Shown piece after piece: positions 1 to 64,000 of a stretch of DNA of 64,000 nt (its first letter is position 1; every line of letters starts with the position of its first letter). The position numbers were made by a program, and so were the translations under genes. The stretch covers positions 139,311 through 203,310 of the forward strand of contig QPGO01000034.1 of assembly GCA_008632985.1 (NCBI GenBank), in the 5' to 3' direction. The DNA is from Psammoneis japonica (Eukaryota). The notes under the pieces were generated by a model. The model did no database searches. It worked only from the letters and a program-made list of their open reading frames with translations, and had not been told where the DNA came from.

Positions 1-1540
1 CAAAAGGCCTGTGTGAAGCACAACAACTTTCAATTCATGGCTGTGCCTGGCAACAATGGGAGTGTGCAGAGCAATGGCAAGTGTTGTGAAGAAAAACATT
101 TTGAACCAAATGCATGATGGCAGCAAGTGGGTGCTCTGCTGGCATGTCATGAGCTGCAGAAGCTGTCAGCGCAAGTGCAGCAGAACCAACCATGTGCAAT
201 TGCACCACTCAGTGACAGCTCACATCTGTCAACAAGAGCTCATGACAATGCTTTGGCCACGCCAGTGGCAGTGCCCTGGGTGGCCATCATGGATCCACAG
301 TGTGGAGAGAATGTGAACATTGAGCAACTGGAAATGGCAATCAGCTGATGACCAACATTGAGAAGATTGAAAGAGCAGAAAATGACATTGCACATGCCCC
401 TTGGGGGGGGGTGCTTGACACACACAGAATCAGCACACCAAGACTCTGCAGAGCTGGCAGACTGCCTGGCAGTTTGGGAGGATGAGTGTGAGTGCATGTG
501 CATGGGGTCTGCACCTGAGGCACAAAAATGCCAAGGCTGGCAAGAAGATGCTGAAGAAAGGTGGCACAACACAGCTTCTCTCTTGCTTTGCAGCAATGGC
601 ATCAGCTGACAATCATTGCCTCAAAGAAGCTCCAAAGCAAAGTGTGCGTCATGCCAGTCAGACATCTTTGCATCAACCAAAAGATGACAGTTTTCTGTGA
701 ACATTTTCACTTGGCAAAACTCCTCTTGTGCATTTCCCAAGAAGTGATGCCCATGTCTTACAACCAAAGCTGCCAAGAAGTGATGCCCACATTGGACATT
801 GTTTGTGAGCATGTGTTGCCCCACAATCACGCTTTCAATCTGTCTGACAGACTGGCAACAAGGGTCACAAGAATGTTGGATGGAGGGCAATCATTGGGGG
901 GTGTGGTCATTGGGCTGGAAAGAATTTGCATGACTGTCAAGATGACAACTGGCTGAGGAATCAATGCATTGCAAATGTGTGAGGGCCAGCAGACTGTGCA
1001 CTGCTCTGGCACAAATGCATTTTCACATGATCAAGTGCCCACGTTGGTGATTTGTTTTCCTGGCTCTTCGTTGTTGCTGTTTTGCGGCATGTGCTGATGC
1101 CGGTGCATGTCTTCTGCGATGCTGTTGGGGCAAGATAAATTTTGCACTCACAAAAAGGAGTCCAAACCCATTTGCATTTTCTGAGAAGAGCTGTGCAAGC
1201 TTTGACAGTCTGAGTTTGCAGACAAGCTTCAGCTTTTTGGTGCTCCTGCCATGGCTGGTTTCATTGGGGGAAAGGGGGTGCCCAGGGAAAGTTCTTGGCA
1301 CTCTGGGGACACTTGGGGGTGCCCAGGGATGACTGGGGGTGGGCATCCAGGGACAGTCAGACCTGGTGGGATGTTTTGGTGTCTCCAGCAGGAAGATGTG
1401 GCTTGTCAGGGAGAGAGGGCAACCCCCCCCACCACCAGAGTGGAAGCAGCAAGAGATGGTGACATTCTTCATGTCTGCACAATGTCTTGTTCATTGTTGC
1501 TCCCACATCAAGTTCGATGTCTTGTTCCAGAGCATTGCAG
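1..1540. repeat. Decayed repeat/TE island, TpA- and CpG-depleted, family not identifiable; runs off the window start
   Basis: Almost no TA or CG dinucleotides. Overlapping Cys/His-rich, Tyr-poor spurious ORFs in all frames. TA returns abruptly at ~1540 (gaatagcgataagtagataac). Confidence 0.7.
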
Positions 1541-1842
1541 AATAGCGATAAGTAGATAACATTCATTACGAATGAAAGCCAACTTCCGTCTCGGCCACTG
1601 ATTGTTTCTACTTGAGCCTACGACCAACCGAATGCAAACGTGCCCACATCGAGCGAAAATCGAAAATCGTAGCGGGACTCCGTCGGATTTTCTACGGGCT
1701 TCTCTGGTACAGTTTCTACGCATTCACGAATGGGCCAGCCGCAACAACGAGCGACCGTCACGCTCACCACACAATTTCAAGTTTTGCTTGCATTGAAACA
1801 CTCTGATACCAATCTATCTTTATTGATACTACTACCCCCATT

Positions 1843-3690
1843 ATGATTGCATACATTGCACTACTCATTCAATTTATCAACCTCCTGCTACGCCTATTTC
1901 ACGGTAAGCAGAACCACGGCCGAATCGTTGGCGGTTTCCTTTCGCAAGTGTGGGACAAATTTCGCTACACGATTCACGCTGTCGTGTCCTTTGTCGTTGC
2001 GATCTGGCAAGTTCTCCTCGCCTTGTATGCTGGATTATTCATACACTCCTCGTTGAAGTTGATTGGTGATAAGGTCTATTTCTTGTACTACCGGATTATG
2101 GAAATCGACGACCTTACCACTCTTCTTTGGGATCGAGCGTGCGATGCTGTTGCGGCTGCTCTCGCGGTTGCTGTGGTTGTATGGACCATGTATTATGCCA
2201 TATATGTTCCCTTGCGGTTTGTATCCCCTTGGCTACTGTTGTTGAAGCATAAATTGTTTGGTCGCGGACGTGTCAGTTGGAAACCTGACCCGATAATGCT
2301 TCAACACCATGGCGTTGGCGACGCTCCTCCAGTCCCAACCGGCGTGGCCGCTCCACGAAGTCTTCGGATACCTCGATACACCCGTGCCATTCCCCTCTTG
2401 AATGATCAGCACTTGGCTGCTGCGCTACTTGAGTTCGGCTGGAAACAAGACCGATACATTCGTGAGTATCAAACGGATCCAAGGTATGATCACTGGCGTG
2501 GATGGGTGCGGACTCCAGCAGCAATTGAAGCGGCCAAGGTTGTTGCAGCGGTTGAGGAACCCATTGCTGATGCTCCTCCAGTCCCTACCGGCGTGGCCGC
2601 TTCACGATGTCTTCGGATCCCTCGATACACCCGTGTCATTCCCGTCCTGAATGATCAACAATTGGTTGCTGCGCTGCTCGAGTTTGACTGGAAGCAAGAC
2701 CGATACATTCGTGAGTATCGTACGGATCCAAGGTACGATCACTGGCGTGGCTGGGTGCGGACTCCAGCGGCCATGGAACCGGCCGAGGCTCTTGCTGATC
2801 CAGTAGAAAGGCATGTCAGGTGGAAACCCGACCGAGTGATGACTCAAGACTTTCACGTTGGTGACATTCCTCCAGTCCCAACCCGTGTGCCTGCCAAACG
2901 CGTTCTTCGACGTGCACGTTACACCCGTGTGATACCCGTATTGAATGATGAGCAGTTGGCTGTGGCGATGCTTGAATTTGATGCGGGTCAAGAAGAAAGT
3001 ATTCATTACTGGGACTCTGATCTTTCGTGTGATCACTGGTGTGGCTGGGTGCGGACTCTAGCTGCCATTGGACCCGCTGATGCTACGGACAACAGCCCCA
3101 TTGCAGACGATGCCTCGGATATTTTGGATATGGAACCGGCTGAGGATACGGACAACAATCTAAATGCTGTGGAGGAAGCAGTTCCTGATGTTGTTGAAGA
3201 GCCTTGGGAAGCCTTGAACGAGCCTGCTGCGACTGTTGACGACGCACCAGACGATGCGGAGGTGGGCGTTCCTGTTGCTGTAGTAGAGGAACCTGTCGTT
3301 GAAGCCGTGGACCATCCTGCTGTGGCTATTGACGATGCTCCAGTCGATGCGGAGGTGGGCGTTCCCGTTGCTGACGTTGAGGAACCTGCTGTTGCTGACG
3401 CTACGGACGATCCCGTGATTGCTGTACACGACGAGGAAGTTGTTCTTGGAGCTGTAGCCGAAGAGCCTGACGATACTTTCGACGTTCACGATATGGCTGC
3501 CGACAACAATCCAGTGGCAGAGGAGGATTCTGTTCCTGATGCTGTACTTGTGAGAAACAAGGAAAAGCAAGCCCACACTGGCCAATTGAGACGCTCGCCT
3601 AGGCTCCGTCAAGCCGCTGGCAGTGTCTTTCTTTCGTCTAATACTGGGCGTGTCGTGCGTAGATCCGCAAGGATCATGAGTCGCCGCTAG
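1843..3690 (+). CDS. Hypothetical 615-aa protein: N-terminal hydrophobic helices, three ~80-aa internal repeats, acidic repeats, basic C-terminal RRSxR motifs
   Basis: Long intact ORF with normal composition. Repeat PPVPT...RYTR.IP.LND..L..A.LEF...DHW.GWVRT.AA occurs three times. C-terminus is LRRSPRL...GSVF...RRSARI. Confidence 0.7.
   Translation: MIAYIALLIQFINLLLRLFHGKQNHGRIVGGFLSQVWDKFRYTIHAVVSFVVAIWQVLLALYAGLFIHSSLKLIGDKVYFLYYRIMEIDDLTTLLWDRACDAVAAALAVAVVVWTMYYAIYVPLRFVSPWLLLLKHKLFGRGRVSWKPDPIMLQHHGVGDAPPVPTGVAAPRSLRIPRYTRAIPLLNDQHLAAALLEFGWKQDRYIREYQTDPRYDHWRGWVRTPAAIEAAKVVAAVEEPIADAPPVPTGVAASRCLRIPRYTRVIPVLNDQQLVAALLEFDWKQDRYIREYRTDPRYDHWRGWVRTPAAMEPAEALADPVERHVRWKPDRVMTQDFHVGDIPPVPTRVPAKRVLRRARYTRVIPVLNDEQLAVAMLEFDAGQEESIHYWDSDLSCDHWCGWVRTLAAIGPADATDNSPIADDASDILDMEPAEDTDNNLNAVEEAVPDVVEEPWEALNEPAATVDDAPDDAEVGVPVAVVEEPVVEAVDHPAVAIDDAPVDAEVGVPVADVEEPAVADATDDPVIAVHDEEVVLGAVAEEPDDTFDVHDMAADNNPVAEEDSVPDAVLVRNKEKQAHTGQLRRSPRLRQAAGSVFLSSNTGRVVRRSARIMSRR
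2320..3066 (+). repeat. Coding tandem repeat, three units starting at ~2320, 2569 and 2863
   Basis: Units 1 and 2 are highly similar at DNA level with a 249-bp period; unit 3 is more diverged. Confidence 0.9.
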
Positions 3691-4479
3691 ACTCATTATC
3701 TGCTTCTTTTGTACCATTGGAACTCGAGCATGCATGGGGGCATCTCTCGATTCCATTTCACTGTACAATACAGCTTTTATGCGCATCAAAGACTCGCCAA
3801 CATTGCACGATTTTGTCGTGCAATTCATAATACCATGGGGTGCACTCGTTGTGTCACATTACATTCGATTGCACCCCCAATGTAAGTCAATTTCGTGCCT
3901 CCTTTCCCTTTTCATGCGAGACTTGTTTACTGACCTTGTTTTTCATTTTCATTTCACAACATAAAAATATATCCTTTACCCGGTTCGACCACCCGACTTG
4001 AAACGATACGACAGACAGTCTTTGTTGAAATACTAAGGTTCAAGTAACCGTGGGTCCCGCCCCGCAACTTACGTTTTTTCAAACAAAATGTGTACCAGGC
4101 ATGATTGGTCTTTCAACATAAAGAATACTCTGTTCGTATCGGCTCGAGACCCGTGGAGGTCAATGGACCAAACCTATAACTTTGAATGTCGGATGCGGAG
4201 AAATACGAATTAAAATACGGTAGTAGTGACAAAACGGAATCGGACGCCAAGGATAGCGGCTCCATTGTTGTTACGTATTCCGTGGCGTCTAGTAATAATT
4301 AGTAGGGCCTGGGTTTAACCGTGTAGTGGTACTTTAATTTGGTATTCCCGTCCTGTGTAGTCAGATATTGTGTAAAGCTTGCGTACGAAGTATGTCTATT
4401 AGTTGCCATGAAGAATTATTAGGTCTACACGAAGGAAATCAGACGTTTTTTCCGCGTTCTCATAGGTCCAACACGGTAG

Positions 4480-6291
4480 CTACAAGCCTTTTCGAATCAT
4501 GGCCAGAGCCATGTCTTCTTGCGCCTTGATGTCAATGCTGCCACGAGTATCCTTGTCATCACTACTTATGATGATGAAGACGATCCTGAATCGCTCTCTT
4601 CGTCGCTGCGGCTGCTGCTACTACTAGAAGATACCTCGTCATCACTATGTCCACCAAGTCACCATCATGCCAGTATCCTGCTGCTGCTCATCCAATGCAC
4701 CCTTTGCTTTGATTCGTTTCCGTTTTTGCATTTCCCATACTCGCTCCTTTTCCTGTTCACGATCCTGTTTCATGCCATCCTCCAACCGCTGACGCACCTT
4801 GTCGACATAGGATTGATTTGCATCCGCCAACGAGTCCCGTTCCTCATGCATAGTGTCGGTATTATTCAAAGAAAGCTTGGTAGGATCCTGTTCCCGCCCT
4901 TCGTCATCAAAGACGATTCGTTTATTCTTGGCATCTAAGCCTCCCTCGACCTTGATTCTCTTTGCCTTTCGAGTTTTGGTAACTTCATGAATGCCACCCT
5001 CGGTGCGTCTACATCCTCCTGGCTCTACTCGTGCCGTTGCTTTAAAACCAACAAGTCGCCCACTTCTTTCTCCTTTTCGTTTGTACTTTCCAGCGGACGC
5101 TTCTTGTTGTCGAGTTCAGCAATCTTTTTCGTCAACTTTTCCGCCTTGATTTGCTCATTAAGCTTTTGTAGCTTGTGATTGACTTTTTTTGGATTTGCGC
5201 ACCTGCGTTCGATCCTTGATTATTTGTAGAAAGCGAAGGTTGGGAGTGAAGGGCAGTCCCAGAGAAGTGGCAAACTCGTCCACGGCCAAGTAATCCAACT
5301 TGAAGATGTCCTTGTTTGGCGTTAAATGAATCGATCGTAGATAGGATTGAAACGCCTTTTTGGCGAGCGATTGTAGTTTAGGATTTGACGCGACAAGCGA
5401 GGCTGCACGTTGGGTAACAAGAACCGTCTTGGTTGGGTTCATGGCCATCTTTTTCAATAAAACGCGAGACTTGCTCAGCAATTCCATTATGCCGGCTTCT
5501 TCCTGTGGCGTGACACATATTAACGACTTTCCACCAAGATTGTACCGTGTCATTCGTATCACACGATGGGGAGCACCCACTTGAACGACCGAATCGACAC
5601 TTGCAAAGTCCAACCCACGTGCCACAACGTCTGTCGCAAACAAGACGGCGTTGGGTCGATGGACAAAGTCAAAATAAATAGAGGTTCGTTTGGTTTGTAC
5701 CAGCTTGCCGTGCAATGCCATGACGGGAATTCCGGGTAGGTTGAAGCGCACAAGAGAGCTGCCACGGGGAACATGACGCCAAGAATATAATCGATTTTGA
5801 TTTGAGATGTGACTTGATAAAGGAATACACCATGTTGAGCTTGTGCTCGAGAGGAACCACAACAGCAGACTGAACCAGATTGGATGGAAAAGATGTTGAT
5901 TCCTTATCATGTACACCAAGGTATTCGGGCTTTTTCAGCGACAACGCAGCCAAATCAGAAACTCGTTTCGTCTGCGTTGCAGAAAACAAACAAAGTTTGT
6001 CGTTCACTCGGGCCGCAGCCAAAATGTCTCTTCCACATAGATCATGAGGGATACAAGCGTTTTGTATTTCAGTCATGGTGACAAAGTTAGCTCCATCCAA
6101 TCCACGCAACGTAGCTTCTGACGAAGGGCAAAGCTCGAAACGAAACGTGCTGACCAAGCGTAGGAGTATCCTCGACCAGGAGGTTCTGCAGCAACCCGAT
6201 GTTGAAGACTCTCAATCTCCTGCTCTCATTTTACAACATGTCTCTCATCGCCCTGCTTCTTTTGGGGATAGCGGCGCTTGTACTTGGCCAT
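4480..6291 (-). pseudogene. DBP4: DEAD-box RNA helicase DBP4/DDX10 pseudogene
   Basis: Fragments FVTMTEIQNACIPH..GRDILAAAR, LFSATQTKRVSDLAALSLKKPEY, LHGKLVQTKR, VLFATDVVARGLDF, AKKAFQSYLRSIHL and C-terminal QEDMALAMIRKGL*. Motif I (GKT) through DEAD is deleted, motif VI is corrupted (HRVIRMTR), and there are several frameshifts. Confidence 0.85.
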
Positions 6292-6449
6292 GGTGTTTGT
6301 TTCTTCGCTCAAAGTGAGGAGAAAAAAGAAAAAATGAGTGGATTCTGCGAACAGCTCAGCACCTAGTTGACTCCATCGACTAAAAATCTACAGCACAAGT
6401 TCGTCGTCGAAGAATCATCTGCGACCCCAGTCATCTTCGATTGACTGGA

Positions 6450-9010
6450 CCTTTCATGCTGGAACCAAAAACTTCATTGTTTCCTTTCTCTGCACTTGAC
6501 TGGAGGCAGTCAATCTGGTGGAGCAAGATGATGACATGCTGGACATGGATGGTCATGGTGAAAACTCACTCCGTTTGAACCCATGCAATTTAGCCAGAAC
6601 AGCACGCTCCATCAGAAACTGCACAACACATCAAATGCACTCCTCAAATGCATGCATTTGAGTGCATCTGTTCCATGCAGACAGGCTGGACAACATGCAC
6701 ATTTAAAAGCACCAAGCATTCAAAGAATTGCTTGCAATTGAAAATGGACAAACTGCACTCACAAAATTAAAAACAACAGCACTCATCAGCTTGGAGTGAT
6801 TCCAGGATGATGGGTTGGCATGGACCAGCCAGCTCAATTGGATGAGTTGTTGAGTTCTGAGAAACCAGTGCTGCACCACAAAAAACATCAAAACACAATG
6901 CATGAACACTGGCAAGCAGCAACCACAGAAAAATGCCATCATTGTCACACATGGCTTTCTCTCATTGGGTGAGTTGCAGCATTGCTGTCACCCAAAGTGA
7001 AGCACAAACACTGATGACACAAGCATGTTGTCACTGTGTTTGCAGGTGAGAGGCTGCTGGTGGCGGGGTTGGATGGCAAGAAAGGCTGAGAAAGTGCACA
7101 CAAAAAGTTGTCCTGCTGCAAAGAGACAACAGCACGGAGCTGATCAAAGACAACCAAAAAGCAAGTGCCATGTGGGTGTGAGTCAAATGCAACATTCCAT
7201 GCTGACAAATGTGCTGTGTCTGCTGCAATGAAACACAGAATCAACAGGGGGTGGGGGGTTGTGAAATCAGAGCAAGAAAAGCACTCACAAGTGATGAGAA
7301 AGGCCTGCAAAAAGACAAAGGCAGGCAAAGCTTGAGGAAAGGGTTTGGGAGCAAAAGGCAGTGAACAGCAAGACGGAAGGTTGGGAGGCACCTGCTTGAA
7401 AACTGTTGCAGCAGTGGGAAAGACAGCTGCAACACTGCTGACAAAGAGCACAGTGACAAGATGCAAAGACAAACCCTTGGAGAAGGAGGGTGAGATGATT
7501 GTCAGAGCAGCAAAGACAAGGGAAGTGACAATGACAAGACTGAGAAACGAAACAATGACAGGCAAGAAATGCAGAGAAGCCCAAGAAAGAGGCACAGAAG
7601 CACAATCATGCACACCAACAAAAGTGCTAAAACTGAACACTGGCAAGTGGGGCAGGAAAACAACTTGTGGAGCAGTTCAGAGCCAGTTTGTTGAAATGCA
7701 AACTCAGCTGTGTGGTGAGAAGACATTTGTGTGGAGGACAAGAGATGCAATTGATGGGACTTGTTTTGCAGTTGAACAAATGTTTGAACAAAAGAAGTCA
7801 ATGGGCATTGCAGACAATCTGAGTTTTTGGTCAACAAATGAGTCATTTTTGTTGTGGACAAATGTTCTCACCAAGCAGCCAGGGAAAGTTGGCTTGGGCA
7901 AAAGAATTGCTCAATCACCTGGCAGAAAATGATGTGCATGAGACGGGACATTTTTGCATTCAGGGCAGAGGAATGCCCCGCCATGTCAGAATGACCAAAA
8001 GCAAAATGATCTGCACCTTGGATGCAGGTGCCAGTGTTGCGATCCTCCTGCCAGCACTCCACATCTTGCCACTGTCTGTTCAGGTGTGTGGTCTGTGAGC
8101 CCACCGCTGAAAGTCCCAATGATTTTGCAAGCTCTGAGCTGGCAAACTGCTTGTGCAATCTCATCATCCATTGAGAGCCAATTGTCTGTGGTGGGGCATC
8201 TTTCTTAGATTGCAACATGAGTCAGCTCTTCCAGAGGGGGGTGTTGGTTCTTCCTGGTGTTCGTGCAAGTCCTTGTCATCTCCTCTGTGGTGGCAGCAGA
8301 GACAGAGCTGCTGTCAAAAGAGAAGGCTTGTGAGGCTTGCCAATCCCTGGCAACACCACCAGAGATCTTCAGTTGACTCCATGCCTTCTGCAGACCATGC
8401 TCAGCAAGAGCTGCCTCAATGGGTGCACAGGCTGTCACATCCATCATTTGAGCCACTTCCTCAATCTGTCTCAAAGGTGCCTGTTGGATGCACCACACAA
8501 GGGATGCAATGTGCTGCGGTTGCTCTGTCAACAAGGTGCTTGTCTGTCTGCAGAGCAGAACATTCTCATCGCTGCAGAGCAGATGCACAAGAACTTTTTT
8601 CTCAATGTTCAGTGGGGAAGAAGGTTGGGTGGATGTGTGTGTCACTTGTGGATGGAGCAAGAGAAGAAGTGCTCATGCACCAGCAGGAGAGGCAGTTGTG
8701 CATGGTGCGGGGTCTTGGACACCAGGGGGTGTGCAGGGGACAGCATTGCCTGCAGCCACAGAGGCAGGACTCATTGCATCATTGCAGATTGGTGGATCAC
8801 CATGAATCACCACTTGGTGATTGGAGGTGAGCAGCGGAGGGTCATCCCACAGATGTGCACACCACACCTCCTCTTGAAAAATGCATTTGTCTGCACTCAA
8901 GAATCAAGAAATGGTGCCACACCGGGAACTGACCGCCTCATCCCTTCTCCACTGCCTCCAAGTGTTGCTGTGATGTCCATCATGTCATCCAAAGACAAGC
9001 AGTGGCATGT
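6450..9010. repeat. Decayed TE island, TpA/CpG-depleted, family unassigned
   Basis: TA is nearly absent except in ttaa/ttag/ctaa contexts. No recognisable intact protein. Confidence 0.7.
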
Positions 9011-9527
9011 CCTCCAGACCGCATGGGAAGACGTGTGTCGTGTTCTCGTTCATGGGTGAGGGTGTCTCCGATTCTGTCCGGTGTGATGACACATGCTCAC
9101 ACCCAACGAGGCAGATTGCAGACAGTTTTCGAGTCGAGGGAATCCGAAAGTGGTCACAGACTATTTCTCCTTCACACTCTTCCTTTCGATCTAAATGCTT
9201 GCTACGGTACTCTAGAGCAGTCTTAGTTTCGTTGATTGTACCTGATGCCAATTCCTTCAAGAAAATTCCATTTCATTTCTTCGAGAGACAATAAAGACGG
9301 AATACCGTAGCATTCATCTGTCCATCCCTCGCATTCGGAAATCTGCTTTCCACAACCTCTGCTAAACTCTTGTGCCTCTATATCTACCAAAAAATCTGAA
9401 CTCTGTAGTAGCTACACTAGACTGACAATGAGCTACCTTTTTGTTAACTAGGCTTTGTTATTAGTCGGTCGGTAGGTCGGTGGTCGGTCGGTCGCGGACG
9501 ATCGAGAGAGAAAAGCTGGATGAAATG

Positions 9528-11006
9528 TCACAGGTGACGCCTTTTCACCGGTGCCTGTAAGTCTGGCGGGCTCAATCGCAGCTTCAGTAGCTCTTCACGA
9601 AGAAAGGTTTGAACTTGTCTGCTGGTGGCTCGCTTTTTTGGATCGTGAACCCAGCACATTTGCATGGCATTCAAAACTGCTTTGACTTCTGGTTCTTTGC
9701 TATCGAGAATCTTCTCTGGCATCTTCGGTCTTTCACCTTTCATAACTTTCTTTTGTGCTGCTTTTTCCTTTTCGCCCTGAAAAGGCCACAACCCAGTTGT
9801 GATAGAGTAGAAGACGTTGCCCATAGAATATATGTCAATCTTTTCAGTTTGGTTATCGTAGCGGTACTCCTCAGGACTACGGTTTGTTCCAGGATTGTTG
9901 CCAACCTTGAAGGGACAGGGCTCGTTCGTTTTGTTATTCCATCTCAAGTATCGGGCCCGGTTAAAATCGTTGAGCTTGTAGCGATCTCCGACTAGAACAA
10001 ACTGAGTTGAAGCAATATCGGAATGCGCTATAGACGCTGTGCCTTCTTTGTCGATGTTGTGCATATCAGCAACGCCAGAAGCGACCTGATAGGCTGCAAG
10101 CAAAAGAGCAGTGGTGTTGGGTTGGTCATCGTAACTCCACGCATCCAAGTCGCCACCATCGGCAAATTCAGAAACCACGCTGTTGCCACAAAATCCATAA
10201 ATATCAATAACGTGTGAAGACGTGGATAAGTGCTCCATAGCAACTGCATCTCGGCGATGACGATCATAGTTTCGCTCTTCGTAGTCATGCGTATAACGCA
10301 ACGTTTTAATAATCATGTCTCGACGCCTAAAGTCACGGACCCTCCAAACGTCACGCCAGTAGCCATTGCTAAGGAGGCGAACTGGTACGTGTCTCCTGTG
10401 CTGAGCATGAAGATTGGTCAACGGCAACTCGTGCATTGTGTTACACGTTGGAAAGGATTTCTTTTGCCATTCGTATTGCGCAACACAATCTCCTTCTTCA
10501 AACGGATCCGCTTGACCATAATAGTAATCGTCTGAATCAAGTAAGCCCTGTTGTGCTTTGATTGCCCTTTTGGATAGTTTCACAATGTTGTGAGATAGGC
10601 GACGCTGCATGTTTGGGTCCAGCCGCTGGGCGCCGATGAATGTCTCTGTTTCCACTCCTGCAAAATAATACCCCATGGAACGAGGGTGAACGTCAATAGG
10701 TTCAAGCCGACGCCCTTTCCATGAAGTGACCCGGCTCGTTTTGAGGAAGCCTCTCGTTGGTGTCGGCATGTCGGCTGACTTGAGGAAAGTTGTTGCAATC
10801 CCTATCGCACAACACGCATATAGGACCGCTTTTCTTGTTGCGAATATTTTGGCATTTTTAGACCGTGACCACTGTGAAAGTCTGAGACGGAAACCCCTGC
10901 CGAACATGTACCGATCATGAATCTTTCTGTCGTCGACGACGCGCTGAGTTCTTCTGGCAGGTTGAGGTAGCACGTTCGGGCTGCGTCTGGATAATTTACG
11001 CTCCAT
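9528..11006 (-). CDS. Protein kinase-like, PKDCC/VLK-like type II membrane/secretory kinase; intronless
   Basis: Motifs TCNTMHE, GYWRDVW, IIKTLR, RHRRDAVAME, IAHSDIASTQFV, KLNDFNRAR, RSPEEY and KIDIYSMGN. One N-terminal hydrophobic segment. Likely ATG at 11006. Confidence 0.88.
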   Translation of the reverse strand: MERKLSRRSPNVLPQPARRTQRVVDDRKIHDRYMFGRGFRLRLSQWSRSKNAKIFATRKAVLYACCAIGIATTFLKSADMPTPTRGFLKTSRVTSWKGRRLEPIDVHPRSMGYYFAGVETETFIGAQRLDPNMQRRLSHNIVKLSKRAIKAQQGLLDSDDYYYGQADPFEEGDCVAQYEWQKKSFPTCNTMHELPLTNLHAQHRRHVPVRLLSNGYWRDVWRVRDFRRRDMIIKTLRYTHDYEERNYDRHRRDAVAMEHLSTSSHVIDIYGFCGNSVVSEFADGGDLDAWSYDDQPNTTALLLAAYQVASGVADMHNIDKEGTASIAHSDIASTQFVLVGDRYKLNDFNRARYLRWNNKTNEPCPFKVGNNPGTNRSPEEYRYDNQTEKIDIYSMGNVFYSITTGLWPFQGEKEKAAQKKVMKGERPKMPEKILDSKEPEVKAVLNAMQMCWVHDPKKRATSRQVQTFLREELLKLRLSPPDLQAPVKRRHL

Positions 11007-11829
11007 TTTGAAACCTACTGTATGGTTCAATGCAGAGGTATGAATAGCAACTCTTTTGCCACAAAGAACGGTACCGGTATCCTCAATCCTCAACGCTCAT
11101 CCTCATCCAACCTCCAACACCGTTTCCGCTGGCTCTGTGGCCGCGCGCGAGACGGACATTTTCGCGAATGAAATATTCCGCCAAGAAATGACTTGAAGCT
11201 TCAGTTTTCGAACTGTGCGGGGGAAGCCAACAACAGCCATCAAAGCATGGGTGCTGGGTGCGGAAGAAGCAAGGTTTGAAGGTGCTGCATCTGCCATCTT
11301 TACGGTGACAAAGTGAGACTTCCAGAAATTTAAGGAGCACCATGAGGTCTGCATTGAAGCTTGTGTGCTGTCTGCTTCTGCCATTCTTGGTGGGTGCAAA
11401 AGCTTTTGTTCCAGCCCTGCAATTGATCCAACGGTGCGGCAGCTCCACACTGGTGGCATGTTTCACCTCCAACAAGGGCTTTGGTGCGTCATCCTCCAAG
11501 AAATCGAAAAAGGATGTGGGAGTCATCGCCAAGCTCTCCAACAAGGCCAAGAAATTGTCAAAAAAGAATGGCGACAATGTGGGTGCCACCAGCAATGAGC
11601 ACTTTCAATCACAACGGAAAAAAACATGAACAACAATGATGCAACAATTCTTCATCATGAGAGCTGAGCTCCAGACGTTGTCTTTGTGAAGCAACATTGG
11701 GAGTTCGACAGACCGCATCATGGCAGGATGGAGATGGTGCACTCTGGAGATCAGCTGGGTTTTAAAATGTGTGCCCCCTTTCGATGATTTTCAACTGAGG
11801 CTGAATCGACATTTAGCAGCATTTTTTTA

Positions 11830-12814
11830 AGGATGGATCTATGTGCTGCGGTCTGTTTTTGGGAGCTCGTAATTTTTATGAAAATGGCCTGGGTGCATCG
11901 CAGCAAATGCGCGCGCGTTCGCAAAAAAAAATTCAGCGATCGGTCGAACTTTGTCCATTCACCAGACACCCAGAGTGCTTGAACAACAGGTGTGACCATG
12001 CGCAACTTTTGCCTTGACGACTGCAGACATGTCTGCAGCCTGTCAAATGCCACTTGTCGGCATTTCCCGGAAAGTTGCCGCTGATCTCCCATGAGAAGCC
12101 CAATTTTAGTGAAAATCAGTGGTGTTTTTGACCTGACAACAGGGCATGGGTCAACAAGTGGCATTTGAAGTGCCAAACGCGCAGCTCTTGTGGCCGTCTG
12201 ACAGCCCCTGTGAGGGTTTGATGAACGCATGAGTGTTTGGGGGTGTTCCGAGGCAGGTCAAAATAACACGGTGAAGTGTGGGAAATGCGAGCCATTTTAA
12301 ATTAGACCACAGCGCATGGATCCATCCTCAAATGGCTCATGATTCTACAATTTGCTCGCACTTCGCCCGTGTCATTTTGCGATGCATCTGAGCACCCCCA
12401 AACACTTGCAGCATGCACGTGTCCGGCCCCCATCAGGGCCATTAGACCTTTGTGTGAACCACACTTGTCAACCTTCAAATGCCAATTGTCGCTTTGGGTG
12501 CGGTTGTTGTGTTCGACAAACCACTGTTTTTCGCCAAAATCGGACTGTTTGTGGCAGATGAGCCACAACTTTCCAGGAAAGGCCGACAACTGGCGTTTGA
12601 CTGGCTGCAGACACATCTGCGGTCGTCATTCTAGAGATCCCGAACCTTCACATTCATTGTGCATGCATTCCATGACATCTTGCCAACGGACAAAGTTCGA
12701 CCTGTCGCTGAACATGTTTTTGGCGAACGCGCGCATTGTAGTACGAAGAATCCGGGTCATTTTTAAACACATGCGAGCTCTAAATAAAATCGACCGCTAA
12801 ACATCGATCCATCC
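11830..12814. repeat. ~1-kb imperfect palindrome (foldback/MITE-like) with ~490-bp arms, centre ~12313
   Basis: 11906 aatgcgcgcgcgttcgc...ggtcgaactttgtcc matches the reverse complement of 12688-12737. 12020-12090 matches the reverse complement of 12566-12622. gagccatttt/aaatggctc flank the centre. Confidence 0.88.
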
Positions 12815-13254
12815 CTACTGCACCGGTAAGTGCATTTTGGGGATCAACTACGTTTTAAAACGAGCTTCCCTTTTCGATGATTTTTCTTTTCGGGATCGGC
12901 AAGATCGGCATCCATTTGAAGACATCTTTCGAAAATGACCCGTGATGTAAAACGCATAAATTAGAAGTACTTACAGTGTGGACGTCCGTAGAATCTACAC
13001 GTTTTTGTAAACTGTTATCGTTTCAAAACCTTTGCAAAAAGGACTTTACTGCAAACAAACTGATCAGGCGTTTCGCAGAATTAAAATTCACTAAGGGTAG
13101 ACGGACAGACAATTTCATATTTTCGCTGGTACTTTTCTACATAATTTCTACGTGTTTATGAAACAATGACTCTACGGCACGAAAGATTGCTATGCTGTTG
13201 AGGGTGCCCGCCCAATTTTTTTTTTCAACTTTTTGTCATCAACGCCCACCTCAC

Positions 13255-15037
13255 ATGAACACCACCGTTCCAATGTTTAGTTGGAAGCGTAAGTCTGAAA
13301 AGAGCGCAAGACATTACTACAAGGGTCGGAGTAGAGAGCCCGTATCATACAACGTAATGAGAAGGCATCCACCTCTTACGACGCTCATGGACGAAGAAAA
13401 TGGATGGAACACACCTCCGGCGACACCGCGACGAAAGTTGCGGTCGACACCCTCGCGCAATGTAGTTGACCACTCGAGAGCTTGTGTTTCGTTTCGAAGG
13501 TTATGGCTACGGCTACGTAGTCTTCCACCTCGCCTAAGATGGACTTTGATAGTTGGCGCTGTCTTTTTTATTGGTCTGCTCTCAGGATTAACAGATAGCG
13601 ACATGCCTCAACCATCTCGGCAAGCACAGCCGCAACGTCCTCAGACGCCTCCCATTCAACGTGAAACTGAAACCATTCCACAAGAAAAATATAAGAAAAC
13701 AAATAAAGCTTCATCAAACTGGGATCCCGTTTCAGTATTCCGAGCAAGGCCGCTCATGGTTGAAGTTGCGTCTGATCTGAGCCACGCGGAGGCCAGAAGT
13801 ATCAGATCTTCAGGCATCCCAGTAATCATGGATTTCGACACGGAAAATTACATGTTCGAAAACAAATACATGTCGAGAAGTCACACTAGAGATGGCTGCA
13901 TATATCTGGCGGATTGGCAAAAATCGCATCATCCCACATGTGCGTTATTTCATGAAATCGACCTGAACGCATTTACTCGTACTTTGCAAAATCACGCTCA
14001 TGATGATTCCGACGAAATGAACTTTGCCCTTGTCAACAATGGAGCTTATCGGGATGTATGGATGATTCGCGATTGGGATGGAGCAAAGCGAGCACTCAAG
14101 ACTTTGCGATACACAAAAAAGCGAGAGTTTGACCCGCGAAACTTTGAAAGGCATCGTCGAGACGCTGTTGCTCTCGAACAATTGTCAGGTTCCAAACTGA
14201 TCGCTTCCATTTATGGTTTCTGTGGCAATTCTGCATTGGCAGATTACTCGACTGGTGGGGATTTGTATGCATTTATGGAAAGCAATCCCACTGACCTTGA
14301 ACGACTGCGCGTAGCCGTCGTCATTGCGGAATCCATCGCTGATGCGCACCATTTCGACGAGAAAGGACGGGCGACAATTGCACACACTGATATCAAGCCT
14401 AATCAGTGGATCAGCATAAACGGCACATATGTACTCAATGACTTCAATCGAGCTAGGCTCCTAACATGGGATCCTCGGGGCGATGAACACTGTGGTTTTA
14501 CCGTCCAAAAGAATGCCGGTGTGGTAAGTGCGGAGTAAATAGTCGTCGTCTTTCTCGCTCTTTCTATTTTGGAGGCTAATCACTTTACTTTACATACCTG
14601 CCATTTGAACTGATGCGGTCATTTAGTGGAGAAGTCCCGAAGAATACCAATATAGTGACGAAACTGAAAAGGTGGATGGTAAGGATTGTGCTGTGTGTTC
14701 CTTTTTTCTCTCATTTGTTGTTGTTTCTTGTCTCATGATTTGCGATCCATCTCTTTTTAAAGTCTATTCAATGGGAAACACACTGTACTACATACTGACA
14801 GAAAATACTCCTTTTGATGGTAGCTCGAAGGAGGCCGCAAAAGGCGTAAGGTTCGGCAAGCGACCGCTGATTGACGATGAAATCCGCAACAGCACCGACC
14901 CTTACCATGTAGCCATGGTAAAGGCTATCGAGATGTGCTTTGAACACGATCCGAAGAAGAGAGCAAACGCGCGGGCAGTGATGGAAGTGCTGAAAGCAGC
15001 TCTCGATGAGGCCGCCACAAGTTCCCGTGAGGACTAG
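13255..15037 (+). CDS. Protein kinase-like paralog of 9528-11006; introns 14524-14626 and 14679-14762
   Basis: Motifs TCALFHE, GAYRDVW, ALKTLR, RHRRDAVALE, IAHTDIKPNQW and VLNDFNRAR. GT-AG splicing restores WRSPEEY and EKVDVYSMGN in frame. Confidence 0.9.
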
Positions 15038-15199
15038 CAACTCTCTAGATACATAGGCACGCGACTCTAGCTACAGCAATCGCCACTAAATGCACATCAG
15101 CAGGGCTAGAGGGATACCAAAGTAATAATAGAGAGTACCACTGCTCATCCCTATGTAAAAGTTAGTACCAGGTAGAGCTACTGTCTCTAGAGAGAGTAG

Positions 15200-17480
15200 C
15201 TACTCTGGTGTACTACTCGTATAACGACGTGGGTACAGCAGTACACATGAAAATGTTAGGGGTCGTTTAACCGGGCATTTTCCGCCATCTGTGCGCGAGA
15301 TTCGAATGGAATCTGGCGCCGTAACCCAGCAGTGGTGGGGTTTTGGTCGTCTTGGGAGTTTGCCACCGACAGTGTCTGGGGACAGGGAGTCAACATTCCG
15401 CTTTGACAAGTGGAATTCGGCTCAAGCAGAACCATTCAGTGTCTGAAAAGGACAAACCAGTGCCATCCTCCCACTGGGGATGCCTGGAGATGATCTGAGA
15501 CAAAGGGATGCATGAACCTTTGGGCAACAATGGGTTGCCCACCATTGTGACACTCATTCTTGTGTTGATGCAGCTGCATGCTTCTGAGTGTGGCTTTTGC
15601 CATTCATCAGCCAGTCTTGAAGAGATCATGTGGAGCACTGCTGTTGCCTCTTTGCCCAGCAGCCCAACATCGCATGACACCATGAAAAAAGCACAACGAC
15701 AATGTTGGTCAAGGCAAAGCTTGAGACACTCACTTTTTCCCTGTTGTTCATGGTCTGTTAGAACCTCTTCCAGTGTCTTGGACAGGTGCAACTTTGCGTC
15801 TGTGTCCAGCACACGAACATCCACAACCGTGCCTGTCATTCTGCCCCAGAGTCTGCAAGTGCCAGAATGTCTCCACAGTTGCCATCTTTCAGCTTGTTGG
15901 GATTGTGCACCTGGTGGACCATTGGAGTTGCTTGGGCTTCCTGAGATGCAACTGGGGTTGATGAGAGGTTTGTCGTAGATGCAGGAGGGCTTGCAAGCCT
16001 CTCCAATTGGGCCACCTGGGTCACCGCTCAACACTTTGTCATGTTGTGAGATGACCAGACCAACCTTCTTGCTTGTGCTGAAGGGCATGGTTGATGGAGC
16101 ATTTGCACTCACATCCACCACAAAGCTTGGGAAGGTCTGTCACAGCATTGTCATTCTGCAGACACAGCGTGTCTTGGAAATCTTGGCATGAGAGCTCTGT
16201 GCCACACACTGCTGATGGGTGTGCTGACAGCCACACTCTGGTCTTGGTGCTGCATTTCATGGCTCAGTCTTGATGTCCAACAGAAATTTGAGGATCTTTT
16301 TGAGGGTTTTCTCATGCATTTTTTGTTTGGCTGCTTCTTGTTTCACTGCACATGCACAGTGTCCTTGTGAACTGAGTCCATCATGTGCAAGCATGAAAGA
16401 GCACTCGCTTCATGGTTTTGTGTCACAGACTGCTTCCCAGACAAAAAGGGATGGACGATCCTGCAAATTTTATCAGGAGGGTAGAGGGAGCAGTCTTGGG
16501 TCATTGTCATCAGCCAAGGTCTTGCCAGCCAGTGCTGGAAAAAGTTCTTGCTGAATCATGTGCTCTGCTTCTGCAAAAGATTCAGCGCAGTCCTCCTCAG
16601 CTGCACATTGAGCACAAGCTGCTGACACTGTGGGGACTTTTGCAGACCAGCACAGGCAGTCTGTGGGTGGTGAGTTGCAGTCTTGGTGAGAGTCCTTGGA
16701 CAATGACCAACCAAGGCCCACAGCTTGGCTTGTTCTGGCGCCGGCCATTGGCTGCACGCTTCAGTCTCACCAACAAACAACAAGCCTCCAAGGCAGCAAT
16801 CACCTGAAGTGATGGCAAAGCCAAGTGCTCCAAAGTGGGCCCTGGCATTTTTCAGATTGTGCTCTGGGGAACTGCCAGGATGTTGGAGTTGTTGGTGGGG
16901 TGGCATCTGTGCTTCGGGCCTTTGACTTGGAGGGTTGAGAAAATGTCCTGGAGGAGCACATTGATTTTCCCACACTGCTGCAGAGTTGTCAGCATGTCAA
17001 GAGGAATGTGCAAGCATGCAAAGCACTTGCTCAGCTGTTGGACCAGTGGAAGGAGTTGTGGTCCATGAGCTGCCATGCCAAATGGGTCACCCTGTCGCAG
17101 GCGCCTTCCTTCAACAGCACGAAAGCAGTGGCAAAGTGTCCGCAGATGCTGAGCACTTACAAACAGTTGAAAAGGTGGGCCTTGTGTGCCAGATGGTGTC
17201 CAAAGGTGTCTGACATTGTGCAACACTGGAGTCCTGTTGTTCTCTTTGTTGAACACATTGGAGGTGTCAATGAAAAGAAATCCATGGTCATCTTTGAACA
17301 CTTGCTTTGGCCTCTCTTTCAGCAACCAGGAGAGAACGACTTTGGCCATGGCTGTCTGCTGTGCCTCTCCTGCACTGGCTAGACGGACGCCCAGATTTTC
17401 ATCTGTTGGAGCAGCCAGTCGCTTTGCCATGAGTGCACAGCAGGTGGCAATGTGGCGACTCACATTTTTTGTGAACATTC
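15200..17480 (-). mobile_element. Degenerate CRE-like non-LTR retrotransposon (RT, zinc finger, restriction-like endonuclease), 5'-truncated
   Basis: Broken frames give FLFIDTSNVFN, QGDPFGMAAHG, HPQTACAGLQKS, WLSAHPSAVCGTELSCQDFQD, DLPKLCGGC...HAL, DVRVLDTDAK, GLLGKEA and RHPQWEDGTGL. Confidence 0.85.
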
Positions 17481-17742
17481 ACAACGCTTGCGTCTGGCTG
17501 AAATTCACAACCGCCAAGACCTGGAATTCATAAAATATATTCATATCCATATATCTTCTTCATGGCTGTTCATCAAGAATAATCCAGTGCGTTCAGCCGC
17601 AATGAGGCAATGGTGACACAGCGCAGATCGCCCATGGACACCGGACCAGTCTAAAGCCATACCCAGGTATGGGTACATCGCGTTTCTAGCGTTGGATGTT
17701 GGGAATTCATCGGATTAAAAGAACTAGAAAGGAAAGGACACA

Positions 17743-20184
17743 ATGTCAGATGTTGCCGATGTCGCAAGTCTAAGCGAAGGAGCGATCCCGTGCAGTGACC
17801 TTGGGAAAGATGATGATTCTTGCTGCGACGATCCGTTGTTGCCTTTTCTCCACGGGTCACCTCACATACGGGATTCTCTTTTGACGGATGGGTATTGCTT
17901 GCTGAAATCGGTCTTAACTGACGAAGAGTGCCAAACTGCAGTTGACTCGATCTGGGATTTTGTGGAAGATGTGAGTGGTGCGGTGGTGAATCGGTCGGAA
18001 CCTCAAACTTGGTATCCTTCATCTGTTGACGCAAGCGATGATCCTTGGCCGCATACTGGTTACAAATCTTTTTCAGACATGTTTCAATCATGCGGGGCCG
18101 GCTTTTTGATGGGGCCTGTACGGGAAGCTTTAGCCGAAAGAGTATTTGAACCCCTTTATCAAACTCGAGAGTTGCATGCTAGTAAAGAAGGCTTCACATT
18201 CCATCGCCCGACTGCCCCATGTGACGAGGATGCTTCGGTTCCTCCTGAATCCTGGGTACAAGGCATTCTCAATCGTCAAGGCCCTATGGTCTGTGGCGAG
18301 CGACAGAATAAGGCCGTTGGTGAGCACTATGATCAAGCTCATTCTTCGAGGGGATTGCATACAATTCAATCGTTAGTAGCTTTGGAGGACCAGCAGAATG
18401 GCGTTGATGGCTGCTTTCTATGTTACCCAAAATCACACGGGGACGTGCACCAGGCATTAACAAGAGACACCTACAGAGGCAAAAATGTTTGGGTCCCACT
18501 CACAGATGACGACATTGTCCGGCTGGAGGACGAGTTTCAATTAGCGCCAAAGCGAATCTACCTTTCTAAGGGTGACATGATCATTTGGAGATCGGATTTG
18601 GCCCATACGCCCTTACCGCCGTCAGGTCTCACTAGGAGATTTCGGGCTGTTGCATATACCAGTATGCAGCCTTCTTGCTTGACGCCGCCTCATGTTATGG
18701 ACGAGAAGATGGTTGCCTACAAAGAACGAAGGACAGGGGACCACAGACCGCACGTAGAAAGCTGGCATTCACATCGACGAGATGATAGCGCTCATCACCG
18801 GCCGTACTATCGGCATACCCCACCGTTAGTAAGCGAGCGATTGGCAGAACTCTATGGCCTCATCGCCTACTCGCGTGGGGAGCAGGAAATGCAACGTGCT
18901 GTGATTCGTGGTGTCCGATTTCGCAACACAGAGCCTATAGAGAAGTTACCTGTGGCGCCATGTCCAGCTCGGCTCGAGTATATCGCATCGCATGCAGGAT
19001 GTGATCTGGTGGGACAAGATAAGTACCTAGGGGGCATGGCATCACCATGTGGACGTTACATCTATGGGGTGCCTGGGACCGCAAAGCGTTTACTACGTAT
19101 TCACACGGAAACAGGAAAAATGGACATGATTGGTCCATCTTACGACGGCAAGTTCAAGTGGCTTCGTGGCGTCGAAATCCCTGCCAATGTAATGGGATGT
19201 TCCTTGTATCCAAGAGGATGCTGTCTAGCTCTTCCAAGCAATACAAATTCCATACTAAAAGTGAATCCTGAAACCGACGAGGTGTACACATTTGGAGGAG
19301 AGACACTGGACCAAGCTGAAGGCAATGGATGGCTTTATCACGGTGGAAACCTGGCTGCCAACGGCTTTGTCTATGCGATCCCTGCAAACGCCGATCGTGT
19401 GCTCAAGATTGACCCACGCAGCGACGAAGTTAGTTTTATTGGCCCTGCTTATCCCGGGAGGCAGAAATGGTTTGGAGGCATCGTCGGTAGTGATGGAAAG
19501 ATATATGGTATACCCCATAACCACGTCGGCGTGTTGCAGATCGACCCCGAGACTGACACTTGTGCCGTTCTGCTACAAAGCGGTAGCCGCCCATTGCCGT
19601 CGGGTCGATGGAAATGGCATGGAGGACTCCGAGCTGGTCATAAGATATACGGTTTTCCCAACAACTCCAACGAAGTGCTCGTTGTTGACACAGAACAAAG
19701 CAGGGTGTACACGGTCGGGAAGGAGAATAATCTAGAGAGTGGCCGACACCGCATACCTCAGGATGGTCGATACAAATGGTTGGGAGGCGCCCTGACGCTG
19801 GATGGAAAGTATGCATATTTATTTCCATGCGATGCCGAGCGGGTCCTGAGGATTGACGCGGCTACGGATGATTTGTCGCTGGTGGGACCAGAGTTGTTGG
19901 ACGGCGAAAATAAGTATCAGAACGGCTTTGTTGGACGCGATGGGTGTCTGTATGGAATCCCTCAACGAGCAACAGGAATCTTGCGCATTATCCCTCCAGG
20001 AATAGGCGGCGTTGGAGACGAGGAGCACGTGGATGTCATGTATTGTGGCGACGAGATGGTCGGAGTAAAGGATAAATTTGAAGGTGGTGTCTTGGGATTG
20101 GATGGATGCATATATTGCATTCCCTTGAGGAGCAGAATATGCGTGAAGATCATCCCAGGAGCAGAACATCACCCCGGGCTGTAG
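17743..20184 (+). CDS. PhyH-like Fe(II)/2OG dioxygenase domain fused to a beta-propeller-like repeat domain (813 aa)
   Basis: N-terminal half has DGYCLLKSVL, HYDQ, IQSLVALEDQ and GDMIIWRSDLAH (HxD...H triad). C-terminal half has about 7 repeats of KW.GG...DG.IY.IP..A.RVL.IDP. Confidence 0.85.
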   Translation: MSDVADVASLSEGAIPCSDLGKDDDSCCDDPLLPFLHGSPHIRDSLLTDGYCLLKSVLTDEECQTAVDSIWDFVEDVSGAVVNRSEPQTWYPSSVDASDDPWPHTGYKSFSDMFQSCGAGFLMGPVREALAERVFEPLYQTRELHASKEGFTFHRPTAPCDEDASVPPESWVQGILNRQGPMVCGERQNKAVGEHYDQAHSSRGLHTIQSLVALEDQQNGVDGCFLCYPKSHGDVHQALTRDTYRGKNVWVPLTDDDIVRLEDEFQLAPKRIYLSKGDMIIWRSDLAHTPLPPSGLTRRFRAVAYTSMQPSCLTPPHVMDEKMVAYKERRTGDHRPHVESWHSHRRDDSAHHRPYYRHTPPLVSERLAELYGLIAYSRGEQEMQRAVIRGVRFRNTEPIEKLPVAPCPARLEYIASHAGCDLVGQDKYLGGMASPCGRYIYGVPGTAKRLLRIHTETGKMDMIGPSYDGKFKWLRGVEIPANVMGCSLYPRGCCLALPSNTNSILKVNPETDEVYTFGGETLDQAEGNGWLYHGGNLAANGFVYAIPANADRVLKIDPRSDEVSFIGPAYPGRQKWFGGIVGSDGKIYGIPHNHVGVLQIDPETDTCAVLLQSGSRPLPSGRWKWHGGLRAGHKIYGFPNNSNEVLVVDTEQSRVYTVGKENNLESGRHRIPQDGRYKWLGGALTLDGKYAYLFPCDAERVLRIDAATDDLSLVGPELLDGENKYQNGFVGRDGCLYGIPQRATGILRIIPPGIGGVGDEEHVDVMYCGDEMVGVKDKFEGGVLGLDGCIYCIPLRSRICVKIIPGAEHHPGL

Positions 20185-20242
20185 AGAAAGGCGCAGATTT
20201 GAGAGTGGTTCGTTTTGTTTTGTATTGTCCTTGTTATCGATG

Positions 20243-20857
20243 TCACGGAAAAATCTTGAATGAGAAAGGTTCCAAAGCTTCCTTCGGATCCATTGGTCCG
20301 ATATCTGTCCACAAACCTTGCTCTATCTCCTCGTTCAACTCGTTTGCCTCCCACCTGAGGTATTTGTAAAAAAACTTAAATTGATTTGATTCAATCTTCC
20401 CGCTCTCAATGAGATCAGTCGCTTGCTCAATATTTCCTCCTAAGAAGAGCGGTCCATCTGCGGCAAGCAGTGGGGAACTCCCGCTCAGTTCTTCCACATT
20501 GTGCAACCAAAACCAAGGTGACATGTCCGCAATAACAATGTTGCTATCAAAATCTGTGTGCATACCGCATCCCATCATCAGAGCGTTATCCCCAAAAATG
20601 CGAAACCTAGGTATTGCTAGGTCCGATAGGTGAAGAGGAGTTGCTTGATTGATAACTAGTCCTCCGGTCCCGGTCCCCTCTGCCGCCTCATGCTCAAAAA
20701 TGACAACTCTGCAGGGAGGAATCGAACTGCCCCCTCTCGTACGTGTGAGACCAGTGCCTGGCTTGACGTTGACACCAAGAGAATCTACTGTGCACGAGAT
20801 TGACACGAAAACGAACGAAATCCAGAGAACGCAAATCCTCGTATCACTAAGATTCAT
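20243..20857 (-). CDS. YqgE/AlgH (DUF179/UPF0301)-like protein with N-terminal signal peptide
   Basis: Motifs GTGGLVINQ and FKFFYKYLRWEANELNEEIEQGLW. Hydrophobic N-terminus. Confidence 0.7.
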   Translation of the reverse strand: MNLSDTRICVLWISFVFVSISCTVDSLGVNVKPGTGLTRTRGGSSIPPCRVVIFEHEAAEGTGTGGLVINQATPLHLSDLAIPRFRIFGDNALMMGCGMHTDFDSNIVIADMSPWFWLHNVEELSGSSPLLAADGPLFLGGNIEQATDLIESGKIESNQFKFFYKYLRWEANELNEEIEQGLWTDIGPMDPKEALEPFSFKIFP

Positions 20858-21061
20858 TATGGCGGTGGTGTTGTGATGAACTCTGTGATGTTGTCACATC
20901 ATCAGACATCTCGCTCTTTCAACTTGTGCATGAGAGAGATTGAAGATGTGAGAAGATGCTATGAGCGATGACACATCCGGACTCCGGACTCCGGACAGAG
21001 AAAATCAAAAAATCGCGCGCTCGCTTTTCGCTTTCAGCTTTGCAAAGCGATCTCAAAATCA

Positions 21062-23205
21062 ATGACCATGACTGTGAAACGAATCGCGGCGACCATTGCG
21101 GTGCCCTACCTCCTTGGGTGGGCGTTGTCTTCTTTTGTTCTTCCTGTTGACTACTTCAGTAGATGGAAGTATTCGGAGCAACCGTCGCTCGATGATCGAA
21201 AGCTGATGGCGACCGAGAGTATCGTGCATGAGGAGAACGTACAAGTGGAGGAGGACGAATGCGAAGAAAGCTTGGATACTTACTTGTTTGATGAATCCGG
21301 AAACATTAACAACCCCTTCGGGGTGTGGATCTCGTTTTACATCTTAACGGGGATCCAGAATCTTGCGGTTCTTCCTCTGATGATACTGACATTGTTTCAG
21401 CCATGAAATCAGCTACAGGCGAATTTGACTACTGCCCCGAGGAATACGACGATTATGACTTTGAGGCTTATCTGACGATCATGCTTGCCGACCATATTCT
21501 AGCATCCGATGAATGTAATTCGCCTGATGACTCGCGGGGGCCACCAGGACTCTATGGATACTGCGATATGGGTCCCGACAGAACGCCAAAATTGCACGAT
21601 CATGAATTTCTCGTTCCAGTTCCCTCAGGTTCTAACGGAGAAATGAGTCTTCCCTGTCACTTTCACACTCGCGAAGGACTGCGCATCTCATCTATAGATG
21701 ATCTTGTAGACTTAGCTCTCAAAGCACAAGCTGCGGGAACTTGTGAGCCAGGCCACGAGGAGTGTACACCCACCACAACCGAGGTCCACTTGTACGCTGT
21801 TCCTGCTGGGAGACTTTTTATGTTTGCTCCATCATCCGTGGGGGAAATATTTGCACTTCCGCACGTTGAAGTGGATAGTGGACTCCCTGTTTATTTGGAA
21901 GTCTTGTCTCTTTCCCCGCGCGTTTTTGACATTCACAACTTCTTCGATCGGTCGGAATCAGAAAGTTTGATCGAAAGAGCACTCGCAGAAACTTCCGACA
22001 CCCACAAATTGCAGCGGAGCACTACAGGTGCATCGTCAAACTCAATCTTTTCAAAACGAACGTCAGAGAGTGGATTTGATACCCATGGTGAAACTGCATT
22101 AAAGGTGAAAAAGTGAGTATGGGATAGAAGTCCAGATGAACTTTCTCTGTCTGCTAGATCTCACCCTGTCGTGTGTTTCCAACCACGCAACGAAGACGGT
22201 GCATGTCAGTCCTGGGGTGGTCGGACTACATAGAAGGACACACAGATGGTCTGCAAATTCTACGCTACAACTTGACGAAGGCGTACATTCCACATATGGA
22301 TTACTTAGATGCTGACAGTTCTGGTGGTTATAACTATGATTCAGCAGGTGTTGGTGGAAACCGCTATGCGACAATCCTTTTGTATATGAGTGACTTGGGG
22401 GAGCATGATGGTGGCGAGACTGTTTTTACGCACGGTTGGCCGGTTGGTCAACCTGAAGACGAACATGTCCAGCTGCCCGAGGTGCGAAAGTCGTAGTATG
22501 GTAGAGTTATTCGGTCTCGTCTCCCACGCCGGAAATTCTGACTTTTGCCAATTGCACTCTTTTTCATTAGGCTCTTGCAGAGCTTCGAGAGTCAGGTGAT
22601 GCTGCTGCGCTCGAGGAAGGCTCGTGGGAAGAAGAAATGGTGGCCCAATGCCGATCCAGGTTGGCAGTCCGACCCAATAGTGCTCGTGCCGTCCTTTTCT
22701 ACTCACAGAACCCTGATGGGACTCCGGACAAAAAGTCGCTTCATGGCGGATGTCCTGTATTGCGAACTGAAAATGGGCTGCAAACCTCTGGGCTTGGAAT
22801 GCTCCCCGTGAAGGATTTGACGGGTAAAGTTCACAGCTTTCGTACCCATTTCCTCATTCTTTGTACGCATTCACCTCTCAACGCTTCGTTTCTGTTTTCT
22901 TAAGAGCCCCATTTGTAGATGACGGAGACGATAGAGACCATGCTGCCCCAGCTACAGGTCCACCACAACTGAGCGGCCGCTTTGTCAATAGCGGAAAGGA
23001 TCCTGCGTTGAAGAAGGCGGATCTATACTATGAAGACACATATTGGGGGCCACTCGGGCATGGGGACCCGCCGTTGCTTACGAACACATACGAGGGACAC
23101 AGATGGAACATTCGGGTGGACGGCAAAGTTGTGAAGCGCTTTACCATTGGTTCTGATCCAAGGCAAACCTTCAAATTTGAAAGGATCATCGTCGTAGGAT
23201 GGTAG
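21062..23205 (+). CDS. Prolyl 4-hydroxylase family protein; introns 22113-22195, 22482-22570 and ~22824-22904; two apparent assembly frameshifts
   Basis: Motifs PRVFDIHNFF, DGLQILRYN, YIPHMDY, NRYATILLYMSD, GGETVF, SLHGGCPVL and KWAANLW. Frame breaks at ~21325 and ~22770, the second in an A-run. Confidence 0.85.
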
Positions 23206-23272
23206 TTCAGCGAGAGTAGATCTCTTACATTAGAAACCACTTAAATTAAACTTGGCTCTCCACATCATCCGT

Positions 23273-24771
23273 CTACTCGTCCTTGTAGTAATAAATTGGC
23301 CACCGAATTAAACTTGTTCCTTTCTTCTCTGTGTACAGAAATCCATTCTCGGTATTGTCAGCATATTGCGGAATGGCGGTGGGCCGGGTTCTTCCGTAGC
23401 GATCATGATTCGTCCTGGCAGTATCGAATGGTTCGTTTCCTGAAAGATGGTGATAGGTATCACGTTCAACTGACTGAAATCGATGCGTGACGGGAACACG
23501 AACAAACTTTCCCAGTTCCTTCTCGTATTCTAGCATTTGTCGATCACGTTCTGCCACCGCCGCTCGGAGCTTTGCAATCTTCTCATTTGCCTCCTTTTCC
23601 AATTTCTTGATTGCATCGTCACTCGCTTTCTGGTCGTTTTGAATGGTGGTCAGCTTCTCTTCACAGGAGTCACGTACCTTTGCCATGTTAAGCTTGTGTT
23701 GATAATCCTTAAACGTGGCACTGTGGCTTGCCGCTGAGAGACACTTATCGAGTAGCTCCGCAAGCATCGGCGACGGCAGTTCCTTCAAGCTTGCGCCCCC
23801 CAGGTTTTCTCCTTGCGTCAGGTTTTCCCAGGAATGAGCCAATACCTTGATGCATCTTTTTTGCAAACATGATGGCGGAGATGATTCGCAAGTCTTTCTT
23901 ATGGCAGCTTCCAGTTGCAGCAAGAGTAAGGCCGCAGTCCGATGAATGAGCGGCATGTGTGCTTTTGACGTGAGCTGGTCAAATTCTTCAACGTCCAATT
24001 CATCCTGGTGATGGTTGCAATAGGCAGCCACAAGGATGCTTATATCTGAGCTCTCATCGCACGTATCGATCTCGGTTGAAGACAGAATCCTCATGAAGAA
24101 GGATGGGTCTATCGACTTCAAAAGAGGGGACGACTTGTTCATGTTGCGAATATTACGCACACATGTATCGGCAGCCATGGAAAGCAATCGTTCATCGTGA
24201 AAGATAAGAGCATCTTGAATGTATGTTGAAACTGTCTCCAGTTTCATGTCCGTTCGGACAAACTCATTGACCTTGGAACGGAGAAGCCTTACGCCAAAGT
24301 ACTGGGCCAAGTACCGGAGTGCAACAGCCTTGTCTGTAGTAATTTCAATCGCATTTTGCGGAGAATACATAAAATCCAAAAGAGAAGGGAAAACCTTGGC
24401 CGCCTCATCTTCCATAGTAATGCGACTTGTGTTTGTATCAGATTCCTTCAGTCGGCTTGCATTTCTGAAAAGACTGGCAAAGTAATCGCTTTTGCTGCGA
24501 CCCACAGCAAGAATGTTTCGATGCACATTGTAAGTTTCACATGCGCAGCTGTGCAGAGAAGAAACTACAATTGTCCAATCGCTGAGACTTTCTTGCGAAT
24601 CCATTCTCCACGTCAGGGGCTCCTCTTCACTTTCGTTGTCTTGAAAGTCTTCGAGATCTTCCGCAGCAACATCATAGGAATCAATAGAAGAGTTCTTACG
24701 CACAGGGCCTCTGACATCAAGAGGTTCCTCTTCCTCTAGGTGCCTTGGCTTGAACTACTGTCTTCCGACAT
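23273..24771 (-). CDS. BTB/POZ domain protein with C-terminal coiled coil
   Basis: Motifs WRMDSQESLSDWTIVV, YNVHRNILAVG..KSDYFASLF and FPSLLDFMY. The ATG at 24771 joins the ORF if one C is restored in ggcacc(c)tagag. Confidence 0.85.
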
Positions 24772-25099
24772 TATGCTATAAAACAAGAGGACGACGAGAA
24801 GGTGCAGAGCAATCTAAAATCTAAACTGCTGGAGCACAACGCGTAACGGTACCTCCTCCATGTTCGCCGCCAAAACCTGCATCTCGCTCCACTTTTTTCT
24901 CTTTCTGTGTGTCCCGTAGCAGTCCCGTAGAGATACCCATCATTGAATGAAATTAATTCTTGTATAGTTTCATATTCATTTTCATAGTCTTCAGAGATTG
25001 ATATGTTGATAACTCTTTTAGATCTTGCGCGCGGAAAAGCGCGCACCGCATTGGAGAGATCCTTGTTTCCTTTCGCCTTTCGCACAAAACGCTGAAGCA

Positions 25100-26230
25100 A
25101 TGGCGGCTGACAACAGTGCTGAGGGTGGTGTCGCGCCGACGCCGAAAACGGACGATGTTTACGACAGGCAGATTCGTCTATGGGGAGCCGAAGCTCAGGT
25201 GAGAAGGTTGGTGCAGCTATCGAAAGGCTTGTCTGTTCAACGTCTCAACCACGCGCCTACGGTATTGTTTTACGCATTGCATATCGTCAGGGCAAAATCA
25301 ACAAGGCCAAGATTCTCTACTTGAACATTACTGGCGTCTCATCTGAGATTCTGAAAAACATGGTTCTCGCTGGGGTCCGAGCTGTTGTTTGCGATCCTCG
25401 TCCCTTTCCTGACGCCGTCGAAGATACTCCAACGTCATTTTTTCCCGCGCAGGAACTGAAGACATCGATGGACGAACCAGAGACAAAGAAGCAACGAGTA
25501 GAGAAAACCGTGGCAGAAGCTATTCAGCCGCGCGTGGAGGAACTCAACCCACTCCTGGGACGTGTCAGGTGGAAACGAAATCAGTGGAGGAGCTCGAAGA
25601 CGACTATTTTTCTAAGTACGATATCGTCATTGCATCTCGATTGGGAATCAGGCAGGCCTGTCGCATTGCTTCTGCCACCACTAAAGCCGGCGGCAAGTTT
25701 TACTTGGTAGATTGCTTTGGATGGTGGGGGGTGGCTGTTGTGGATATTGGGGATCAGCATTCCTTTCGGGAAGAGCTCGGCAAGGACAAGCTCTCGGACG
25801 TGACGAAACTGTCCAAGTACGTGCCCCTCAAGGCCTTGTTTGACACTCCTCTTTCGGAGGCGACAGACCGATTCAATAAGACACCACCAGCCATCTGGAT
25901 GCGATACAGGTCAGTTTTGGAGTACCACCTGGCGAAGAACTCGTGGCCAAACGACAAGGTGGCGGAGGATTTCGCTACTTTTACAAACAAGTGTTTGTCG
26001 ACCGGACAAGATTTATCAAAGCTAGAGGGAATGAACAGCGATGATCTGAAGAAACTCGCGAGTATCGCCACGGCTCAAGTGTCTCCCGTTTGCGCTGTTC
26101 TTGGTGGTGTCATGGGGAATGAAGTGATCAAGGTGATCAGTGGCAAAGGCGAACCTGCCAACAACACACTTTGTTTGATGGAACGACTGGGAAATGTCAA
26201 ACATTCTTTGTGGGCAAGACTGGGGCATAG
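25100..26230 (+). CDS. SAE1: SUMO-activating enzyme subunit 1 (AOS1/SAE1); intron 25199-25290; two apparent assembly frameshifts
   Basis: Motifs VYDRQIRLWGAEAQ, SEILKNMVLAGV, RVEELNPL and SPVCAVLGGVMGNEVIKVISGKGEPANN. Single-base gaps at ~25560 and ~26172. Confidence 0.88.
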
Positions 26231-26300
26231 TAGAAGTCGTAATGCAATAGATAACTCCTTGTTTTCTGATCCAATTCATATGGAAAGCTTCTTAGCTACC

Positions 26301-28336
26301 CTAGCGGCAATGTCTCACCCGCAATCTGCAAAGCGACTCCAAACACCCGAGAGCAGACGTTTCCTTCAATTCCAAAACGGTATCCTTCTCGGGTGGTTGT
26401 AATGAGACGTGGATATTCATTTCACGTACACACACTTCTTCGGCCATTTCAGCTAGAACCTCAAAGCGTTTCTTACGATCGTTATCAATGACCTCCAATC
26501 GTTGACGTACCATCGACAAGGCAGGTCCCGACGCGACGGCGATACTCATTTCAATCTCAGCTTGACGTAAATTCTCGGATAACGACGCAAACGCGTTCAG
26601 CGATGCGCTGTTACCACTCTCATACTGTTTTCCAATCTCGACAGCAAGTTCACGTTGTCTCTTTACCATGTCATACCAATCTTGGTGGTGCGCACAAAAC
26701 AGTTCGACATCCAACTCGTAGCACCCCTTGATAACCCAAGTAGCAATGTCCACGTCACCCTTCTTTTCAGGCTGGAAAGAACCTCGGTTCTTGCACAGCT
26801 TCCCCAAACACTGCAGTTGTTCCATCAGGCTATCGAGCCGCTTCTGAATTGTTTGATTTGTAGTCATGTTGTTATCACTCACAGAACCAAACGGATACGT
26901 AGAGGATGATCGTGCCAAGCTTTCTTCTCTGGGGACGCCTTGAAGATCCAACAGCAATGGCCGAATCCCGGTGGAGGTTTCCGGGCCTGCCTTGCGACAA
27001 AGGAGGAATTTCAGCCGCTAAACAAGCAACGCAAAAGTCAGAAGACCATCTAAACAAGAACGTGAAACGCAAGCAACATGTTGGTGTGACGTACCCGAAG
27101 AGTCTCTTGCAAGCAAGGAATTTCCTCAGACAGCAACACACCGGGCACAGGTTTCAACCTAGCTCGCTTGGAGTCTAAAACACGGGCCAACTCGGTAAAG
27201 GGGAAAATTGCCTCAGCCATTTTCACTTCGAGCTCTTCGCAATGCTGTTCCAACGTAAGTGCTTCAACAAGAGAAGGTGTTTCGAGAGTACTCTGAATAA
27301 AGGCATTCACCTTGGATCTCTTGGCTTCAAGCTTGTCGCGTTGGTCTTGAAGGGCAATGTACTCATCCACGAGTTCTATAGGCGGTGCGCGTTGCACAGT
27401 CTGATGAGCTTCAAGAAAGGCTCGAAAGGGTGCTCTGTATTCGCACTTGACAAGATAGAGTCGTTTCGACACGACCGCATCCGCTTCAACTGCGCACTTG
27501 AACTGATGCAGTCGCATGGGAATATCTTCCTTCAATAGGCCAGCCAAGAGACGTGCCTCCCTTTCACACAGTGGACCCAATCCGGAAAGAGCTACTGCAG
27601 CTGATGTTGTGGCGTTTATGTTGCTACCAGCAGAGGTCCCGTGATGAGAAACCGCCGCGAAGGAGTCAACAAAGAGATCTGAATAGAATGCATGCTTTGT
27701 TAAAGTCCGCAGCAAACGTTGACATGACAAGAGTATATCATCAGCCCACACATAGTCCGGACACTGCAGCCTCGGGGATTCCCAACAATCTTTGGCGTTC
27801 AGACTCGTTTGCTTGTCTCTACCGCGTCCTGTTTCTGCCGCACGGATCGACTCAAGTACCCCGTGCGCTATACCCTGACTTCCCACTCCCAAAAGGGCTG
27901 AGGATGTTGCTGAGGATCCACTATCTGTTCCATAGTCGTTTGGATTCGCCAGGTTTGCCGACTGCGCTAACCGATCTTGAGAAATTCGTTCAATGGCATC
28001 GCTTGCAGCGTCGCAGCAGAGCCTTGCAAAGCTTTCCGATGATTCAGCCATACGTCGGACTTGTTGTGACCGCGGGGACGACGATTCTTCCTCTCGAAAC
28101 AAAACTTTCAATAACGACTGAGCTTGTTCGTTAAGGTCAATCCAAGCACACAAAAGAGCATTCGCAGAACAGACCGTCGCTGTCAATTGTCCTTCGTTGG
28201 CCCGATACAGAGCGACGTCCAACAACGTGATTAATCCAGGAACCGCTACCAAATCCAACGGACACTCCTGACTCTCTCCTGGAGATGAACGACTTCGAAA
28301 GAGCATGGAAAGCATATACGAAACGAGAGCAGTCAT
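26301..28336 (-). CDS. Hypothetical protein; intron 27018-27094
   Basis: The 428-aa and 218-aa ORFs join in frame across a GTACGT...TTTAG intron (ETLR|RLKFLLCRK...). Normal composition, no recognised domain. Confidence 0.7.
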
Positions 28337-30488
28337 GAAACCGGCGTGTCTAGTTGGCGTAGCGTCATGAGCGAACGTCCGGAAGTCTTTGTGGTGATCG
28401 ATGCATGAGAGTGTTGAGGGTGGCGGGCTGCGCCTGTTGCCCTCTCATTTCTATTACGTTTTTTCTTTTTTATTATTAAAATTTCCTTTTCAATAGGCAG
28501 TTTTAGTAACGAAATTCAAACCAGCATCTGTCACATAAGAACCCGTTGTTGTCGAAAAAGAATTCCCTGTTTAGTTGCAGATCCTGTTCTGGGTCCATCG
28601 AAATCGCCACTGATTGATGTGTGCCACCGGCTCATGCTTCTCTTCCAAATCCTTGTGTTTTCTCCTGCTTTGTCTTCTGGCAGTTCTGTCACCAGCCCTT
28701 CATTGAAAATCAGGTTTTGCTGGTCGTAAGGAGCAGAAGCCAACTCGTCCTCCCCTTCGTTTTGTGCTGCTGACCCAAGTGACATGGCCAGATTTGAGCT
28801 TCATCACATTCGCCATCACCATGCCAGTGCCAATGCTGCCCTTGCTCTGCTTGTTGTGGTCAACTCTTCATCAAAAAGCCAGCCACCACACCAGGTTGAC
28901 AGAAGAGCCCCCCCTCCCCAGCTGCTGATGACTTTCACACTTTGGATCACAGTCGATGATGCTGTTGCCCTCGAGGATCGTTTCGCTTTCCACAGCACCG
29001 GCAATGCTGTTGCTGATGGCCACCTTGACATGCACTTGATGAAGATTGAGCTTGAGGGAAATGAAAAAGGACTCTTCTGACGATGACGCAGCCGTGGCGC
29101 TGAATTGAACGCCACTGCAGGGCCAGTCCGCCTTGGCAACACGTTCACTCAGCTCCCACCAACCCGCACGTGCAAAGGCATGATCGTCGGCTGCGAAAAA
29201 CGTGTTGCCAACCAGACTGTGACTCCCATGATGGGAGCCAGAGCGAGAGCCGCCACGGTCGCCACAGCAAACAAAGCGCTCAGCAACGCCAACAAACGAA
29301 AGCGAGCAGGGCATTTCATGATGTTTGTGTAAAGAATGAGCAGCTGCAGTTGCAGTTGAGAGTTGTGCACTTCTTGAAAATCGCACCGGAACCAGGATTG
29401 ACAAGAAGTGAACAACAACACACCACGACTCCAAAATGCACTTTGTGCAACAATGCGGGTGCGAACTCGCTTTCCACCGCCAGCCAGTCATCCACAAAAT
29501 GCTCAGAATCGATCTTGTCAACCGTTCTGACGTTGATCGAGTGTCTCAAAAAATTGAGACACGTCATCAAGAATTGGGTGATGGGGCTTTCTGACACATC
29601 AGCATCAAAAGCACTGACACACCGTGCCTTTCATTGACCTTCAACTTCCTAAATGCCATTCGGAACTTCACCCGTCATCTTCGCGAAGTCAGGACCAAAA
29701 TGACACGGATCCACTTGGAATCAAAACCGCATCGAAACTTTGATGGTCAAAAGAGAGAGATGCATTTTCTTGATGTGAAAAGAGTGGTTTTGGCAACCGC
29801 AAAAAACAAGGCACTTGCTCCACTTGTGCACTGGTGGTTTTGCCACTGCCTGTGGTTGGTTGAGAGGCTCCTGTTTTTGCCAAAATGAGGGGCTGTGCTG
29901 CGGGCTCACACCACACATGTGCAACAGAGTTGGAGAGCTCTGGCATGTGTGCTGTGTCACTTCCAGGGCAAACAAGGATGAGTTGGAGTGTCTTGGGACA
30001 CTTCTTGGAAAGATCCAAGAGAAGAAGCCTGCTGGTGGGGTGCCTGTTCCAGCTCCAGGTGATCTGCTTTTCATCACACTAGATTTTCTGCGCAGTTTTC
30101 AGTGCCAGACATTTTTGTCTCCACCCGGCAGAGCTTCCACTTTTTTAATTTTGCAAACATTGATTGTTCAAATGATGCCATGTGTTTGTGATGTTTTGGT
30201 GCTCATCTGCAACAAATGAGGTGCATGTTGCATCACAGGAAGAATCGTGTCAGTTGGCATTTGATGTTTTTCTGCCAATGCGCAGAACAACCCTGACTTC
30301 CATGAACATGTGCCATCCACCCAACACACACACCAGCCACAATGCAGCACACCGCTGTCACCACTCCACAAGAGCCCCCTCTTTGATCTCACTGTTGCAT
30401 GGAACCGTCTGCTCTTTTCATTTCAAAGTTGTGTCATTGTCATCACAATGTGATTGTGGCTCCAAAGAGTTGCTGTTGTTGTGGATGA

Positions 30489-31194
30489 CACCATCTCTTT
30501 GCATTCTCTTGTTTCGAATTTGGCAAGTTGATTTGTCGTGGTTTTTTTTGCACGTCGTGTCTCCGTGCGCATGCATTTTTCTGGTTGCTTCTCACATCTC
30601 ATTTTATGGTTGTTTTTCACCAGGGCCTTCGGAATTTCTGCAAAACTCAAGCATTTGCCCAAACATTCTCCGAACAACAGTTGCTGCTGGAACAAACTTG
30701 TCTTGGTTTGTTTTCACTGTGACGCTTGCTGTTTGCACTTTTCAGCATCTAGAGCTGCCTTGGAGGCTGCCTTCGTGGCAACTGACATTGGCCCCCTCTC
30801 TGGAGTGCATTTGTCGCACAAGCAGGAGCTCACCATCTCTTTGCATTCTCTTGTTTCGAGTTCGGCAAGTTGATTTGTTGTGGGTTTTTTGCACGTCCTG
30901 TCTCCATGCACGTGCATTTTTCTGGTTGCTTCTCATGTCTCATTTTATGGTTGTTTTTCACCAGGGCCTTCGGAATTTCTACAAAACTCAAGCATTTGCC
31001 TGAACATTCTCCGAACAACAGTTGCTGCTGGAACAAACTTGTCTTGGTTTGTTTTCACTGTGATGCTTGCTGTTTGCACTTTCCAGCATCTGGAGCTGCC
31101 TTGAAGGCTGCCTCTGTTCATCCGCATGATGACTTTTGTGGTGACTGACGTCAGCCCCCTCTCTTGAGTGCTGCATTTGTCACACAATCAGGAG
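30489..31194. repeat. Tandem duplication, 342-bp period, two copies
   Basis: caccatctctttgcattctcttgtttcga occurs at 30489 and 30831, and the copies stay collinear for ~340 bp. Confidence 0.95.
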
Positions 31195-31199
31195 TGCAA

Positions 31200-34100
31200 A
31201 AGCAGTGCAATCACCATGGACACATTGGCCAAAGCAGCCTCCCAGCAGTGTCCCATTGGTGGCAGTTCCCTTCAAGCAAATGACAACTCTTCCAGCACAT
31301 TGAAGGTTTCCTTTTGCGTCCAGCATCGCGTCTGGGCACTCGAGGAACATTGCCCGCTGCAGGGCAAAGCCAAAACTTGGCACACTGTGCCTCTCCAAGA
31401 TGCAGTTGATCCCCTTGCATGCCCACAAGGTCTTGTAGATTTGAGCATCTTGACCACGGAAGATCATGAAACCAAGAAGATGAGCCCTCTCTTTTGTGTT
31501 CTTCATCACAAGAATGGTTTCGATGGGTTCAACAGTGTCAAAACACGGAACATGTTCCGCAACACTGTTGTCCATTGGTTTTGTGTGAAACATTCAATGC
31601 TGAGAATCGACCACAACTAAACCAACACATCAAGGACAAGAACCAGCACTCTCTTGATGTTGGCTGTGGCGCCATCAGTGATGTTGATGAGGGACGCCAT
31701 GCAGGACAAGCAAAACATTGCTGCTGTTTTGATGCACCGTGTCAAGACAAACACAGGCCTGCTTGTTGATCACGTCCATGTGACAGAATCTCAGGTTGTG
31801 GAGGTCGGGATGGGTGATGAGAGACAATCAATCATGCCATCAAGTCAAGGCATTTGTCCTTTTTTGTTGGACTTGTCCAAGCCATTTGCTGTGGTGTTGT
31901 CAAGAAGATGGATGCATCATGTCTTCATTGTCAGAAGATGTCGAAGTCTCATCACATGGGAGTGATGGGTTTCGAGGACATCACAGACACCATGAGTGAA
32001 CGTTCTGACCTGGCGGACATCCGCAAGCACTGGGAGTGGGATCATCTCATGCAGAATGACAGAGGCAACACGGTTGCCCTGTGTGCAAAGGAGATGATTG
32101 CTCCAACAATGAGCTCTGCAATTGTTTTGGCATTGCCTCATTCCAGCCCAGAGCATCAGAACGTCACAACAGAGATCTGCAGTGATGAAGACTTTTGGAC
32201 TTCCTGAAGGAGCATGCATTGCTGATCATTCGTGCTTTGCCAAGCACCAATTCCACAAATCATCTTTTGTCAACATTCAAAACCCAGAAACGCACGATCA
32301 TGAAAAGTTGACCAAAGATTTAAGCTCAATGAGTGGCTGCCTTTTGGCAATGTTGTGCACAGAAGTTGGTGGCAAATGAAGTCTCCAAATTTGATGAAGA
32401 GCCATTTTAAATGTTGGCTTTGAAGGGGTTGCATGTCAAGTTCTGCCATGAAATGAGACATCCTGTTTTAACTGCGAAACAGCACTGGGGTTCAATCAGC
32501 AACCATTGCTCTGTTCCAAATGAAATCGCTCAGAGGAAGCAGGTGGACAAAAAGCTGCATCAAAAACCATGCCTCAGCTGTGAGAAGTTGAGGAAGGGCA
32601 ATGTGGATGACAGCGATGATTGTGTTTTTCACAACAAGCATTGCAAAAAGGAGAAGCTTGAACAGTCGGATGATGACATGGAGGAAGATCCCTGCATTGC
32701 CAAACTTCCCACCGACGTAAAATGCAAAGTGCCCACAAGCTGCATGATTGGCTGCCGGAAGGTTTTCTCATTTGGACCATGCAACCCTGGTGAGACACTG
32801 CCATCAGAGGCATTGTTTGACATTGTTGCAGGTTGGTGGTGCAACCACATGTTGCGGATTCCCTCTGGTGGTGAAGACAAAGACTTTAAGCTGCAATGAT
32901 GCTCTGAGTCAGTGGAGGCCGTCATCAAAGACAAGCACATCTTTGAAGTTCACTTCCCTGCCAGACCAAGCAGGAAGGGCTGCTGCAAAGAGCTGCTTGC
33001 TCACCTTGCTGATTGGTGCAAGGCAGCTCCAGGACTTGCATGGCACAAGTTTTGCAGAAGGATTCATTGCCATCGTTGCATGGATCATGCCAGTGTCTGT
33101 GATGCAAGGATGAAGGCAGAGTTGGGGGAGGAAAAGGAAGAGGGGAAGGAGGGCACTGAAGTGGCGGATGACCTGCAAAAGGCTGAGGCTGGCACTGCAA
33201 GGTTTCAACTGTGAGACAAAACCAGGAGGAGCAAGATCAAGGTGGGGCCATGGATGAATCGACTGAGGAAAAGGAGGAAGATGATGGTGTGCGAGACAAA
33301 ATCCAGGAGGAGCAAGGTCAAGGTGGGGCCATGGCTGAATCGACTGAGGACAAGGAGAAGATGATGACCAGGAAGAAGTTGACAAAGCCAAGGGTGCAGA
33401 AGACTCAGCACTTGGAGACACAAAGGCAGAGAAGAGGGAGAGAGTGGGAGAAGCGTGTCACAGACATGATGTGAAGCTCATGAAGAAAGACACAACTGGA
33501 GTGAGCAAGGATGAGGATCTCATTGGCCTTCACAGCTCTGGGCCAAAACCAAAGGCAAAAGGAGCCACTTCATGGCATTGGTTGAGCAAAGAGCAGCGAC
33601 ACCAAGAAGAAAGGGATCAACTTGATTGTGAGTGCAAAGATGCTCAAGTGATGTTGTGGGTTAAAAAACTCACTTGGGTTGATCCAAGTTCATGGAACAG
33701 CAGGCGCCAGCATCCTGGTGATCCAAATTTGCTTTCAAGAAAAAAACGAAGGTGTCATGTTGTGGAAAAAATGGTTTGATGTGCAACACAATGAAATGAA
33801 CGGCCATTCCATGGACATGCATGTGTGGCCCTCATCGCACGTGCCGAACACAAACCAAACGTTCCCATGCAACTCAATCGAAAATGCAGGAACAAGATTA
33901 AGAACAAGGTGCAATCAATTTGCAACCCACCACAGATTGCCAAACTGAAGAGATTGACTGAAGCGGAGATTCAAAAACTTCCACCTGTTGGGCAGGGTGC
34001 TGATTTCATTGGCTGCAGCTTGGAGGGGAACTGTCCCATGTGTGCAACCCCAGATTGGGCTGAGTGCAATTTCAAGTTTCGGTTTCCAGATGTGTGGAAT

Positions 34101-34620
34101 GATTTGAAAGTGTTGAAGCCATTGGATGGTTTTTGCTCCTTGCCAGAAGGAAACGCATTGATGTCATTGAACAGCAACTTGCCGACGAGCGGCCCACCTG
34201 TGAAATTCCTGCAAGGACAAAACGACACTTGCATTTTTTTGTCTGTCCCTGGCCAGTGTTCTTGATTGTGCTGGCGACGTGGAAATGAGAGACTGCATTG
34301 CTTCTCACATTCAAACATCTGCCAACTGTGCCAACGCTGACAACAAGCACATGTTGTTTGCAAAGCACATGTTGAATGGTCATTTGAAGGGAAAATTCCC
34401 ACCTGCAAACTCAAACATTGGGTTTTGCAGCAGTGTGGATTGAACAATTTCCTTGGAAGCAGGTGGTGAATTTGATGTGACGACCTGCAATGATGACTTC
34501 ATAACTTTGTGCCATCTTGTGAACAACCACTGCATTGCCTTGCACCATGGTTGGATCTTTGATTCCAACCACCCTTTTGCATTGCCAGCAAAGGACATCA
34601 AGTGCTTGAATTGGTGAATT
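31200..34620 (+). pseudogene. Decayed large TE-associated ORF ending in a possible papain-fold (C39-like) domain
   Basis: Broken frames with protein-like text, an acidic tract with an ~80-bp tandem repeat (33211-33365), and C-terminal QGQNDTCIFLS...NHCIALHHGWIFDSNHPFALP...LNW. Confidence 0.45.
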
Positions 34621-34649
34621 GGGAACAAGGAACATGAGGTGCAACATGT

Positions 34650-37600
34650 GGCAAAAAAGCATCTGCAACAAGTGTTCATGTTGCACCAGTTTGAACTTCC
34701 AAGGGTGGTGCAGCAGCAGTTGCATGGAAAAAGGAAAGCTTTTGTGTTGGGTGGTTGATCTGGTCACACAATGCAAAGTGACAATCACAGTGTTCGTTCA
34801 TTTTCCCATTGCCATTTTGTTCATCCAACTCATCACTGTCGCTGTCTCCTGCCGCACTCTCATCATCCTCTGCAGTGTCCTCCTTGTTGTCATTCTCTCC
34901 CTCCCACTCATCACGGCCGAGTCACTTTCTCGGCATCATCCATCCCATTTGCAACTCCACATGAACCTGGAGGCACCGCAATCATGTCATGCAATTCAGT
35001 CGCTTCTCGCTGCCGCACCAAGATGCTCGATCCACTGGGACAATGGTCCATGCAAATTTTTGACGGCAAACAAGGGAAACAAGTCATGTTCATCTCGTGC
35101 TGCCATGTGTGCCCCAACAATTCCTTGACCGCAGGTGAAACTGCAGCCTGCGCCCAGCAAGTTAACTTGTTGCGCCAGCAAGGTTGAGCAAGACCCGAGC
35201 CTCGACACGCATTTTGTTGTGATCTCTCCCGGACATTGGAAACATTTCTGGACGATCTGAACTGGGAAGTTGTTTTGTTTGGTGATTTTAACACGGATTT
35301 TCGAAATGACACTGACTCACTGGCCCACTTGGCGATGAGATTCAAGCTCTCCGACGTGATGTGCAACAAAATGCAGGATCTTGAATTCGCCACCCATCTC
35401 CGCGAATCCCGCCGAACTTGATTGTGTCCTTGCCACCTCAGGAGCTCTCCAAGCTGTCACAAAATGCGGTTGTGAATCGTTCGGACATAGAATTTCCTCA
35501 GATCACCATGCCTGCCATGTGGACTTTGACACAGAGTTGTTGTTTGGCAATTCTTCCGCCGCGCTCCCTCGCCCATCCCATCGAACCCTTCTTGCAAAGT
35601 CTTCGAAGCATGTTGCGACTTGCCTCGAAGCCATCGGTCCAATGCTCAAGAGCCGCAATGTGTTAGATCGAAGTGCAGCACTCCTTGCATCTGAAGAGCC
35701 GGACCATGCCCTTGCAGAACGGTTGGACTGCGACATGACACAATTTTGCATCTCCGCAGCCAAACATTGTCGGTGTCATCATGAACCAGAGTGGTCTCAA
35801 AAACTTGTGGACTTGCGCAGCAAAGTCTTCATCCTGTCTCGCCTTCTTTCTATGTTCAAAAACAAGACCACCTTTGTGGAATCGATTGTTCATGAAAAAT
35901 GCAAATTAAAGAAGTCGTTCCTTCTCCCAACTGCTTTGGAGGAATGTCAGAATGCTCTCCAACGTGCCCAGTCCGAATGTAAAAAAGTTGCTCGTGACAG
36001 TCTACATCACCGTGAACGCAAACGTGATGCTCGGATTGCAGAACTAGATCTAGAAGGCACCAAGGCAGCAACTGAAGAGGCAAAGATTCTTTGGAATGTC
36101 AGATGTGCAGAAGAGATGTTGCGAGTGTTCCGAAAAATCAACGCGTTTGAAGATGAGGATGGTTCAAGTGTCAGCAAAGCACAGGTCCCGGCTGATCCTC
36201 TAGAGGATCCCAAGACATGTGAACATTGGGAAACAACAGACGCTCACAAGATGTCGCTGCTGCCCTGACAGCACAGAATCAAAAACATTTTGGACAAGCT
36301 CATGGCACTCCTCCGACCGTTCCTCCTCTGTTGATAGATCCAGGGTACGAAGGCAACACCATCATGGTGGATCTTGTTCTTGACGGCAAGTGTCCCACGT
36401 CCGGATTGACAGAAGCTGCGGCTTTACTGATTGAGCATCTCCGGCGACGAACCCCAGTGTCAGCATCCAATTTCCTCACACCTGAAGAAGCCAGTGGGAA
36501 ATTTAAGTCGTGGACAGAATCCACCTCCACTTCGATCAAGTCCGGTCTTCATTTAGGCCACTTTAAGGCCATGCATTCTAAGCACATGTGTTCTTCAGAA
36601 ACGGATCCACAAGGTGATCCCACCATGAGAAGCACTGAATTGGATGAAGTCCAAGACAGCCTGTGACAGATCCGCTTGAATCTGCTAAACTGCGCACTCA
36701 AATGGGGACATTCTTACGACAGGTGGTGTGACGTGGTCAATGTCATGATCTTCAAAGAGCCAGGCAACAACAAGATCCACCGTCTCCGCGTGATCCACAT
36801 GCATGAAGCGGACTTCCAGTTGATCACCAGTGTGAAATGGCGGGCCCCAGCACAACATGTGGAACAACGCCGATTGTTCAACCCAGGCATCTGCGGTGCT
36901 CAAACTTTCCTGTGTGCTCAGACTCCTGCATTCCTTGAAGTTTTAATGTTGGAGACATCAAGGGTTTCTCGCAAGACGTCAATCACGAGTGATGATGATT
37001 GCACCTCATGTTGCGACAGGAATCTCCCGGTCCTCATGGCGATCACATCAGACAGTTTGGGTGTGGAACCATCAGCAGTGGCTGCAGCAATCAAAACTGT
37101 CCATCTGGCCAGGTGCTGGTTGCTCACCTTGTCAGGTCTCTCTGAGGACTTTTACTCACACAACGCAGAATGCCCCATCTGCGGTGCTGGCCAAGGCAGT
37201 GGCAACTCCCCTTTTTGCTGGAACAACTTGTGCAGCATTCCATTCGATGTCTTCGACTCCAAGGCCAATGGAGCGTTCTTCAAATCACCAGACAGGTCTC
37301 ATCAGCTCAACATCTGCACAAGAGGACACGCAGACGATGCGCCCAAGCAGACGAATGACTTCAGAGCATCACCTCAGCCTTCCGCAGAAGATTTAACTCC
37401 CAAATTGCAGCACAACAACCAACTCTGGTGCGACTTGCTCCACGCTGGCGGACACGAACTGGAACTCCCCAAGTGTTCCTTTCACGCTGTCGATTGGGAC
37501 TTCTCTGAATTTGGTGAGCTGAGCCTCCGACCGTGTGACCAAGACATGTCTGTGGAAATTTTCTCAGCCGATTGCTCCACTTCCAGACACAGCAAGCAGC

Positions 37601-40600
37601 TGTTTCCCTTTGCTCCGCATGAAACACTGGGACACCACCCTTCCCCAGCTGGGACGCCAAAGAAACAGCAACAAGTGCTCCAAGCCAAGAGTGATGGAAA
37701 AGCGTCATTCATTCGGGCTGTCCCTCTAGACCGGACCGAATTGTGGAGATGCCACCATGCATGTCATTTGCCGTCGATGTCTTTTGTTCTTGCTGACTCT
37801 CGCTTTGCTTCCAAAGTGCTGAAACAAATGCAGCAGCGCACTGTGAGAGTCATGTTCGCCAAATGTGGTTGCAACAGGAATGCAAAGTGCTTGATGCCAC
37901 ATGGCCCTCAATCTCTTGGTGGCAGTGGGTTTCATTCTCTTGACATGGAACAGGGAATTGCCCAAATGCAGCAGCTGTTGAAACATTCTCGAGGCGCACA
38001 GCATCTTGTTCAAGATGATCAACCATGCGCTGCAGCTCACATTGCAATTGCATGGAATCAGCTGCATTTGGGCACTGGGGTCAGCTTCCTCAGAGACGTT
38101 GACACTCCTCATCCACATGACCAGTCACTGTGGTTTGCATCAGTTCAGTCTTTTCTGCAGAGCATTGGAGGCTGCATTGCATTGTCCCAAGATGGAGTGC
38201 TCCCCTTGCAGAGAGTCAACAATCAGTTTTTAATGGATGTTGCTCTGGAGTCACAAGAATTCACTTGAGAGAAATCCGATGGATCAATTGTTGCCGCTTG
38301 TGTCTTCGGGTCCTGACAGTCTCAGACATCACTCTGGCAGACGGATGCTTCTTAGACGAATCCAAAGTCTACGGCGATCCCACTTGCCTCAGCAGTGTCA
38401 GTGCCCTCAACAACGTCGAACAGATTGAACCTTGCCACCATGCATGGAGTCCTTGGATGCGGTCATGTGAGTTGTTGTGTCATCAAGACTCAGTTCGTTT
38501 GAAAGCTCCCTTGGGAGACTGGCTCGTGCCCCCTTCTGAAATGAGGATGCAATGTTCAGCGCATTGGTCTCCCAAAGAATCACACCCACACATTCGATCT
38601 CCATCAGGATTTGACATTTTTCCAGTCCAGGACACTGTTGCTGCGTCGCTGCGCCAAATCGAAACGGTTCCCTCCCCCTCTGATTCTTCATTCCCGGTTG
38701 AGATTGTCTCCACAGACGACAGCAGATGGAAACACATTCCTCATTGCCTGAAACTCTTGGTTGAAACAACTTCACCTGCACCTGATCTATTCACAGACCG
38801 CTTGCAAGCATTGCCTCCCTGGGAGTCCTCTCTCTTTTCAGACATTGATTTCCACATTCCCGTTTGTGAACTGATGGACTGTTTTGCATCAAGTCGCCTG
38901 GTTGCGGGCAGCGACGGATCCGCACTTCATCATGATGCAACCTTCGGATGGACGATTGCATTCAATGGCAGACCCTTGGTGGATTGTGCTGGTCCGGTGT
39001 CTGGTCGTTTGCCATCATCCTGTTGAGCTGAGGCTCACGGTTTTCTCTCCCTGATTTGGTTCATCTATCGTCTGATGGAGTTTTGCAAGATGTCAATGTA
39101 TGAAGGTGTCAACAACTGGTGTGACAACAAGGCCTTGGTCTGTGTCCTTTCCAGATTGTCTTCCAGCCACCTGTCCATCAACCCGTCGCCACAAGAGCAT
39201 TCCGACAGAGACTTTTGTCTGTGACAACATGATGCCAATGTTCTTTCATCTGACTGGGATGTTGTCAATGAAATGCACTTAACGCTCAAAGCCATTCCTC
39301 AGGCTCTAAATCCTTCTTCCCCCGGGCAGGCACCATCCACAGCTTGGGCAAAAGGACACCAGGATGGACAAGCTCCAGTGGAGACCCTCCCACTGAATGC
39401 ACAAGTCAATGTACATGCAGATGGGTTGGCAGGAAGATGCCAAGGACAACATGATGCAGACACAATGGAGGTGCTTCCCTTTCCCCATTGTCAATCATGC
39501 CTTTGCCTCACTGATGGAATGGTCACTGCAGGAATGAAATCCATGGTCAGACATGCCACAATGGCTCCTGCTCTCTTGGCATGCATTCGGGAAAGAAACG
39601 ATTGGGATGAATCCATCACAGAAAAGATTGACTGGAAGGTCCATGCAACATTGGTGTGCAGGTGCTCCAAGAAACAAGCATCCACGGTTAAACTCATCCA
39701 CGACCTCCTTCCAACAAACAAGATCACTCATCAGCACAATCCTGTGTGGCCACATCACTGCCTCACGCGCAAACACCCTGTGGAGGATCGCGACCACATT
39801 TTAAGATGCCCTGCCAACGAGGCCTGGCATCGCAAATTCCCACAGGGCGGGCAAAAACACTGTGACAAAATTGACAAAATGCCACCTCTGCACGATCCAC
39901 TGCTGACTTCCCTTGAGACATGGCTGAGAGGTGAGATGCAGCATGAATCAGACATCACCCCAATGCTGCGAATGCCATGGAAAGCCCAGTCAGAAATGGG
40001 ATGGCGACAAGTTTTTAACGGACGGCACTCTGCCCTTTGGAGTGTGTTTCAGGAGATGCATCTTCGTGAGACGGGTCTGTTGGAGAAATGTGGGAAAGAG
40101 AATCGACCTCCTCCAGTGTGGGGAGTGCAGACAGGAACTTGCATTTGGAAGTCCTGGTGGGAACTGTGGGAAGAACACAATCAGGAGGTTCATGGTCATG
40201 ATGCAGATTCAAGGAAATCATCTTTACGACGTCAGGCAGAAGCTGAGCTCACAGCTGTTTGCAACAAAAGACAGGATCATTTGGCCAAAGACAGAGAGGT
40301 GCTGCTGGATTCAGCAGACAACCACATGACCCACTCTACACTGCGGATTGTGAATTGGGTTGCTGTGGTTAAACCACGTCCAAAAGAAAGCCGAAGAAGG
40401 CAAAGCGCGAGGCGCTTTGTGGTGCTCGCTCCATTGCAAGCTATTTTGGATGGGTGTCATCTCATGGTGACGCCCCTTCCAGCTGATCCCAAGAAGCTTC
40501 TGCCACACTTGACGGTGCACTGGAAGTGTGGGTCAGCCGGCGCCCGCTTGGCTGGCAAAGGAGTGACAGCACTTTAAACACAGATCTGGTTTTTTTTTTC

Positions 40601-42200
40601 CTCCCACTCGTCAGTTTTGCTGCTGTTGTGTTCCTCCACCTCGTCCAAACAGCCCTCAAAACAATCCATTGCCTCCCACTGTTGGATGGCATCCAGAATT
40701 CCTTCATGCTCGTCATCCTCAAATGATGTGGATCAAGAAGTGAAGCCTCATTCCTTTTGCATGCACTTGGCAGTTCCAGAGTGGCTGAGGGTTCATTGAG
40801 CTCAATGTTGGCAATTGCAATTTGCTTGAGCAACACTCTTGTCTCACATTCATCAGCATCACCGGGAGTGCACCATCCTCTGGCCCTTGGAACAGGGTTG
40901 AGACATGTTCCCTTGCAATCCCATTCACTGGCCTCAACAGTTGTGGGTGGGTCAAACTCTGTCCACACCTCATCCTCCTGTGCTTTGTGGGGGAGTTCAT
41001 CCCATTGCAGCAGACAAAAGCCCTCCTCAGATTCACAAGACAATGCAGCATGGCTGTTTAGAACAATTTCCTTGGCCATTTCCTCAGTCAGGAAGTCCAA
41101 CACAGATTTGTCAACCAACTGCACCTTGTTGGCGTCACTCTCATCTGTTTGAATCACCTGACACACTTGCCATTGTTCAGCCCCTCAAAATGGGCCACAG
41201 TTTGCAAGCTCAGTTGCCACCTGCATGTTCTGGCTGCTCTGTTGGCTTGACGTGTTTTTCACCCAAGGCCATTTGAGCTCACCCAGGCAGGCTTCACAAG
41301 CACAAGGAATTCTTTGCATGGCAACCCAACCAATGGGGAAAAGAGGTTCAAATTGGAAATGGTGCAAGGCTCTGATGCCACAATGGCGTGTGTGCACTTG
41401 CACCAATCCAGTCAACTTGACTTTGATTAAAGAGCCAAGAACTCCATCAGCTTCCTGCAGACAATGCACCCTTTCTGTTGACTTTTGAAGGGATTCCCTC
41501 TTGGCATGTTTCCTGTTGCCAACTGCACCAAGAGCATTTTTTTCTTTGTGAGCAATTTGCAACATTCCTTGGCATGACTGTGTGCGACTACAATGCCATT
41601 GTCATCCATGACCAAAGCTTCAGGTCCAATTTTCCCATCCTCGTCATTGACTCCTGCAGCAGTTGTGGACTGCATTTCTCAATGCATGAGTGATTCAATG
41701 CAGGCTCCAATGCCATCAACCTTTCCTTTGCCATGTCCAGGTGCTCCAATGGCATGGTCAAACACAATGTTTTGCATTTGTGCATAAACACAGACAACAA
41801 GTGCAGCGCCAAAGCACATCAGCACTGTTTGGCACAACCACAGGTGTGATCCCAAATCACAAGCCATGCCTGACACAGGTTGTGGGATTTTAACCAGATG
41901 ACAAACTTTTCTAAGTGAGCATGGGTGGTGGTGGCATCTTGCTTGCTGAAAGAGTCAGAGAGATGCGCACGATGTGTTTTCTGAAGCACATTGTCAACCA
42001 TGATTGCATCGCAAACTCTTCCTTCAATTGACAATGTTTGGCGTGGGCCCCTTGCTCTTGCAAATGCCAAGAAAATGATGACAGCAAAAGATGGAATGTC
42101 CAGCACACATTGCTGCGCAGCATTGGGCATGCCAGCATTTTTTGCAACAGCCGTCTTCTCAAACAGCCTTGGCGTGCGGCTTTTCGCAGCTCTTGTTCAA
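34650..42200 (-). mobile_element. Degenerate Sola2-like DDD transposase gene interrupted by the LINE
   Basis: Motifs TLSIEG, HLSDSFSKQDATTTHAH, IWDHTCGCAKQC*CA and FDHAIGAPGHGKGKVDGIGA. The acidic C-terminal frame continues across the LINE. Superfamily call rests on the recalled DGC..QY / HGKG..DG.G signature. Confidence 0.65.
34914..40599 (+). mobile_element. 5'-truncated Ambal-like non-LTR retrotransposon (APE endonuclease, RT, RNase H, CCHC) flanked by a 14-bp TSD
   Basis: APE: PGGT, DPLGQWS, LFGDFN, SDHH. RT: MIFKEPGNNKIHRLRVIHMHEAD, TSCCDR, ICGAGQGSGNSP, GHADD. RNase H: GSDGS, SSC*AEAHG, WCDNKAL, AKGHQD. Zinc knuckle: EDRDHILRC. TSD cctcccactc(a/g)tca at 34900-34913 and 40600-40613. Confidence 0.9.
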
Positions 42201-45120
42201 GCAGCCACTGCACACTGACTTCTGGCAGCTTTCAATCAAAGCAACATGCTGCACTGCTGCACATTCTCCTCATGCCAGCTGCACTTTTCTCTTTCTGTGT
42301 CACAGCCTTGCCCAAGTGTTGCCACACTCTGACCTGCGCTGCCTTGCCAAACATGATGAGCAGGAAGACTTTGTTTGTGCAGCAGCACACACACTGAGCA
42401 GGCCAGCAGTCAAGAGCTGAGCAGCAGAGCAGCAACCTTGGTTGGCAGCAAGCCTCTTTTGTGCCCACTTGTGGGAGATTTGAGACAGCATCAACAAAAG
42501 GTGTTGGGTGGAGCGCTGCTGCAGTTTTCTTTGTTTGCCATCATCGCGAGCATCAAATTCTCTCTGCCAAGCAGCACACAGCAATGTTGTGTGGACTGCT
42601 GTCTCTGCTGTTTGGACTGCATTGTGGTTTTTCCACCCTCTCAATCATGGACCAGTTGGTGCCTTGCCTCCCAGCATGAGCACTTGAGCTCAAAATCATC
42701 ATCTTTGCAAAGTTGCAAACAAAATGATGCAAATCAACTTAGAATCAACAGAGTGCATCACAGTCAAGAGAGGCACATCTTGATGAGAGAACAACACCAG
42801 CTCTTTGGCAAAAAAGGGGCAAGACAGCTCACTTGTGTGCCAGCATTTTGCCACTGTCTGTCATTGGGAAGGGTCATTTTCAACAGTGATGCTGCTGGCT
42901 GTTGGCTCCATGCATGAAGGAGAGGGCTTTTGGCATGGTGCACAGCTTCTTTTGAGCTCTTGCAAAAAAAAAGCTGCAAATGGGGCACTGCTCTTTTGCC
43001 AAGAGCAGATCAGAGGGTTTTAGAAGCTCAAGAAGATCATCCTCTGCCAGATGATCATGGCCAAAGTCACGACCAAAATGAAGTGTGGACCAACTCAAAA
43101 TCAACAGATTGCATCATGGCCAAGAGGAGAGGTGCATCTTGACAGGAACAACAGTGGCTTGGCAAAAGAGGAACAAGACAGCCCACTTGTGTGCCAGCAT
43201 TTTGCTGCTGTGTCTGTTTTTGGGGAGGGCCATTTTTGTCAATGAGGCTGCTGGCTCCACACATGAGGGAGAGGGTTTTTGGTGTGGCACACAGCTTCTT
43301 TTGAGCTCTTGCAAAAAGAGGCCTGCATGTGGGGCACTGCTCTTTTGCCAAGAGCAGAGATCAGAGGGTCTTGGAAGCTTGGGAAGATCCCCTGCCAGAT
43401 GACAACAACTTCTTGTGGGACAAATGCAAAAGAAGCCTGAGCTGCAGCAGAGCAGCTTTGGCATCTCTCTCAGCAGCAGCAGCAGCAGCAGCAAAATTGA
43501 AGGGAGGAGATGATGTTTTTACCCCAGCTTGCAAAATGCAAGCAGCACCAAGAGTTGGAAAAATGACGTGGCACAGATTGAGAAGTGAGTGCTGGAGTTG
43601 AGTCAACGTGCCATTCGTGACAAAATGCCATGCCCAAAGTCCAACACATTGCCTTTGAAGGAGCCCTTTGTTGCTGCTTTTTGCAACAACTCAGCATGTC
43701 AACAGCACAACTCCTCATGCTCCCCTGTGTCTCTGGCAGTTCTCAGCAGTGTGGCTGCTGTTCTGTCAAATGCCAACAAAATTGTGATGGCAGCAACAGA
43801 CAGAGTGTCCAGGGCACATTGCTGCACACCATTGGGTGCATTGGCATTTTTTGCACAGACCATCTGCTCAAACCTTGGGAGCTTTTGCAGTTTGTTTTTA
43901 ATTGAAAGCTCTTGCAAACTTGCCCCCAGCTTCCAAAACAAGATGCTGTGCTGCCATGCATTCTCATGCTGCCGCTGTGCTTTTCATTTCCTGTGTTGTG
44001 GCCTTGTTCCAAAATGTTGCCACTCCCTGCCACACCAAACATGGCTGGGCAGACTTTGTTTGTGGCACACACACAAAACAGCCCTCACCCTGCACTGAAC
44101 AGACCAAGGGTCAAGAGCTGAGAGGCAACAGCCACCTTGATGATCAGCAGCAAGCCTCTTTCATTGTTGCTGGTGGGGAGGTTTGACAGCATCAAGGCAA
44201 GGTGTTGGGCCCACTGCACTCTGCTTCTTTGTTTGCCATCATTGCCAGCAGCATTGAGTTTGCTCTGCCAAGCATGCAGAGATGTTTGTGGAGGCCAACT
44301 GCCATCTCTGTTTGGACTGTGTGCTGTGGATTTTGCACCCACCACTCAATGGACCAGACAGTGCCCCCCCCCCCCCCGTGGGTGCTTGAGCTCCGCTTCT
44401 TGAGTGTCATCCAATGTGTTGCCAGGAGAGCAGGCAAACAGCCTCAATTTCCCCAAGTTCCTCAATGTCATCTGACCAGTCCCCAGACAACACTGGGCAA
44501 TGACAAGCTTGCAGCACAGGTGATTCTGGTTGCAGCAGTGTCAAGACTGCCCTGGCAAAGGACACTGGCTCTAAGGTGTTGGTCAAAAATTGCACAAATT
44601 CATCAAAGTTGGCAGCCATGCCCTCATCAAAATTCTGAAACAGGTGCCCCCGAATCCACTGCTGCCATGGCATCAAATGCATCAGAGCACTGAAATGCTG
44701 CTGCCACACCTTGAACATCAGATTCTCTCATCTGCAATGCAGGTGTGCACACAGCACACATGAGGAGTCCATTCAGCACATTGCTGCAGTTTGCCAGCAG
44801 AGGGCAAAGCACAAGTGCACCACATGTTTTGTGTGTTTGGCATTTGTCATTTTTTCATCAGCTGGCACACCATGCAGGCTTGTGTGTTGTGTGAGCACTG
44901 ATGTGCTGCTGCCTCAGTTGCTGCTCTTGCAATGTGCACCTTGGTGTGTGACAGATGACAAAACATCAGATTCTCTCAGCAACAATGTTGGTGCACACAT
45001 GAGTCCTTCGAGCATGTTGCTGCAGTCTGCTGAGGGGGGCAAAGCACAAACATGCCAAAAATTTTGTGCTTGGCGCATGTGCAGCTTTCCATCAGCTGGC
45101 ATGTGTGTGCTTTTGCACCT
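42200..45120. repeat. Cluster of diverged internal duplications
   Basis: ~357-bp tandem pair starting at 42732 and 43089. 42390-42690 resembles 44090-44400, and 44715-44880 resembles 44963-45110. Confidence 0.8.
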
Positions 45121-45819
45121 TCAGCAAGGTCTTCATTGTGGCCATCAGATGATGATGTGCTGTTGCCATTGTTGCACCTGCAATGGAAGAGAAAGTGTCT
45201 TGTCCAAGAACTGGAGTTGGCCCAGCCAGAGTCAATTTGGAGGTGCTGCAAAAGACACCACCAGTCTGCTGTGGAGGGCTCACAGCAGTCATGAACATGC
45301 ACATTGGCAAGGTGCTTGTGCACAGAAGCTTGAGGTCAGCACATGAAGCTCAGCAGCATCTTAAACAGCAATGTGGCAACCAGGTGAGCATCATGAAGTT
45401 TGTCTTGCTGTCACACTGTGGGCAAGAAACAAAAACTGATTTTTGATTCCAAGCCTTCAGATGTTGCCATTTTTCTTCTGTGTGTCTGGCACTGCTGCTT
45501 CAAAACCCAGCATGACTGGCCTGCATGCGGGCAATGCTTCAAGTTGTGATCTGCAGTCAAACATCCTTTCTGACAATCCCACAGGGCATGCTTGCAACAG
45601 AAGGGAGTTCCAGTGTCATGCACCAGTTTGCATGAACAACATTTCTTGGACGTGTCACTCAGCGGCATCCAGTGCAGCATTGTTGGTCATGCCATTTTTG
45701 GTCAGCAAGATGGTCATCTTGAAGAGTGGTTTTAGCAGCATCTTGTGAAATGGGGGGTCAGCACATTGTCTTGGCATGTGGCACTGAAGATTGCTCGGTG
45801 TTTCTTGGTGCTGCTGCAA

Positions 45820-46750
45820 AGGAACAAACCAGTGCCATCTTTCCCACTGAGGATGTCTGGAGCCAATTTGTGAAGATGGGTGCATGCCCCCCTGGGGCAT
45901 TGATGACCAAATCCAGCTGCACAGTGATGCTTGTTCTTGCACAATTCATGAAGTCGCAAACTTCTGAGCGAGGCTTTTGCAAGTTGTCCGCAAGCTTTGC
46001 ACAGCAATCATGCAGAGCATTGCCTTGGCTTCCTTGCCAAGCAGACAATCACATGATGTGACAAATGGTGTGAAGTGACATCATTGGTGAAGACAAGGCT
46101 TGAGATTCTTGCATCTCTTTTGCTCATGATCCGCCAGAACCTGTTCTGGTGTCTTGGGTTGATGTGATGTTGCACCCCACTTCTGGAGCACCAACATCAA
46201 CCACCACATCTGGCTTTTTGCCCCAGATTGCACTCTGGAACAACTGGAATGTTCTTGGAGTTGTCAACAGGATGACAACTTTGCTTGGGTCTGATGTTGT
46301 GCAGAGCAAGAAAGAACTTCTGAGCTGCTTGCTTGAAATTTTCCCGCTGCTGCTGAGTCATCAGCGCACCAAGAGGTGAGTGGGCATTTTGGGGAAATGA
46401 GCACTCATGTCTTGAGCTGGTTGCAGAAGAAGCCCCAGTCCATGTGGCTGCTGCAGTGTCATGCAGCCAACCCCAGCGGATCAACTTGGGCATTGCCACC
46501 TTCCCTGTTGCTGACTGAGCAAGAAGGCCACCTTGCGCCAAAGTGGCTGGGGACAACTGGAATGGCCCAATGATTGCAACAATTGAAAGCAGCAAAAAAT
46601 GGCCAAGCATGTCTCATGTCGTGAGCAACATCAAGGCCCTCCTGCCACTCAGCTCATCATTGAATCCATTGGGTGCATTGATGGGAAAACAGAAAAGTGC
46701 AGTCGTCTTTGAACTTGTGCTGCTCCCTGTTCCCAGAGCACATGCATCGC
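45820..46750 (-). mobile_element. Second, internally deleted CRE-like RLE retrotransposon remnant
   Basis: Fragments PINAPNGFNDE, RHAWP..AFNCCNHWA, REGGNAQVDPLG, KLADNLQKPRSEVC and SRHPQWE(K)DGTGL. Same C-terminus as the 15200-17480 element. Confidence 0.75.
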
Positions 46751-47137
46751 ACAAATGCCTCCTCCTTTGATGCCTGCTGATTTTTGTCTGGCACCAAGAG
46801 CCTCTTTGCTGTGAGAGCCCGATGGGCTGCCGCCCATGGGGGAGATTCGTTGGCTGGCCAGTTTGTGAACATGCATCATGCATGGCGCCTCCCTGAGAGG
46901 CGCACACCTCTTGGCAGTGTTTTTCTTTTTGCACGCGTCTGCGGTTGCCGTAAAGTGTACGTAGGAATTAGTAATAATTTTGAAAGTACCAAGTTCCACG
47001 AATGTTCTACACACGAACACATGGTATTAATTCTACCAAGCTACACAAAAATGATAGTGATTGAGAAATTTAGCAACGGTCACGACACAAACAAAATCTC
47101 TCGGAAAGCGTTTCCTTTCGCGCTCGATTTTCGGTCA

Positions 47138-47429
47138 CAACTCGTCGTCTCGCACGATGTGTTGTTGTTTGCCAAGCCGGAAGCCGCAATCTCCAAGGAT
47201 GGCTCGCCCTTCCTCTGGATTGAGAGCTTGCTCTTGTTTGGCATTCCACAACTCATTTTGCTTGATGGTGTGTTGTCTCTCTTTTTCAACTCGTCGTCTC
47301 GCACGTTGTGTTGTTGTTCGCCAAGCTTGAATGCCGTAATCGCCAAGGATGGCTCGCCCTTCCTCTGGATTGAGCACTCGCTCTTGTTTGGTGCTCCACA
47401 ACTCATTTTGCTTGATAGCGTGTTGTCTC
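47138..47429. repeat. Direct repeat, 150-bp period, two copies
   Basis: caactcgtcgtctcgcacg...ccaaggatggctcgcccttcctctggattgag...gtgttgtctc at 47138 and 47288. Confidence 0.95.
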
Positions 47430-48351
47430 CAATCGGTAGCGTAGGTGTTGCCAGTTAAGTCCGGAGGTCGGGGCAAATCGAATGCGTCTCTCCGGCCTTG
47501 AGTCCATGTCACTCTCGTGTCTTTGAGCGTAGGAAGTTGTCCGTTCACTTGGTCAGTCAAGACCACGGCTGTTGAAACAGACAGTAAGTGTTCATCTGCA
47601 AAGCAGCAAGAGCTTGCCGAGCAGATCATACCGTTGATGGAACGCTGAATCGGGGTTTCGCCGTACCGGTGACACGGTAGCACGGTAAGCCTTCACTCGT
47701 AGGGAGTGAATGGCTTAGCAAGCGGTTGACTTGCAAGTTTTCTTGCTGTCTCCGTATTACGTCCCCCCTTTTTCTTTTTTTTTGGGTGATATTTCACTTT
47801 AAAGATACGAAAAAGCTTGAGCGCCATCTTTTGATGTTGCTCTTGAGGCATCACTACCCTACGCGACCGATTTCTATATCAACTTTTGACATTTGTGTGT
47901 TTCAAATTTTTGAAACACATTTTGAAACTTTTCCAATAGAAGTAGAAAGACTAATAGTACAATATAGCGATCTTTAGTTGCGTATAAGTTATTCCGTACG
48001 TACGTCAATGGACTACGATGACGGTCGTAGCGCTTGCGTTGTTGTTGCGTACTTTGATGTTGTCATTTCTATGTTTTGTACCATACCGCTCTCTTTTTCA
48101 GATGGGTTCCACGATGGGGTATTCGTTACCGGTACGGTATGCCCCGAGATGATATGTTGGCGCTGGTATCGCCTGCACGTTTTTTATGGATTCGTCGTGT
48201 TAGGGAGTTACAAGTGTTCTGCCGAACTGGCGGAGCAACAGAAGAATTTCGATTCTGAAGTAGCTAGCTAGAATACTCCCCAGAGACGAACGAAAAAGAT
48301 TCGAAATTCGTGAGTTTATTGATGTGACGGTACCACATCCTCCACTGGCTT

Positions 48352-50150
48352 TTATAGATATTATTCAATACCTTTCTCAGCTGGACAACAAGTCTCCAAT
48401 CAATGTTCTCGAGCTTGTTTTTGAAGTTGGCCTTGAGCGCATTGACTGATGCACGTGTCGGGGTCGAGTCGAGGCTGTGAGACGAATCAAATGGACGACA
48501 GTATTGAATATTGGGAATTCTTCATTGACAATCATGATGGCCACGGACGAACCCTTGCGAGCGGTCGCTCCTTGCTGTTGCTCTCAATGGAGGTCACTTT
48601 TCCAATGTGTAGTCCTCCCAAGCCTCGGATACACAATGTAGCACCAACTTTGAGAATACCTTCCGCAACTTCAACACCAACAATGATTGGATCCTTTTTG
48701 CTTAAAATGTGTAGAAGCAAATCTATATAATGCTGAGAAACACAGCGGCACTATTAGCTAAAAAGACAAATTAAGTGTGAGTTAATCAAGTACAGACCTG
48801 CAACTACTCGTACGCAGCAAAGCACGCGGATGCGACTTACGCTGCTGCCTCTCCGCTAGTTTGTCCATGAACCCGGTGAACTGATCAACAAGGTGGGGCC
48901 CTAGTAGATAATGTTCGTCACGAAGATTTGGATGCTCATCTCTTTGGCACATTCTCGGGCCTCTCGCTCCATCGTCACATCAAACGTGGCGTACTCGGGA
49001 CAGCCTTTTCCGTTCATAACGGAGACTATCGTCACGTCACGCTTGTGTACCACTCCAACTCCGATAAAACTGACGGCTATCATCGGGTTTGTTCCTTTGC
49101 TCGAGAACCGAAGGAGCACTTTGAGTGCACCCAAGGTTGACGCCTGGACCATTACTCCTTTTTCGTCTGTACTCAACTTGTCATCGAGCTCAATCAAATC
49201 AGACGTGACCTCCGCCTTGATATCTTCCTCTTCGCCATTTTCTCCAACAGTCTAAGAATCGAATGTAGCCAAGATAGTAGACCACAACCGACGAGTCCAA
49301 TGCACAGGACTATCGCCAGCGTACCATATCTTTATGATGCATGTAATCAGACTTGATCCTCATTTCTCGGCGTGGTGGTGGCAACGGCAAGCCTCGCATT
49401 TCAGTAACAATTGGACCATCCAGGGTACAAATCACCTCCCGTACTCGTAGGAGGGTGACCATTCAGCACCAGAGCATCTACAGTCATGCCTACACTTCCA
49501 AATCCGTACGCTGCAAGTTGCCGCACCACATGATTTTTCTTCCATGATTTTCTTCGATAGCTTGCGTTGAGCCATTCCACAAAGTAGCATCGAGACACCT
49601 TGAACTCCCTCTGTAGTCCACGTCACGGCGAGCGGGACAAAGTCAGAATTGGTCCAATCCTCGTCTCCCATTTCCCAGTACAAGTTTGAGTTACCGCCCT
49701 GTTCCTGCAGCTGAACCTTCGCTTCCGTAGAAATTTCTACAGAACACGTAGCATCTGTTCACCTTGTTCAATCCTACAACAAAAGGACAGTGTCGCTTAC
49801 TCTACATGGTGAGACTTTCGATTGTCTGCTGCTACAAACCATGCAGAAGATCGACAGCGAGAATAGCAAGGTCACAAGGGGAAGATCCGCGAGATCGAAG
49901 ATTGGTGAAGGACTCGTGGACTGGTGTATCAATCACAAGCATTCCCGGAAGTTTACTGTCAAACTTTACCGTTTCATTGAGATTGGCAGTTTGATGGCGT
50001 ATAAGAATCGATTGATAAAAGCATGTCGATCACATTCTCTGAGTGAAACTACCAGCTTATTCCGTTTTGCGCTTCATCGCGAGCTCCGGAGACAAGAAAG
50101 GAATATCGAAAAAGCACAACGGGAAAGCTGTGCCCACCATAATCCGAACA
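48352..50150 (-). pseudogene. EIF5B: Translation initiation factor eIF5B pseudogene
   Basis: Fragments [72 protein letters not shown] and DWRLVVQLRKV. Many stops, frameshifts and substituted conserved residues; an intron remnant at ~48750-48840. Confidence 0.85.
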
Positions 50151-51689
50151 ATGCCATTCTCGGTCTTTCGTCTCATTCTGGTGATGACTTGATGGGCGGC
50201 ATGCTGATGGCCGTACAAAATAAATGTCAACACGCAAAAAATGGCAAAGGCAGCGCGCACGAATTTCGCTTCAGTTTCATTCACAAGAAGTGACAGAAAA
50301 CTCTGTTGCAGACTTGATGGCTACCAAAACATGATCGTGTAGACACAAAAGAATCTTTTCTATTGACAAGAGTGCCATGGCGACAGACTCTATCTCCCAA
50401 CTCGCAACTATTGAGAAGCATTGTGCGCCCATGATGTATGATGTGTCGAACGAACGAACGGAGCGTCAAAAATAGCTGTCCGCCCATCATCGCAGGCAAA
50501 TTTTCAAAAACGCGTAGAAGTCTACATAACTTGTACCGCAAATTCTCCCTCCACAAAAGTTTCCTCAAGATGTCCCCTGTCATCAACTGCAGGAACCCAA
50601 CCACCACCAACTGACAATGGCCTAACCAACCGACATCCAGCTCGCAACTAACACTCCTACAGTATGCCTTTGGTGCAGCTGATGATTCATATCCGATCGA
50701 TATTGGGATGTTCTCCACCATGGCTGACGAGAAGACGGAACTCAAGGCAAACGCATGGAAGCCAAGCCCTGAAGGATACATCAAACACCTTAGAGGTTCA
50801 ACGTTTTGGGTGCTAAGCGTGACCCAATTCTCGCTAGTAGCTGCTTTCAAGGTTTAAAGAAAAATATTCTGGTACTCGAAACGACGTCCTTACCGACTGA
50901 TCAGCACGTTGCCGTTTGGACCTTGTGCGACGCTTGAGCTTCTTTCAAATACTTAACTAGTGTGGTCTCTGGATGGTGCATTGGGACTATCTAGTATACA
51001 GAACACCTGTAGCACTGTCAAGACTTTGCTACAATTTTAAAATTACCATCAGAACAACCGCTAGGGGCTCCATTTCACCTTCGCATCCTGTCCACAGGTG
51101 GAGCGAACATGTTTTGAAAGAAAGCTCGGACAGAGAACTTATTGATGTTCACTCCCCTTCTGCTTCCCTCAAGAACCGATAGAGAAAAGGCATCCCTGCG
51201 AGTTGTCCGCATGCTTGTGGCTGACTATACGGAGCAGACATGCTTGGAGGCTTGACTAGTTGGAAATGGAGACTATCACGTGATGCGCTTGACGTTTTGC
51301 AATGTCGATTTGTTGTTATCAATAGAGCGTAGTAGATCCAAAAGGACAGGTTCGATTGGCGAAATCGAGTGATGCCTAAGAAAAAAAGCCTACTCTCCAT
51401 AACCTTCCTTGAAGCTGTAACGTTCACTATCAAGCGCGGGCATGCAAGGACGAGGTTTTGCTTTGAGAAGTGATGACGGCCTCTGTGTTGTTGTACGTGA
51501 GACCAGAAAGTGATATGAGCTTGAAGCTTAGATTACTATTTAATCACGTCATTCGAAAGATAAGGATTGGTGAGAATAAACATTTCGAACGGCAACCACA
51601 GGCATAAAACGGGGCGTTGCCATGTTGGCTTGAACACTCGAATGACTCCTCCCAAGACTGCACGTCCGCTTGTCGGGGTCCCAATGAGA

Positions 51690-53400
51690 TCGCCCAATTG
51701 CAAACCAGAGTTCTTTGACAACGGCAACAACGACAGCAACCACAGCACAGCTGCAGTCTTTCTGGATCTGGACATAAAAATTGGAGAAGATTGGTGCATT
51801 GTCAGCGTGAACATGTCAAAAACCAGTGGACCTCTTTTTCTGCATGCCTCATTTAACAAGCATCATTCATGGCAACTTGTGATGAGATTCTGGATGCAAA
51901 ACTCTGACACCGACACACCATGATTTGCCAATGCTGCAGAAAAGTTTGTGATGTGCGTGCACACCACAACAACACGCTGGCTCAGCATGATGATTCTTCG
52001 ATGCGGCAGATTTGTGACAGCACACTCACAATCACGAAAGTCAAGCAATGCCCCAATCAAAACCCATCTTGACCAACCAGAAGGACAGCAGGTCTCACCA
52101 TGCATTGAGCTGCTGTCATTGGCCAATGGGGTGAAGTCTTTCACCGCCATGGCAGGTTGTCGATTTGCAAATTTGCAACCACACGCAGGATCCACGTGAA
52201 TCCTCACAACAGCACATGCTCTTGTTTTTCAAATTTTGGGGAAAGGGTGCACTGTTGTGAAGTGTGCAGAAAATTGCGCATGCAAAAAATGCACTGAAAA
52301 TGCCCCAGACCAACGGGCTGCGCAAATCTGGGAAACATGAAGAAAAACGAAGGTGGGTCATGTGCGTGCGTGAAGTGCAGCAGACTGCACACGTGCAAAG
52401 ACACACACATGTGAGTGAGGAGGACAAAGTCAAAACCAAGTTCAAATTGATGACAACCAAAAGGAAACCAAAAACCGTGCACAACAAAAAACAGATTTCG
52501 GCGGGTTCCAGTCCCAGGCGGGACTCCGTGTGATGTTGGGCACGCACAATTCTGCGCGCAAGCTCCGCAGCAAATTTGTGCTGCAACAAAAACATGAATG
52601 ATCGCCAACAGAAAAAGAGGCAATTTTACGAACGCATCTCCTCCTTCACACTTGCAGCACATCATCAACAGTTTGCCCGGGCACATTCTAGAGACATCAA
52701 AGAACACACCCAGCGCATTTTCATTCTCACAAATTTTGAAAACAGAAATCCTTTGGCTTCGCAAAACAGGGAGCATGAAACAATTTCCCAGAATGCATCA
52801 CGTAGAAATGCATGTGCGCGACACACGATGCGATCCAAAAAACTGTTGATGTCACAGTGCAGCAGCACGAGGTCCCACCTGCAGCTGGAGCACGTCTTTC
52901 AACCCCAACCAAATCAAACATTGATGAGACATCAGATGAAATGCACAAAACAGTTGCATTTTGTTGAGCACTTTTGCTGGCATTTTTAAATTCTGCCTGT
53001 TGACAATTTTGAGAATGCACATTAAAAAATGCACAAAGGAAAGTGGAGGCCGCCCGCTGCACCACTGCGGGGCCTCGCTCTGATGTTCACACCCCAGCCC
53101 ACACTGCTGCCACTTTGCTTGACCATCTCTCACACCTTCTCTTCTGCTCCTTGTCAGACTCCACCATGCCAATGCTCCCCCCCCCCAAACAACCATCTGC
53201 ATTGTTCGATGCCTTCTCATTTGCGACTGCCTTTCCCACATGGCTTGCTTTTTGCTTTGTTCTTGGTGGCTTGGGCAGCCACTTGGACAAGTCAGCCAAC
53301 CATCCACTGCTCCCTCCCAGTGGGGCATTCAGAGCATGAGCTGTGTTGTAACCTGAAACTCGACGAATCACTTGCTTCACCCCCTCATCCAAACCGTGCA
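51690..53400. repeat. TpA-depleted decayed repeat island, family unassigned
   Basis: TA is rare and mostly ttaa/ctag, while CG is partly retained. Only spurious Cys/His-rich ORFs. Confidence 0.65.
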
Positions 53401-53594
53401 TGCATGGCGGTGCGCGCCCGCGCAGCGCGCACCCCCCTCACAGTCTGCTATTCCATCCGGCGTATGATACCCCGCCTTGCGTTTTGCGTCGACCGACTCG
53501 ACCGATCTTTATTTATTTTTTTTTTGACGAAGTTACACCGACATACCGGTACAAGAGGCCATGGCCCATACGTACGCATCCAGCCAACTCCACC

Positions 53595-54584
53595 ATGACT
53601 GCCATCAAGCGCTCTTCCAACGCAGCATCGGAGTCTGATCAGGCGCAAAGTGGAGGAAGTACTGCAGGTCCCGGAGTAGCTAAAGACGACGGTGCAACAG
53701 TCAGCGGCAATAATGCTAGCGCGTCGACAAGATTGGAGAAAACCACAGTTTGCCTTCCCATTGTTTATGGATCGGTCGCATTCTTCTTGGGGAAAAAGGC
53801 AGACGAGTACCACACTCATCGATGGACACTTTATCTTCGTGGTCCCAATAATGAAGATTTGTCTGTATCAGTTGCGAAAGTCGTGTTTCAGTTGCATCCC
53901 TCATTTTCTCAACCGGTGCGTGAGCTGACTTCACCGCCTTTTGAAGTCACGGAAACGGGATGGGGAGAATTTGAAGCGCAGATACGTATTCTTTGGAAAG
54001 ATCAAACAGAAAAAGCGACGCTTGTAAGAATATGAACTTGTCGGACCCATGTGACGGTATCTTTCAGAGCACCGTGATGCATCCTTTCTGATTATGCCTC
54101 ATCACATTCGTTTTCTGCGCTTTCTCTTAAAAATCAATAGTTGACTCACGGCATCAAATTATATCCACCAGGAGTACCTCAAGCTCCGCCAACTGACACG
54201 ACCGAGCCAGTTGTCGACGAAGTCTATGACGAGGTTGTATTCACGGATCCAAACGAACCTTTTTACAGACAGCTGATGCGAACGTCCATTGCGCCTCACG
54301 TTCAAAGCGCCAATCCAAATGTGCAGGCTTTGTTCAAAAGTTACAGTGACGATGATGACTTTCAAAAACTTACTGAGGCTCAGAACTTCTTATCCAAGGA
54401 ATTGAGAAACGTGAAGGAACGAATGAAGCTTGCAACGGATGAATTCAATCAAGTAGAGGACGCGCTCCGACAAGCACAAGAAGCAAAGAAGGCAGCTGCT
54501 TCGTCGTCGTCAAGTCGGTCAGGGAAGTCTAAATCGTCGTCTTCTGGGGGTAACATATCGAAAAAGGCAAAGACCAAGTCCTAA
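53595..54584 (+). CDS. YAF9: YEATS-domain protein Yaf9/GAS41 (YEATS4); intron 54024-54140
   Basis: Motifs PIVYGSVA, HTHRWTLYLRG, KVVFQLHPSF, PPFEVTETGWGEFE, HGIKLYP and YDEVVFTDP, with a C-terminal coiled coil. Confidence 0.92.
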
Positions 54585-54906
54585 GGGTTGGAGGGCATTT
54601 TATTCAGCAGTGTACGAGTGAGTCGTCGCTGAAGCGCGGCAAACATTACTCACGGCAGTAGGACCGCGTCCCTTTCTTGTGAGCGAGGTTTGAGCTAGCC
54701 TGTAAATGTATCAGAGAAGACAAAGACCAAAGCATAGTTTCTTGGAGGATAGTATAATGCTGCTAGTTCGTGGGACACACTTTCCATGTATTAGGACTTC
54801 GCAGAGGACTGCAACAATATAAGAGACAATTCCGTTTTTTATGAAGAAAGACAACATCACGTTCTCGTGAACAAGGCTGGGGCCTGTGGTTCGGACGCTT
54901 CATGGG

Positions 54907-55511
54907 TTATCGGAACCATGGCATACCTGCAAGGTACGCATCCAGTTTTTGTTCGAAGTTGGTGGTGGAAACATCAAAACTATCAGATGCCTTGTACAGA
55001 GGTGACCGAACGACGGAATCAACCCAAATTTCGGTATATATGTGGCTTAAGGCTTTGTGGATTGCGTCTCCCTCCTGACGCGATTGACTTTTGGAATTAG
55101 ACGTGAACAAGGCGAATCGTAACCCATTTGCGGTTTCAAAATTGTGCAACGTACTGGCCCCAGTCCTTACGGAATGAAGACCTGAAAAAAGAAGCGAATC
55201 GATGATAGAAATCAGTAAGGATGATGCAGATGATATGCAGTGTCAGCGATCTTCTGCGTCTTGAGCATGCCATGTTTAGCATCTTCTTGTCAACCCGTAC
55301 CTGCGTTTTTTCGGACTTCTGTTTCCGGTGTCATACTGCCGACCAATTCACGCAGTGAAAAGAGCATACCAAACACGAGCTTCCGTTGCTCAGAAAGCTG
55401 TTCCTCGTCCTCAGCCGACGCGCCACTCGCTTTGGATGAAGCAGCCCCGTATCGCTTGGTAAAAAGCGTCTTGCCTCTTCGATCAAACACGAGAAACGAA
55501 TGGACCGCCAT
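54907..55511 (-). CDS. BET5: TRAPP complex subunit 1 (Bet5, sybindin family); intron ~55182-55300
   Basis: Motifs HSFLVFDRRGKTLF, EQRKLVFGMLFSLR, LHNFETANGLRFAL and HIYTEIWVDSVVRSPLY. Confidence 0.9.
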
Positions 55512-55799
55512 AATTGACAATTTTTTTCTCTCACGAATAACTCCCAACAATACACACTCTTGGTTTTCTAGGATGCCGAAGATTAAGAAGTTTCGATATA
55601 TTCAGTAAGCAGCAATTCAGCGTCCGTTCACTCCCAATTGGCTGGGAGGTCAGAATTGGATATATGGCGGATGCGCTGGCGGTACGATTTTTTGAAAAAA
55701 AGACGGCACCCCCGAACGCGATGCCCACCGCATGATCGTTGCCACTACACAATCGCCATCTTCTTGGGTGAGGCCGGGGGCGGCCGGGGCACGGGCCAC

Positions 55800-57380
55800 C
55801 CTGTTCATGGGGACATCTTGTCAGTGTCTCGGGGTGTGTGTGTTGCCGCACGACGTTGATGATTCTGTGCCTCGCTGTCTGTCTGTGTCTCACAATGTTG
55901 TCACAAAACCAAAAAGATTGTCATGAACATGTCGACATCTCAAGTTTATGCCAAGTTTTTCGACATGTTTGGGCACAGGCGTGTTTCCTGGCTCTCTGTT
56001 TGCAAGTCACAAGCTGAGTCACATCTGTGGCAAGCACAGTCTCATGTCCACTTTGGAGAGTTTCGTGGGGAGCCCTTCTTTTGAAAGGGAGAGGGAGTGA
56101 AGGTCGGAGTGCACAACAAGGTTTGTGTGGGGCCAGTTGCAGCACATGTTTGTTGCTTGCAATCCACAAGTGAATCTGCTCACAACTGCATCTTTAGAGT
56201 GTTTTCATTGTCAGCACAATGTCTTCCAGCCTCTGTGATGTTTTGGGCAACAACCGCCCTCAACAAAGGCGCAAAGAGAAGCAAGCAACTTGCATGGCTG
56301 TGTCGTGCATGTGTGTGCTGCACTCTTGCTGGCTTGCAACCCAATGGCTAGTTAGCACCACTCTGGTGGGCATTAAAGCATCTCTCAAAATGTCCCTGCA
56401 ACAACCTGTGGCATCACAGTCTTTTTCATGATCTTTTGGCTGGTGTGTCGTGGCCCACAGCAGTTTGTGAAATGCCCGTGTTTGGCACCCTCACCCTCAC
56501 AGCTGCAGCCAGAGTGGGGGCTGATCTGGCCACATGTTGAGGCAGTTTGCAAAGACCTGCCTGCTGCCAGCACTTCTGCTGCATCAAGAACAAGAATGGG
56601 AAAGTCGCTCATTCATCTTTTTCATCCTTCCCCACAACTTTGGTGCTGTTGAAGAAGACCAGGAGAGTGAGTGCAAGACCTGGCATGATTTTGCTACCAC
56701 AGGCAATGATGCCTGAGATGCCTGCAAGATGGATGAAATTAAATTGTCCTGAGTCCTGCTTGAATCATGAAGTTGACGGAGAAGTGTTTCATCTGAGGAT
56801 CCAGGTCAACCAGGCCACATGACCAACTTCAAGGATCCACCAGGATCAACCCCATTTGTGATGTCACTGGAAGCTTGCAATGCCAGTGCTCATTGGTGGA
56901 TGTGGTGAAGTCTCCACAAAATTAGAACAGAAAGCTCAACTGGAATTTCCAGTGGCAGCAGCACTGGAACCTGGTGGCAAATGCAAGCCAGATCTGAGTG
57001 GTGGCCACGAGGAATCCACAAAGTGGTTTTCTTCTGTGTTTCTACAGCAATTCATAATTTTGCAACCACGTTCTCTCACTGTAAGGCACATTGATTGGTT
57101 CCATGCTGTCAATGTCCTGCAGATAATGTGGAATCTTCAGCATCATCCAACAGGTCATTGTCTGCTGTGCCGGTCCTTGTCTTCTTCTTCGTCACTCATT
57201 GGCTGTTCCATTGGTTCATGTGTTGATCCCACGTTGGGTGCATCTGTTCTGGAAGCATCCGTCTGGTGGCTAAGGCAAATCGATGTGGAGTGAAATGCCT
57301 GATACATGAGCAGGCGATTGCGCATACATTAACTTGTGCGGTGCACAAAGACATTCGTGAAGGGCACTGAATGTTTCACC
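55800..57380. repeat. TpA/CpG-depleted decayed repeat island, family unassigned
   Basis: Same compositional signature, lying between BET5 and the TruA gene. Confidence 0.65.
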
Positions 57381-57504
57381 TTGCGTTGCACCCAAAATGA
57401 TTTAGACGGCGAGCCGAGCAAAACGACGCGGATATGTAGACACCGCGAGCAAACAGAAGCAGCGTTACGCAGTGCAAGAGCATTCAAATGTTACAACTAC
57501 TTGA

Positions 57505-58800
57505 TCAAATCCAATCGATACAGTCTAGATATTCTACGTCCCGGAGAACTAAACCGTGTGGCGGAGCACAAACGAATTCCAATCGACTACTTCCATCTGG
57601 TGAAGTCCAAGATCCAGTTTCCAAAGCTCTTTTAAACTGGGCGACCGAAATCTTGTGAAGGCCAGATGAAACAATTGCGCCGACCAAGAAGCGAACCATC
57701 TTATAAAGGAAACGGTCAGCAGTCACAGTGATGGAGTATGCACTAGTAAGACCGTTTTCCCCATTCTCGTACACACTGCCCATTTCGCATTCGACCTCTT
57801 CAACATCTAATTCTGTTACGTTACACCATGTGCTCTCAATTTCTTGTCGTCGCCTGTCATCTCTACCTCGTGGTGCACCGCGAAATGCTCGAAAATCGTG
57901 GTTTCCCACGAGCAGCCGCCCTACCTCTCTTGCTCTTTCTATGTCAAACTCACTGACACGTGGCAGATGCCACGCATATCGCCATCTCTGAGGATTGTGA
58001 ATAAGTCCAACAGAAAAGGTGTACCGATAGGTCTTTTTGACCGAGTCTAGTGTTGGATGAAAAGGAGGACCACTTGTTTTGGATGGAGACGGAGCGATAT
58101 AGCGGACTCTGACGTCGTCGGGAAGCATTCTGTTCAGGCAGTGCGACATTTTCTTCAAATCGAATGGAACAGGCTCGAAAAAAGTTCGATCCGTTGAGTT
58201 GCTCGGGTGTGGCATGCGCTTGCCGGGAATGGATGACTCGATTGGAACATCTATGGGAAGGGGCAATCCATTTCTACATCCATTCCATTCCTTCCTCTCC
58301 ACCTTCATTGCCTCATATGTCTCTTCCGATAGACAATAAAACTGAGCAATTAAACTTTGGGCGTGGACACCTTTATCTGTGCGACTGCATGCCTCAATTT
58401 GAATTCTGTCCGGGTGGACGTCCCCGTACAGCTTAGCCAAATGTTTTCGAAAGAGGCCTTCTACTCCACGTACAAAACCGTGCTTTTTTCTTTTTCGACG
58501 GGAGCGTTTTGTTATATGCTGACCAGGTATTGCAATATCAGGGCTTGTTTCATTCTCCTCAGAATTTGATGAGCTCCAACCTGTGAATCGACCCCCGTCA
58601 TAAGTTATGTTTAGGAGGGCGCTCGTCAACACGCCCGTTGAGGAGGAGGAATCAGCATCCGTCTTCAGTGAAACAGCAATTTCCTCATTTCGTGCGACAT
58701 GTCGGTGGCTCTGAGGTCGGGTCGAGCCGAATCGGGCAATCCAACAAACCGAGTTCCCACAAAACAACGTCAGAAGTACAAAAACCCTCAGAAAATTCAT
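57505..58800 (-). CDS. truA: tRNA pseudouridine synthase, TruA family, probably plastid-targeted
   Basis: Motifs ITYDGGRFTGW, CSRTDKGVHA, LNRMLPDDVRV, KTYRY, VGNHDFRAF, FLYKMVRFLVG and APPHGLVL. Signal peptide followed by an aromatic residue (SVC-W). Confidence 0.9.
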   Translation of the reverse strand: MNFLRVFVLLTLFCGNSVCWIARFGSTRPQSHRHVARNEEIAVSLKTDADSSSSTGVLTSALLNITYDGGRFTGWSSSNSEENETSPDIAIPGQHITKRSRRKRKKHGFVRGVEGLFRKHLAKLYGDVHPDRIQIEACSRTDKGVHAQSLIAQFYCLSEETYEAMKVERKEWNGCRNGLPLPIDVPIESSIPGKRMPHPSNSTDRTFFEPVPFDLKKMSHCLNRMLPDDVRVRYIAPSPSKTSGPPFHPTLDSVKKTYRYTFSVGLIHNPQRWRYAWHLPRVSEFDIERAREVGRLLVGNHDFRAFRGAPRGRDDRRRQEIESTWCNVTELDVEEVECEMGSVYENGENGLTSAYSITVTADRFLYKMVRFLVGAIVSSGLHKISVAQFKRALETGSWTSPDGSSRLEFVCAPPHGLVLRDVEYLDCIDWI

Positions 58801-59373
58801 TGTCGGACGTGCTCATGTTGCCAACGTCGGCGGTGGGCAGTCGGCAGTCGGCAAAGTCGGCAACAGCACAAAACAAGAAAAGCAACGCAACAGCGCAGCG
58901 CGAGCAATCCCAAATCGCACATCCCTTTTTCGTGGCGGGTCAAAAATTGCAATTTTGGACCCAATTGGGTTCAAAATCCAAATTTAAAACCAAGTTGGTT
59001 AAAATTGAAAGTTTGCACCCGAAAAAGGACATCTGAGCGACATAGTGTCCGCCTATCTGTCCTGTATCGATCATTTTGACACTTTCAAGTTGCTGTTCTG
59101 CAAGAAAATAGCATAAAAACTTTCTTACTTTTGGAGAATCTTTCGTTTTTATCTATTTTTCATTTTTCAAAATAAAAGAAAAAGTCTGTGGGGTACCGGT
59201 AAGGGGGGCGTGGGATGGAGGATGGAGGACACACAACGCACAGTGGCTGCACTCGCATGTGGGAAACATTTGCCCGAGTTCATCCTCCTCCGCAACAGCA
59301 AACTCTTTACAGTCGTATCGACCACCAGCATTCTCCAAGTCAAACGGAATCGTATCCTCGTACCGCACTCACC

Positions 59374-60688
59374 ATGGTAAGTTTCATGCGAGAAACCAAT
59401 GCGCATGTGCCCTCGCGGTTGCAAAACACGATCTAAATGCGACTTTTTCTGCTTGCTGCATACCGGTAAGTCTTTCTTTGGATTTGGTGGCGGGGGCGTC
59501 AAAGTAAGCATTACGCTGAAAGCAGATCCAAGTCATCCTGGGGTAGTACCTTTGGATCACCACCCGAGTTGGAAACTACGCAGGAATCCGTTTTGGCGTC
59601 TGAAACATCCGCATGTTTCACAGCTGGTGGCTCCTGATACGTCCACGGGGATCGCTGAGTCGAGCACGAGCACTGAGGAGGTGATGGCTTTGACTAGTCC
59701 ATTGGCTATGGATCGCCATAGTGTCAAAACCCAGGTGTATGCTTATGAAGCTCAAGAAGATGTGGCGGGCGTTGTTACGTTGACACTACCGCCAGGGAAG
59801 AAAGTGGATCATCTCGGCATAAAAATTCAGTTTATTGGCCGAATTGATATGGTACGTCTAATGCAATTTTCTTCTTCTCTTCCTTGATCTATTTCCCTCT
59901 TTCTCAGCCGTGTCGCGTTGTTCACAAATAATTTTTGCTAGGGACACGGCGTGCATGAAGGTCCACCGCACTACGACTTCATTAGCCTCTCGAAGGAACT
60001 GGCTCCTCCTGGTACCCTTTACAATTCGACTACAGAAATCCCATTTGTGTTCAAAAACATGGACAAGGAACATGAGAGTTACAGTGGAAGGAATGTGTCG
60101 GTGAGGTACTACGTACGGTTTGTCATGGAACGCAAGTTTCTGCCACCTGTAGCCGAGGAGGAGGATGTCATTGTTCAGATTTGCGGCGCGGAACCCACTG
60201 AAGATGAACCCATCAAGATGGAGGTTGGAATCGAAGACTGTTTGCATATAGAATTCGAGTACGATCGTCGCCATTATCACTTGCAGGACTTAATTCGTGG
60301 AAAGATACATTTTCTTCTAGTCAAGATCAAAATCAAGCACATGGAGCTCGCCGTCCTCAGGAGGGAAACAAGTGGAGAAGGCGTTGCCGCTGCTGCTGCC
60401 GCTGCCTCCTCAGCGACTACCAACACATCACAAGCGGCCGCGAATATCTTCACCGAAACGCAAACACTTGTCAAGTACGAAATCATGGATGGAGCTCCCG
60501 TCAAGGGGGAAGTTATTCCGGTTCGCTTATCTTTGCGAGGTATACCGGCAGATTTGACACCGACCTACACTGCAGTAAACAACAGATTCTCTGTTCGCTA
60601 CTTTTTGAACCTTGTTTTGATTGATGAAGAGGATCGCCGATATTTCAAACAACAGGAAATTATTTTGTGGAGGAAGGAGCTTGGCTAA
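59374..60688 (+). CDS. VPS26: Retromer subunit VPS26; coding exons 59374-59376, 59471-59851 and 59942-60688
   Basis: Motifs GKKVDHLGIKIQFIGRI, ESYSGRNVSVRY, IKMEVGIEDCLHIEFEY, KYEIMDGAPVKGE and FSVRYFLNLVLIDEEDRRYFKQQEI. GT-AG introns keep frame. Confidence 0.95.
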
Positions 60689-60949
60689 AGCATCTTTGAG
60701 TTTCAAAGCAGGAAGCCTTCTTATACCACTTCAGTAAAGTTTGTCTTTTATTAACAGCATCGTACCGGTGTGCGGTAATTTTCCAATTTAGGGGACATGA
60801 TCGTTATCGAGTGGAAACTCGATTACTGGTCCTCATCACTTTGTCGACTGCCGGTACGGGCGCTCTAGTTCGATTGTCAAGTAAAGTACACTCCAGGAAC
60901 AAAGCTCCACGATACGCGAGTTTTGACCATCTTTCTACGGGGACATACC

Positions 60950-63270
60950 AAGAAATTTAGCCATTGGCTAAAAACAGCAGCCGTTCTATGCAACAAAAGT
61001 GGCCCACAGAGCAAAATCAAGTCGGTACCATCTCTATGTCGTGCAGTGCTGCAGAATCGAATGCATTTTCTGCGGCTTCACGCCAACAAACAATCATTTT
61101 CTCTCGAGGAATTTTAACAATGTTTCCCACGTAAACTCTTGATGAACTAGACCCGCAAAAACTGGCTCGAAAACCCATGCAGTTTCGCCATGCCCGTGCC
61201 TCGCGTCCACTTCCTGCACCGCATCGTGCGCTGTCAATTGGAACACCCAACAGCAACCCCCCAACATACTCCAGACAATCTCCACGGCATGTACCAACAA
61301 GATATCCATACTCTTTCGAATCAACATTGCCAAAGATGGTCATGCGGCGTCAATACGACCGATCTATGACGCCAATGTTGACGGGTCATAATCACGCCAG
61401 AAAAGATGCCTCTCAGTTTCTGGTCTTGTTTTTTCCTCAGCTTACGATCTCCACTTGCCCATTTTTAACCGCTGATGATTCAGTACATTATGAGCCATGT
61501 CCTTGAAATGGGCAAGTGGACACCGATGTTATACCATCCTGAGACGCGTTGCTTCCGACGGTGCTGGCTTCCAGCTTCATGGTTGTCATTTCCACGAGCT
61601 CGAATTTAATGTTTTTAGGAGCCCGGATCGTTGCAAGCAAATCGTTGCAAACTTGATTGCACCTCCACTTTTTGGCGGGCAGAGGCTTGCTACGAGCTCT
61701 TTCACGTACTCCCTGAAATCTACCGGTACACGCACAGCTTATATGGATCGGGTTCCCCATTAAGACGACAGTGGCGGTGTCGTTGCATAGACGTGCAAAC
61801 CTTCATATATCACGTATGAGTTACTAGTGCATAAAGTTCATCGCTTGCAAGTGAGTATGAAAGCCTGCAGTGACCGTCCATCCTTTTCGCGCCATTGTCT
61901 TCAAGATCTTCCCTGACGACTTGATAAGCAGATGATTGAATTTGATTGTTGCATTGTTGGACAGCGACCGCAGTGTAGCGCTGGGGACCGGCACAGCACT
62001 TCTTCCGTCCGTCTTCATTTCATTTTTGAAGTTCATCGGCATGTGCGTATGGTCCAAAGAGAAAGGTTTATGGGGAAAACGAATTAACGAGTTTTGGGTA
62101 CCTATGGTACGGAATACGGAAAGGTAATCTTTGTATTTGATAAACGGCTGGGTTTTGTGTATTGTACCTTGTGGATTCGAGACTATGACGAAAGAGTATC
62201 TTCTTGAACAATTTCTTTTCAAAAACCCATGAAAGCCAAATTTATATGCTTAAATTTCTGAGTCTCAAAGGTTGAGAGCATCCGAACGCCATGCTGAGTG
62301 TTTGCCATCTCGCGGACAGTACTCCTCGATGGCAGTATTTCTGAATTGATGGGTGCTAGATGAAAACTGCTATTAGAAAGGCAGTTGGAGGAGTTTTTCG
62401 TTAGCAACGAGCGTGAATCTCACCGCCCGATTGCTAGTAGGCTCCACCAAACGATGTCGTGTGTGTTTGACGCTCTTCCTCCAGTAACCTGATCCCGCTA
62501 ACCTTGGTTGTGTGTGACGTGTAGGTGACGTTGAAGCGAAGATGGTCCGGCCAGTCGGTCAAAGCCTGTACTGGATGTAGAACGAAACTGCTTAGGGAAT
62601 CTACAACGCCCGAACCAGCAACACTATTGCTTTTGAATTCATTACTCGAACTGTAAGGTATTTCTCTTGCCTGTTTTGTCATCGTCGTTGGAAGACTTTT
62701 GCATCCTTTTTCGGCTCTGTATAAATGAGACATATGGAGACCTTCATGCGGATGCAATATGAATGTCATACTTTGACAAGGGAGGGGTTTCATTAGCAAT
62801 TGTGCCACTTTTGCTTTTGCGGAAAATGTGTTTGCGTCGATTGCTTCACGGGCAGCCGCTATGCACAGTCTTTGTGTGTGCTGCTTGTTTGCTTTGGTGG
62901 CAAGCCCCAACGGCCAATTGTCAGTCCTCCGCCCTAAATCTTTCTTTCTCGGTGCTCATCAATGTCAGGGATATACAAACTGATGGAAAGTCTTTCTCGA
63001 CAGTTCGAAAAGCAGGTCTCGGGATTATTGACGACACACCTCTGTCCCACTTTTTGATGCGCTGCCGCGATGGTGCTGCTCAAGTCGTAGCCAAACGCAC
63101 ATTGGACTCTCTCCAATTGGCGAAAGCGAATTTGCAGCAGTCCGACGATGCAAAGTTGTGTTGGACTTGATCGGCCGCTTTTGGAGCGACCCGAGTGAGA
63201 TTCCTAGAAACGGCACTTGGGATGGCTCGCCTACAAGATATTGAAACGATTGCTGAAGCCATTGACTCAA
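60950..63270 (-). pseudogene. Possible fragmented or decayed gene of unknown family
   Basis: A run of short protein-like minus-strand ORFs in shifting frames with normal TA/CG content. No motif recognised. Confidence 0.3.
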
Positions 63271-63580
63271 ATGGCTAGTCTGAAACGTAAAAAATTAGGA
63301 TCAGAGATGCGCGTAGAGTTGGCAGGAATCTATGCCTAAGCCAGGGATGGGAGAACGAAGTTTCAAATTTTACGTTCATCATACGAAACGAAATCAGTAG
63401 GATAGTTCAGTAGATAGGATATTTCAAATTATCTCGTAAGTCTTCCAAAATGTGAGGTTCTGCCATTAGATTATTCAATCGACGATGAGGCTGGTTTCTC
63501 TTTTCATCCTTTTTTCTAATGAAACTGGAGGTTCAATCACAAATAACATGTTTCACGATCTTCTCGCTCGGAGTGTCTTT

Positions 63581-64000
63581 TTAATACACAACCGGACTAA
63601 TGGGCGCTGCTCTTTCGAAGAAAGGAGAATTAATATATGCTTCCCATAGCACAAGAAGAAAGATACCTATCCATGCGCCTGCCTCCAAAACCTAAAGTTG
63701 GGTAGGCGGCTCAGAAGTGAGGGTCGAACGAATGATATCTGACAACATCTAATTCCGCCCACGTTAGACAATCAACAAACCTTGACGGGATCGAGATTTC
63801 CATCCTTAACAAGCTCTCCTACAAATGGGAAGGGTGGTAAAGACGACAAAATATCACTCTGCTCCTCTTCTTTCTCGGCGATTGCAGCAGCCCTCCTCGC
63901 TTCCTGTCGAGCTCTCTTTTTGCCCATTTTCGGGGTTCCCAAGTCAGATGGCGCATCGCGGAAGTCCCCTAAATTTGGTAGCTCCATTTCCGGTTCATCA
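63581..64000 (-). CDS. 3' part of a hypothetical membrane protein, 5' end outside the window; intron 63692-63780
   Basis: ...DGNLDPVK|VLEAGAWIGIFF..VLWEAYINSPFFERAAPISPVVY*. GT-AG intron; one apparent frameshift in a ttc run. Confidence 0.65.

Follow-up and report, generated by a model that had tools for sequence, protein, structure and literature searches.

The 64,000-nucleotide stretch of Psammoneis japonica DNA analysed here (the window; contig QPGO01000034.1, positions 139,311 to 203,310, forward strand) contains open reading frames that resemble those of a LINE and are almost free of tyrosine. A preliminary description attributed this to transitions at TA dinucleotides within conserved family motifs. 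What process could rewrite a retrotransposon in this way, and did it act on the element or on the DNA in which the element lies?

A degenerate LINE and its domain order

Using 48 full-length relatives as tblastn queries, we located a degenerate non-LTR retrotransposon (LINE) of the APE type, whose body spans 34918..40400; it and the features within it lie on the + strand. The body aligns with residues 100-1917 of the relative P0001 (1934 aa) in four segments that are collinear and lie in frames 1, 2, 1, and 3. HMMER recovered 2952 relatives (best E 4.1e-126), of which P0001 and P0002 are the closest; even the nearest is only 42% identical. Since the alignment begins at residue 100 of P0001, the copy may be 5′-truncated. 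The preliminary description compared the element with Ambal, which Repbase lists as a non-LTR clade (PMC4455052).

The endonuclease (APE) segment (34918..35415, frame 1) corresponds to P0001 residues 100-267, which overlap the Exo_endo_phos match of P0001 (residues 159-297), and carries an in-frame TGA at 35185. Alignment A1 has 26 members, 12 of which match Exo_endo_phos, and its profile matches chain 2v0r_A of a LINE endonuclease (E = 0.0011). A frameshift near 35415 leads into a linker segment (35417..36244, frame 2) that tblastn aligns to P0001 residues 268-545, and another near 36245 leads into the reverse-transcriptase (RT) segment (36247..38262, frame 1), which has an in-frame TGA at 36664. 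Pfam RVT_1 matches 13 of the 26 A1 members (best 5.6e-9), and the ORF at 36667-38268 aligns to A1 members across its whole length. Pfam searches with the window's own RT ORF and translation, endonuclease region included, gave no match. The C-terminal segment, with an RNase H-like and a zinc-binding region (38268..40400, frame 3, after a frameshift near 38262), contains in-frame TGAs at 39024 and 39222; among A1 members, four match RNase_H and five match zf-RVT. The end of the open frame and a run of ten Ts occupy 40401..40599, with the stop TAA at 40575-40577 and the run at about 40590-40599. The 3′ end of the alignment to relatives reaches only about 40400-40468, and no poly(A) was seen in the sequence after the stop, where the T10 run stands instead.

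An APE-like N-terminal domain is present, as is, by homology, an RT with QG...SP and xVDD blocks. These alignments identify a nearly full-length, dead LINE in which the APE endonuclease is followed by the RT, RNase H-like, and zinc-binding regions. The copy is inactive because the RT catalytic box is mutated (GHADD versus G[FY]VDD in relatives, and ICGAGQG versus IYGTGQG).

Tyrosine loss and its codon signature

The seven motif readings of the preliminary description are all present at the codons it assigned to them: HEAD (36802-36813), SCCDR (37006-37020), ICGAGQG (37177-37197, ATC TGC GGT GCT GGC CAA GGC), GHADD (37324-37338), and CGCNRN (37864-37881) in the RT segment, and SSC*AEAHG (39015-39041) and AKGHQD (39348-39365) in the C-terminal segment. 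Its tyrosine counts for four ORFs were likewise reproduced: the stop-to-stop frames at 35360-36268 (302 aa), 36667-38268 (533 aa), 38121-39026 (301 aa), and 39225-40577 (450 aa), all on the + strand, contain 0, 2, 1, and 0 Tyr. The shorter lengths given before (295, 530, 298, and 434 aa) reflect later start codons. The family motifs with which the element had been compared are borne out by P0001 and P0002, which contain IYGTGQG, SCYDR, YEAD, SSYRAE[GA]YG, and IKGHQD; GYVDD and CGYNRN were found in P0001 but not P0002, and the xVDD box has F instead of Y in 46 of 48 relatives.

We compared the fate of conserved residues, as defined by the 48 full-length relatives. Among the Tyr, a single one of 17 was kept (nine are now Cys, five His, and two Phe), compared with 293 of 352 other conserved residues (Fisher p = 3e-11). 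When eight intact relatives were put through the same pipeline, each kept 13-16 of 16-17 conserved Tyr. Along the homology path, 6 Tyr codons were observed versus 62.7 expected from 38 intact relatives; Tyr makes up 3.4% of residues in 72 intact relatives. From relatives to element, codons per 1000 fell from 34.4 to 3.3 for TAT+TAC, from 16.2 to 0.5 for ATA, and from 10.4 to 0.5 for GTA, while TGT+TGC rose from 17.5 to 43.8. At conserved codons the identity of the LINE to the consensus remains 80%.

It had been claimed that nearly every deviation is a single transition at a TA. This holds for the cited motifs, where 11 of 12 deviations are of this type, but not for the whole element. The 75 replaced conserved codons comprise 23 of TA type (16 TA>TG versus 7 TA>CA), 10 of CpG type, 8 with other transitions, 17 with transversions, and 17 with multiple changes. 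Since the nearest relative is only 42% identical, the non-TA, non-CpG remainder is probably largely ordinary divergence. The twelfth cited deviation, the Arg-to-stop change at 39024, is CpG-type: as 40 of 41 relatives keep Arg there, it can be read as CGA>TGA. Over all conserved Arg (CGN) codons, CpG decay is seen as 7 of 26 changed to Gln, His, or stop.

The intact homologues carry Tyr, Thr, or Val at the cited positions and not Cys, His, or Ala, and codon-position tests revealed that changes are concentrated at ancestral TA. Second-position A>G occurred in 9 of 17 Tyr codons versus 1 of 88 Asn, Lys, Asp, Glu, Gln, or His codons (p = 7e-8), and first-position T>C in 5 of 17 Tyr codons versus 1 of 41 Phe, Trp, or Cys codons. 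Conserved codons that begin with A now begin with G in 5 of 8 cases after a T versus 1 of 39 otherwise (p = 2e-4). Within the 64-kb window we found no other copy of the LINE for DNA-level alignment, so the polarity of the changes is set by protein relatives with an identity of 42% or less.

These cross-codon A>G changes, the depletion of TA in every one of the three codon phases of the LINE, the near-disappearance of GTA and ATA codons, and the erasure of TA in the flanks described below all argue, as had been proposed, for a process at the level of DNA rather than codon reassignment. The proposal that long frames are left open is sound in principle, since changing TA to TG or CA never makes a new stop. 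In practice, this copy has four in-frame TGAs and three frameshifts, and stop density across the TA-erased domain fell only from 71.9 to 55.2 per kb.

Extent and sequence context of TA loss

The observed/expected ratio (o/e) for TA is 0.11 in the LINE (39 TA left) versus a median of 0.67 (range 0.44-0.84) in 72 intact relatives; by this sequence comparison, TA depletion is not a trait of the LINE family. Both TG (1.60) and CA (1.52) are raised, and thus both strands are affected. GC is 0.50 in the LINE compared to a median of 0.48 in relatives. Fungal RIP was considered as the source of the changes in the LINE and rejected on these values. AA, AT, and TT are not depleted in the region (o/e 1.13, 0.99, and 1.13).

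TA loss is not confined to the element. A TA-erased domain of ~18 kb surrounds the LINE at about 28575..46950, with TA o/e of 0.00-0.23 per 500-bp bin inside and 0.43-0.76 outside. Its edges are sharp to about 100 bp, as TA positions end at 28572 and restart at 46951. Thus about 13 kb of DNA flanking the LINE are equally erased. TA is under-represented across the whole window, genic bins included (0.43-0.76), and the erased bins sit between host ORFs that retain these values. One of these neighbours, a 428-aa ORF at 27050..28336 on the − strand, has normal TA (bins 0.43-0.57) about 240 bp beyond the left domain edge; a Pfam search with this ORF gave no match. Counting both strands of 28501-47000, we found 127 TAA+TAG triplets versus 895 TGA.

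The LINE is the only identifiable selfish DNA inside the domain. No coding homology was found in the approximately 13 kb of erased flanks, and a Pfam search for transposon identity gave 0 useful matches among 47 ORFs. The erased block is repeat DNA as measured by contig depth in one run, a poor measure. Tandem duplicates within it differ mainly at YR dinucleotides. CpG decay is stronger in the flanks (CG o/e 0.03-0.4) than in the LINE (0.56). However, the two processes are separable, since at 28575-29600 TA is erased yet CG o/e is still 0.5-0.8. TA erasure is therefore distinct from the CpG>TpG/CpA decay of the same block.

Erasure varies with the base 3′ of the A, in the order T-A-T > T-A-C > T-A-G >> T-A-A. 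With adjacent genic sequence or distant relatives standing in for the ancestral mix of tetranucleotides, survival relative to TA-normal bins is 0.69 for TTAA, 0.16 for CTAG, 0.04 for GTAC, and 0 for ATAT. An additive model with four per-strand rates fits the 10 classes (X2 = 3.4, df 6, p = 0.76) and is better than a flat rate (LRT 146.6, df 3). TTAA is spared and ATAT lost because under the 3′-base rule the strands act independently. The rates for a 3′ T, C, G, and A are 2.53, 1.85, 1.01, and 0.27 in non-LINE bins, and 2.32, 1.52, 0.55, and 0.01 in the LINE compared to intact relatives; on the LINE alone, the four-rate model fits imperfectly (X2 = 15.9, p = 0.01). The excess of TTA and TAA could in part reflect biased birth of new TA, for example through C>T at TCA. 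The non-LINE rates predict that Tyr codons become 59% Cys and 37% His, with 4% kept. Of the 17 conserved Tyr, 9 are now Cys, 5 are His, 1 is kept, and 2 are Phe, a Cys:His split that the model predicts.

Origin of the changes and related systems

A model that we consider likely is that the LINE and surrounding repeat DNA were rewritten in place at TpA, probably by adenine deamination. The sequence shows that, after the LINE diverged from its relatives, it and its surroundings lost about 84% of their TA to TG or CA, with both strands subject to A:T to G:C transitions at TpA. Such changes convert Tyr (TAY) to Cys or His and GTA (Val) to Ala, and turn A-initial codons that follow a T-ending codon into G-initial codons (Thr>Ala, Asn>Asp, Lys>Glu, Ile>Val, and Ser>Gly). 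We infer that the changes were made on chromosomal DNA in silenced repeat chromatin. The most likely agent would be an enzyme that deaminates adenine in 5′-TA to hypoxanthine, which is read as G, and its role may be genome defence, in a direction opposite to fungal RIP. As TA is self-complementary and A>G is indistinguishable from T>C, adenine deamination is simply the most direct of the candidate routes in chemical terms. Our analysis was of sequence, and it revealed no enzyme, modified base, or chromatin mark.

The same ambiguity admits a modified thymine, such as 5-hydroxymethyluracil (5hmU) at TpA in silenced DNA, that mispairs with G or is repaired by an error-prone route to give T>C. In dinoflagellates, 5hmU occurs preferentially at TpA and TpC, and the context rule can equally be read as a 5′ preference of A > G > C >> T. 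However, T>C would require a mispairing step, as there is no direct chemical conversion, and near-saturating loss (about 84-95%) demands a highly mutagenic lesion; we regard this explanation as unlikely. It is very improbable that no targeted system was involved and that the pattern comes from ordinary neutral decay, GC-biased gene conversion among repeats, or a genome-wide TA avoidance to which old repeats were exposed for longer. Repeats do recombine and TA is low everywhere in the window, but only TA was lost, the domain edges are sharp, and CpG is largely retained where TA is erased at 28575-29600. Moreover, the LINE has lost about 84% of its TA despite its 80% identity to the consensus at conserved codons, and the 3′-base rule is not expected from gene conversion.

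Some long-read assemblies show systematic miscalls at modified motifs. A long-read base-caller could have misread TA in heavily modified repeat DNA of the window as TG or CA. We examined a public run of unrecorded technology (140.7 million letters in 657,387 records, mean about 214 bases) that may be the window's own source sample. Its contigs contain 63% of the LINE's sampled 31-mers. With one converted TA per roughly 25-30 bases, hardly any 31-mer would have stayed intact if these sites truly read TA. Two of the contigs, both at single-copy depth (57-60), show 2 differences from the LINE in 241 bases and 4 in 279 (1-1.5%). P0118, an unrelated public protein record, has the same Tyr erasure. 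Thus, an assembly or base-calling artefact is extremely improbable.

In animals, ADARs carry out A-to-I editing of dsRNA and APOBEC3 enzymes C-to-U editing of cDNA; both act on the element's RNA or nascent cDNA alone and leave strand-specific tracks. The ADAR family is metazoan, with a preference for a 3′ G. The likeness to our locus is that of a host deaminase hypermutating selfish nucleic acid; the differences are that both strands and flanking DNA are changed here and that the 3′ preference, T > C > G >> A, does not resemble that of ADARs. Because LINEs have an RNA stage, the transcript or cDNA could have been A-to-I hyper-edited by an ADAR-like enzyme and then reverse-transcribed into the genome, and sense A>G is indeed somewhat commoner at scored sites. 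ADARs also edit A preferentially after a 5′ U (or T), according to the discussion of a preprint (10.64898/2026.01.13.699255). Editing of this type is expected to mark one strand of the transcribed element only, which is not what we found: the flanks are erased, the sharp edges lie off the element's ends, and the antisense-type CA product is nearly as common overall as TG. The 9:5 split of Cys to His is already predicted by the context rule alone, and the block's tandem duplicates have also diverged at such sites. We therefore judge RNA editing to be a very improbable source of the changes.

Rewriting of chromosomal TpA also bears comparison with RIP. In Neurospora and other ascomycetes, RIP turns CpA into TpA by C>T, which enriches AT and creates stop codons; it depends on duplication, occurs premeiotically, and involves a RID-type methyltransferase. 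The domain described here shares with RIP its repeat-restricted, dinucleotide-specific transitions, inactivated transposons, skewed profile, and sharp limits. In contrast, its direction is reversed: TpA becomes CpA or TpG, GC goes up, and stops are never created. CpG decay, the deamination of 5-methylcytosine in methylated transposons, is present in the same block but differs in dinucleotide, in having the opposite base change, and in being spatially separable.

The closest known process is the TpA hypermutation of the chlorarachniophyte Bigelowiella natans. There, measurements on mutation-accumulation lines revealed A>G/T>C hypermutation at TpA only, at an episodic rate about 1000-fold over background, and the changes were restricted to foreign DNA, namely integrated giant-virus and virophage sequences (Mettrop et al., 10.64898/2026.01.13.699255). 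The preprint also reports that TpA-depleted, CpA- and TpG-enriched coding sequences are enriched in reverse-transcriptase, endonuclease-RT, and DDE Pfam families, and its authors propose an ADAT2-like DNA adenine deaminase as a defence. Compared with that account, our locus likewise shows A>G/T>C at TpA, with Cys or His replacing Tyr at 14 of the 17 conserved positions and with agreement from the cross-codon and non-TA controls; host ORFs are spared, with erased bins between them. The differences are that the host there is rhizarian and here a diatom, from another supergroup lineage; that the targets there are integrated viruses and here a LINE and repeats without an identified family; that a rate was measured there, whereas here there is a historical footprint near saturation; and that CpG decay occurs alongside here (10 of 75 changes). 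A full-text literature search found no report of TpA erasure in a diatom. In the preprint's main text, the words "context", "trinucleotide", "flanking", and "CpG" do not occur. Relative to that text, the 3′-base rule (T > C > G >> A) and the sparing of TTAA are new here.

Tentatively, diatoms (Stramenopila) and chlorarachniophytes (Rhizaria) may share, or may each have evolved, a chromatin-targeted DNA adenine deaminase that reads 5′-T-A-N (N = T > C > G >> A) on each strand independently. If so, this would be a "reverse RIP" defence in which silenced repeats are rewritten in place until TA remains only in TTAA, disabling catalytic tyrosines and never creating stop codons. The T-A-N rule would then be a fingerprint with which to find the enzyme and to recognise the process in other genomes.

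A degenerate LINE and its lost tyrosines

An exhaustive HMMER search with the frame at 36667-38268 yielded 2952 relatives, the best of which was a 1934-aa protein (P0001; 42% identity, E = 4e-126). By tblastn, residues 100-1917 of P0001 map to 34918-40400 on the plus strand in four collinear pieces lying in frames 1, 2, 1, and 3, revealing three frameshifts. There are also four in-frame stops, every one a TGA. Searching the element's own five frames against Pfam gave no family at E ≤ 0.1, and P0001 had no match by sequence in the PDB. The element's relatives share the domain order endonuclease, reverse transcriptase (RT), RNase H, and zinc-binding; Pfam recognized Exo_endo_phos in 12, RVT_1 in 13, RNase_H in 4, and zf-RVT in 5 members of a 26-member alignment of relatives; and the profile of this alignment matches 2v0r_A, the structure of a LINE endonuclease. 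On these grounds, the element is a dead, nearly full-length APE-type LINE. At its 3′ end (40575-40599), the terminal TAA of the LINE frame sits in TTTAAA, a survivor of the TTAA type, and is followed by a run of ten T rather than poly(A). A 240-aa open frame on the minus strand (40465-41184) overlaps this end, with no homologue among longer proteins and no Pfam match.

The preliminary description had read seven motifs in the element as altered forms of family motifs. All seven are in place, in frame, and on the plus strand: HEAD (36802), SCCDR (37006), ICGAGQG (37177), GHADD (37324), CGCNRN (37864), SSC*AEAHG (39015), and AKGHQD (39348). Its tyrosine counts were also correct, as the four long frames carry 0, 2, 1, and 0 Tyr. 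The family motifs with which it had compared them occur in the closest relatives (IYGTGQG, SCYDR, YEAD, SSYRAE.YG, and IKGHQD), with GYVDD and CGYNRN present in P0001 alone; the xVDD box has Phe in 46 of 48 relatives.

To each window codon we assigned the residues aligned from 48 relatives of at least 1500 aa, taken from among the matches listed and used as tblastn queries, and we called a codon conserved when it was covered by 12 or more relatives, with agreement among at least 60% of these. By this definition 369 codons were conserved, with 294 retained in the LINE. Tyrosine was kept at 1 of 17 conserved positions and replaced by Cys at nine, His at five, and Phe at two (Fisher p = 3e-11), while retention of each non-Tyr residue type was 44-100%. 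Since eight intact relatives passed through the identical pipeline kept 13-16 of 16-17 conserved tyrosines, the loss was not manufactured by the method. Along the whole homology path, we counted 6 Tyr codons versus 62.7 expected.

The claim that nearly every deviation is a transition at TA (TA>TG or TA>CA, hereafter TA-type) describes most of the 12 deviations cited for it, which include an R>* at 39024 that is CGA>TGA, but is too strong for the element as a whole: 23 of 75 replaced conserved codons were TA-type (16 TG and 7 CA). The remainder comprised 10 CpG-type changes, 8 other transitions, 17 transversions, and 17 codons needing more than one change.

Loss at TpA and the role of the 3′ base

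Comparison with codons lacking TA revealed that the changes follow the dinucleotide. Second-position A>G occurred in 9 of 17 conserved Tyr codons versus 1 of 88 Asn, Lys, Asp, Glu, Gln, and His codons (p = 7e-8), and first-position T>C in 5 of 17 Tyr codons versus 1 of 41 Phe, Trp, and Cys codons. Among conserved codons with an initial A, G has taken its place in 5 of the 8 that follow a T, compared to 1 of the other 39 (p = 2e-4), which is the cross-codon change raised in the preliminary description. ATA and GTA, at 16.2 and 10.4 per 1000 codons in relatives, have fallen to 0.5 each, and TA is depleted in each of the three codon phases. The non-TA controls, cross-codon effect, and all-phase loss together support the earlier proposal of a DNA-level process. 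Alignment to intact relatives, with codon changes sorted by dinucleotide context, likewise indicates that the conserved tyrosines are ancestral and that changes are concentrated at TA.

Observed/expected ratios (o/e) in the LINE were 0.11 for TA, 0.56 for CG, 1.52 for CA, and 1.60 for TG; 39 TAs are left of ~242 expected, a loss of ~84%. Since both products, TG and CA, are raised, both strands were affected. Of 80 metagenome loci encoding relatives, 72 had an open frame reaching 500 aa or more, and their medians were 0.67 for TA o/e (range 0.44-0.84), 0.95 for CG o/e, and 3.4% for Tyr. Thus, TA erasure is not a general property of this LINE family. Just 1 of the 80 loci contained a 1-kb segment in which TA o/e fell under 0.35, a count that is uninformative on prevalence as the search patterns demanded intact Y, H, or F motifs. 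Two intact relatives (L070 and L072) have strongly lowered CpG o/e (0.34-0.38) and high CA and TG, with TA only mildly lowered (0.44-0.53); other hosts can show CpG decay without TA erasure.

The TAs that survive in erased DNA are a biased set: 50% are preceded by T and 51% followed by A, versus 21% and 19% in normal DNA. We measured survival of tetranucleotides, folded by strand, in erased bins relative to TA-normal bins. Survival was highest for TTAA (0.69), followed by CTAA/TTAG (0.31), CTAG (0.16), GTAA/TTAC (0.13), ATAA/TTAT (0.07), CTAC/GTAG and ATAG/CTAT (0.06 each), GTAC (0.04), and ATAC/GTAT (0.02), and was 0 for ATAT (absent from erased bins but present 97 times in normal ones). We then modeled the two strands as independent, with each A disappearing at a rate fixed solely by its 3′ base (T 2.37, C 1.78, G 0.90, and A 0.22). 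This model fits all ten classes (Pearson X2 = 3.4, df 6, p = 0.76) and is better than a single rate (LRT 146.6, df 3). Rates for T, C, G, and A were 2.53, 1.85, 1.01, and 0.27 in non-LINE erased bins compared to normal bins, and 2.32, 1.52, 0.55, and 0.01, with a poorer fit (p = 0.01), in the LINE compared to 38 intact relatives; both baselines stand in for the ancestral sequence, and new TAs arising in a biased manner may contribute. The ranking of the rates is the same in these two data sets, which do not overlap and were scored against different baselines. In the LINE, TTAA occurs 13 times versus 9.7 expected and ATAT 0 times versus 24.8. The non-LINE rates predict that Tyr codons become 59% Cys and 37% His with 4% kept, compared to the 9, 5, and 1, plus two Phe, seen at the 17 conserved positions.

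An erased domain larger than the element

TA erasure exceeds the LINE, filling ~28575-46950 with 0-7 TAs per 500-bp bin versus 12-29 outside. The edges are sharp: the last regular TA is at 28572 (followed by two stragglers), TA is back at 46951, and a TA-normal ORF (27050-28336) lies ~240 bp from the left edge. Six smaller erased blocks (1-1500, 6501-9000, 11501-12500, 15501-17500, 52001-53500, and 56001-57000; TA o/e <0.25 in 500-bp bins) sit among host ORFs, including those for a kinase, a BTB protein, and a pseudouridine synthase. The 31 ORFs of these blocks had no Pfam match, and the 47 ORFs flanking the LINE (28.5-34.9 kb and 40.4-47 kb) gave just two sub-threshold chance matches. Among the 66 relatives of the BTB protein, just two carry organism names, the diatom Fragilaria crotonensis and a truncated "Atthe," which we read as the diatom Attheya; Atlas clusters gave Bacillariophyta as a lead (0.86 and 0.92), with Arthropoda and Chlorophyta clusters scoring equally. 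The host is thus probably a diatom. Long ORFs without introns occur in the window. One, a 615-aa ORF at 1843-3690 (plus strand) in TA-normal DNA, has no Pfam match and contains internal direct repeats (2320-2790 versus 2569-3084, 72% identity).

Counting both strands, the domain contains 895 TGA triplets versus 127 TAA and TAG, compared to 790 versus 683 in TA-normal DNA. Because TAA and TAG are scarce, spurious ORFs crowd the domain (47 that reach 80 aa or more within 8.5 kb), although total stop density drops modestly, from 71.9 to 55.2 per kb. The statement that long frames were left open is accurate in that the LINE frames are largely open, but the four TGAs, three frameshifts, and small change in stop density qualify it.

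CpG depletion also marks the domain. At similar TA loss, however, CpG o/e is 0.26-0.86 in the LINE versus 0.03-0.25 in the right flank, and at 28575-29600, where TA is nearly gone (2 in ~1 kb), it is still 0.5-0.8. Contig depth over this last segment, in a public DNA sequencing run kept as contigs (X1), amounts to just ~1.5-2 times that of single-copy DNA. Here TA was erased with neither strong CpG decay nor a high copy number; the TA and CpG signals are separable within the domain.

Self-BLAST of the window yielded nine repeat pairs, with the LINE in none. Direct repeats, tandem or nearby, lie in or at the edge of the domain (30489-31194, 42053-44393, 47138-47429, and 33210-33366; 68-92% identity). 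Repeat copies in pairs inside 28-48 kb differ as TG versus CA at 34 sites, compared to 1 in a control pair. We rejected such double differences as a hallmark of ancestral TA, since ancestral CG yields the same pattern.

Origin of the erasure and its precedents

Were the TG and CA sites TAs that had been called wrongly, almost no 31-mer of the LINE would be found intact in sequencing data, yet run X1, which may be the assembly's own sample, contains 63% of those sampled. X1 was the one DNA run listed as matching, and no RNA run was among those listed. Its contigs are short, and those of single-copy depth differ from the LINE at 2 of 241 and 4 of 279 bases. Compared to 28001-46000, the contigs show 529 differences, 442 transitions and 87 transversions. 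The 40 listed comprise 12 labeled TA-type (one wrongly, at 31598, where the neighbor changes G>T), 15 CpG-type, 7 other transitions, and 6 transversions, a sample too small and mixed for polarity. Contig depth climbs from ~160 to ~1140 along the LINE, which would fit 5′-truncated copies, but is unreliable for ranking parts. A 359-aa public protein (P0118), 42% identical to the RT frame of the LINE, has 0.6% Tyr, 5.0% Cys, and 5.3% His and shares the exact ICGAGQG and SCCDR readings. The erasure signature thus exists in another public record, the 7686-bp contig encoding this protein.

Editing of LINE RNA is difficult to reconcile with the increase in both products, which places changes on both strands, or with erasure of the flanks up to edges beyond the element. 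Since both strands and the flanks are affected and the edges are sharp and outside the LINE, the change was probably made in place on chromosomal DNA. The reading we prefer, tentatively and at slightly under an even chance, is that an enzyme deaminates adenine at 5′-TA within silenced repeat DNA. A route through modified thymine ranks next after adenine deamination.

To our knowledge, nature offers hardly any example of A:T>G:C mutation directed at chromosomal DNA; both RIP and APOBEC editing have chemistry opposite to the erasure described here. TpA-directed hypermutation is already known from one source, a preprint of 2026 on Bigelowiella natans that has not been peer reviewed. It reports mutation-accumulation lines in which the A>G and T>C changes in two integrated viral regions were all at TpA. 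Coding sequences poor in TpA are enriched there for RT and endonuclease-RT domains, and the authors propose a DNA deaminase resembling ADAT2; "context," "trinucleotide," "flanking," and "CpG" are absent from the main text (10.64898/2026.01.13.699255). Full-text literature searching found no report of TpA hypermutation in a diatom. What the present analysis adds is the context rule, the polarized evidence from the LINE, and the controls. The LINE is valuable because its numerous intact relatives polarize the changes, which dinucleotide statistics alone cannot do, and because the coding effect is visible in it. Loss of tyrosines and of the RT active-site box, with frames largely open, results in many spurious long ORFs and leaves Pfam blind to the element, a practical warning for annotating such genomes.

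The 3′-base rule, with its immune TTAA and erased ATAT, makes a testable biochemical prediction for candidate deaminases, and a natural DNA adenine deaminase would interest base-editing technology. B. natans is a distant alga; another lineage, independent of it and bearing a saturating footprint on its transposons, would establish targeted A:T>G:C mutation as a real class of genome defense.

Follow-up and report, generated by a model that had tools for sequence, protein, structure and literature searches.

The question raised by this locus is whether a mobile element loses its TpA dinucleotides faster than its CpG dinucleotides, and whether such a loss is distinct from methyl-CpG decay. The initial annotation of the window, i.e., the 64,000 nucleotides of Psammoneis japonica contig QPGO01000034.1 (positions 139,311 to 203,310) analyzed here, placed a young LINE at 35000-40560 within an older host and gave it about 40 TA by hand tally, where several hundred would be expected from base composition. 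Both figures are borne out: exactly 40 TA are present in these 5561 b (GC 0.504) for about 333 expected (observed/expected, o/e, 0.12). The many CG ascribed to the LINE were found as well (199, o/e 0.57), and CpG is thus neither equally nor more strongly depleted there than TpA; TG (520, o/e 1.60) and CA (559, o/e 1.51) are in excess. The older host, described as short of both dinucleotides, holds only 13 TA (o/e 0.03) and 52 CG (o/e 0.13) in 40600-46900, with TG at o/e 1.83 and CA at o/e 1.95, and has decayed further than the LINE in both TpA and CpG. While the LINE itself was correctly recognized, its borders had to be moved to 34914-40599, and the whole element contains 41 TA (o/e 0.12) and 203 CG, with TG at o/e 1.59 and CA at o/e 1.52. 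For the 91 bins of 500 b outside 28501-46500, the median o/e is 0.50 for TA and 0.93 for CG. The deficit of TA plus CG and the surplus of TG plus CA are roughly balanced in the LINE (466/393), in the host to its left (617/551) and in the host to its right (723/703), and GC stays at 0.48-0.50 as TpA is lost and CpA and TpG are gained. The features of the locus are as follows:

28580-46950, no strand assigned: sharply bounded block of ~18.4 kb that contains the LINE, low in TpA and CpG and high in TpG/CpA (from TA positions)
30000-34913, no strand assigned: left arm of the host repeat, interrupted by the LINE (from word depth in the public run X1)
34900-34913, no strand assigned: 5' copy of the target-site duplication, cctcccactcAtca, matching 40600-40613 at 13/14 letters
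34914-40599, plus strand: non-LTR retrotransposon (LINE), dead and slightly 5'-truncated (tblastn of the relative P0042)
36667-38268, plus strand: reverse-transcriptase region, open frame P0001 of 533 aa (from homologues)
40590-40599, plus strand: T10 run closing the LINE, not a poly-A tail (read from the sequence)
40600-40613, no strand assigned: 3' copy of the target-site duplication, cctcccactcGtca (read from the sequence)
40614-42006, no strand assigned: right arm of this host repeat, which is high-copy (X1 word depth)
42007-46950, no strand assigned: section of the block with lower copy number and the strongest decay (X1 depth and dinucleotide counts)

That the LINE is nested in the host and younger than it, as had been proposed, was confirmed by the 13/14 target-site duplication, which falls exactly at the LINE borders set by protein homology, and by an empty site. 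In one contig of run X1, position 34910 is joined to 40621 via 7 other letters, with 5710 b left out; the host thus also occurs in a LINE-free copy. The lone mismatch between the duplication copies is a CpA in the 5' copy and a CpG in the 3' copy.

The LINE comprises endonuclease, reverse-transcriptase, RNase H-like and C-terminal zinc-finger-like regions. By tblastn, 34918-40433 aligns with residues 100-1930 of P0042, a full-length relative of 1934 aa, in four pieces with three frame shifts; the start at residue ~100 of this relative indicates the 5' truncation. Four in-frame TGA stops interrupt the element, and the FxDD/YxDD box of its reverse transcriptase reads HADD. For P0001, one search gave 38 homologues and another, at E<=0.001, 2952 representatives from the library; neither P0001 nor the decayed LINE copy matched a Pfam family. 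The reverse transcriptase was missed by sequence libraries, by Pfam in the LINE copy and its relatives and also by a PDB profile. PF03372 (Exo_endo_phos) was detected above the curated cut-off in the intact relatives P0042 and P0045 and below it in P0053 (19.5 vs 24.5 bits). For the predicted central domain of the relative P0046 (pLDDT 87.7), matches were obtained to the reverse transcriptases of R2 and of LINE-1 ORF2p at E 2e-17 to 1e-12 and TMq 0.58-0.67, and judged by this model the reverse transcriptase is of the non-LTR type. This LINE is a genuine non-LTR retrotransposon with an apurinic-type endonuclease, closed by T10 on the coding strand between the ORF-terminal TAA (40575) and the target-site duplication.

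The direction of change was read from 349 columns that are conserved across 48 relatives with a length of at least 1500 aa, so that change is counted since the last functional ancestor of the LINE. In the 16 conserved tyrosine columns the LINE carries TAC once, TGY eight times, CAY five times and TTT twice; the eight TG and five CA outcomes indicate that both strands were hit. The 27 conserved arginine columns hold 12 CGN, 7 AGR, 4 CAR, 2 CAY, 1 TGA and 1 CTG; among the 19 informative ones, 12 are still CGN and seven show CpG-type decay (4 CAR, 2 CAY, 1 TGA). TA was accordingly lost at 13/14 polarized codon sites, CG at 7/19 (Fisher p=0.0014). In a leave-one-out control, relatives keep tyrosine at a median of 0.71 of the conserved columns and show Y>H/C in 36/770 cells, compared with 13/16 in the LINE, and R>Q/H/C/W in 65/1213 cells, compared with 6/26 in the LINE. 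Other conserved residues are retained in the LINE at 244/305 (0.80), close to the relatives' median of 0.81 (range 0.64-0.91). By these codons, the TA loss in the LINE is mutational, through A:T>G:C transitions at TpA, and CpG>TpG/CpA transitions occurred as well.

The same ranking emerges from a baseline of related elements. Compared with 54 intact relatives, TA stands at 7.1/kb vs 45.8/kb (0.15 remaining) and CG at 35.6/kb vs 54.1/kb (0.66 remaining), so that the proposal of a TpA loss exceeding the CpG loss holds by codons and by density. The CG density of the LINE lies inside the range of the intact relatives (19.9-67.9/kb), and the case for CpG loss therefore rests on the seven arginine codons and the one duplication mismatch. 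Since its last functional ancestor, the LINE has lost ~85-93% of its TpA via TpA>TpG and TpA>CpA and only ~35% of its CpGs to TpG/CpA, with other conserved codons free of excess change. The first-order ratio of the TpA to the CpG loss rate is ~3.5-5.7, a lower bound and a time average taken with TA near its floor from one LINE copy; over the LINE lineage, TpA was converted at no less than ~3.5-6 times the per-site rate of CpG decay. The loss depends on context: relative to the 54 intact relatives, 0.04 of TA remains in RTAY, 0.08 in RTAR, 0.11 in YTAY and 0.62 in YTAR, and TTAA occurs at 2.36/kb in the LINE vs 1.92/kb in relatives. YTAR sites, chiefly TTAA, are thus nearly spared, and given this sparing the "erosion" of the initial annotation is better read as context-dependent hypermutation. 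Clustering of the surviving TA is weak, the observed maximum being reached by 393/5000 random placements.

The poverty in TA might also be non-mutational, reflecting family composition or selection, or a base-calling or assembly artefact at modified bases. TA is generally low, with a median o/e of 0.68 in 80 related LINE loci from metagenomes and of 0.50 in the 91 bins outside the block, and modified bases cause systematic errors in long reads. However, the 80 loci range from 0.38 to 0.85 for TA (and from 0.32 to 1.13 for CG, median 0.97), none of them approaches a TA o/e of 0.11, their tyrosine content is 2.3-4.5% compared with 0.3% in the LINE, and conserved tyrosine codons now read Cys or His. 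Many X1 contigs are similar to host and LINE. As to an artefact, 58% of the words sampled from 33500-42000 recur in contigs of this run, which may be the source sample, and pieces in the block differ by only 2/297 letters in 32135-32430 and 2/992 letters in 28000-28991. A non-mutational origin is therefore regarded as highly improbable.

Another possibility is that the LINE arrived TA-poor, copied from a source that had been hypermutated elsewhere, in which case its nested age would be silent on the speed of change in place. A search for a close relative of this copy found none. The loss of 13/14 informative tyrosine codons, the HADD box, the three frame shifts and the four TGA stops speak against such a source, which with this damage could have moved only in trans. 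The three LINE contigs listed differ from this copy by 38/303, 65/463 and 53/417 letters, about what is expected if TA and CG sites had been resolved independently. We consider this origin unlikely, and since the codon test counts from the last functional ancestor, the ranking of TpA over CpG over other changes would hold under it too.

Whether the TpA loss is a by-product of CpG decay, which the initial annotation had denied, can be judged along the LINE. In consecutive segments the fraction of CG remaining is 0.90, 0.71, 0.73, 0.54, 0.53 and 0.50 and that of TA 0.10, 0.40, 0.07, 0.10, 0.14 and 0.14, the first pair describing the first ~900 b; within the LINE, TA and CG are uncoupled (Spearman 0.32, p 0.34, 11 bins). 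Of 127 bins across the window, 71 are normal, 38 are low in both, 18 are poor in TA only and none is poor in CG only. Among the 40 differences listed (of 1591) between the window and other contigs, 16 oppose TG/CA in the window to CG, seven oppose TG/CA in the window to TA, six oppose CG in the window to TG/CA, none opposes TA in the window to TG/CA and 11 are of other kinds. The denial stands, because the two changes run in opposite chemical directions (A:T>G:C vs G:C>A:T), are spatially uncoupled along the LINE and are ordered in the bins. A single enzyme or process removing both TpA and CpG, e.g., a deaminase acting on A and C, would make the losses non-independent. It would fit the common block edges at 500-b resolution and the correlation of TA and CG o/e (Spearman 0.79 for all bins and 0.54 for those inside the block), and a preprint on Bigelowiella natans (Mettrop et al., bioRxiv 10.64898/2026.01.13.699255) cites enzymes of the ADAT2 type, for which both A and C in DNA are substrates. 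It is at odds with the uncoupling in the LINE and with the 18 bins of TA-only and zero of CG-only loss; moreover, 230/231 new mutations in B. natans are reported to be A:T>G:C at TpA, and the term CpG does not occur in the main text of that preprint (Mettrop et al.). A single process thus seems very unlikely.

The TpA and CpG losses are confined to one common block. TA is dense up to 28572 and from 46951 on and sparse between, the edges at ~28575 and 46950 are sharp with flanking bins at TA o/e 0.4-0.76, and CG o/e falls in the same 500-b bins as TA. In the left arm of the host, the summed word depth in X1 contigs is 1200-3000 vs ~57 on the flanking gene, and 28730-34913 holds 18 TA (o/e 0.04) and 139 CG (o/e 0.39). 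The right arm has a summed depth of 1600-2660, CG at o/e 0.10-0.25 and TA at o/e 0.03-0.11; for the minus-strand ORF 40600-41184 no homologue was found. In 42007-46950 the X1 depth is 170-300, diverged tandem copies lie at 42708-43054 and 43062-43402, and 41935-46811 retains 7 TA (o/e 0.02) and 38 CG (o/e 0.13). Searched against Pfam, 59 ORFs matched no family at the curated cut-off. The host is a composite without recognizable protein and may not be one element or a transposon. ADAR-like A-to-I editing of the LINE RNA before reverse transcription and integration would agree with the RNA stage of LINEs and with the preference of ADAR for a U before the edited A (Mettrop et al.). Editing of the sense strand would, however, yield TA>TG only, in contrast to the 8 TGY and 5 CAY at tyrosine codons; the non-LINE host on either side and at least six further blocks in the window, in which no protein domain was detected, are as TA-poor as the LINE or poorer; and the block edges are independent of the LINE borders. 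RNA editing is hardly credible as the cause.

We regard it as probable that the locus represents a nested LINE in which TpA conversion ran ahead of, and was distinct from, CpG decay, the TpA changes being made by a DNA-level mutator that would be aimed at a chromatin domain. The most economical candidate would be a deaminase of the sort put forward for B. natans, one that converts adenine following T to inosine, which is read as G. Its target would be silenced mobile DNA, possibly in bursts soon after insertion, and CpG loss would reflect a slower, clock-like process, the deamination of putatively methylated cytosine in the same chromatin. More tentatively, and with slightly less than even confidence, it is suggested that the genome of P. 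japonica, probably a diatom, runs a chromatin-targeted DNA adenine deaminase as first-line defence. Its putative footprint would be strong at RTAY, weaker in mixed contexts and almost absent at TTAA, and it would wreck the tyrosine codons of a new insert before ordinary substitutions become detectable and with a several-fold lead over methyl-CpG decay.

If chromosomal adenine is deaminated at TpA by an enzyme occurring in nature, eukaryotes would have a genome defence of a new class, and laboratory adenine base editors a natural counterpart; together with Bigelowiella, the deaminase reading, if true, would mean that the editing of resident foreign DNA at TpA is old and spread across the SAR supergroup as a defence. 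The polarity was obtained from codons and needs no family consensus. The order is TpA first, CpG later and all else unchanged, so that TA loss is a much finer clock for insertions than CpG decay and cannot be explained away as a consequence of methylation. Candidate enzymes can be tested directly against the footprint, in which RTAY is the most sensitive context and TTAA is refractory. TA-stripped elements evade domain-based annotation, as seen from the blank Pfam result on a 5.7-kb LINE, and the transposable-element content of such genomes is thus underestimated.

The closest known process, as far as described in the preprint, is the hypermutation, restricted to TpA, that affects integrated DNA of giant viruses and virophages in B. 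natans, where 230/231 new mutations in two viral regions are A:T>G:C at TpA, the per-generation rate is raised about 1000-fold with only some lines active, and TpA-poor coding sequences are enriched for reverse-transcriptase and endonuclease-reverse transcriptase Pfams (Mettrop et al., bioRxiv 10.64898/2026.01.13.699255). Both systems show A:T>G:C only at TpA, giving TpG or CpA by strand, TpA depletion accompanied by CpA and TpG enrichment, and a restriction to foreign or putatively silent DNA next to normal neighbours. They differ in that new mutations were seen in accumulation lines of B. natans and only the end state is seen here, and in that the depletion is deeper here (o/e 0.03-0.12 vs 0.45; Mettrop et al.). 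None of the words CpG, diatom, context, flanking and TTAA occurs in the main text of the preprint, which therefore contains neither a ranking against CpG decay nor the sparing of YTAR/TTAA. B. natans is a chlorarachniophyte (Rhizaria), and the window comes from another eukaryote.

Repeat-induced point mutation (RIP), a process of Neurospora and other ascomycetes, converts C>T mainly at CpA, which makes TpA and AT-rich DNA. RIP, also named as a comparison by Mettrop et al., shares with this locus a DNA-level, dinucleotide-specific transition hypermutation that inactivates mobile or repeated DNA and leaves adjacent genes alone. The direction here is opposite, with TpA lost, CpA/TpG gained and GC at 0.48-0.50. 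In methylated transposable elements, CpG decay is driven by deamination, and the methylation of transposable elements in diatoms is the subject of published papers. Methyl-CpG decay resembles the CpG>TpG/CpA changes in 7/19 arginine codons, the CpG/CpA mismatch of the duplication and 16 of the 40 differences listed; yet it cannot remove TpA, and in the LINE it trails the TpA loss. The substrate context of TadA/ADAT is U33-A34. ADAR, APOBEC and TadA/ADAT deaminases, which are discussed in the preprint (Mettrop et al.), share with this locus deaminase-type transition clusters against mobile nucleic acids and a preference for an edited A after U/T. These enzymes act on RNA, on single-stranded cDNA or on C, whereas here both strands of resident chromosomal DNA, including non-retroelement sequence, are hit.

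The element at 34914-40599 on the forward strand, referred to here as the LINE, is a genuine although degenerate non-LTR retrotransposon despite giving no Pfam match; no domain was detected in its five ORFs or in 12 other ORFs of the TpA- and CpG-poor block in which it lies. Its 533-amino-acid frame at 36667-38268 has 38 homologues, and the clade is large, with 2952 library representatives at E<=0.001 and, in a metagenome scan, 80 related loci (L001-L080) of which 56 lack a stop in the matched region. Full-length relatives comprise about 1900-2000 amino acids. The alignment of amino acids 100-1930 of the long protein relative P0042 (1934 amino acids) extends across 34918-40433, is broken into four pieces and includes three frame shifts, and the LINE contains four in-frame TGA stops. 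Among three long relatives scanned, an Exo_endo_phos endonuclease domain scores above the Pfam cut-off in P0042 and P0045 and below it in P0053. The central domain of the relatives is not recognised by Pfam and obtained 0 matches in a PDB sequence-profile search (A1); modelled with a pLDDT of 87.7, it matches the reverse transcriptase folds of R2 and LINE-1 ORF2p in a fold search (E 2e-17 to 1e-12, TMq 0.58-0.67). The reverse transcriptase of this clade is missed by the Pfam RVT models and the PDB sequence profile, yet has an R2/LINE-1-like fold.

Features delimiting the LINE
28580-46950, block poor in TpA and CpG
34900-34913, 5' copy of the target-site duplication, cctcccactcAtca
34914-40599, forward strand, LINE
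40600-40613, 3' copy of the target-site duplication, cctcccactcGtca

The two copies of the target-site duplication are identical at 13 of 14 positions, the sole mismatch being CpA versus CpG, and the LINE ends in a run of ten T on the coding strand (40590-40599) without a poly-A tail. The stretch is present, as Logan contigs, in the public run X1, the only one to contain it together with two runs of the same sample, which may be the source sample; no RNA run containing it is listed. In one X1 contig, position 34910 is connected to 40621 through seven other letters and the intervening 5710 b are absent; a LINE-free copy of the host repeat therefore exists. With the target-site duplication, this contig upholds the nesting order of the initial annotation, in which the LINE is younger than the host it interrupts. 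Further fragments of the family were not found in the window (28 tblastn rows outside the LINE, all E>=0.045), and a search for short, close protein paralogues gave 10 matches, every one at <=44% identity.

Exact counting in 35000-40560 (5561 b, GC 0.504) yielded 40 TA, which confirms the hand tally of about 40 in about 5.6 kb, where base composition predicts about 333 (observed/expected, o/e, 0.12), and 199 CG (o/e 0.57), with o/e values of 1.60 for TG and 1.51 for CA. The older host at 40600-46900 was correctly described as having lost both dinucleotides: it retains 13 TA (o/e 0.03) and 52 CG (o/e 0.13), and its o/e values for TG and CA are 1.83 and 1.95, respectively. Outside 28501-46500, the median o/e in 91 bins of 500 b is 0.50 for TA and 0.93 for CG.

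Composition of the LINE and of 80 related loci
TA o/e: relatives 0.38-0.85, median 0.68; LINE 0.11
CG o/e: relatives 0.32-1.13, median 0.97; LINE 0.57
Tyr content: relatives 2.3-4.5%, median 3.6%; LINE 0.3%
His+Cys content: relatives median 5.8%; LINE 9.6%

Measured per kb against the 54 stop-free relatives of at least 3 kb, the LINE contains 7.1 TA versus 45.8 (0.15 remaining) and 35.6 CG versus 54.1 (0.66 remaining), so that CpG is neither equally nor more strongly depleted. As the CG density of the LINE falls within the range of these relatives (19.9-67.9 per kb), composition alone is insufficient to establish CpG loss, which is proven by the Arg codons described below. Two of the 80 loci, L078 and L080, have a low CG o/e (0.37 and 0.32) with a normal Tyr content. 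Treating both losses as first-order decays, the ratio of the TpA to the CpG loss rate is 3.5 from o/e values, 4.6 per kb and 5.7 from codons; with TA already close to its floor, the true ratios would be at least as high.

The direction of change was read from a frame-corrected translation of the LINE (X at breaks), aligned with 48 relatives of at least 1500 amino acids, in which 349 columns are conserved, i.e., at least 60% of the relatives agree. At 16 conserved Tyr columns the LINE has one TAC, eight TGY (Cys), five CAY (His) and two TTT, and TA was thus lost in 13 of 14 informative TAY codons, via both TA>TG and TA>CA. At 27 conserved Arg columns it has 12 CGN, seven AGR, four CAR, two CAY, one TGA and one CTG, which corresponds to CpG-type decay in seven of 19 informative CGN codons (Fisher p=0.0014 for the two losses). 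In a leave-one-out control, in which every relative was processed like the LINE, relatives kept a median of 0.71 and a minimum of 0.47 of the conserved Tyr. Changes from Tyr to His or Cys affect 13/16 columns in the LINE versus 36/770 cells in the relatives (p 2e-14), and those from Arg to Gln, His, Cys or Trp 6/26 versus 65/1213 cells (p 0.003). At the remaining conserved columns, 244 of 305 residues (0.80) are unchanged in the LINE, which matches its relatives (median 0.81, range 0.64-0.91), so that this is a young copy when judged by ordinary substitution. Of the CpGs and TpAs testable in its codons, it has lost about one third and nearly all, respectively. Since the codon test spans all change since the last functional ancestor, the order TpA, CpG, other sites holds wherever the TA loss occurred; a claim on speed after insertion depends on whether all of it took place here or some of it in a source copy.

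With regard to a strand rule (TAY versus RTA), Tyr codons preceded by a pyrimidine became Cys in five and His in three cases, those preceded by a purine Cys in three and His in two. On the coding strand at 34918-40433, TG is raised 1.79-fold and CA 1.12-fold relative to the 54 intact relatives, the NTGY classes 2.1-2.5-fold. The stronger rise of TG may hint at a preference for one strand or for TAY, although the scatter among the relatives is wide and the outcomes at Tyr codons are eight TG and five CA.

The surviving TAs of the LINE are a non-random sample by context: the 41 comprise 24 YTAR (14 of them TTAA), 11 YTAY, three RTAR and three RTAY. Set against the densities in the 54 relatives, RTAY is reduced to a fraction of 0.04, RTAR to 0.08, YTAY to 0.11 and YTAR to 0.62, and TTAA is undepleted (2.36 versus 1.92 per kb). 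In the host the corresponding counts are 0 RTAY, five RTAR, five YTAY and 21 YTAR. The proposal that TpA erosion outpaces CpG decay consequently stands for about 85% of ancestral TpAs and fails for TpA in YTAR, which decays no faster than CpG. Clustering of the survivors is weak, their maximum of 17 in 1.2 kb being equalled in 393 of 5000 random placements; a TA-rich bin holds 16 versus 6.5 expected (p 0.001), a post hoc value for a bin chosen after inspection.

Fractions of CG and TA remaining in six bins of the LINE, split by the coordinates of the relative
Bin 1: CG 0.90, TA 0.10
Bin 2: CG 0.71, TA 0.40
Bin 3: CG 0.73, TA 0.07
Bin 4: CG 0.54, TA 0.10
Bin 5: CG 0.53, TA 0.14
Bin 6: CG 0.50, TA 0.14

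The two losses are uncoupled within the LINE, whose initial 900 b or so retain nearly all CpG and one tenth of TpA. CpG retention declines steadily from 0.90 at the 5' end to 0.50 at the 3' end, and intact relatives are flat at 53-57 CG per kb; the gradient may stem from a lack of methylation at the 5' end or from spread out of the 3' flank. Dividing the window into non-overlapping 500-b bins gives 127, comprising 71 normal ones, 38 poor in both dinucleotides and 18 that combine low TA with high CG; the converse, a CG-poor and TA-rich bin, does not occur. The block has sharp edges, with TA density falling after 28572 and returning at 46951 within a few bases, and CG o/e falls in the same bins. 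The combined deficit of TA and CG roughly equals the surplus of TG and CA (466/393 in the LINE, 617/551 in the left host arm, 28730-34913, and 723/703 in the right arm), and the GC content stays at 0.48-0.50, which is evidence against GC bias as a general process.

Word depth summed over similar contigs, which is not a copy number, is 1200-3000 at about 30000-34670 and 1600-2660 at about 40000-42000, versus about 57 for the neighbouring gene and 280-930 for the LINE; the repeat interrupted by the LINE is therefore of high copy number. The part of the block at 28953-29340 matches a 1140-b contig of run X2 with a word depth of 4612 (about 90% identity, 39 of 388 b differing), which suggests a very high-copy relative of this part. 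None of 128 host ORFs reached curated Pfam cut-offs, with chance-level matches only at E<=1, and the ORF at 40600-41184 (reverse strand) has no homologue among longer proteins. CpG o/e is 0.39 in the left arm versus 0.15 in the right arm, and the host is therefore probably composite. Among 40 listed of 1591 differences to other contigs, the window has TG/CA versus CG in 16, TG/CA versus TA in seven, CG versus TG/CA in six and TA versus TG/CA in none, the other 11 being of different kinds. Between diverged tandem copies within the block there are 37 TG-versus-CA double differences, the signature left when the same ancestral TA or CG is resolved independently in each copy. Tandem duplications lie at 30489-31194 (about 340 b, 86%), 33210-33366 (about 77 b, 92%) and 42708-43402 (about 345 b, 78%) inside the block and at 47138-47429 (about 142 b, 90%) just past its right edge; differences in all four are rich in CG-versus-TG/CA and TG-versus-CA pairs.

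Six more intergenic TA-poor blocks are present at 1-1402, 6741-9052, 11250-12500, 15407-17385, 51755-53300 and 55750-57250. Three of these are poor in both (o/e TA 0.02-0.05, CG 0.11-0.17), and those at 11250-12500 and 51755-53300 are LINE-like in keeping most CpG (CG o/e 0.41-0.78). A long inverted repeat at 11828-12817 (66.7% to its own reverse complement, 1020 columns) lies in TA-poor, CG-retaining DNA. No Pfam match above curated cut-offs was obtained for 50 ORFs of these other blocks; the genes of the window are eukaryotic with long open exons. In the Atlas, Vps26 of the window obtained no lineage, and its pseudouridine synthase only a rank-2 cluster in which Bacillariophyta is the most frequent phylum.

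The TpA changes are made at the DNA level, are two-stranded, as Tyr codons give both TG (eight) and CA (five), are specific for dinucleotide and context, and are bounded by domain with indifference to element borders. Together these properties exclude three explanations, namely editing of the sense RNA prior to integration, a TA-poor composition of the LINE family, and GC-biased conversion. The process may instead be a targeted deamination of adenine at TpA in silenced DNA (A to inosine to G), similar to what was proposed for Bigelowiella natans (Mettrop et al., bioRxiv 10.64898/2026.01.13.699255). CpG loss would, in the simplest view, be the slower deamination of presumably methylated cytosine.

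Within the collection searched, the literature contains no account of TpA hypermutation in diatoms and no ranking of it against CpG decay; the terms CpG, diatom, context, flanking and TTAA do not occur in the main text of the B. natans preprint. There, two integrated viral regions were followed in accumulation lines, and A>G or T>C changes, every one at TpA, are reported to make up 230 of the 231 new mutations, with rates of about 6e-7 per site per generation versus 3.5e-10 elsewhere, in some lines only (Mettrop et al., bioRxiv 10.64898/2026.01.13.699255). The process acting on the LINE and its host resembles this hypermutation and is opposite in direction to fungal RIP.

What the first reader, a model, noticed from the sequence alone, without database searches (positions are those of the whole stretch)
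35150..40580. Surviving TA sites are skewed to YTAR (TTAA, CTAG, TTAG/CTAA)
My hand tally of residual TA in the LINE gives roughly 24 of 40 in Y-TA-R context, versus about a quarter by chance (e.g. gaactagatctagaagg, atttaagt, ttctaagc). The same skew is visible in other islands. A flanking-base preference suggests an enzyme or structure-dependent lesion favouring RTA/TAY. Which strand and base is hit is unresolved, because both TG and CA products occur in YTAY.
Basis: seen in the sequence. Interest (0 to 1): 0.7.

Follow-up and report, generated by a model that had tools for sequence, protein, structure and literature searches.

The report
Flank code of diatom TpA hypermutation
In this diatom, dead jumping genes have most of their TA steps rewritten to TG or CA after they insert, and comparing young sister copies shows which neighbouring letters speed this up or block it, giving a fingerprint for the unknown enzyme.

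Summary
Confirmed: 24 of 41 surviving TA steps in this dead diatom LINE are YTAR, against 17% outside the TA-poor islands and 26% in a TA-rich sister copy. I measured the cause in 21 copies of three young LINE families (941 inferred ancestral TA sites). Each copy independently lost about three quarters of its TAs, almost only to TG or CA. Survival was YTAR 0.51, YTAY/RTAR 0.24-0.25, RTAY 0.08. The pair that changes is preferentially the one whose A is followed by C or T (TG share 0.65 in YTAY, 0.37 in RTAR), with no strand bias. A-tracts and an adjacent CpG protect. Loss is patchy over about 400 bp, not strand-coordinated, and tracks CpG decay across copies. This excludes a Pol eta-like process and departs from TadA's UACG motif. 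A slow adenine deaminase acting on duplex DNA in silenced chromatin fits best (about 0.5); A versus T chemistry cannot be read from sequence. An independent run argues against a base-calling artefact. TpA hypermutation is described in Bigelowiella natans (2026 preprint; no flank analysis in its main text); I found no diatom report. This scan noted the process and the YTAR skew before on other pieces of this genome.

The parts
34914..40599 (+). 5'-truncated non-LTR retrotransposon (LINE; endonuclease-RT type ORF2) of a diatom, TA-depleted, ending in a T-rich tail
   Evidence: 88% identical over 5.7 kb to a copy on another contig. ORF2 piece 57% identical to a 1966-aa ORF2 whose homologs carry PF03372, PF00078 and PF13966; the window pieces themselves hit no Pfam family. 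An empty-site contig skips 34910-40621.
35360..40577 (+). Broken ORF2 in four pieces; 3 Tyr in 1586 residues
   Evidence: 120 homologs have 2.5-4.7% Tyr.
34900..34913 (+). Left target-site duplication (14 bp, one mismatch to the right copy)
   Evidence: Read directly from sequence.
40600..40613 (+). Right target-site duplication
   Evidence: Read directly from sequence.
35150..40580 (.). 41 residual TA steps, 24 of them YTAR
28606..46932 (.). Large TA- and CG-depleted repeat island that hosts the LINE
   Evidence: repeat depth.
1..1539 (.). TA-depleted island
   Evidence: 2 TA.
6441..9016 (.). TA-depleted island
   Evidence: 5 TA, all YTAR.
11180..12619 (.). TA-depleted island
   Evidence: 14 TA, 8 YTAR.
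15327..17529 (.). TA-depleted island
   Evidence: 6 TA, 2 YTAR.
51692..53347 (.). TA-depleted island
   Evidence: 7 TA, 4 YTAR.
55795..57256 (.). TA-depleted island
   Evidence: 12 TA, 6 YTAR.

Best explanation
SHOWN: after insertion, repeat copies in this diatom undergo transitions at TpA on both strands, more than 100-fold faster than at other A:T pairs. Written from the A's side, the preferred target is 5'-(A>G,C>T)-T-A-(C,T>G>A)-(not A)-3'. A-tracts and a directly adjacent CpG protect. The surviving YTAR/TTAA steps are the residue of this rule. INFERRED: the lesion is enzymatic deamination of adenine to hypoxanthine, read as G at replication. The enzyme flips the base out of double-stranded DNA, works site by site over many cell divisions, and is recruited to silenced, CG-methylated chromatin patches a few hundred bases long. 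The enzyme is not identified.
For: Products at inferred TA sites: 2000 TG, 1670 CA, 1081 TA, 18 CG and 7 other of 4776 copy-sites; pure transitions are what A-to-I gives. Per-strand hazard is 0.73 at TA against 0.002-0.004 for A>G after A, C or G. Rate model with site bootstrap: +1 C 4.3 [3.7-5.1], T 3.5 [3.0-4.3], G 1.6, A 1; -2 A 1, G 0.72, C 0.63, T 0.43; +2 non-A 2.4-2.9; -3 T 0.37; TACG 0.44, CGTA 0.24. The rare non-TA A>G changes show the same 3'-pyrimidine bias (NAT 0.57-1.10%, NAC 0.16-0.57%, NAA/NAG 0.06-0.21%). Plus/minus odds are 1.05 [0.96-1.15]. Duplex action is suggested by three results. Loss is clustered within a copy up to 400 bp (z 3.5-5.6) while products show no strand coordination (133 of 239 near pairs alike against 0.527 expected). 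Survival rises from 0.15 to 0.88 with A-run length. Less stable local duplex is not more mutated (rho +0.14 for survival). TA loss tracks CG loss across 21 copies (rho 0.79); DNMT5a methylates TEs in Phaeodactylum (PMC9998398, passages). Rates from other families predict 21.4 YTAR of 41 in the window LINE; 24 are observed.
Against: A>G on one strand equals T>C on the other, so nothing here proves adenine chemistry. A slow process of many single events would also lack strand coordination if it acted on single strands. No methylation data were available; CG decay is only a proxy, and shared age could also link the two losses. No unusual deaminase was found. Natural duplex-DNA adenine deaminases are not established to my knowledge (recalled); ADARs are shown on DNA/RNA hybrids (PMC5389660, abstract). 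In the window copy alone the product rule is not significant (41 of 68, p=0.11; 84 of 126 with a second copy, p=2e-4). The per-tetramer prediction for the window is imperfect (TTAA 14 observed against 8.4 predicted; ATAG/CTAT 6 against 1.2).
Confidence: 0.5

Rival explanations
1. A TadA/ADAT2-type deaminase acts on transient single-stranded or looped DNA in many small events (the hypothesis put forward for B. natans).
For: TadA-8e prefers UA/TA, and ABE8e off-targets are 94% A>G/T>C, preferentially at TA (PMC12296453, PMC13225742; passages). +1 C is the best flank here, as in UACG. ADAT2-like and TadA-like genes are present.
Against: TACG, the native TadA motif, is protected here (0.44x). TadA-8e shows no clear preference downstream of UA, whereas +1 and +2 matter 2.4-4.3-fold here. 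There is no strand coordination inside patches, and low duplex stability does not raise loss. The genes found look like ordinary tRNA-editing enzymes.
Confidence: 0.2
2. The thymine is the base hit: T in 5'-RTA is modified (e.g. O4-alkylated, oxidised, or aminated to 5-methylcytosine) and then templates G, possibly by a methyltransferase-like enzyme that reads YpR steps as DNMTs read CpG.
For: Formally equivalent to the data. T in TpA sits where C sits in CpG. The genome has many C5-methyltransferase domains (27 matches), and diatoms carry RID-related DNMT4 of unknown function (PMC9998398). TA and CG loss co-vary.
Against: CG decay has a much weaker flank pattern (RCGY 0.117 against YCGR 0.097), so the two are not read alike. 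An adjacent CpG protects rather than promotes. I know of no enzyme with this chemistry on DNA (recalled).
Confidence: 0.15
3. Error-prone synthesis by a Pol eta/iota-like polymerase during repair in silenced DNA puts G opposite template T at WA motifs.
For: Pol eta gives A>G at WA (10.1101/783118, passages). Patches of a few hundred bases resemble repair tracts.
Against: AA is not a hotspot (0.4% against a hazard of 0.73 at TA). Non-transition states are 7 of 4776, whereas A>C plus A>T (13% + 12%) nearly equal A>G (28%) in somatic hypermutation. Repair tracts should be strand-coordinated, and none were seen.
Confidence: 0.07
4. The skew is inherited composition, codon selection, or a long-read base-calling artefact at modified bases.
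For: All three young families show similar loss (about 0.74-0.79 in most full-length copies), which an artefact could produce.
Against: Inferred ancestral sites have ordinary composition (164 of 890 YTAR), as do 80 related LINE loci from metagenomes (YTAR median 0.16, maximum 0.26; TA o/e 0.47-0.92). The ranking holds in every codon phase. A single-copy-depth contig of an independent run matches 37723-38001 with 4 differences, where the sister copy has 14 TA and the window 13 TG/CA, so at least 9 of these 13 stand in that run. Old islands reach TA o/e 0.02. The run's library type is not on record, and young-family copies were not checked against it.
Confidence: 0.03

Closest known systems
TpA-specific hypermutation of integrated NCLDV and virophage DNA in Bigelowiella natans (bioRxiv 10.64898/2026.01.13.699255; parts 1-3 of 5 read plus a term search)
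   Same: TpA>TpG/CpA on both strands, almost only transitions, about 1000-fold above background, aimed at foreign or silent DNA; TE domains are enriched in its TpA-poor genes; a deaminase is proposed but unproven.
   Different: Rhizarian, not diatom. Measured there by mutation accumulation, mostly in single-copy viral inserts. Its main text gives no flank analysis ('context', 'flanking', 'trinucleotide', 'diatom' occur 0 times); its supplementary tables were not visible and may hold flanks. Here depletion runs to near-completion over TEs and co-varies with CpG decay.
Repeat-induced point mutation (RIP) of fungi (features recalled; RID/DNMT4 link from PMC9998398 passages)
   Same: Repeat-directed, dinucleotide-specific transition hypermutation that kills TEs.
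   Different: Opposite direction (RIP makes TpA from CpA). Three sister copies 86-90% identical to the window copy stay TA-rich, which points to locus-dependent targeting. No strand coordination here.
TadA / TadA-8e (ABE) adenine deaminases
   Same: 5' T requirement, pure A>G, C favoured at +1.
   Different: TACG is protected here; there are strong +1/+2 and A-tract effects; selectivity for TA over CA/AA/GA exceeds 100-fold; no sign of single-strand action.
ADAR-family deaminases
   Same: Duplex substrate, base flipping, 5' U favoured; can edit the DNA strand of DNA/RNA hybrids (PMC5389660, abstract).
   Different: ADARs accept 5' A about as well as U (PMC11120146, passage), whereas AA is spared here. 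G at +1 is weak here. The substrate here is chromosomal DNA, on both strands of the element.
Polymerase eta A:T mutagenesis (WA motif)
   Same: A>G at TA.
   Different: No AA hotspot and no transversions here.

Membership tests
B. natans-type TpA hypermutation | Changes are TpA>TpG and TpA>CpA transitions on both strands | tested here: met
   3670 TG/CA against 7 non-transition states of 4776; strand odds 1.05.
B. natans-type TpA hypermutation | Restricted to foreign/mobile DNA, genes spared | tested here: met
   Islands TA o/e mostly 0.02-0.1 against about 0.4-0.75 in gene regions.
B. natans-type TpA hypermutation | Rate orders of magnitude above background | tested here: met
   Hazard 0.73 per strand against transversion types of 0.02-0.06% in the same copies; relative, not per generation.
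B. natans-type TpA hypermutation | Ongoing, intermittent activity in mutation-accumulation lines; same enzyme | not testable with these tools
   Needs an experiment.
Fungal RIP | C>T, chiefly CpA>TpA | tested here: not met
   C>T at CpA was 1 event in 14826 copy-sites; the direction is the reverse.
Fungal RIP | Homology-triggered, premeiotic | tested here: inconclusive
   TA-rich sister copies exist at 86-90% identity; timing is untestable.
TadA/ADAT2-type editing | 5' T/U before the edited A | tested here: met
TadA/ADAT2-type editing | UACG/TACG is the favoured motif (native TadA) | tested here: not met
   TACG 0.44x [0.32-0.57]; methylation of that CpG could mask a preference.
TadA/ADAT2-type editing | Single-stranded or loop substrate | tested here: inconclusive
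   No strand coordination and no gain at weak duplex, but slow single events would look the same.
TadA/ADAT2-type editing | Inosine product made by a TadA-fold enzyme | not testable with these tools
   Genes are present; activity is untested.
Pol eta WA mutagenesis | AA as well as TA is a hotspot | tested here: not met
   A>G after A: 56 of 13506 copy-sites.
Pol eta WA mutagenesis | Substantial A>C and A>T transversions | tested here: not met
   7 of 4776.
ADAR-type editing | 5' U about equal to 5' A; RNA or hybrid duplex with strand asymmetry | tested here: not met
   AA spared; no sense/antisense bias on the LINE.
Non-LTR retrotransposon (LINE) for the host element | Endonuclease plus RT ORF2, 5' truncation, target-site duplication | tested here: met
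   Homolog domains, 14-bp TSD, empty site; own Pfam hits absent.

The most novel reading that the evidence does not exclude
Diatoms have a chromatin-guided genome defence that deaminates adenine in double-stranded DNA, the first natural duplex-DNA adenine editor. It may be the catalytic-domain-only ADAR/ADAT1-like paralog found here on contig C79 and conserved across diatoms, and the system may be shared with Rhizaria. The ATAY-favoured, A-tract- and CpG-blocked signature is its fingerprint.
Probability: 0.2. Interest if true: 0.92.

Novelty: new variant of a known kind. Interest (0 to 1): 0.68.

Why it matters
TpA-directed hypermutation has one preprint precedent, in an unrelated alga, and no known enzyme. 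A strand-resolved flank signature measured from sister copies turns the search for the enzyme into a direct test: any candidate must reproduce TAY > TAG > TAA, the A at -2 preference, and A-tract and CpG protection. It already excludes Pol eta and questions the TadA/ADAT2 proposal. If the substrate is duplex DNA, it would be a new genome-defence chemistry and a natural adenine editor. The process also erases Tyr codons and TAA/TAG stops, which makes dead diatom transposons look like long Cys/His-rich open frames that miss Pfam and inflates their apparent age.

Tried and rejected
Pfam on four window ORF2 pieces and on a 1966-aa sister ORF2 gave no hits, and PDB sequence search gave none; LINE identity rests on homologs. 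A metagenome scan with one hypermutated RT segment found nothing; an alignment of unmutated homologs gave 80 loci (the best 80 of 217), none TA-depleted (lowest o/e 0.47), and none of 120 homolog proteins is Tyr-poor. So I have no evidence of the process in other diatoms; metagenome assemblies favour collapsed or active copies. Strand coordination was tested in nine distance bins; largest |z| 2.2, not convincing. Shared ancestry or conversion between copies was rejected as the source of products: pairwise product concordance was 42-68%, mostly near half. A shared flank code for CG decay was rejected. Local melting as the driver was rejected (nearest-neighbour energies recalled). TA survival next to a lost CpG (9 of 48) was lower than next to an intact one (211 of 555; p=0.008), but this cannot separate methylation from sequence change or patch dose. 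Enzyme hunt (PF00383, PF14437, PF02137, PF00145) found what look like dCMP deaminase, organellar TadA, ADAT2, RibD and two guanine-deaminase-like genes (names partly my reading of the sequences), two A_deamin genes and many C5-methyltransferase domains; no chromatin-domain fusion was seen in the loci opened, and other deaminase clades were not searched. No RNA holder was listed. No look-alike notes in other genomes. The UV TA photoproduct was considered from memory and rejected because it gives transversions. Literature searches for a diatom report returned only the B. natans preprint as relevant; subscription papers are mostly absent from the library.
Full report
OBSERVATION. The stretch 35150-40580 holds 41 TA steps, of which 24 are YTAR, 11 YTAY, 3 RTAR and 3 RTAY. 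That exceeds the composition expectation of 0.25 (p=5e-6), the non-island part of the window (241 of 1426; p=2e-9) and a TA-rich sister copy (45 of 170; p=1.5e-5). The window alternates between gene regions (TA o/e about 0.4-0.75, CG about 1) and islands poor in TA and CG and rich in TG and CA. All islands together have 62 of 105 YTAR and 2 RTAY.

WHAT THE DNA IS. A window gene (Vps26) has its named best hits in pennate diatoms. The element is a 5'-truncated LINE at about 34914-40599, with a 14-bp target-site duplication and an empty-site contig. Its ORF2 is 57% identical to a sister ORF2 whose homologs carry endonuclease, RT and zf-RVT domains. The genome holds close copies: three TA-rich (o/e about 0.45-0.5) and others TA-poor. 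Against the TA-rich copy on C196, the window kept 18 of 45 YTAR, 12 of 68 YTAY, 4 of 22 RTAR and 2 of 35 RTAY sites; nearly all others became TG or CA (YTAR against RTAY p=2e-4). The TA-rich copies are themselves lightly hit, so they are imperfect ancestors.

DIRECT MEASUREMENT. I aligned three younger LINE families of the same genome (4, 9 and 8 copies, some partial; star-like, 93-96% pairwise). I took 941 column pairs that hold only TA, TG or CA and are not uniformly TG or CA as ancestral TA. Two checks support this. At the 529 CA/TG-only sites, CG was not among the eight commonest outgroup states. At codon-start CA/TG-only sites the top residue among 40 homologs was Tyr in 20 of 36. Sites uniformly TG or CA are invisible; the likelihood model corrects for this and the raw tallies do not. 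Each copy lost 58-85% of these TAs against 2-17% of CGs, while transversion types stood at 0.02-0.06%. States at TA sites were 2000 TG, 1670 CA, 1081 TA, 18 CG and 7 other. Copies resolved sites independently, so the change is after insertion and in DNA.

THE FLANK RULE. On 890 sites with both flanks fixed, survival was YTAR 0.51 [0.45-0.57], YTAY 0.25, RTAR 0.24 and RTAY 0.08 [0.06-0.10], from ATAT 0.02 to TTAA 0.64. The TG share of products was 0.65 in YTAY, 0.37 in RTAR and 0.51 in both symmetric classes, in all three families and all codon phases. So the pair that changes is preferentially the one whose A is followed by a pyrimidine; equivalently, whose T follows a purine. Strand odds were 1.05 [0.96-1.15]. 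A competing-rates model on 832 sites (100 site bootstraps) gave, for the A: +1 C 4.3, T 3.5, G 1.6, A 1; -2 A 1, G 0.72, C 0.63, T 0.43; +2 non-A 2.4-2.9; -3 T 0.37; and extra protection by an adjacent CpG (TACG 0.44, CGTA 0.24). Survival climbs with flanking A/T-run length from 0.15 to 0.88. The rare A>G changes outside TA also prefer a 3' pyrimidine. These rates, applied to the sister's TA sites, predict 21.4 YTAR among 41 survivors in the window; 24 are seen, though single tetramers deviate. In the window copy alone the product rule is only a trend (41 of 68, p=0.11).

SPATIAL PATTERN. Within a copy, TA loss is clustered up to about 400 bp (325 informative sites, z 3.5-5.6 against permutation), yet TG and CA products are interspersed at all distances. 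TA loss and CG loss co-vary across 21 copies (rho 0.79) and weakly within copies (rho 0.18). CG decay has only a weak flank pattern.

ARTEFACT CHECK. One independent DNA run holds 63% of sampled words of 26500-36499. A contig at single-copy depth matches 37723-38001 with 4 differences. There the sister has 14 TA and the window has 13 TG/CA, and sister copies differ by 31-47 letters. The library type is not on record and the run may be of the source sample, but it argues against long-read miscalls. Related LINEs elsewhere have ordinary TA content and YTAR share (80 loci; 120 proteins).

MECHANISM. Pure transitions, a 5' T requirement of more than 100-fold and a graded flank code point to an enzyme (inference). 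Adenine deamination is the simplest known chemistry, but sequence cannot separate it from a lesion on the paired T. Patches without strand coordination, A-tract protection and no benefit from weak pairing favour action on duplex DNA in silenced chromatin (0.5), over a TadA/ADAT2-like single-strand enzyme (0.2), thymine chemistry (0.15) and an error-prone polymerase (0.07). The genome has ordinary-looking TadA, ADAT2 and ADAT1-like genes. It also has a second A_deamin gene on C79 whose relatives in many diatoms carry only that domain; this is a lead, not evidence.

COMPARISON AND NOVELTY. The same TpA>TpG/CpA process is described in Bigelowiella natans (bioRxiv 10.64898/2026.01.13.699255; parts 1-3 of 5 read). 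Its main text has no flank analysis and no mention of diatoms; its supplements were closed and could contain flank data. TadA-8e prefers UA with no clear downstream preference and native TadA needs UACG (PMC12296453, passages); ABE8e off-targets are at TA (PMC13225742, passages). Pol eta-linked spectra contain many transversions (10.1101/783118, passages). ADAR neighbour rules differ (PMC11120146, passage; PMC5389660, abstract). Four searches found no diatom report. Earlier notes of this scan describe the process and the YTAR skew on other pieces of this genome.

VERDICT. Real, and a new variant of a recently described kind. Interest 0.68.

Noticed in passing
L144 and L145 (G000 C301 33500-38500; C297 3000-8000): C5-methyltransferase domains sit inside TA-depleted islands in several near-identical, broken copies; they look like mobile-element-borne DNMTs that were themselves hypermutated.
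   Followed up: partly
window 28953-29340: Matches a 1140-base contig at about 4600x depth in run X2 (single-copy depth about 60); the listed differences are mostly window TG/CA against CG or TA in that contig. Possibly a nuclear copy of a very high-copy element.
   Followed up: partly
window 40590-40599 and the 3' ends of L031, L032, L044-L052, L062: These LINEs end in T-rich tails (T10 or GTTTT repeats) on the sense strand rather than poly(A).
   Followed up: no
L031, L033, L037: Three sister copies of the window LINE stay TA-rich and lie among TA-normal flanks, so escape seems to depend on insertion site.
   Followed up: partly
L137 (G000 C79 343669-346890): Second ADAR/ADAT1-family deaminase gene; relatives across centric and pennate diatoms have only the A_deamin domain.
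   Followed up: partly
L132 (G000 C79 87006-90176): A deaminase domain appears fused to a longer domain that looks like a 2-oxoglutarate/Fe(II) oxygenase (my reading of the sequence; not scanned).
   Followed up: no
L053 1560-7460: A hypermutated young LINE keeps a 1966-aa open frame with 0.36% Tyr and 4.2% Cys; TA loss removes stops and hides the RT motifs from Pfam.
   Followed up: yes
L128 and L129 (C41, C317): A tandem-domain dCMP deaminase gene scores identically on two contigs, which suggests some haplotype duplication in the assembly.
   Followed up: no
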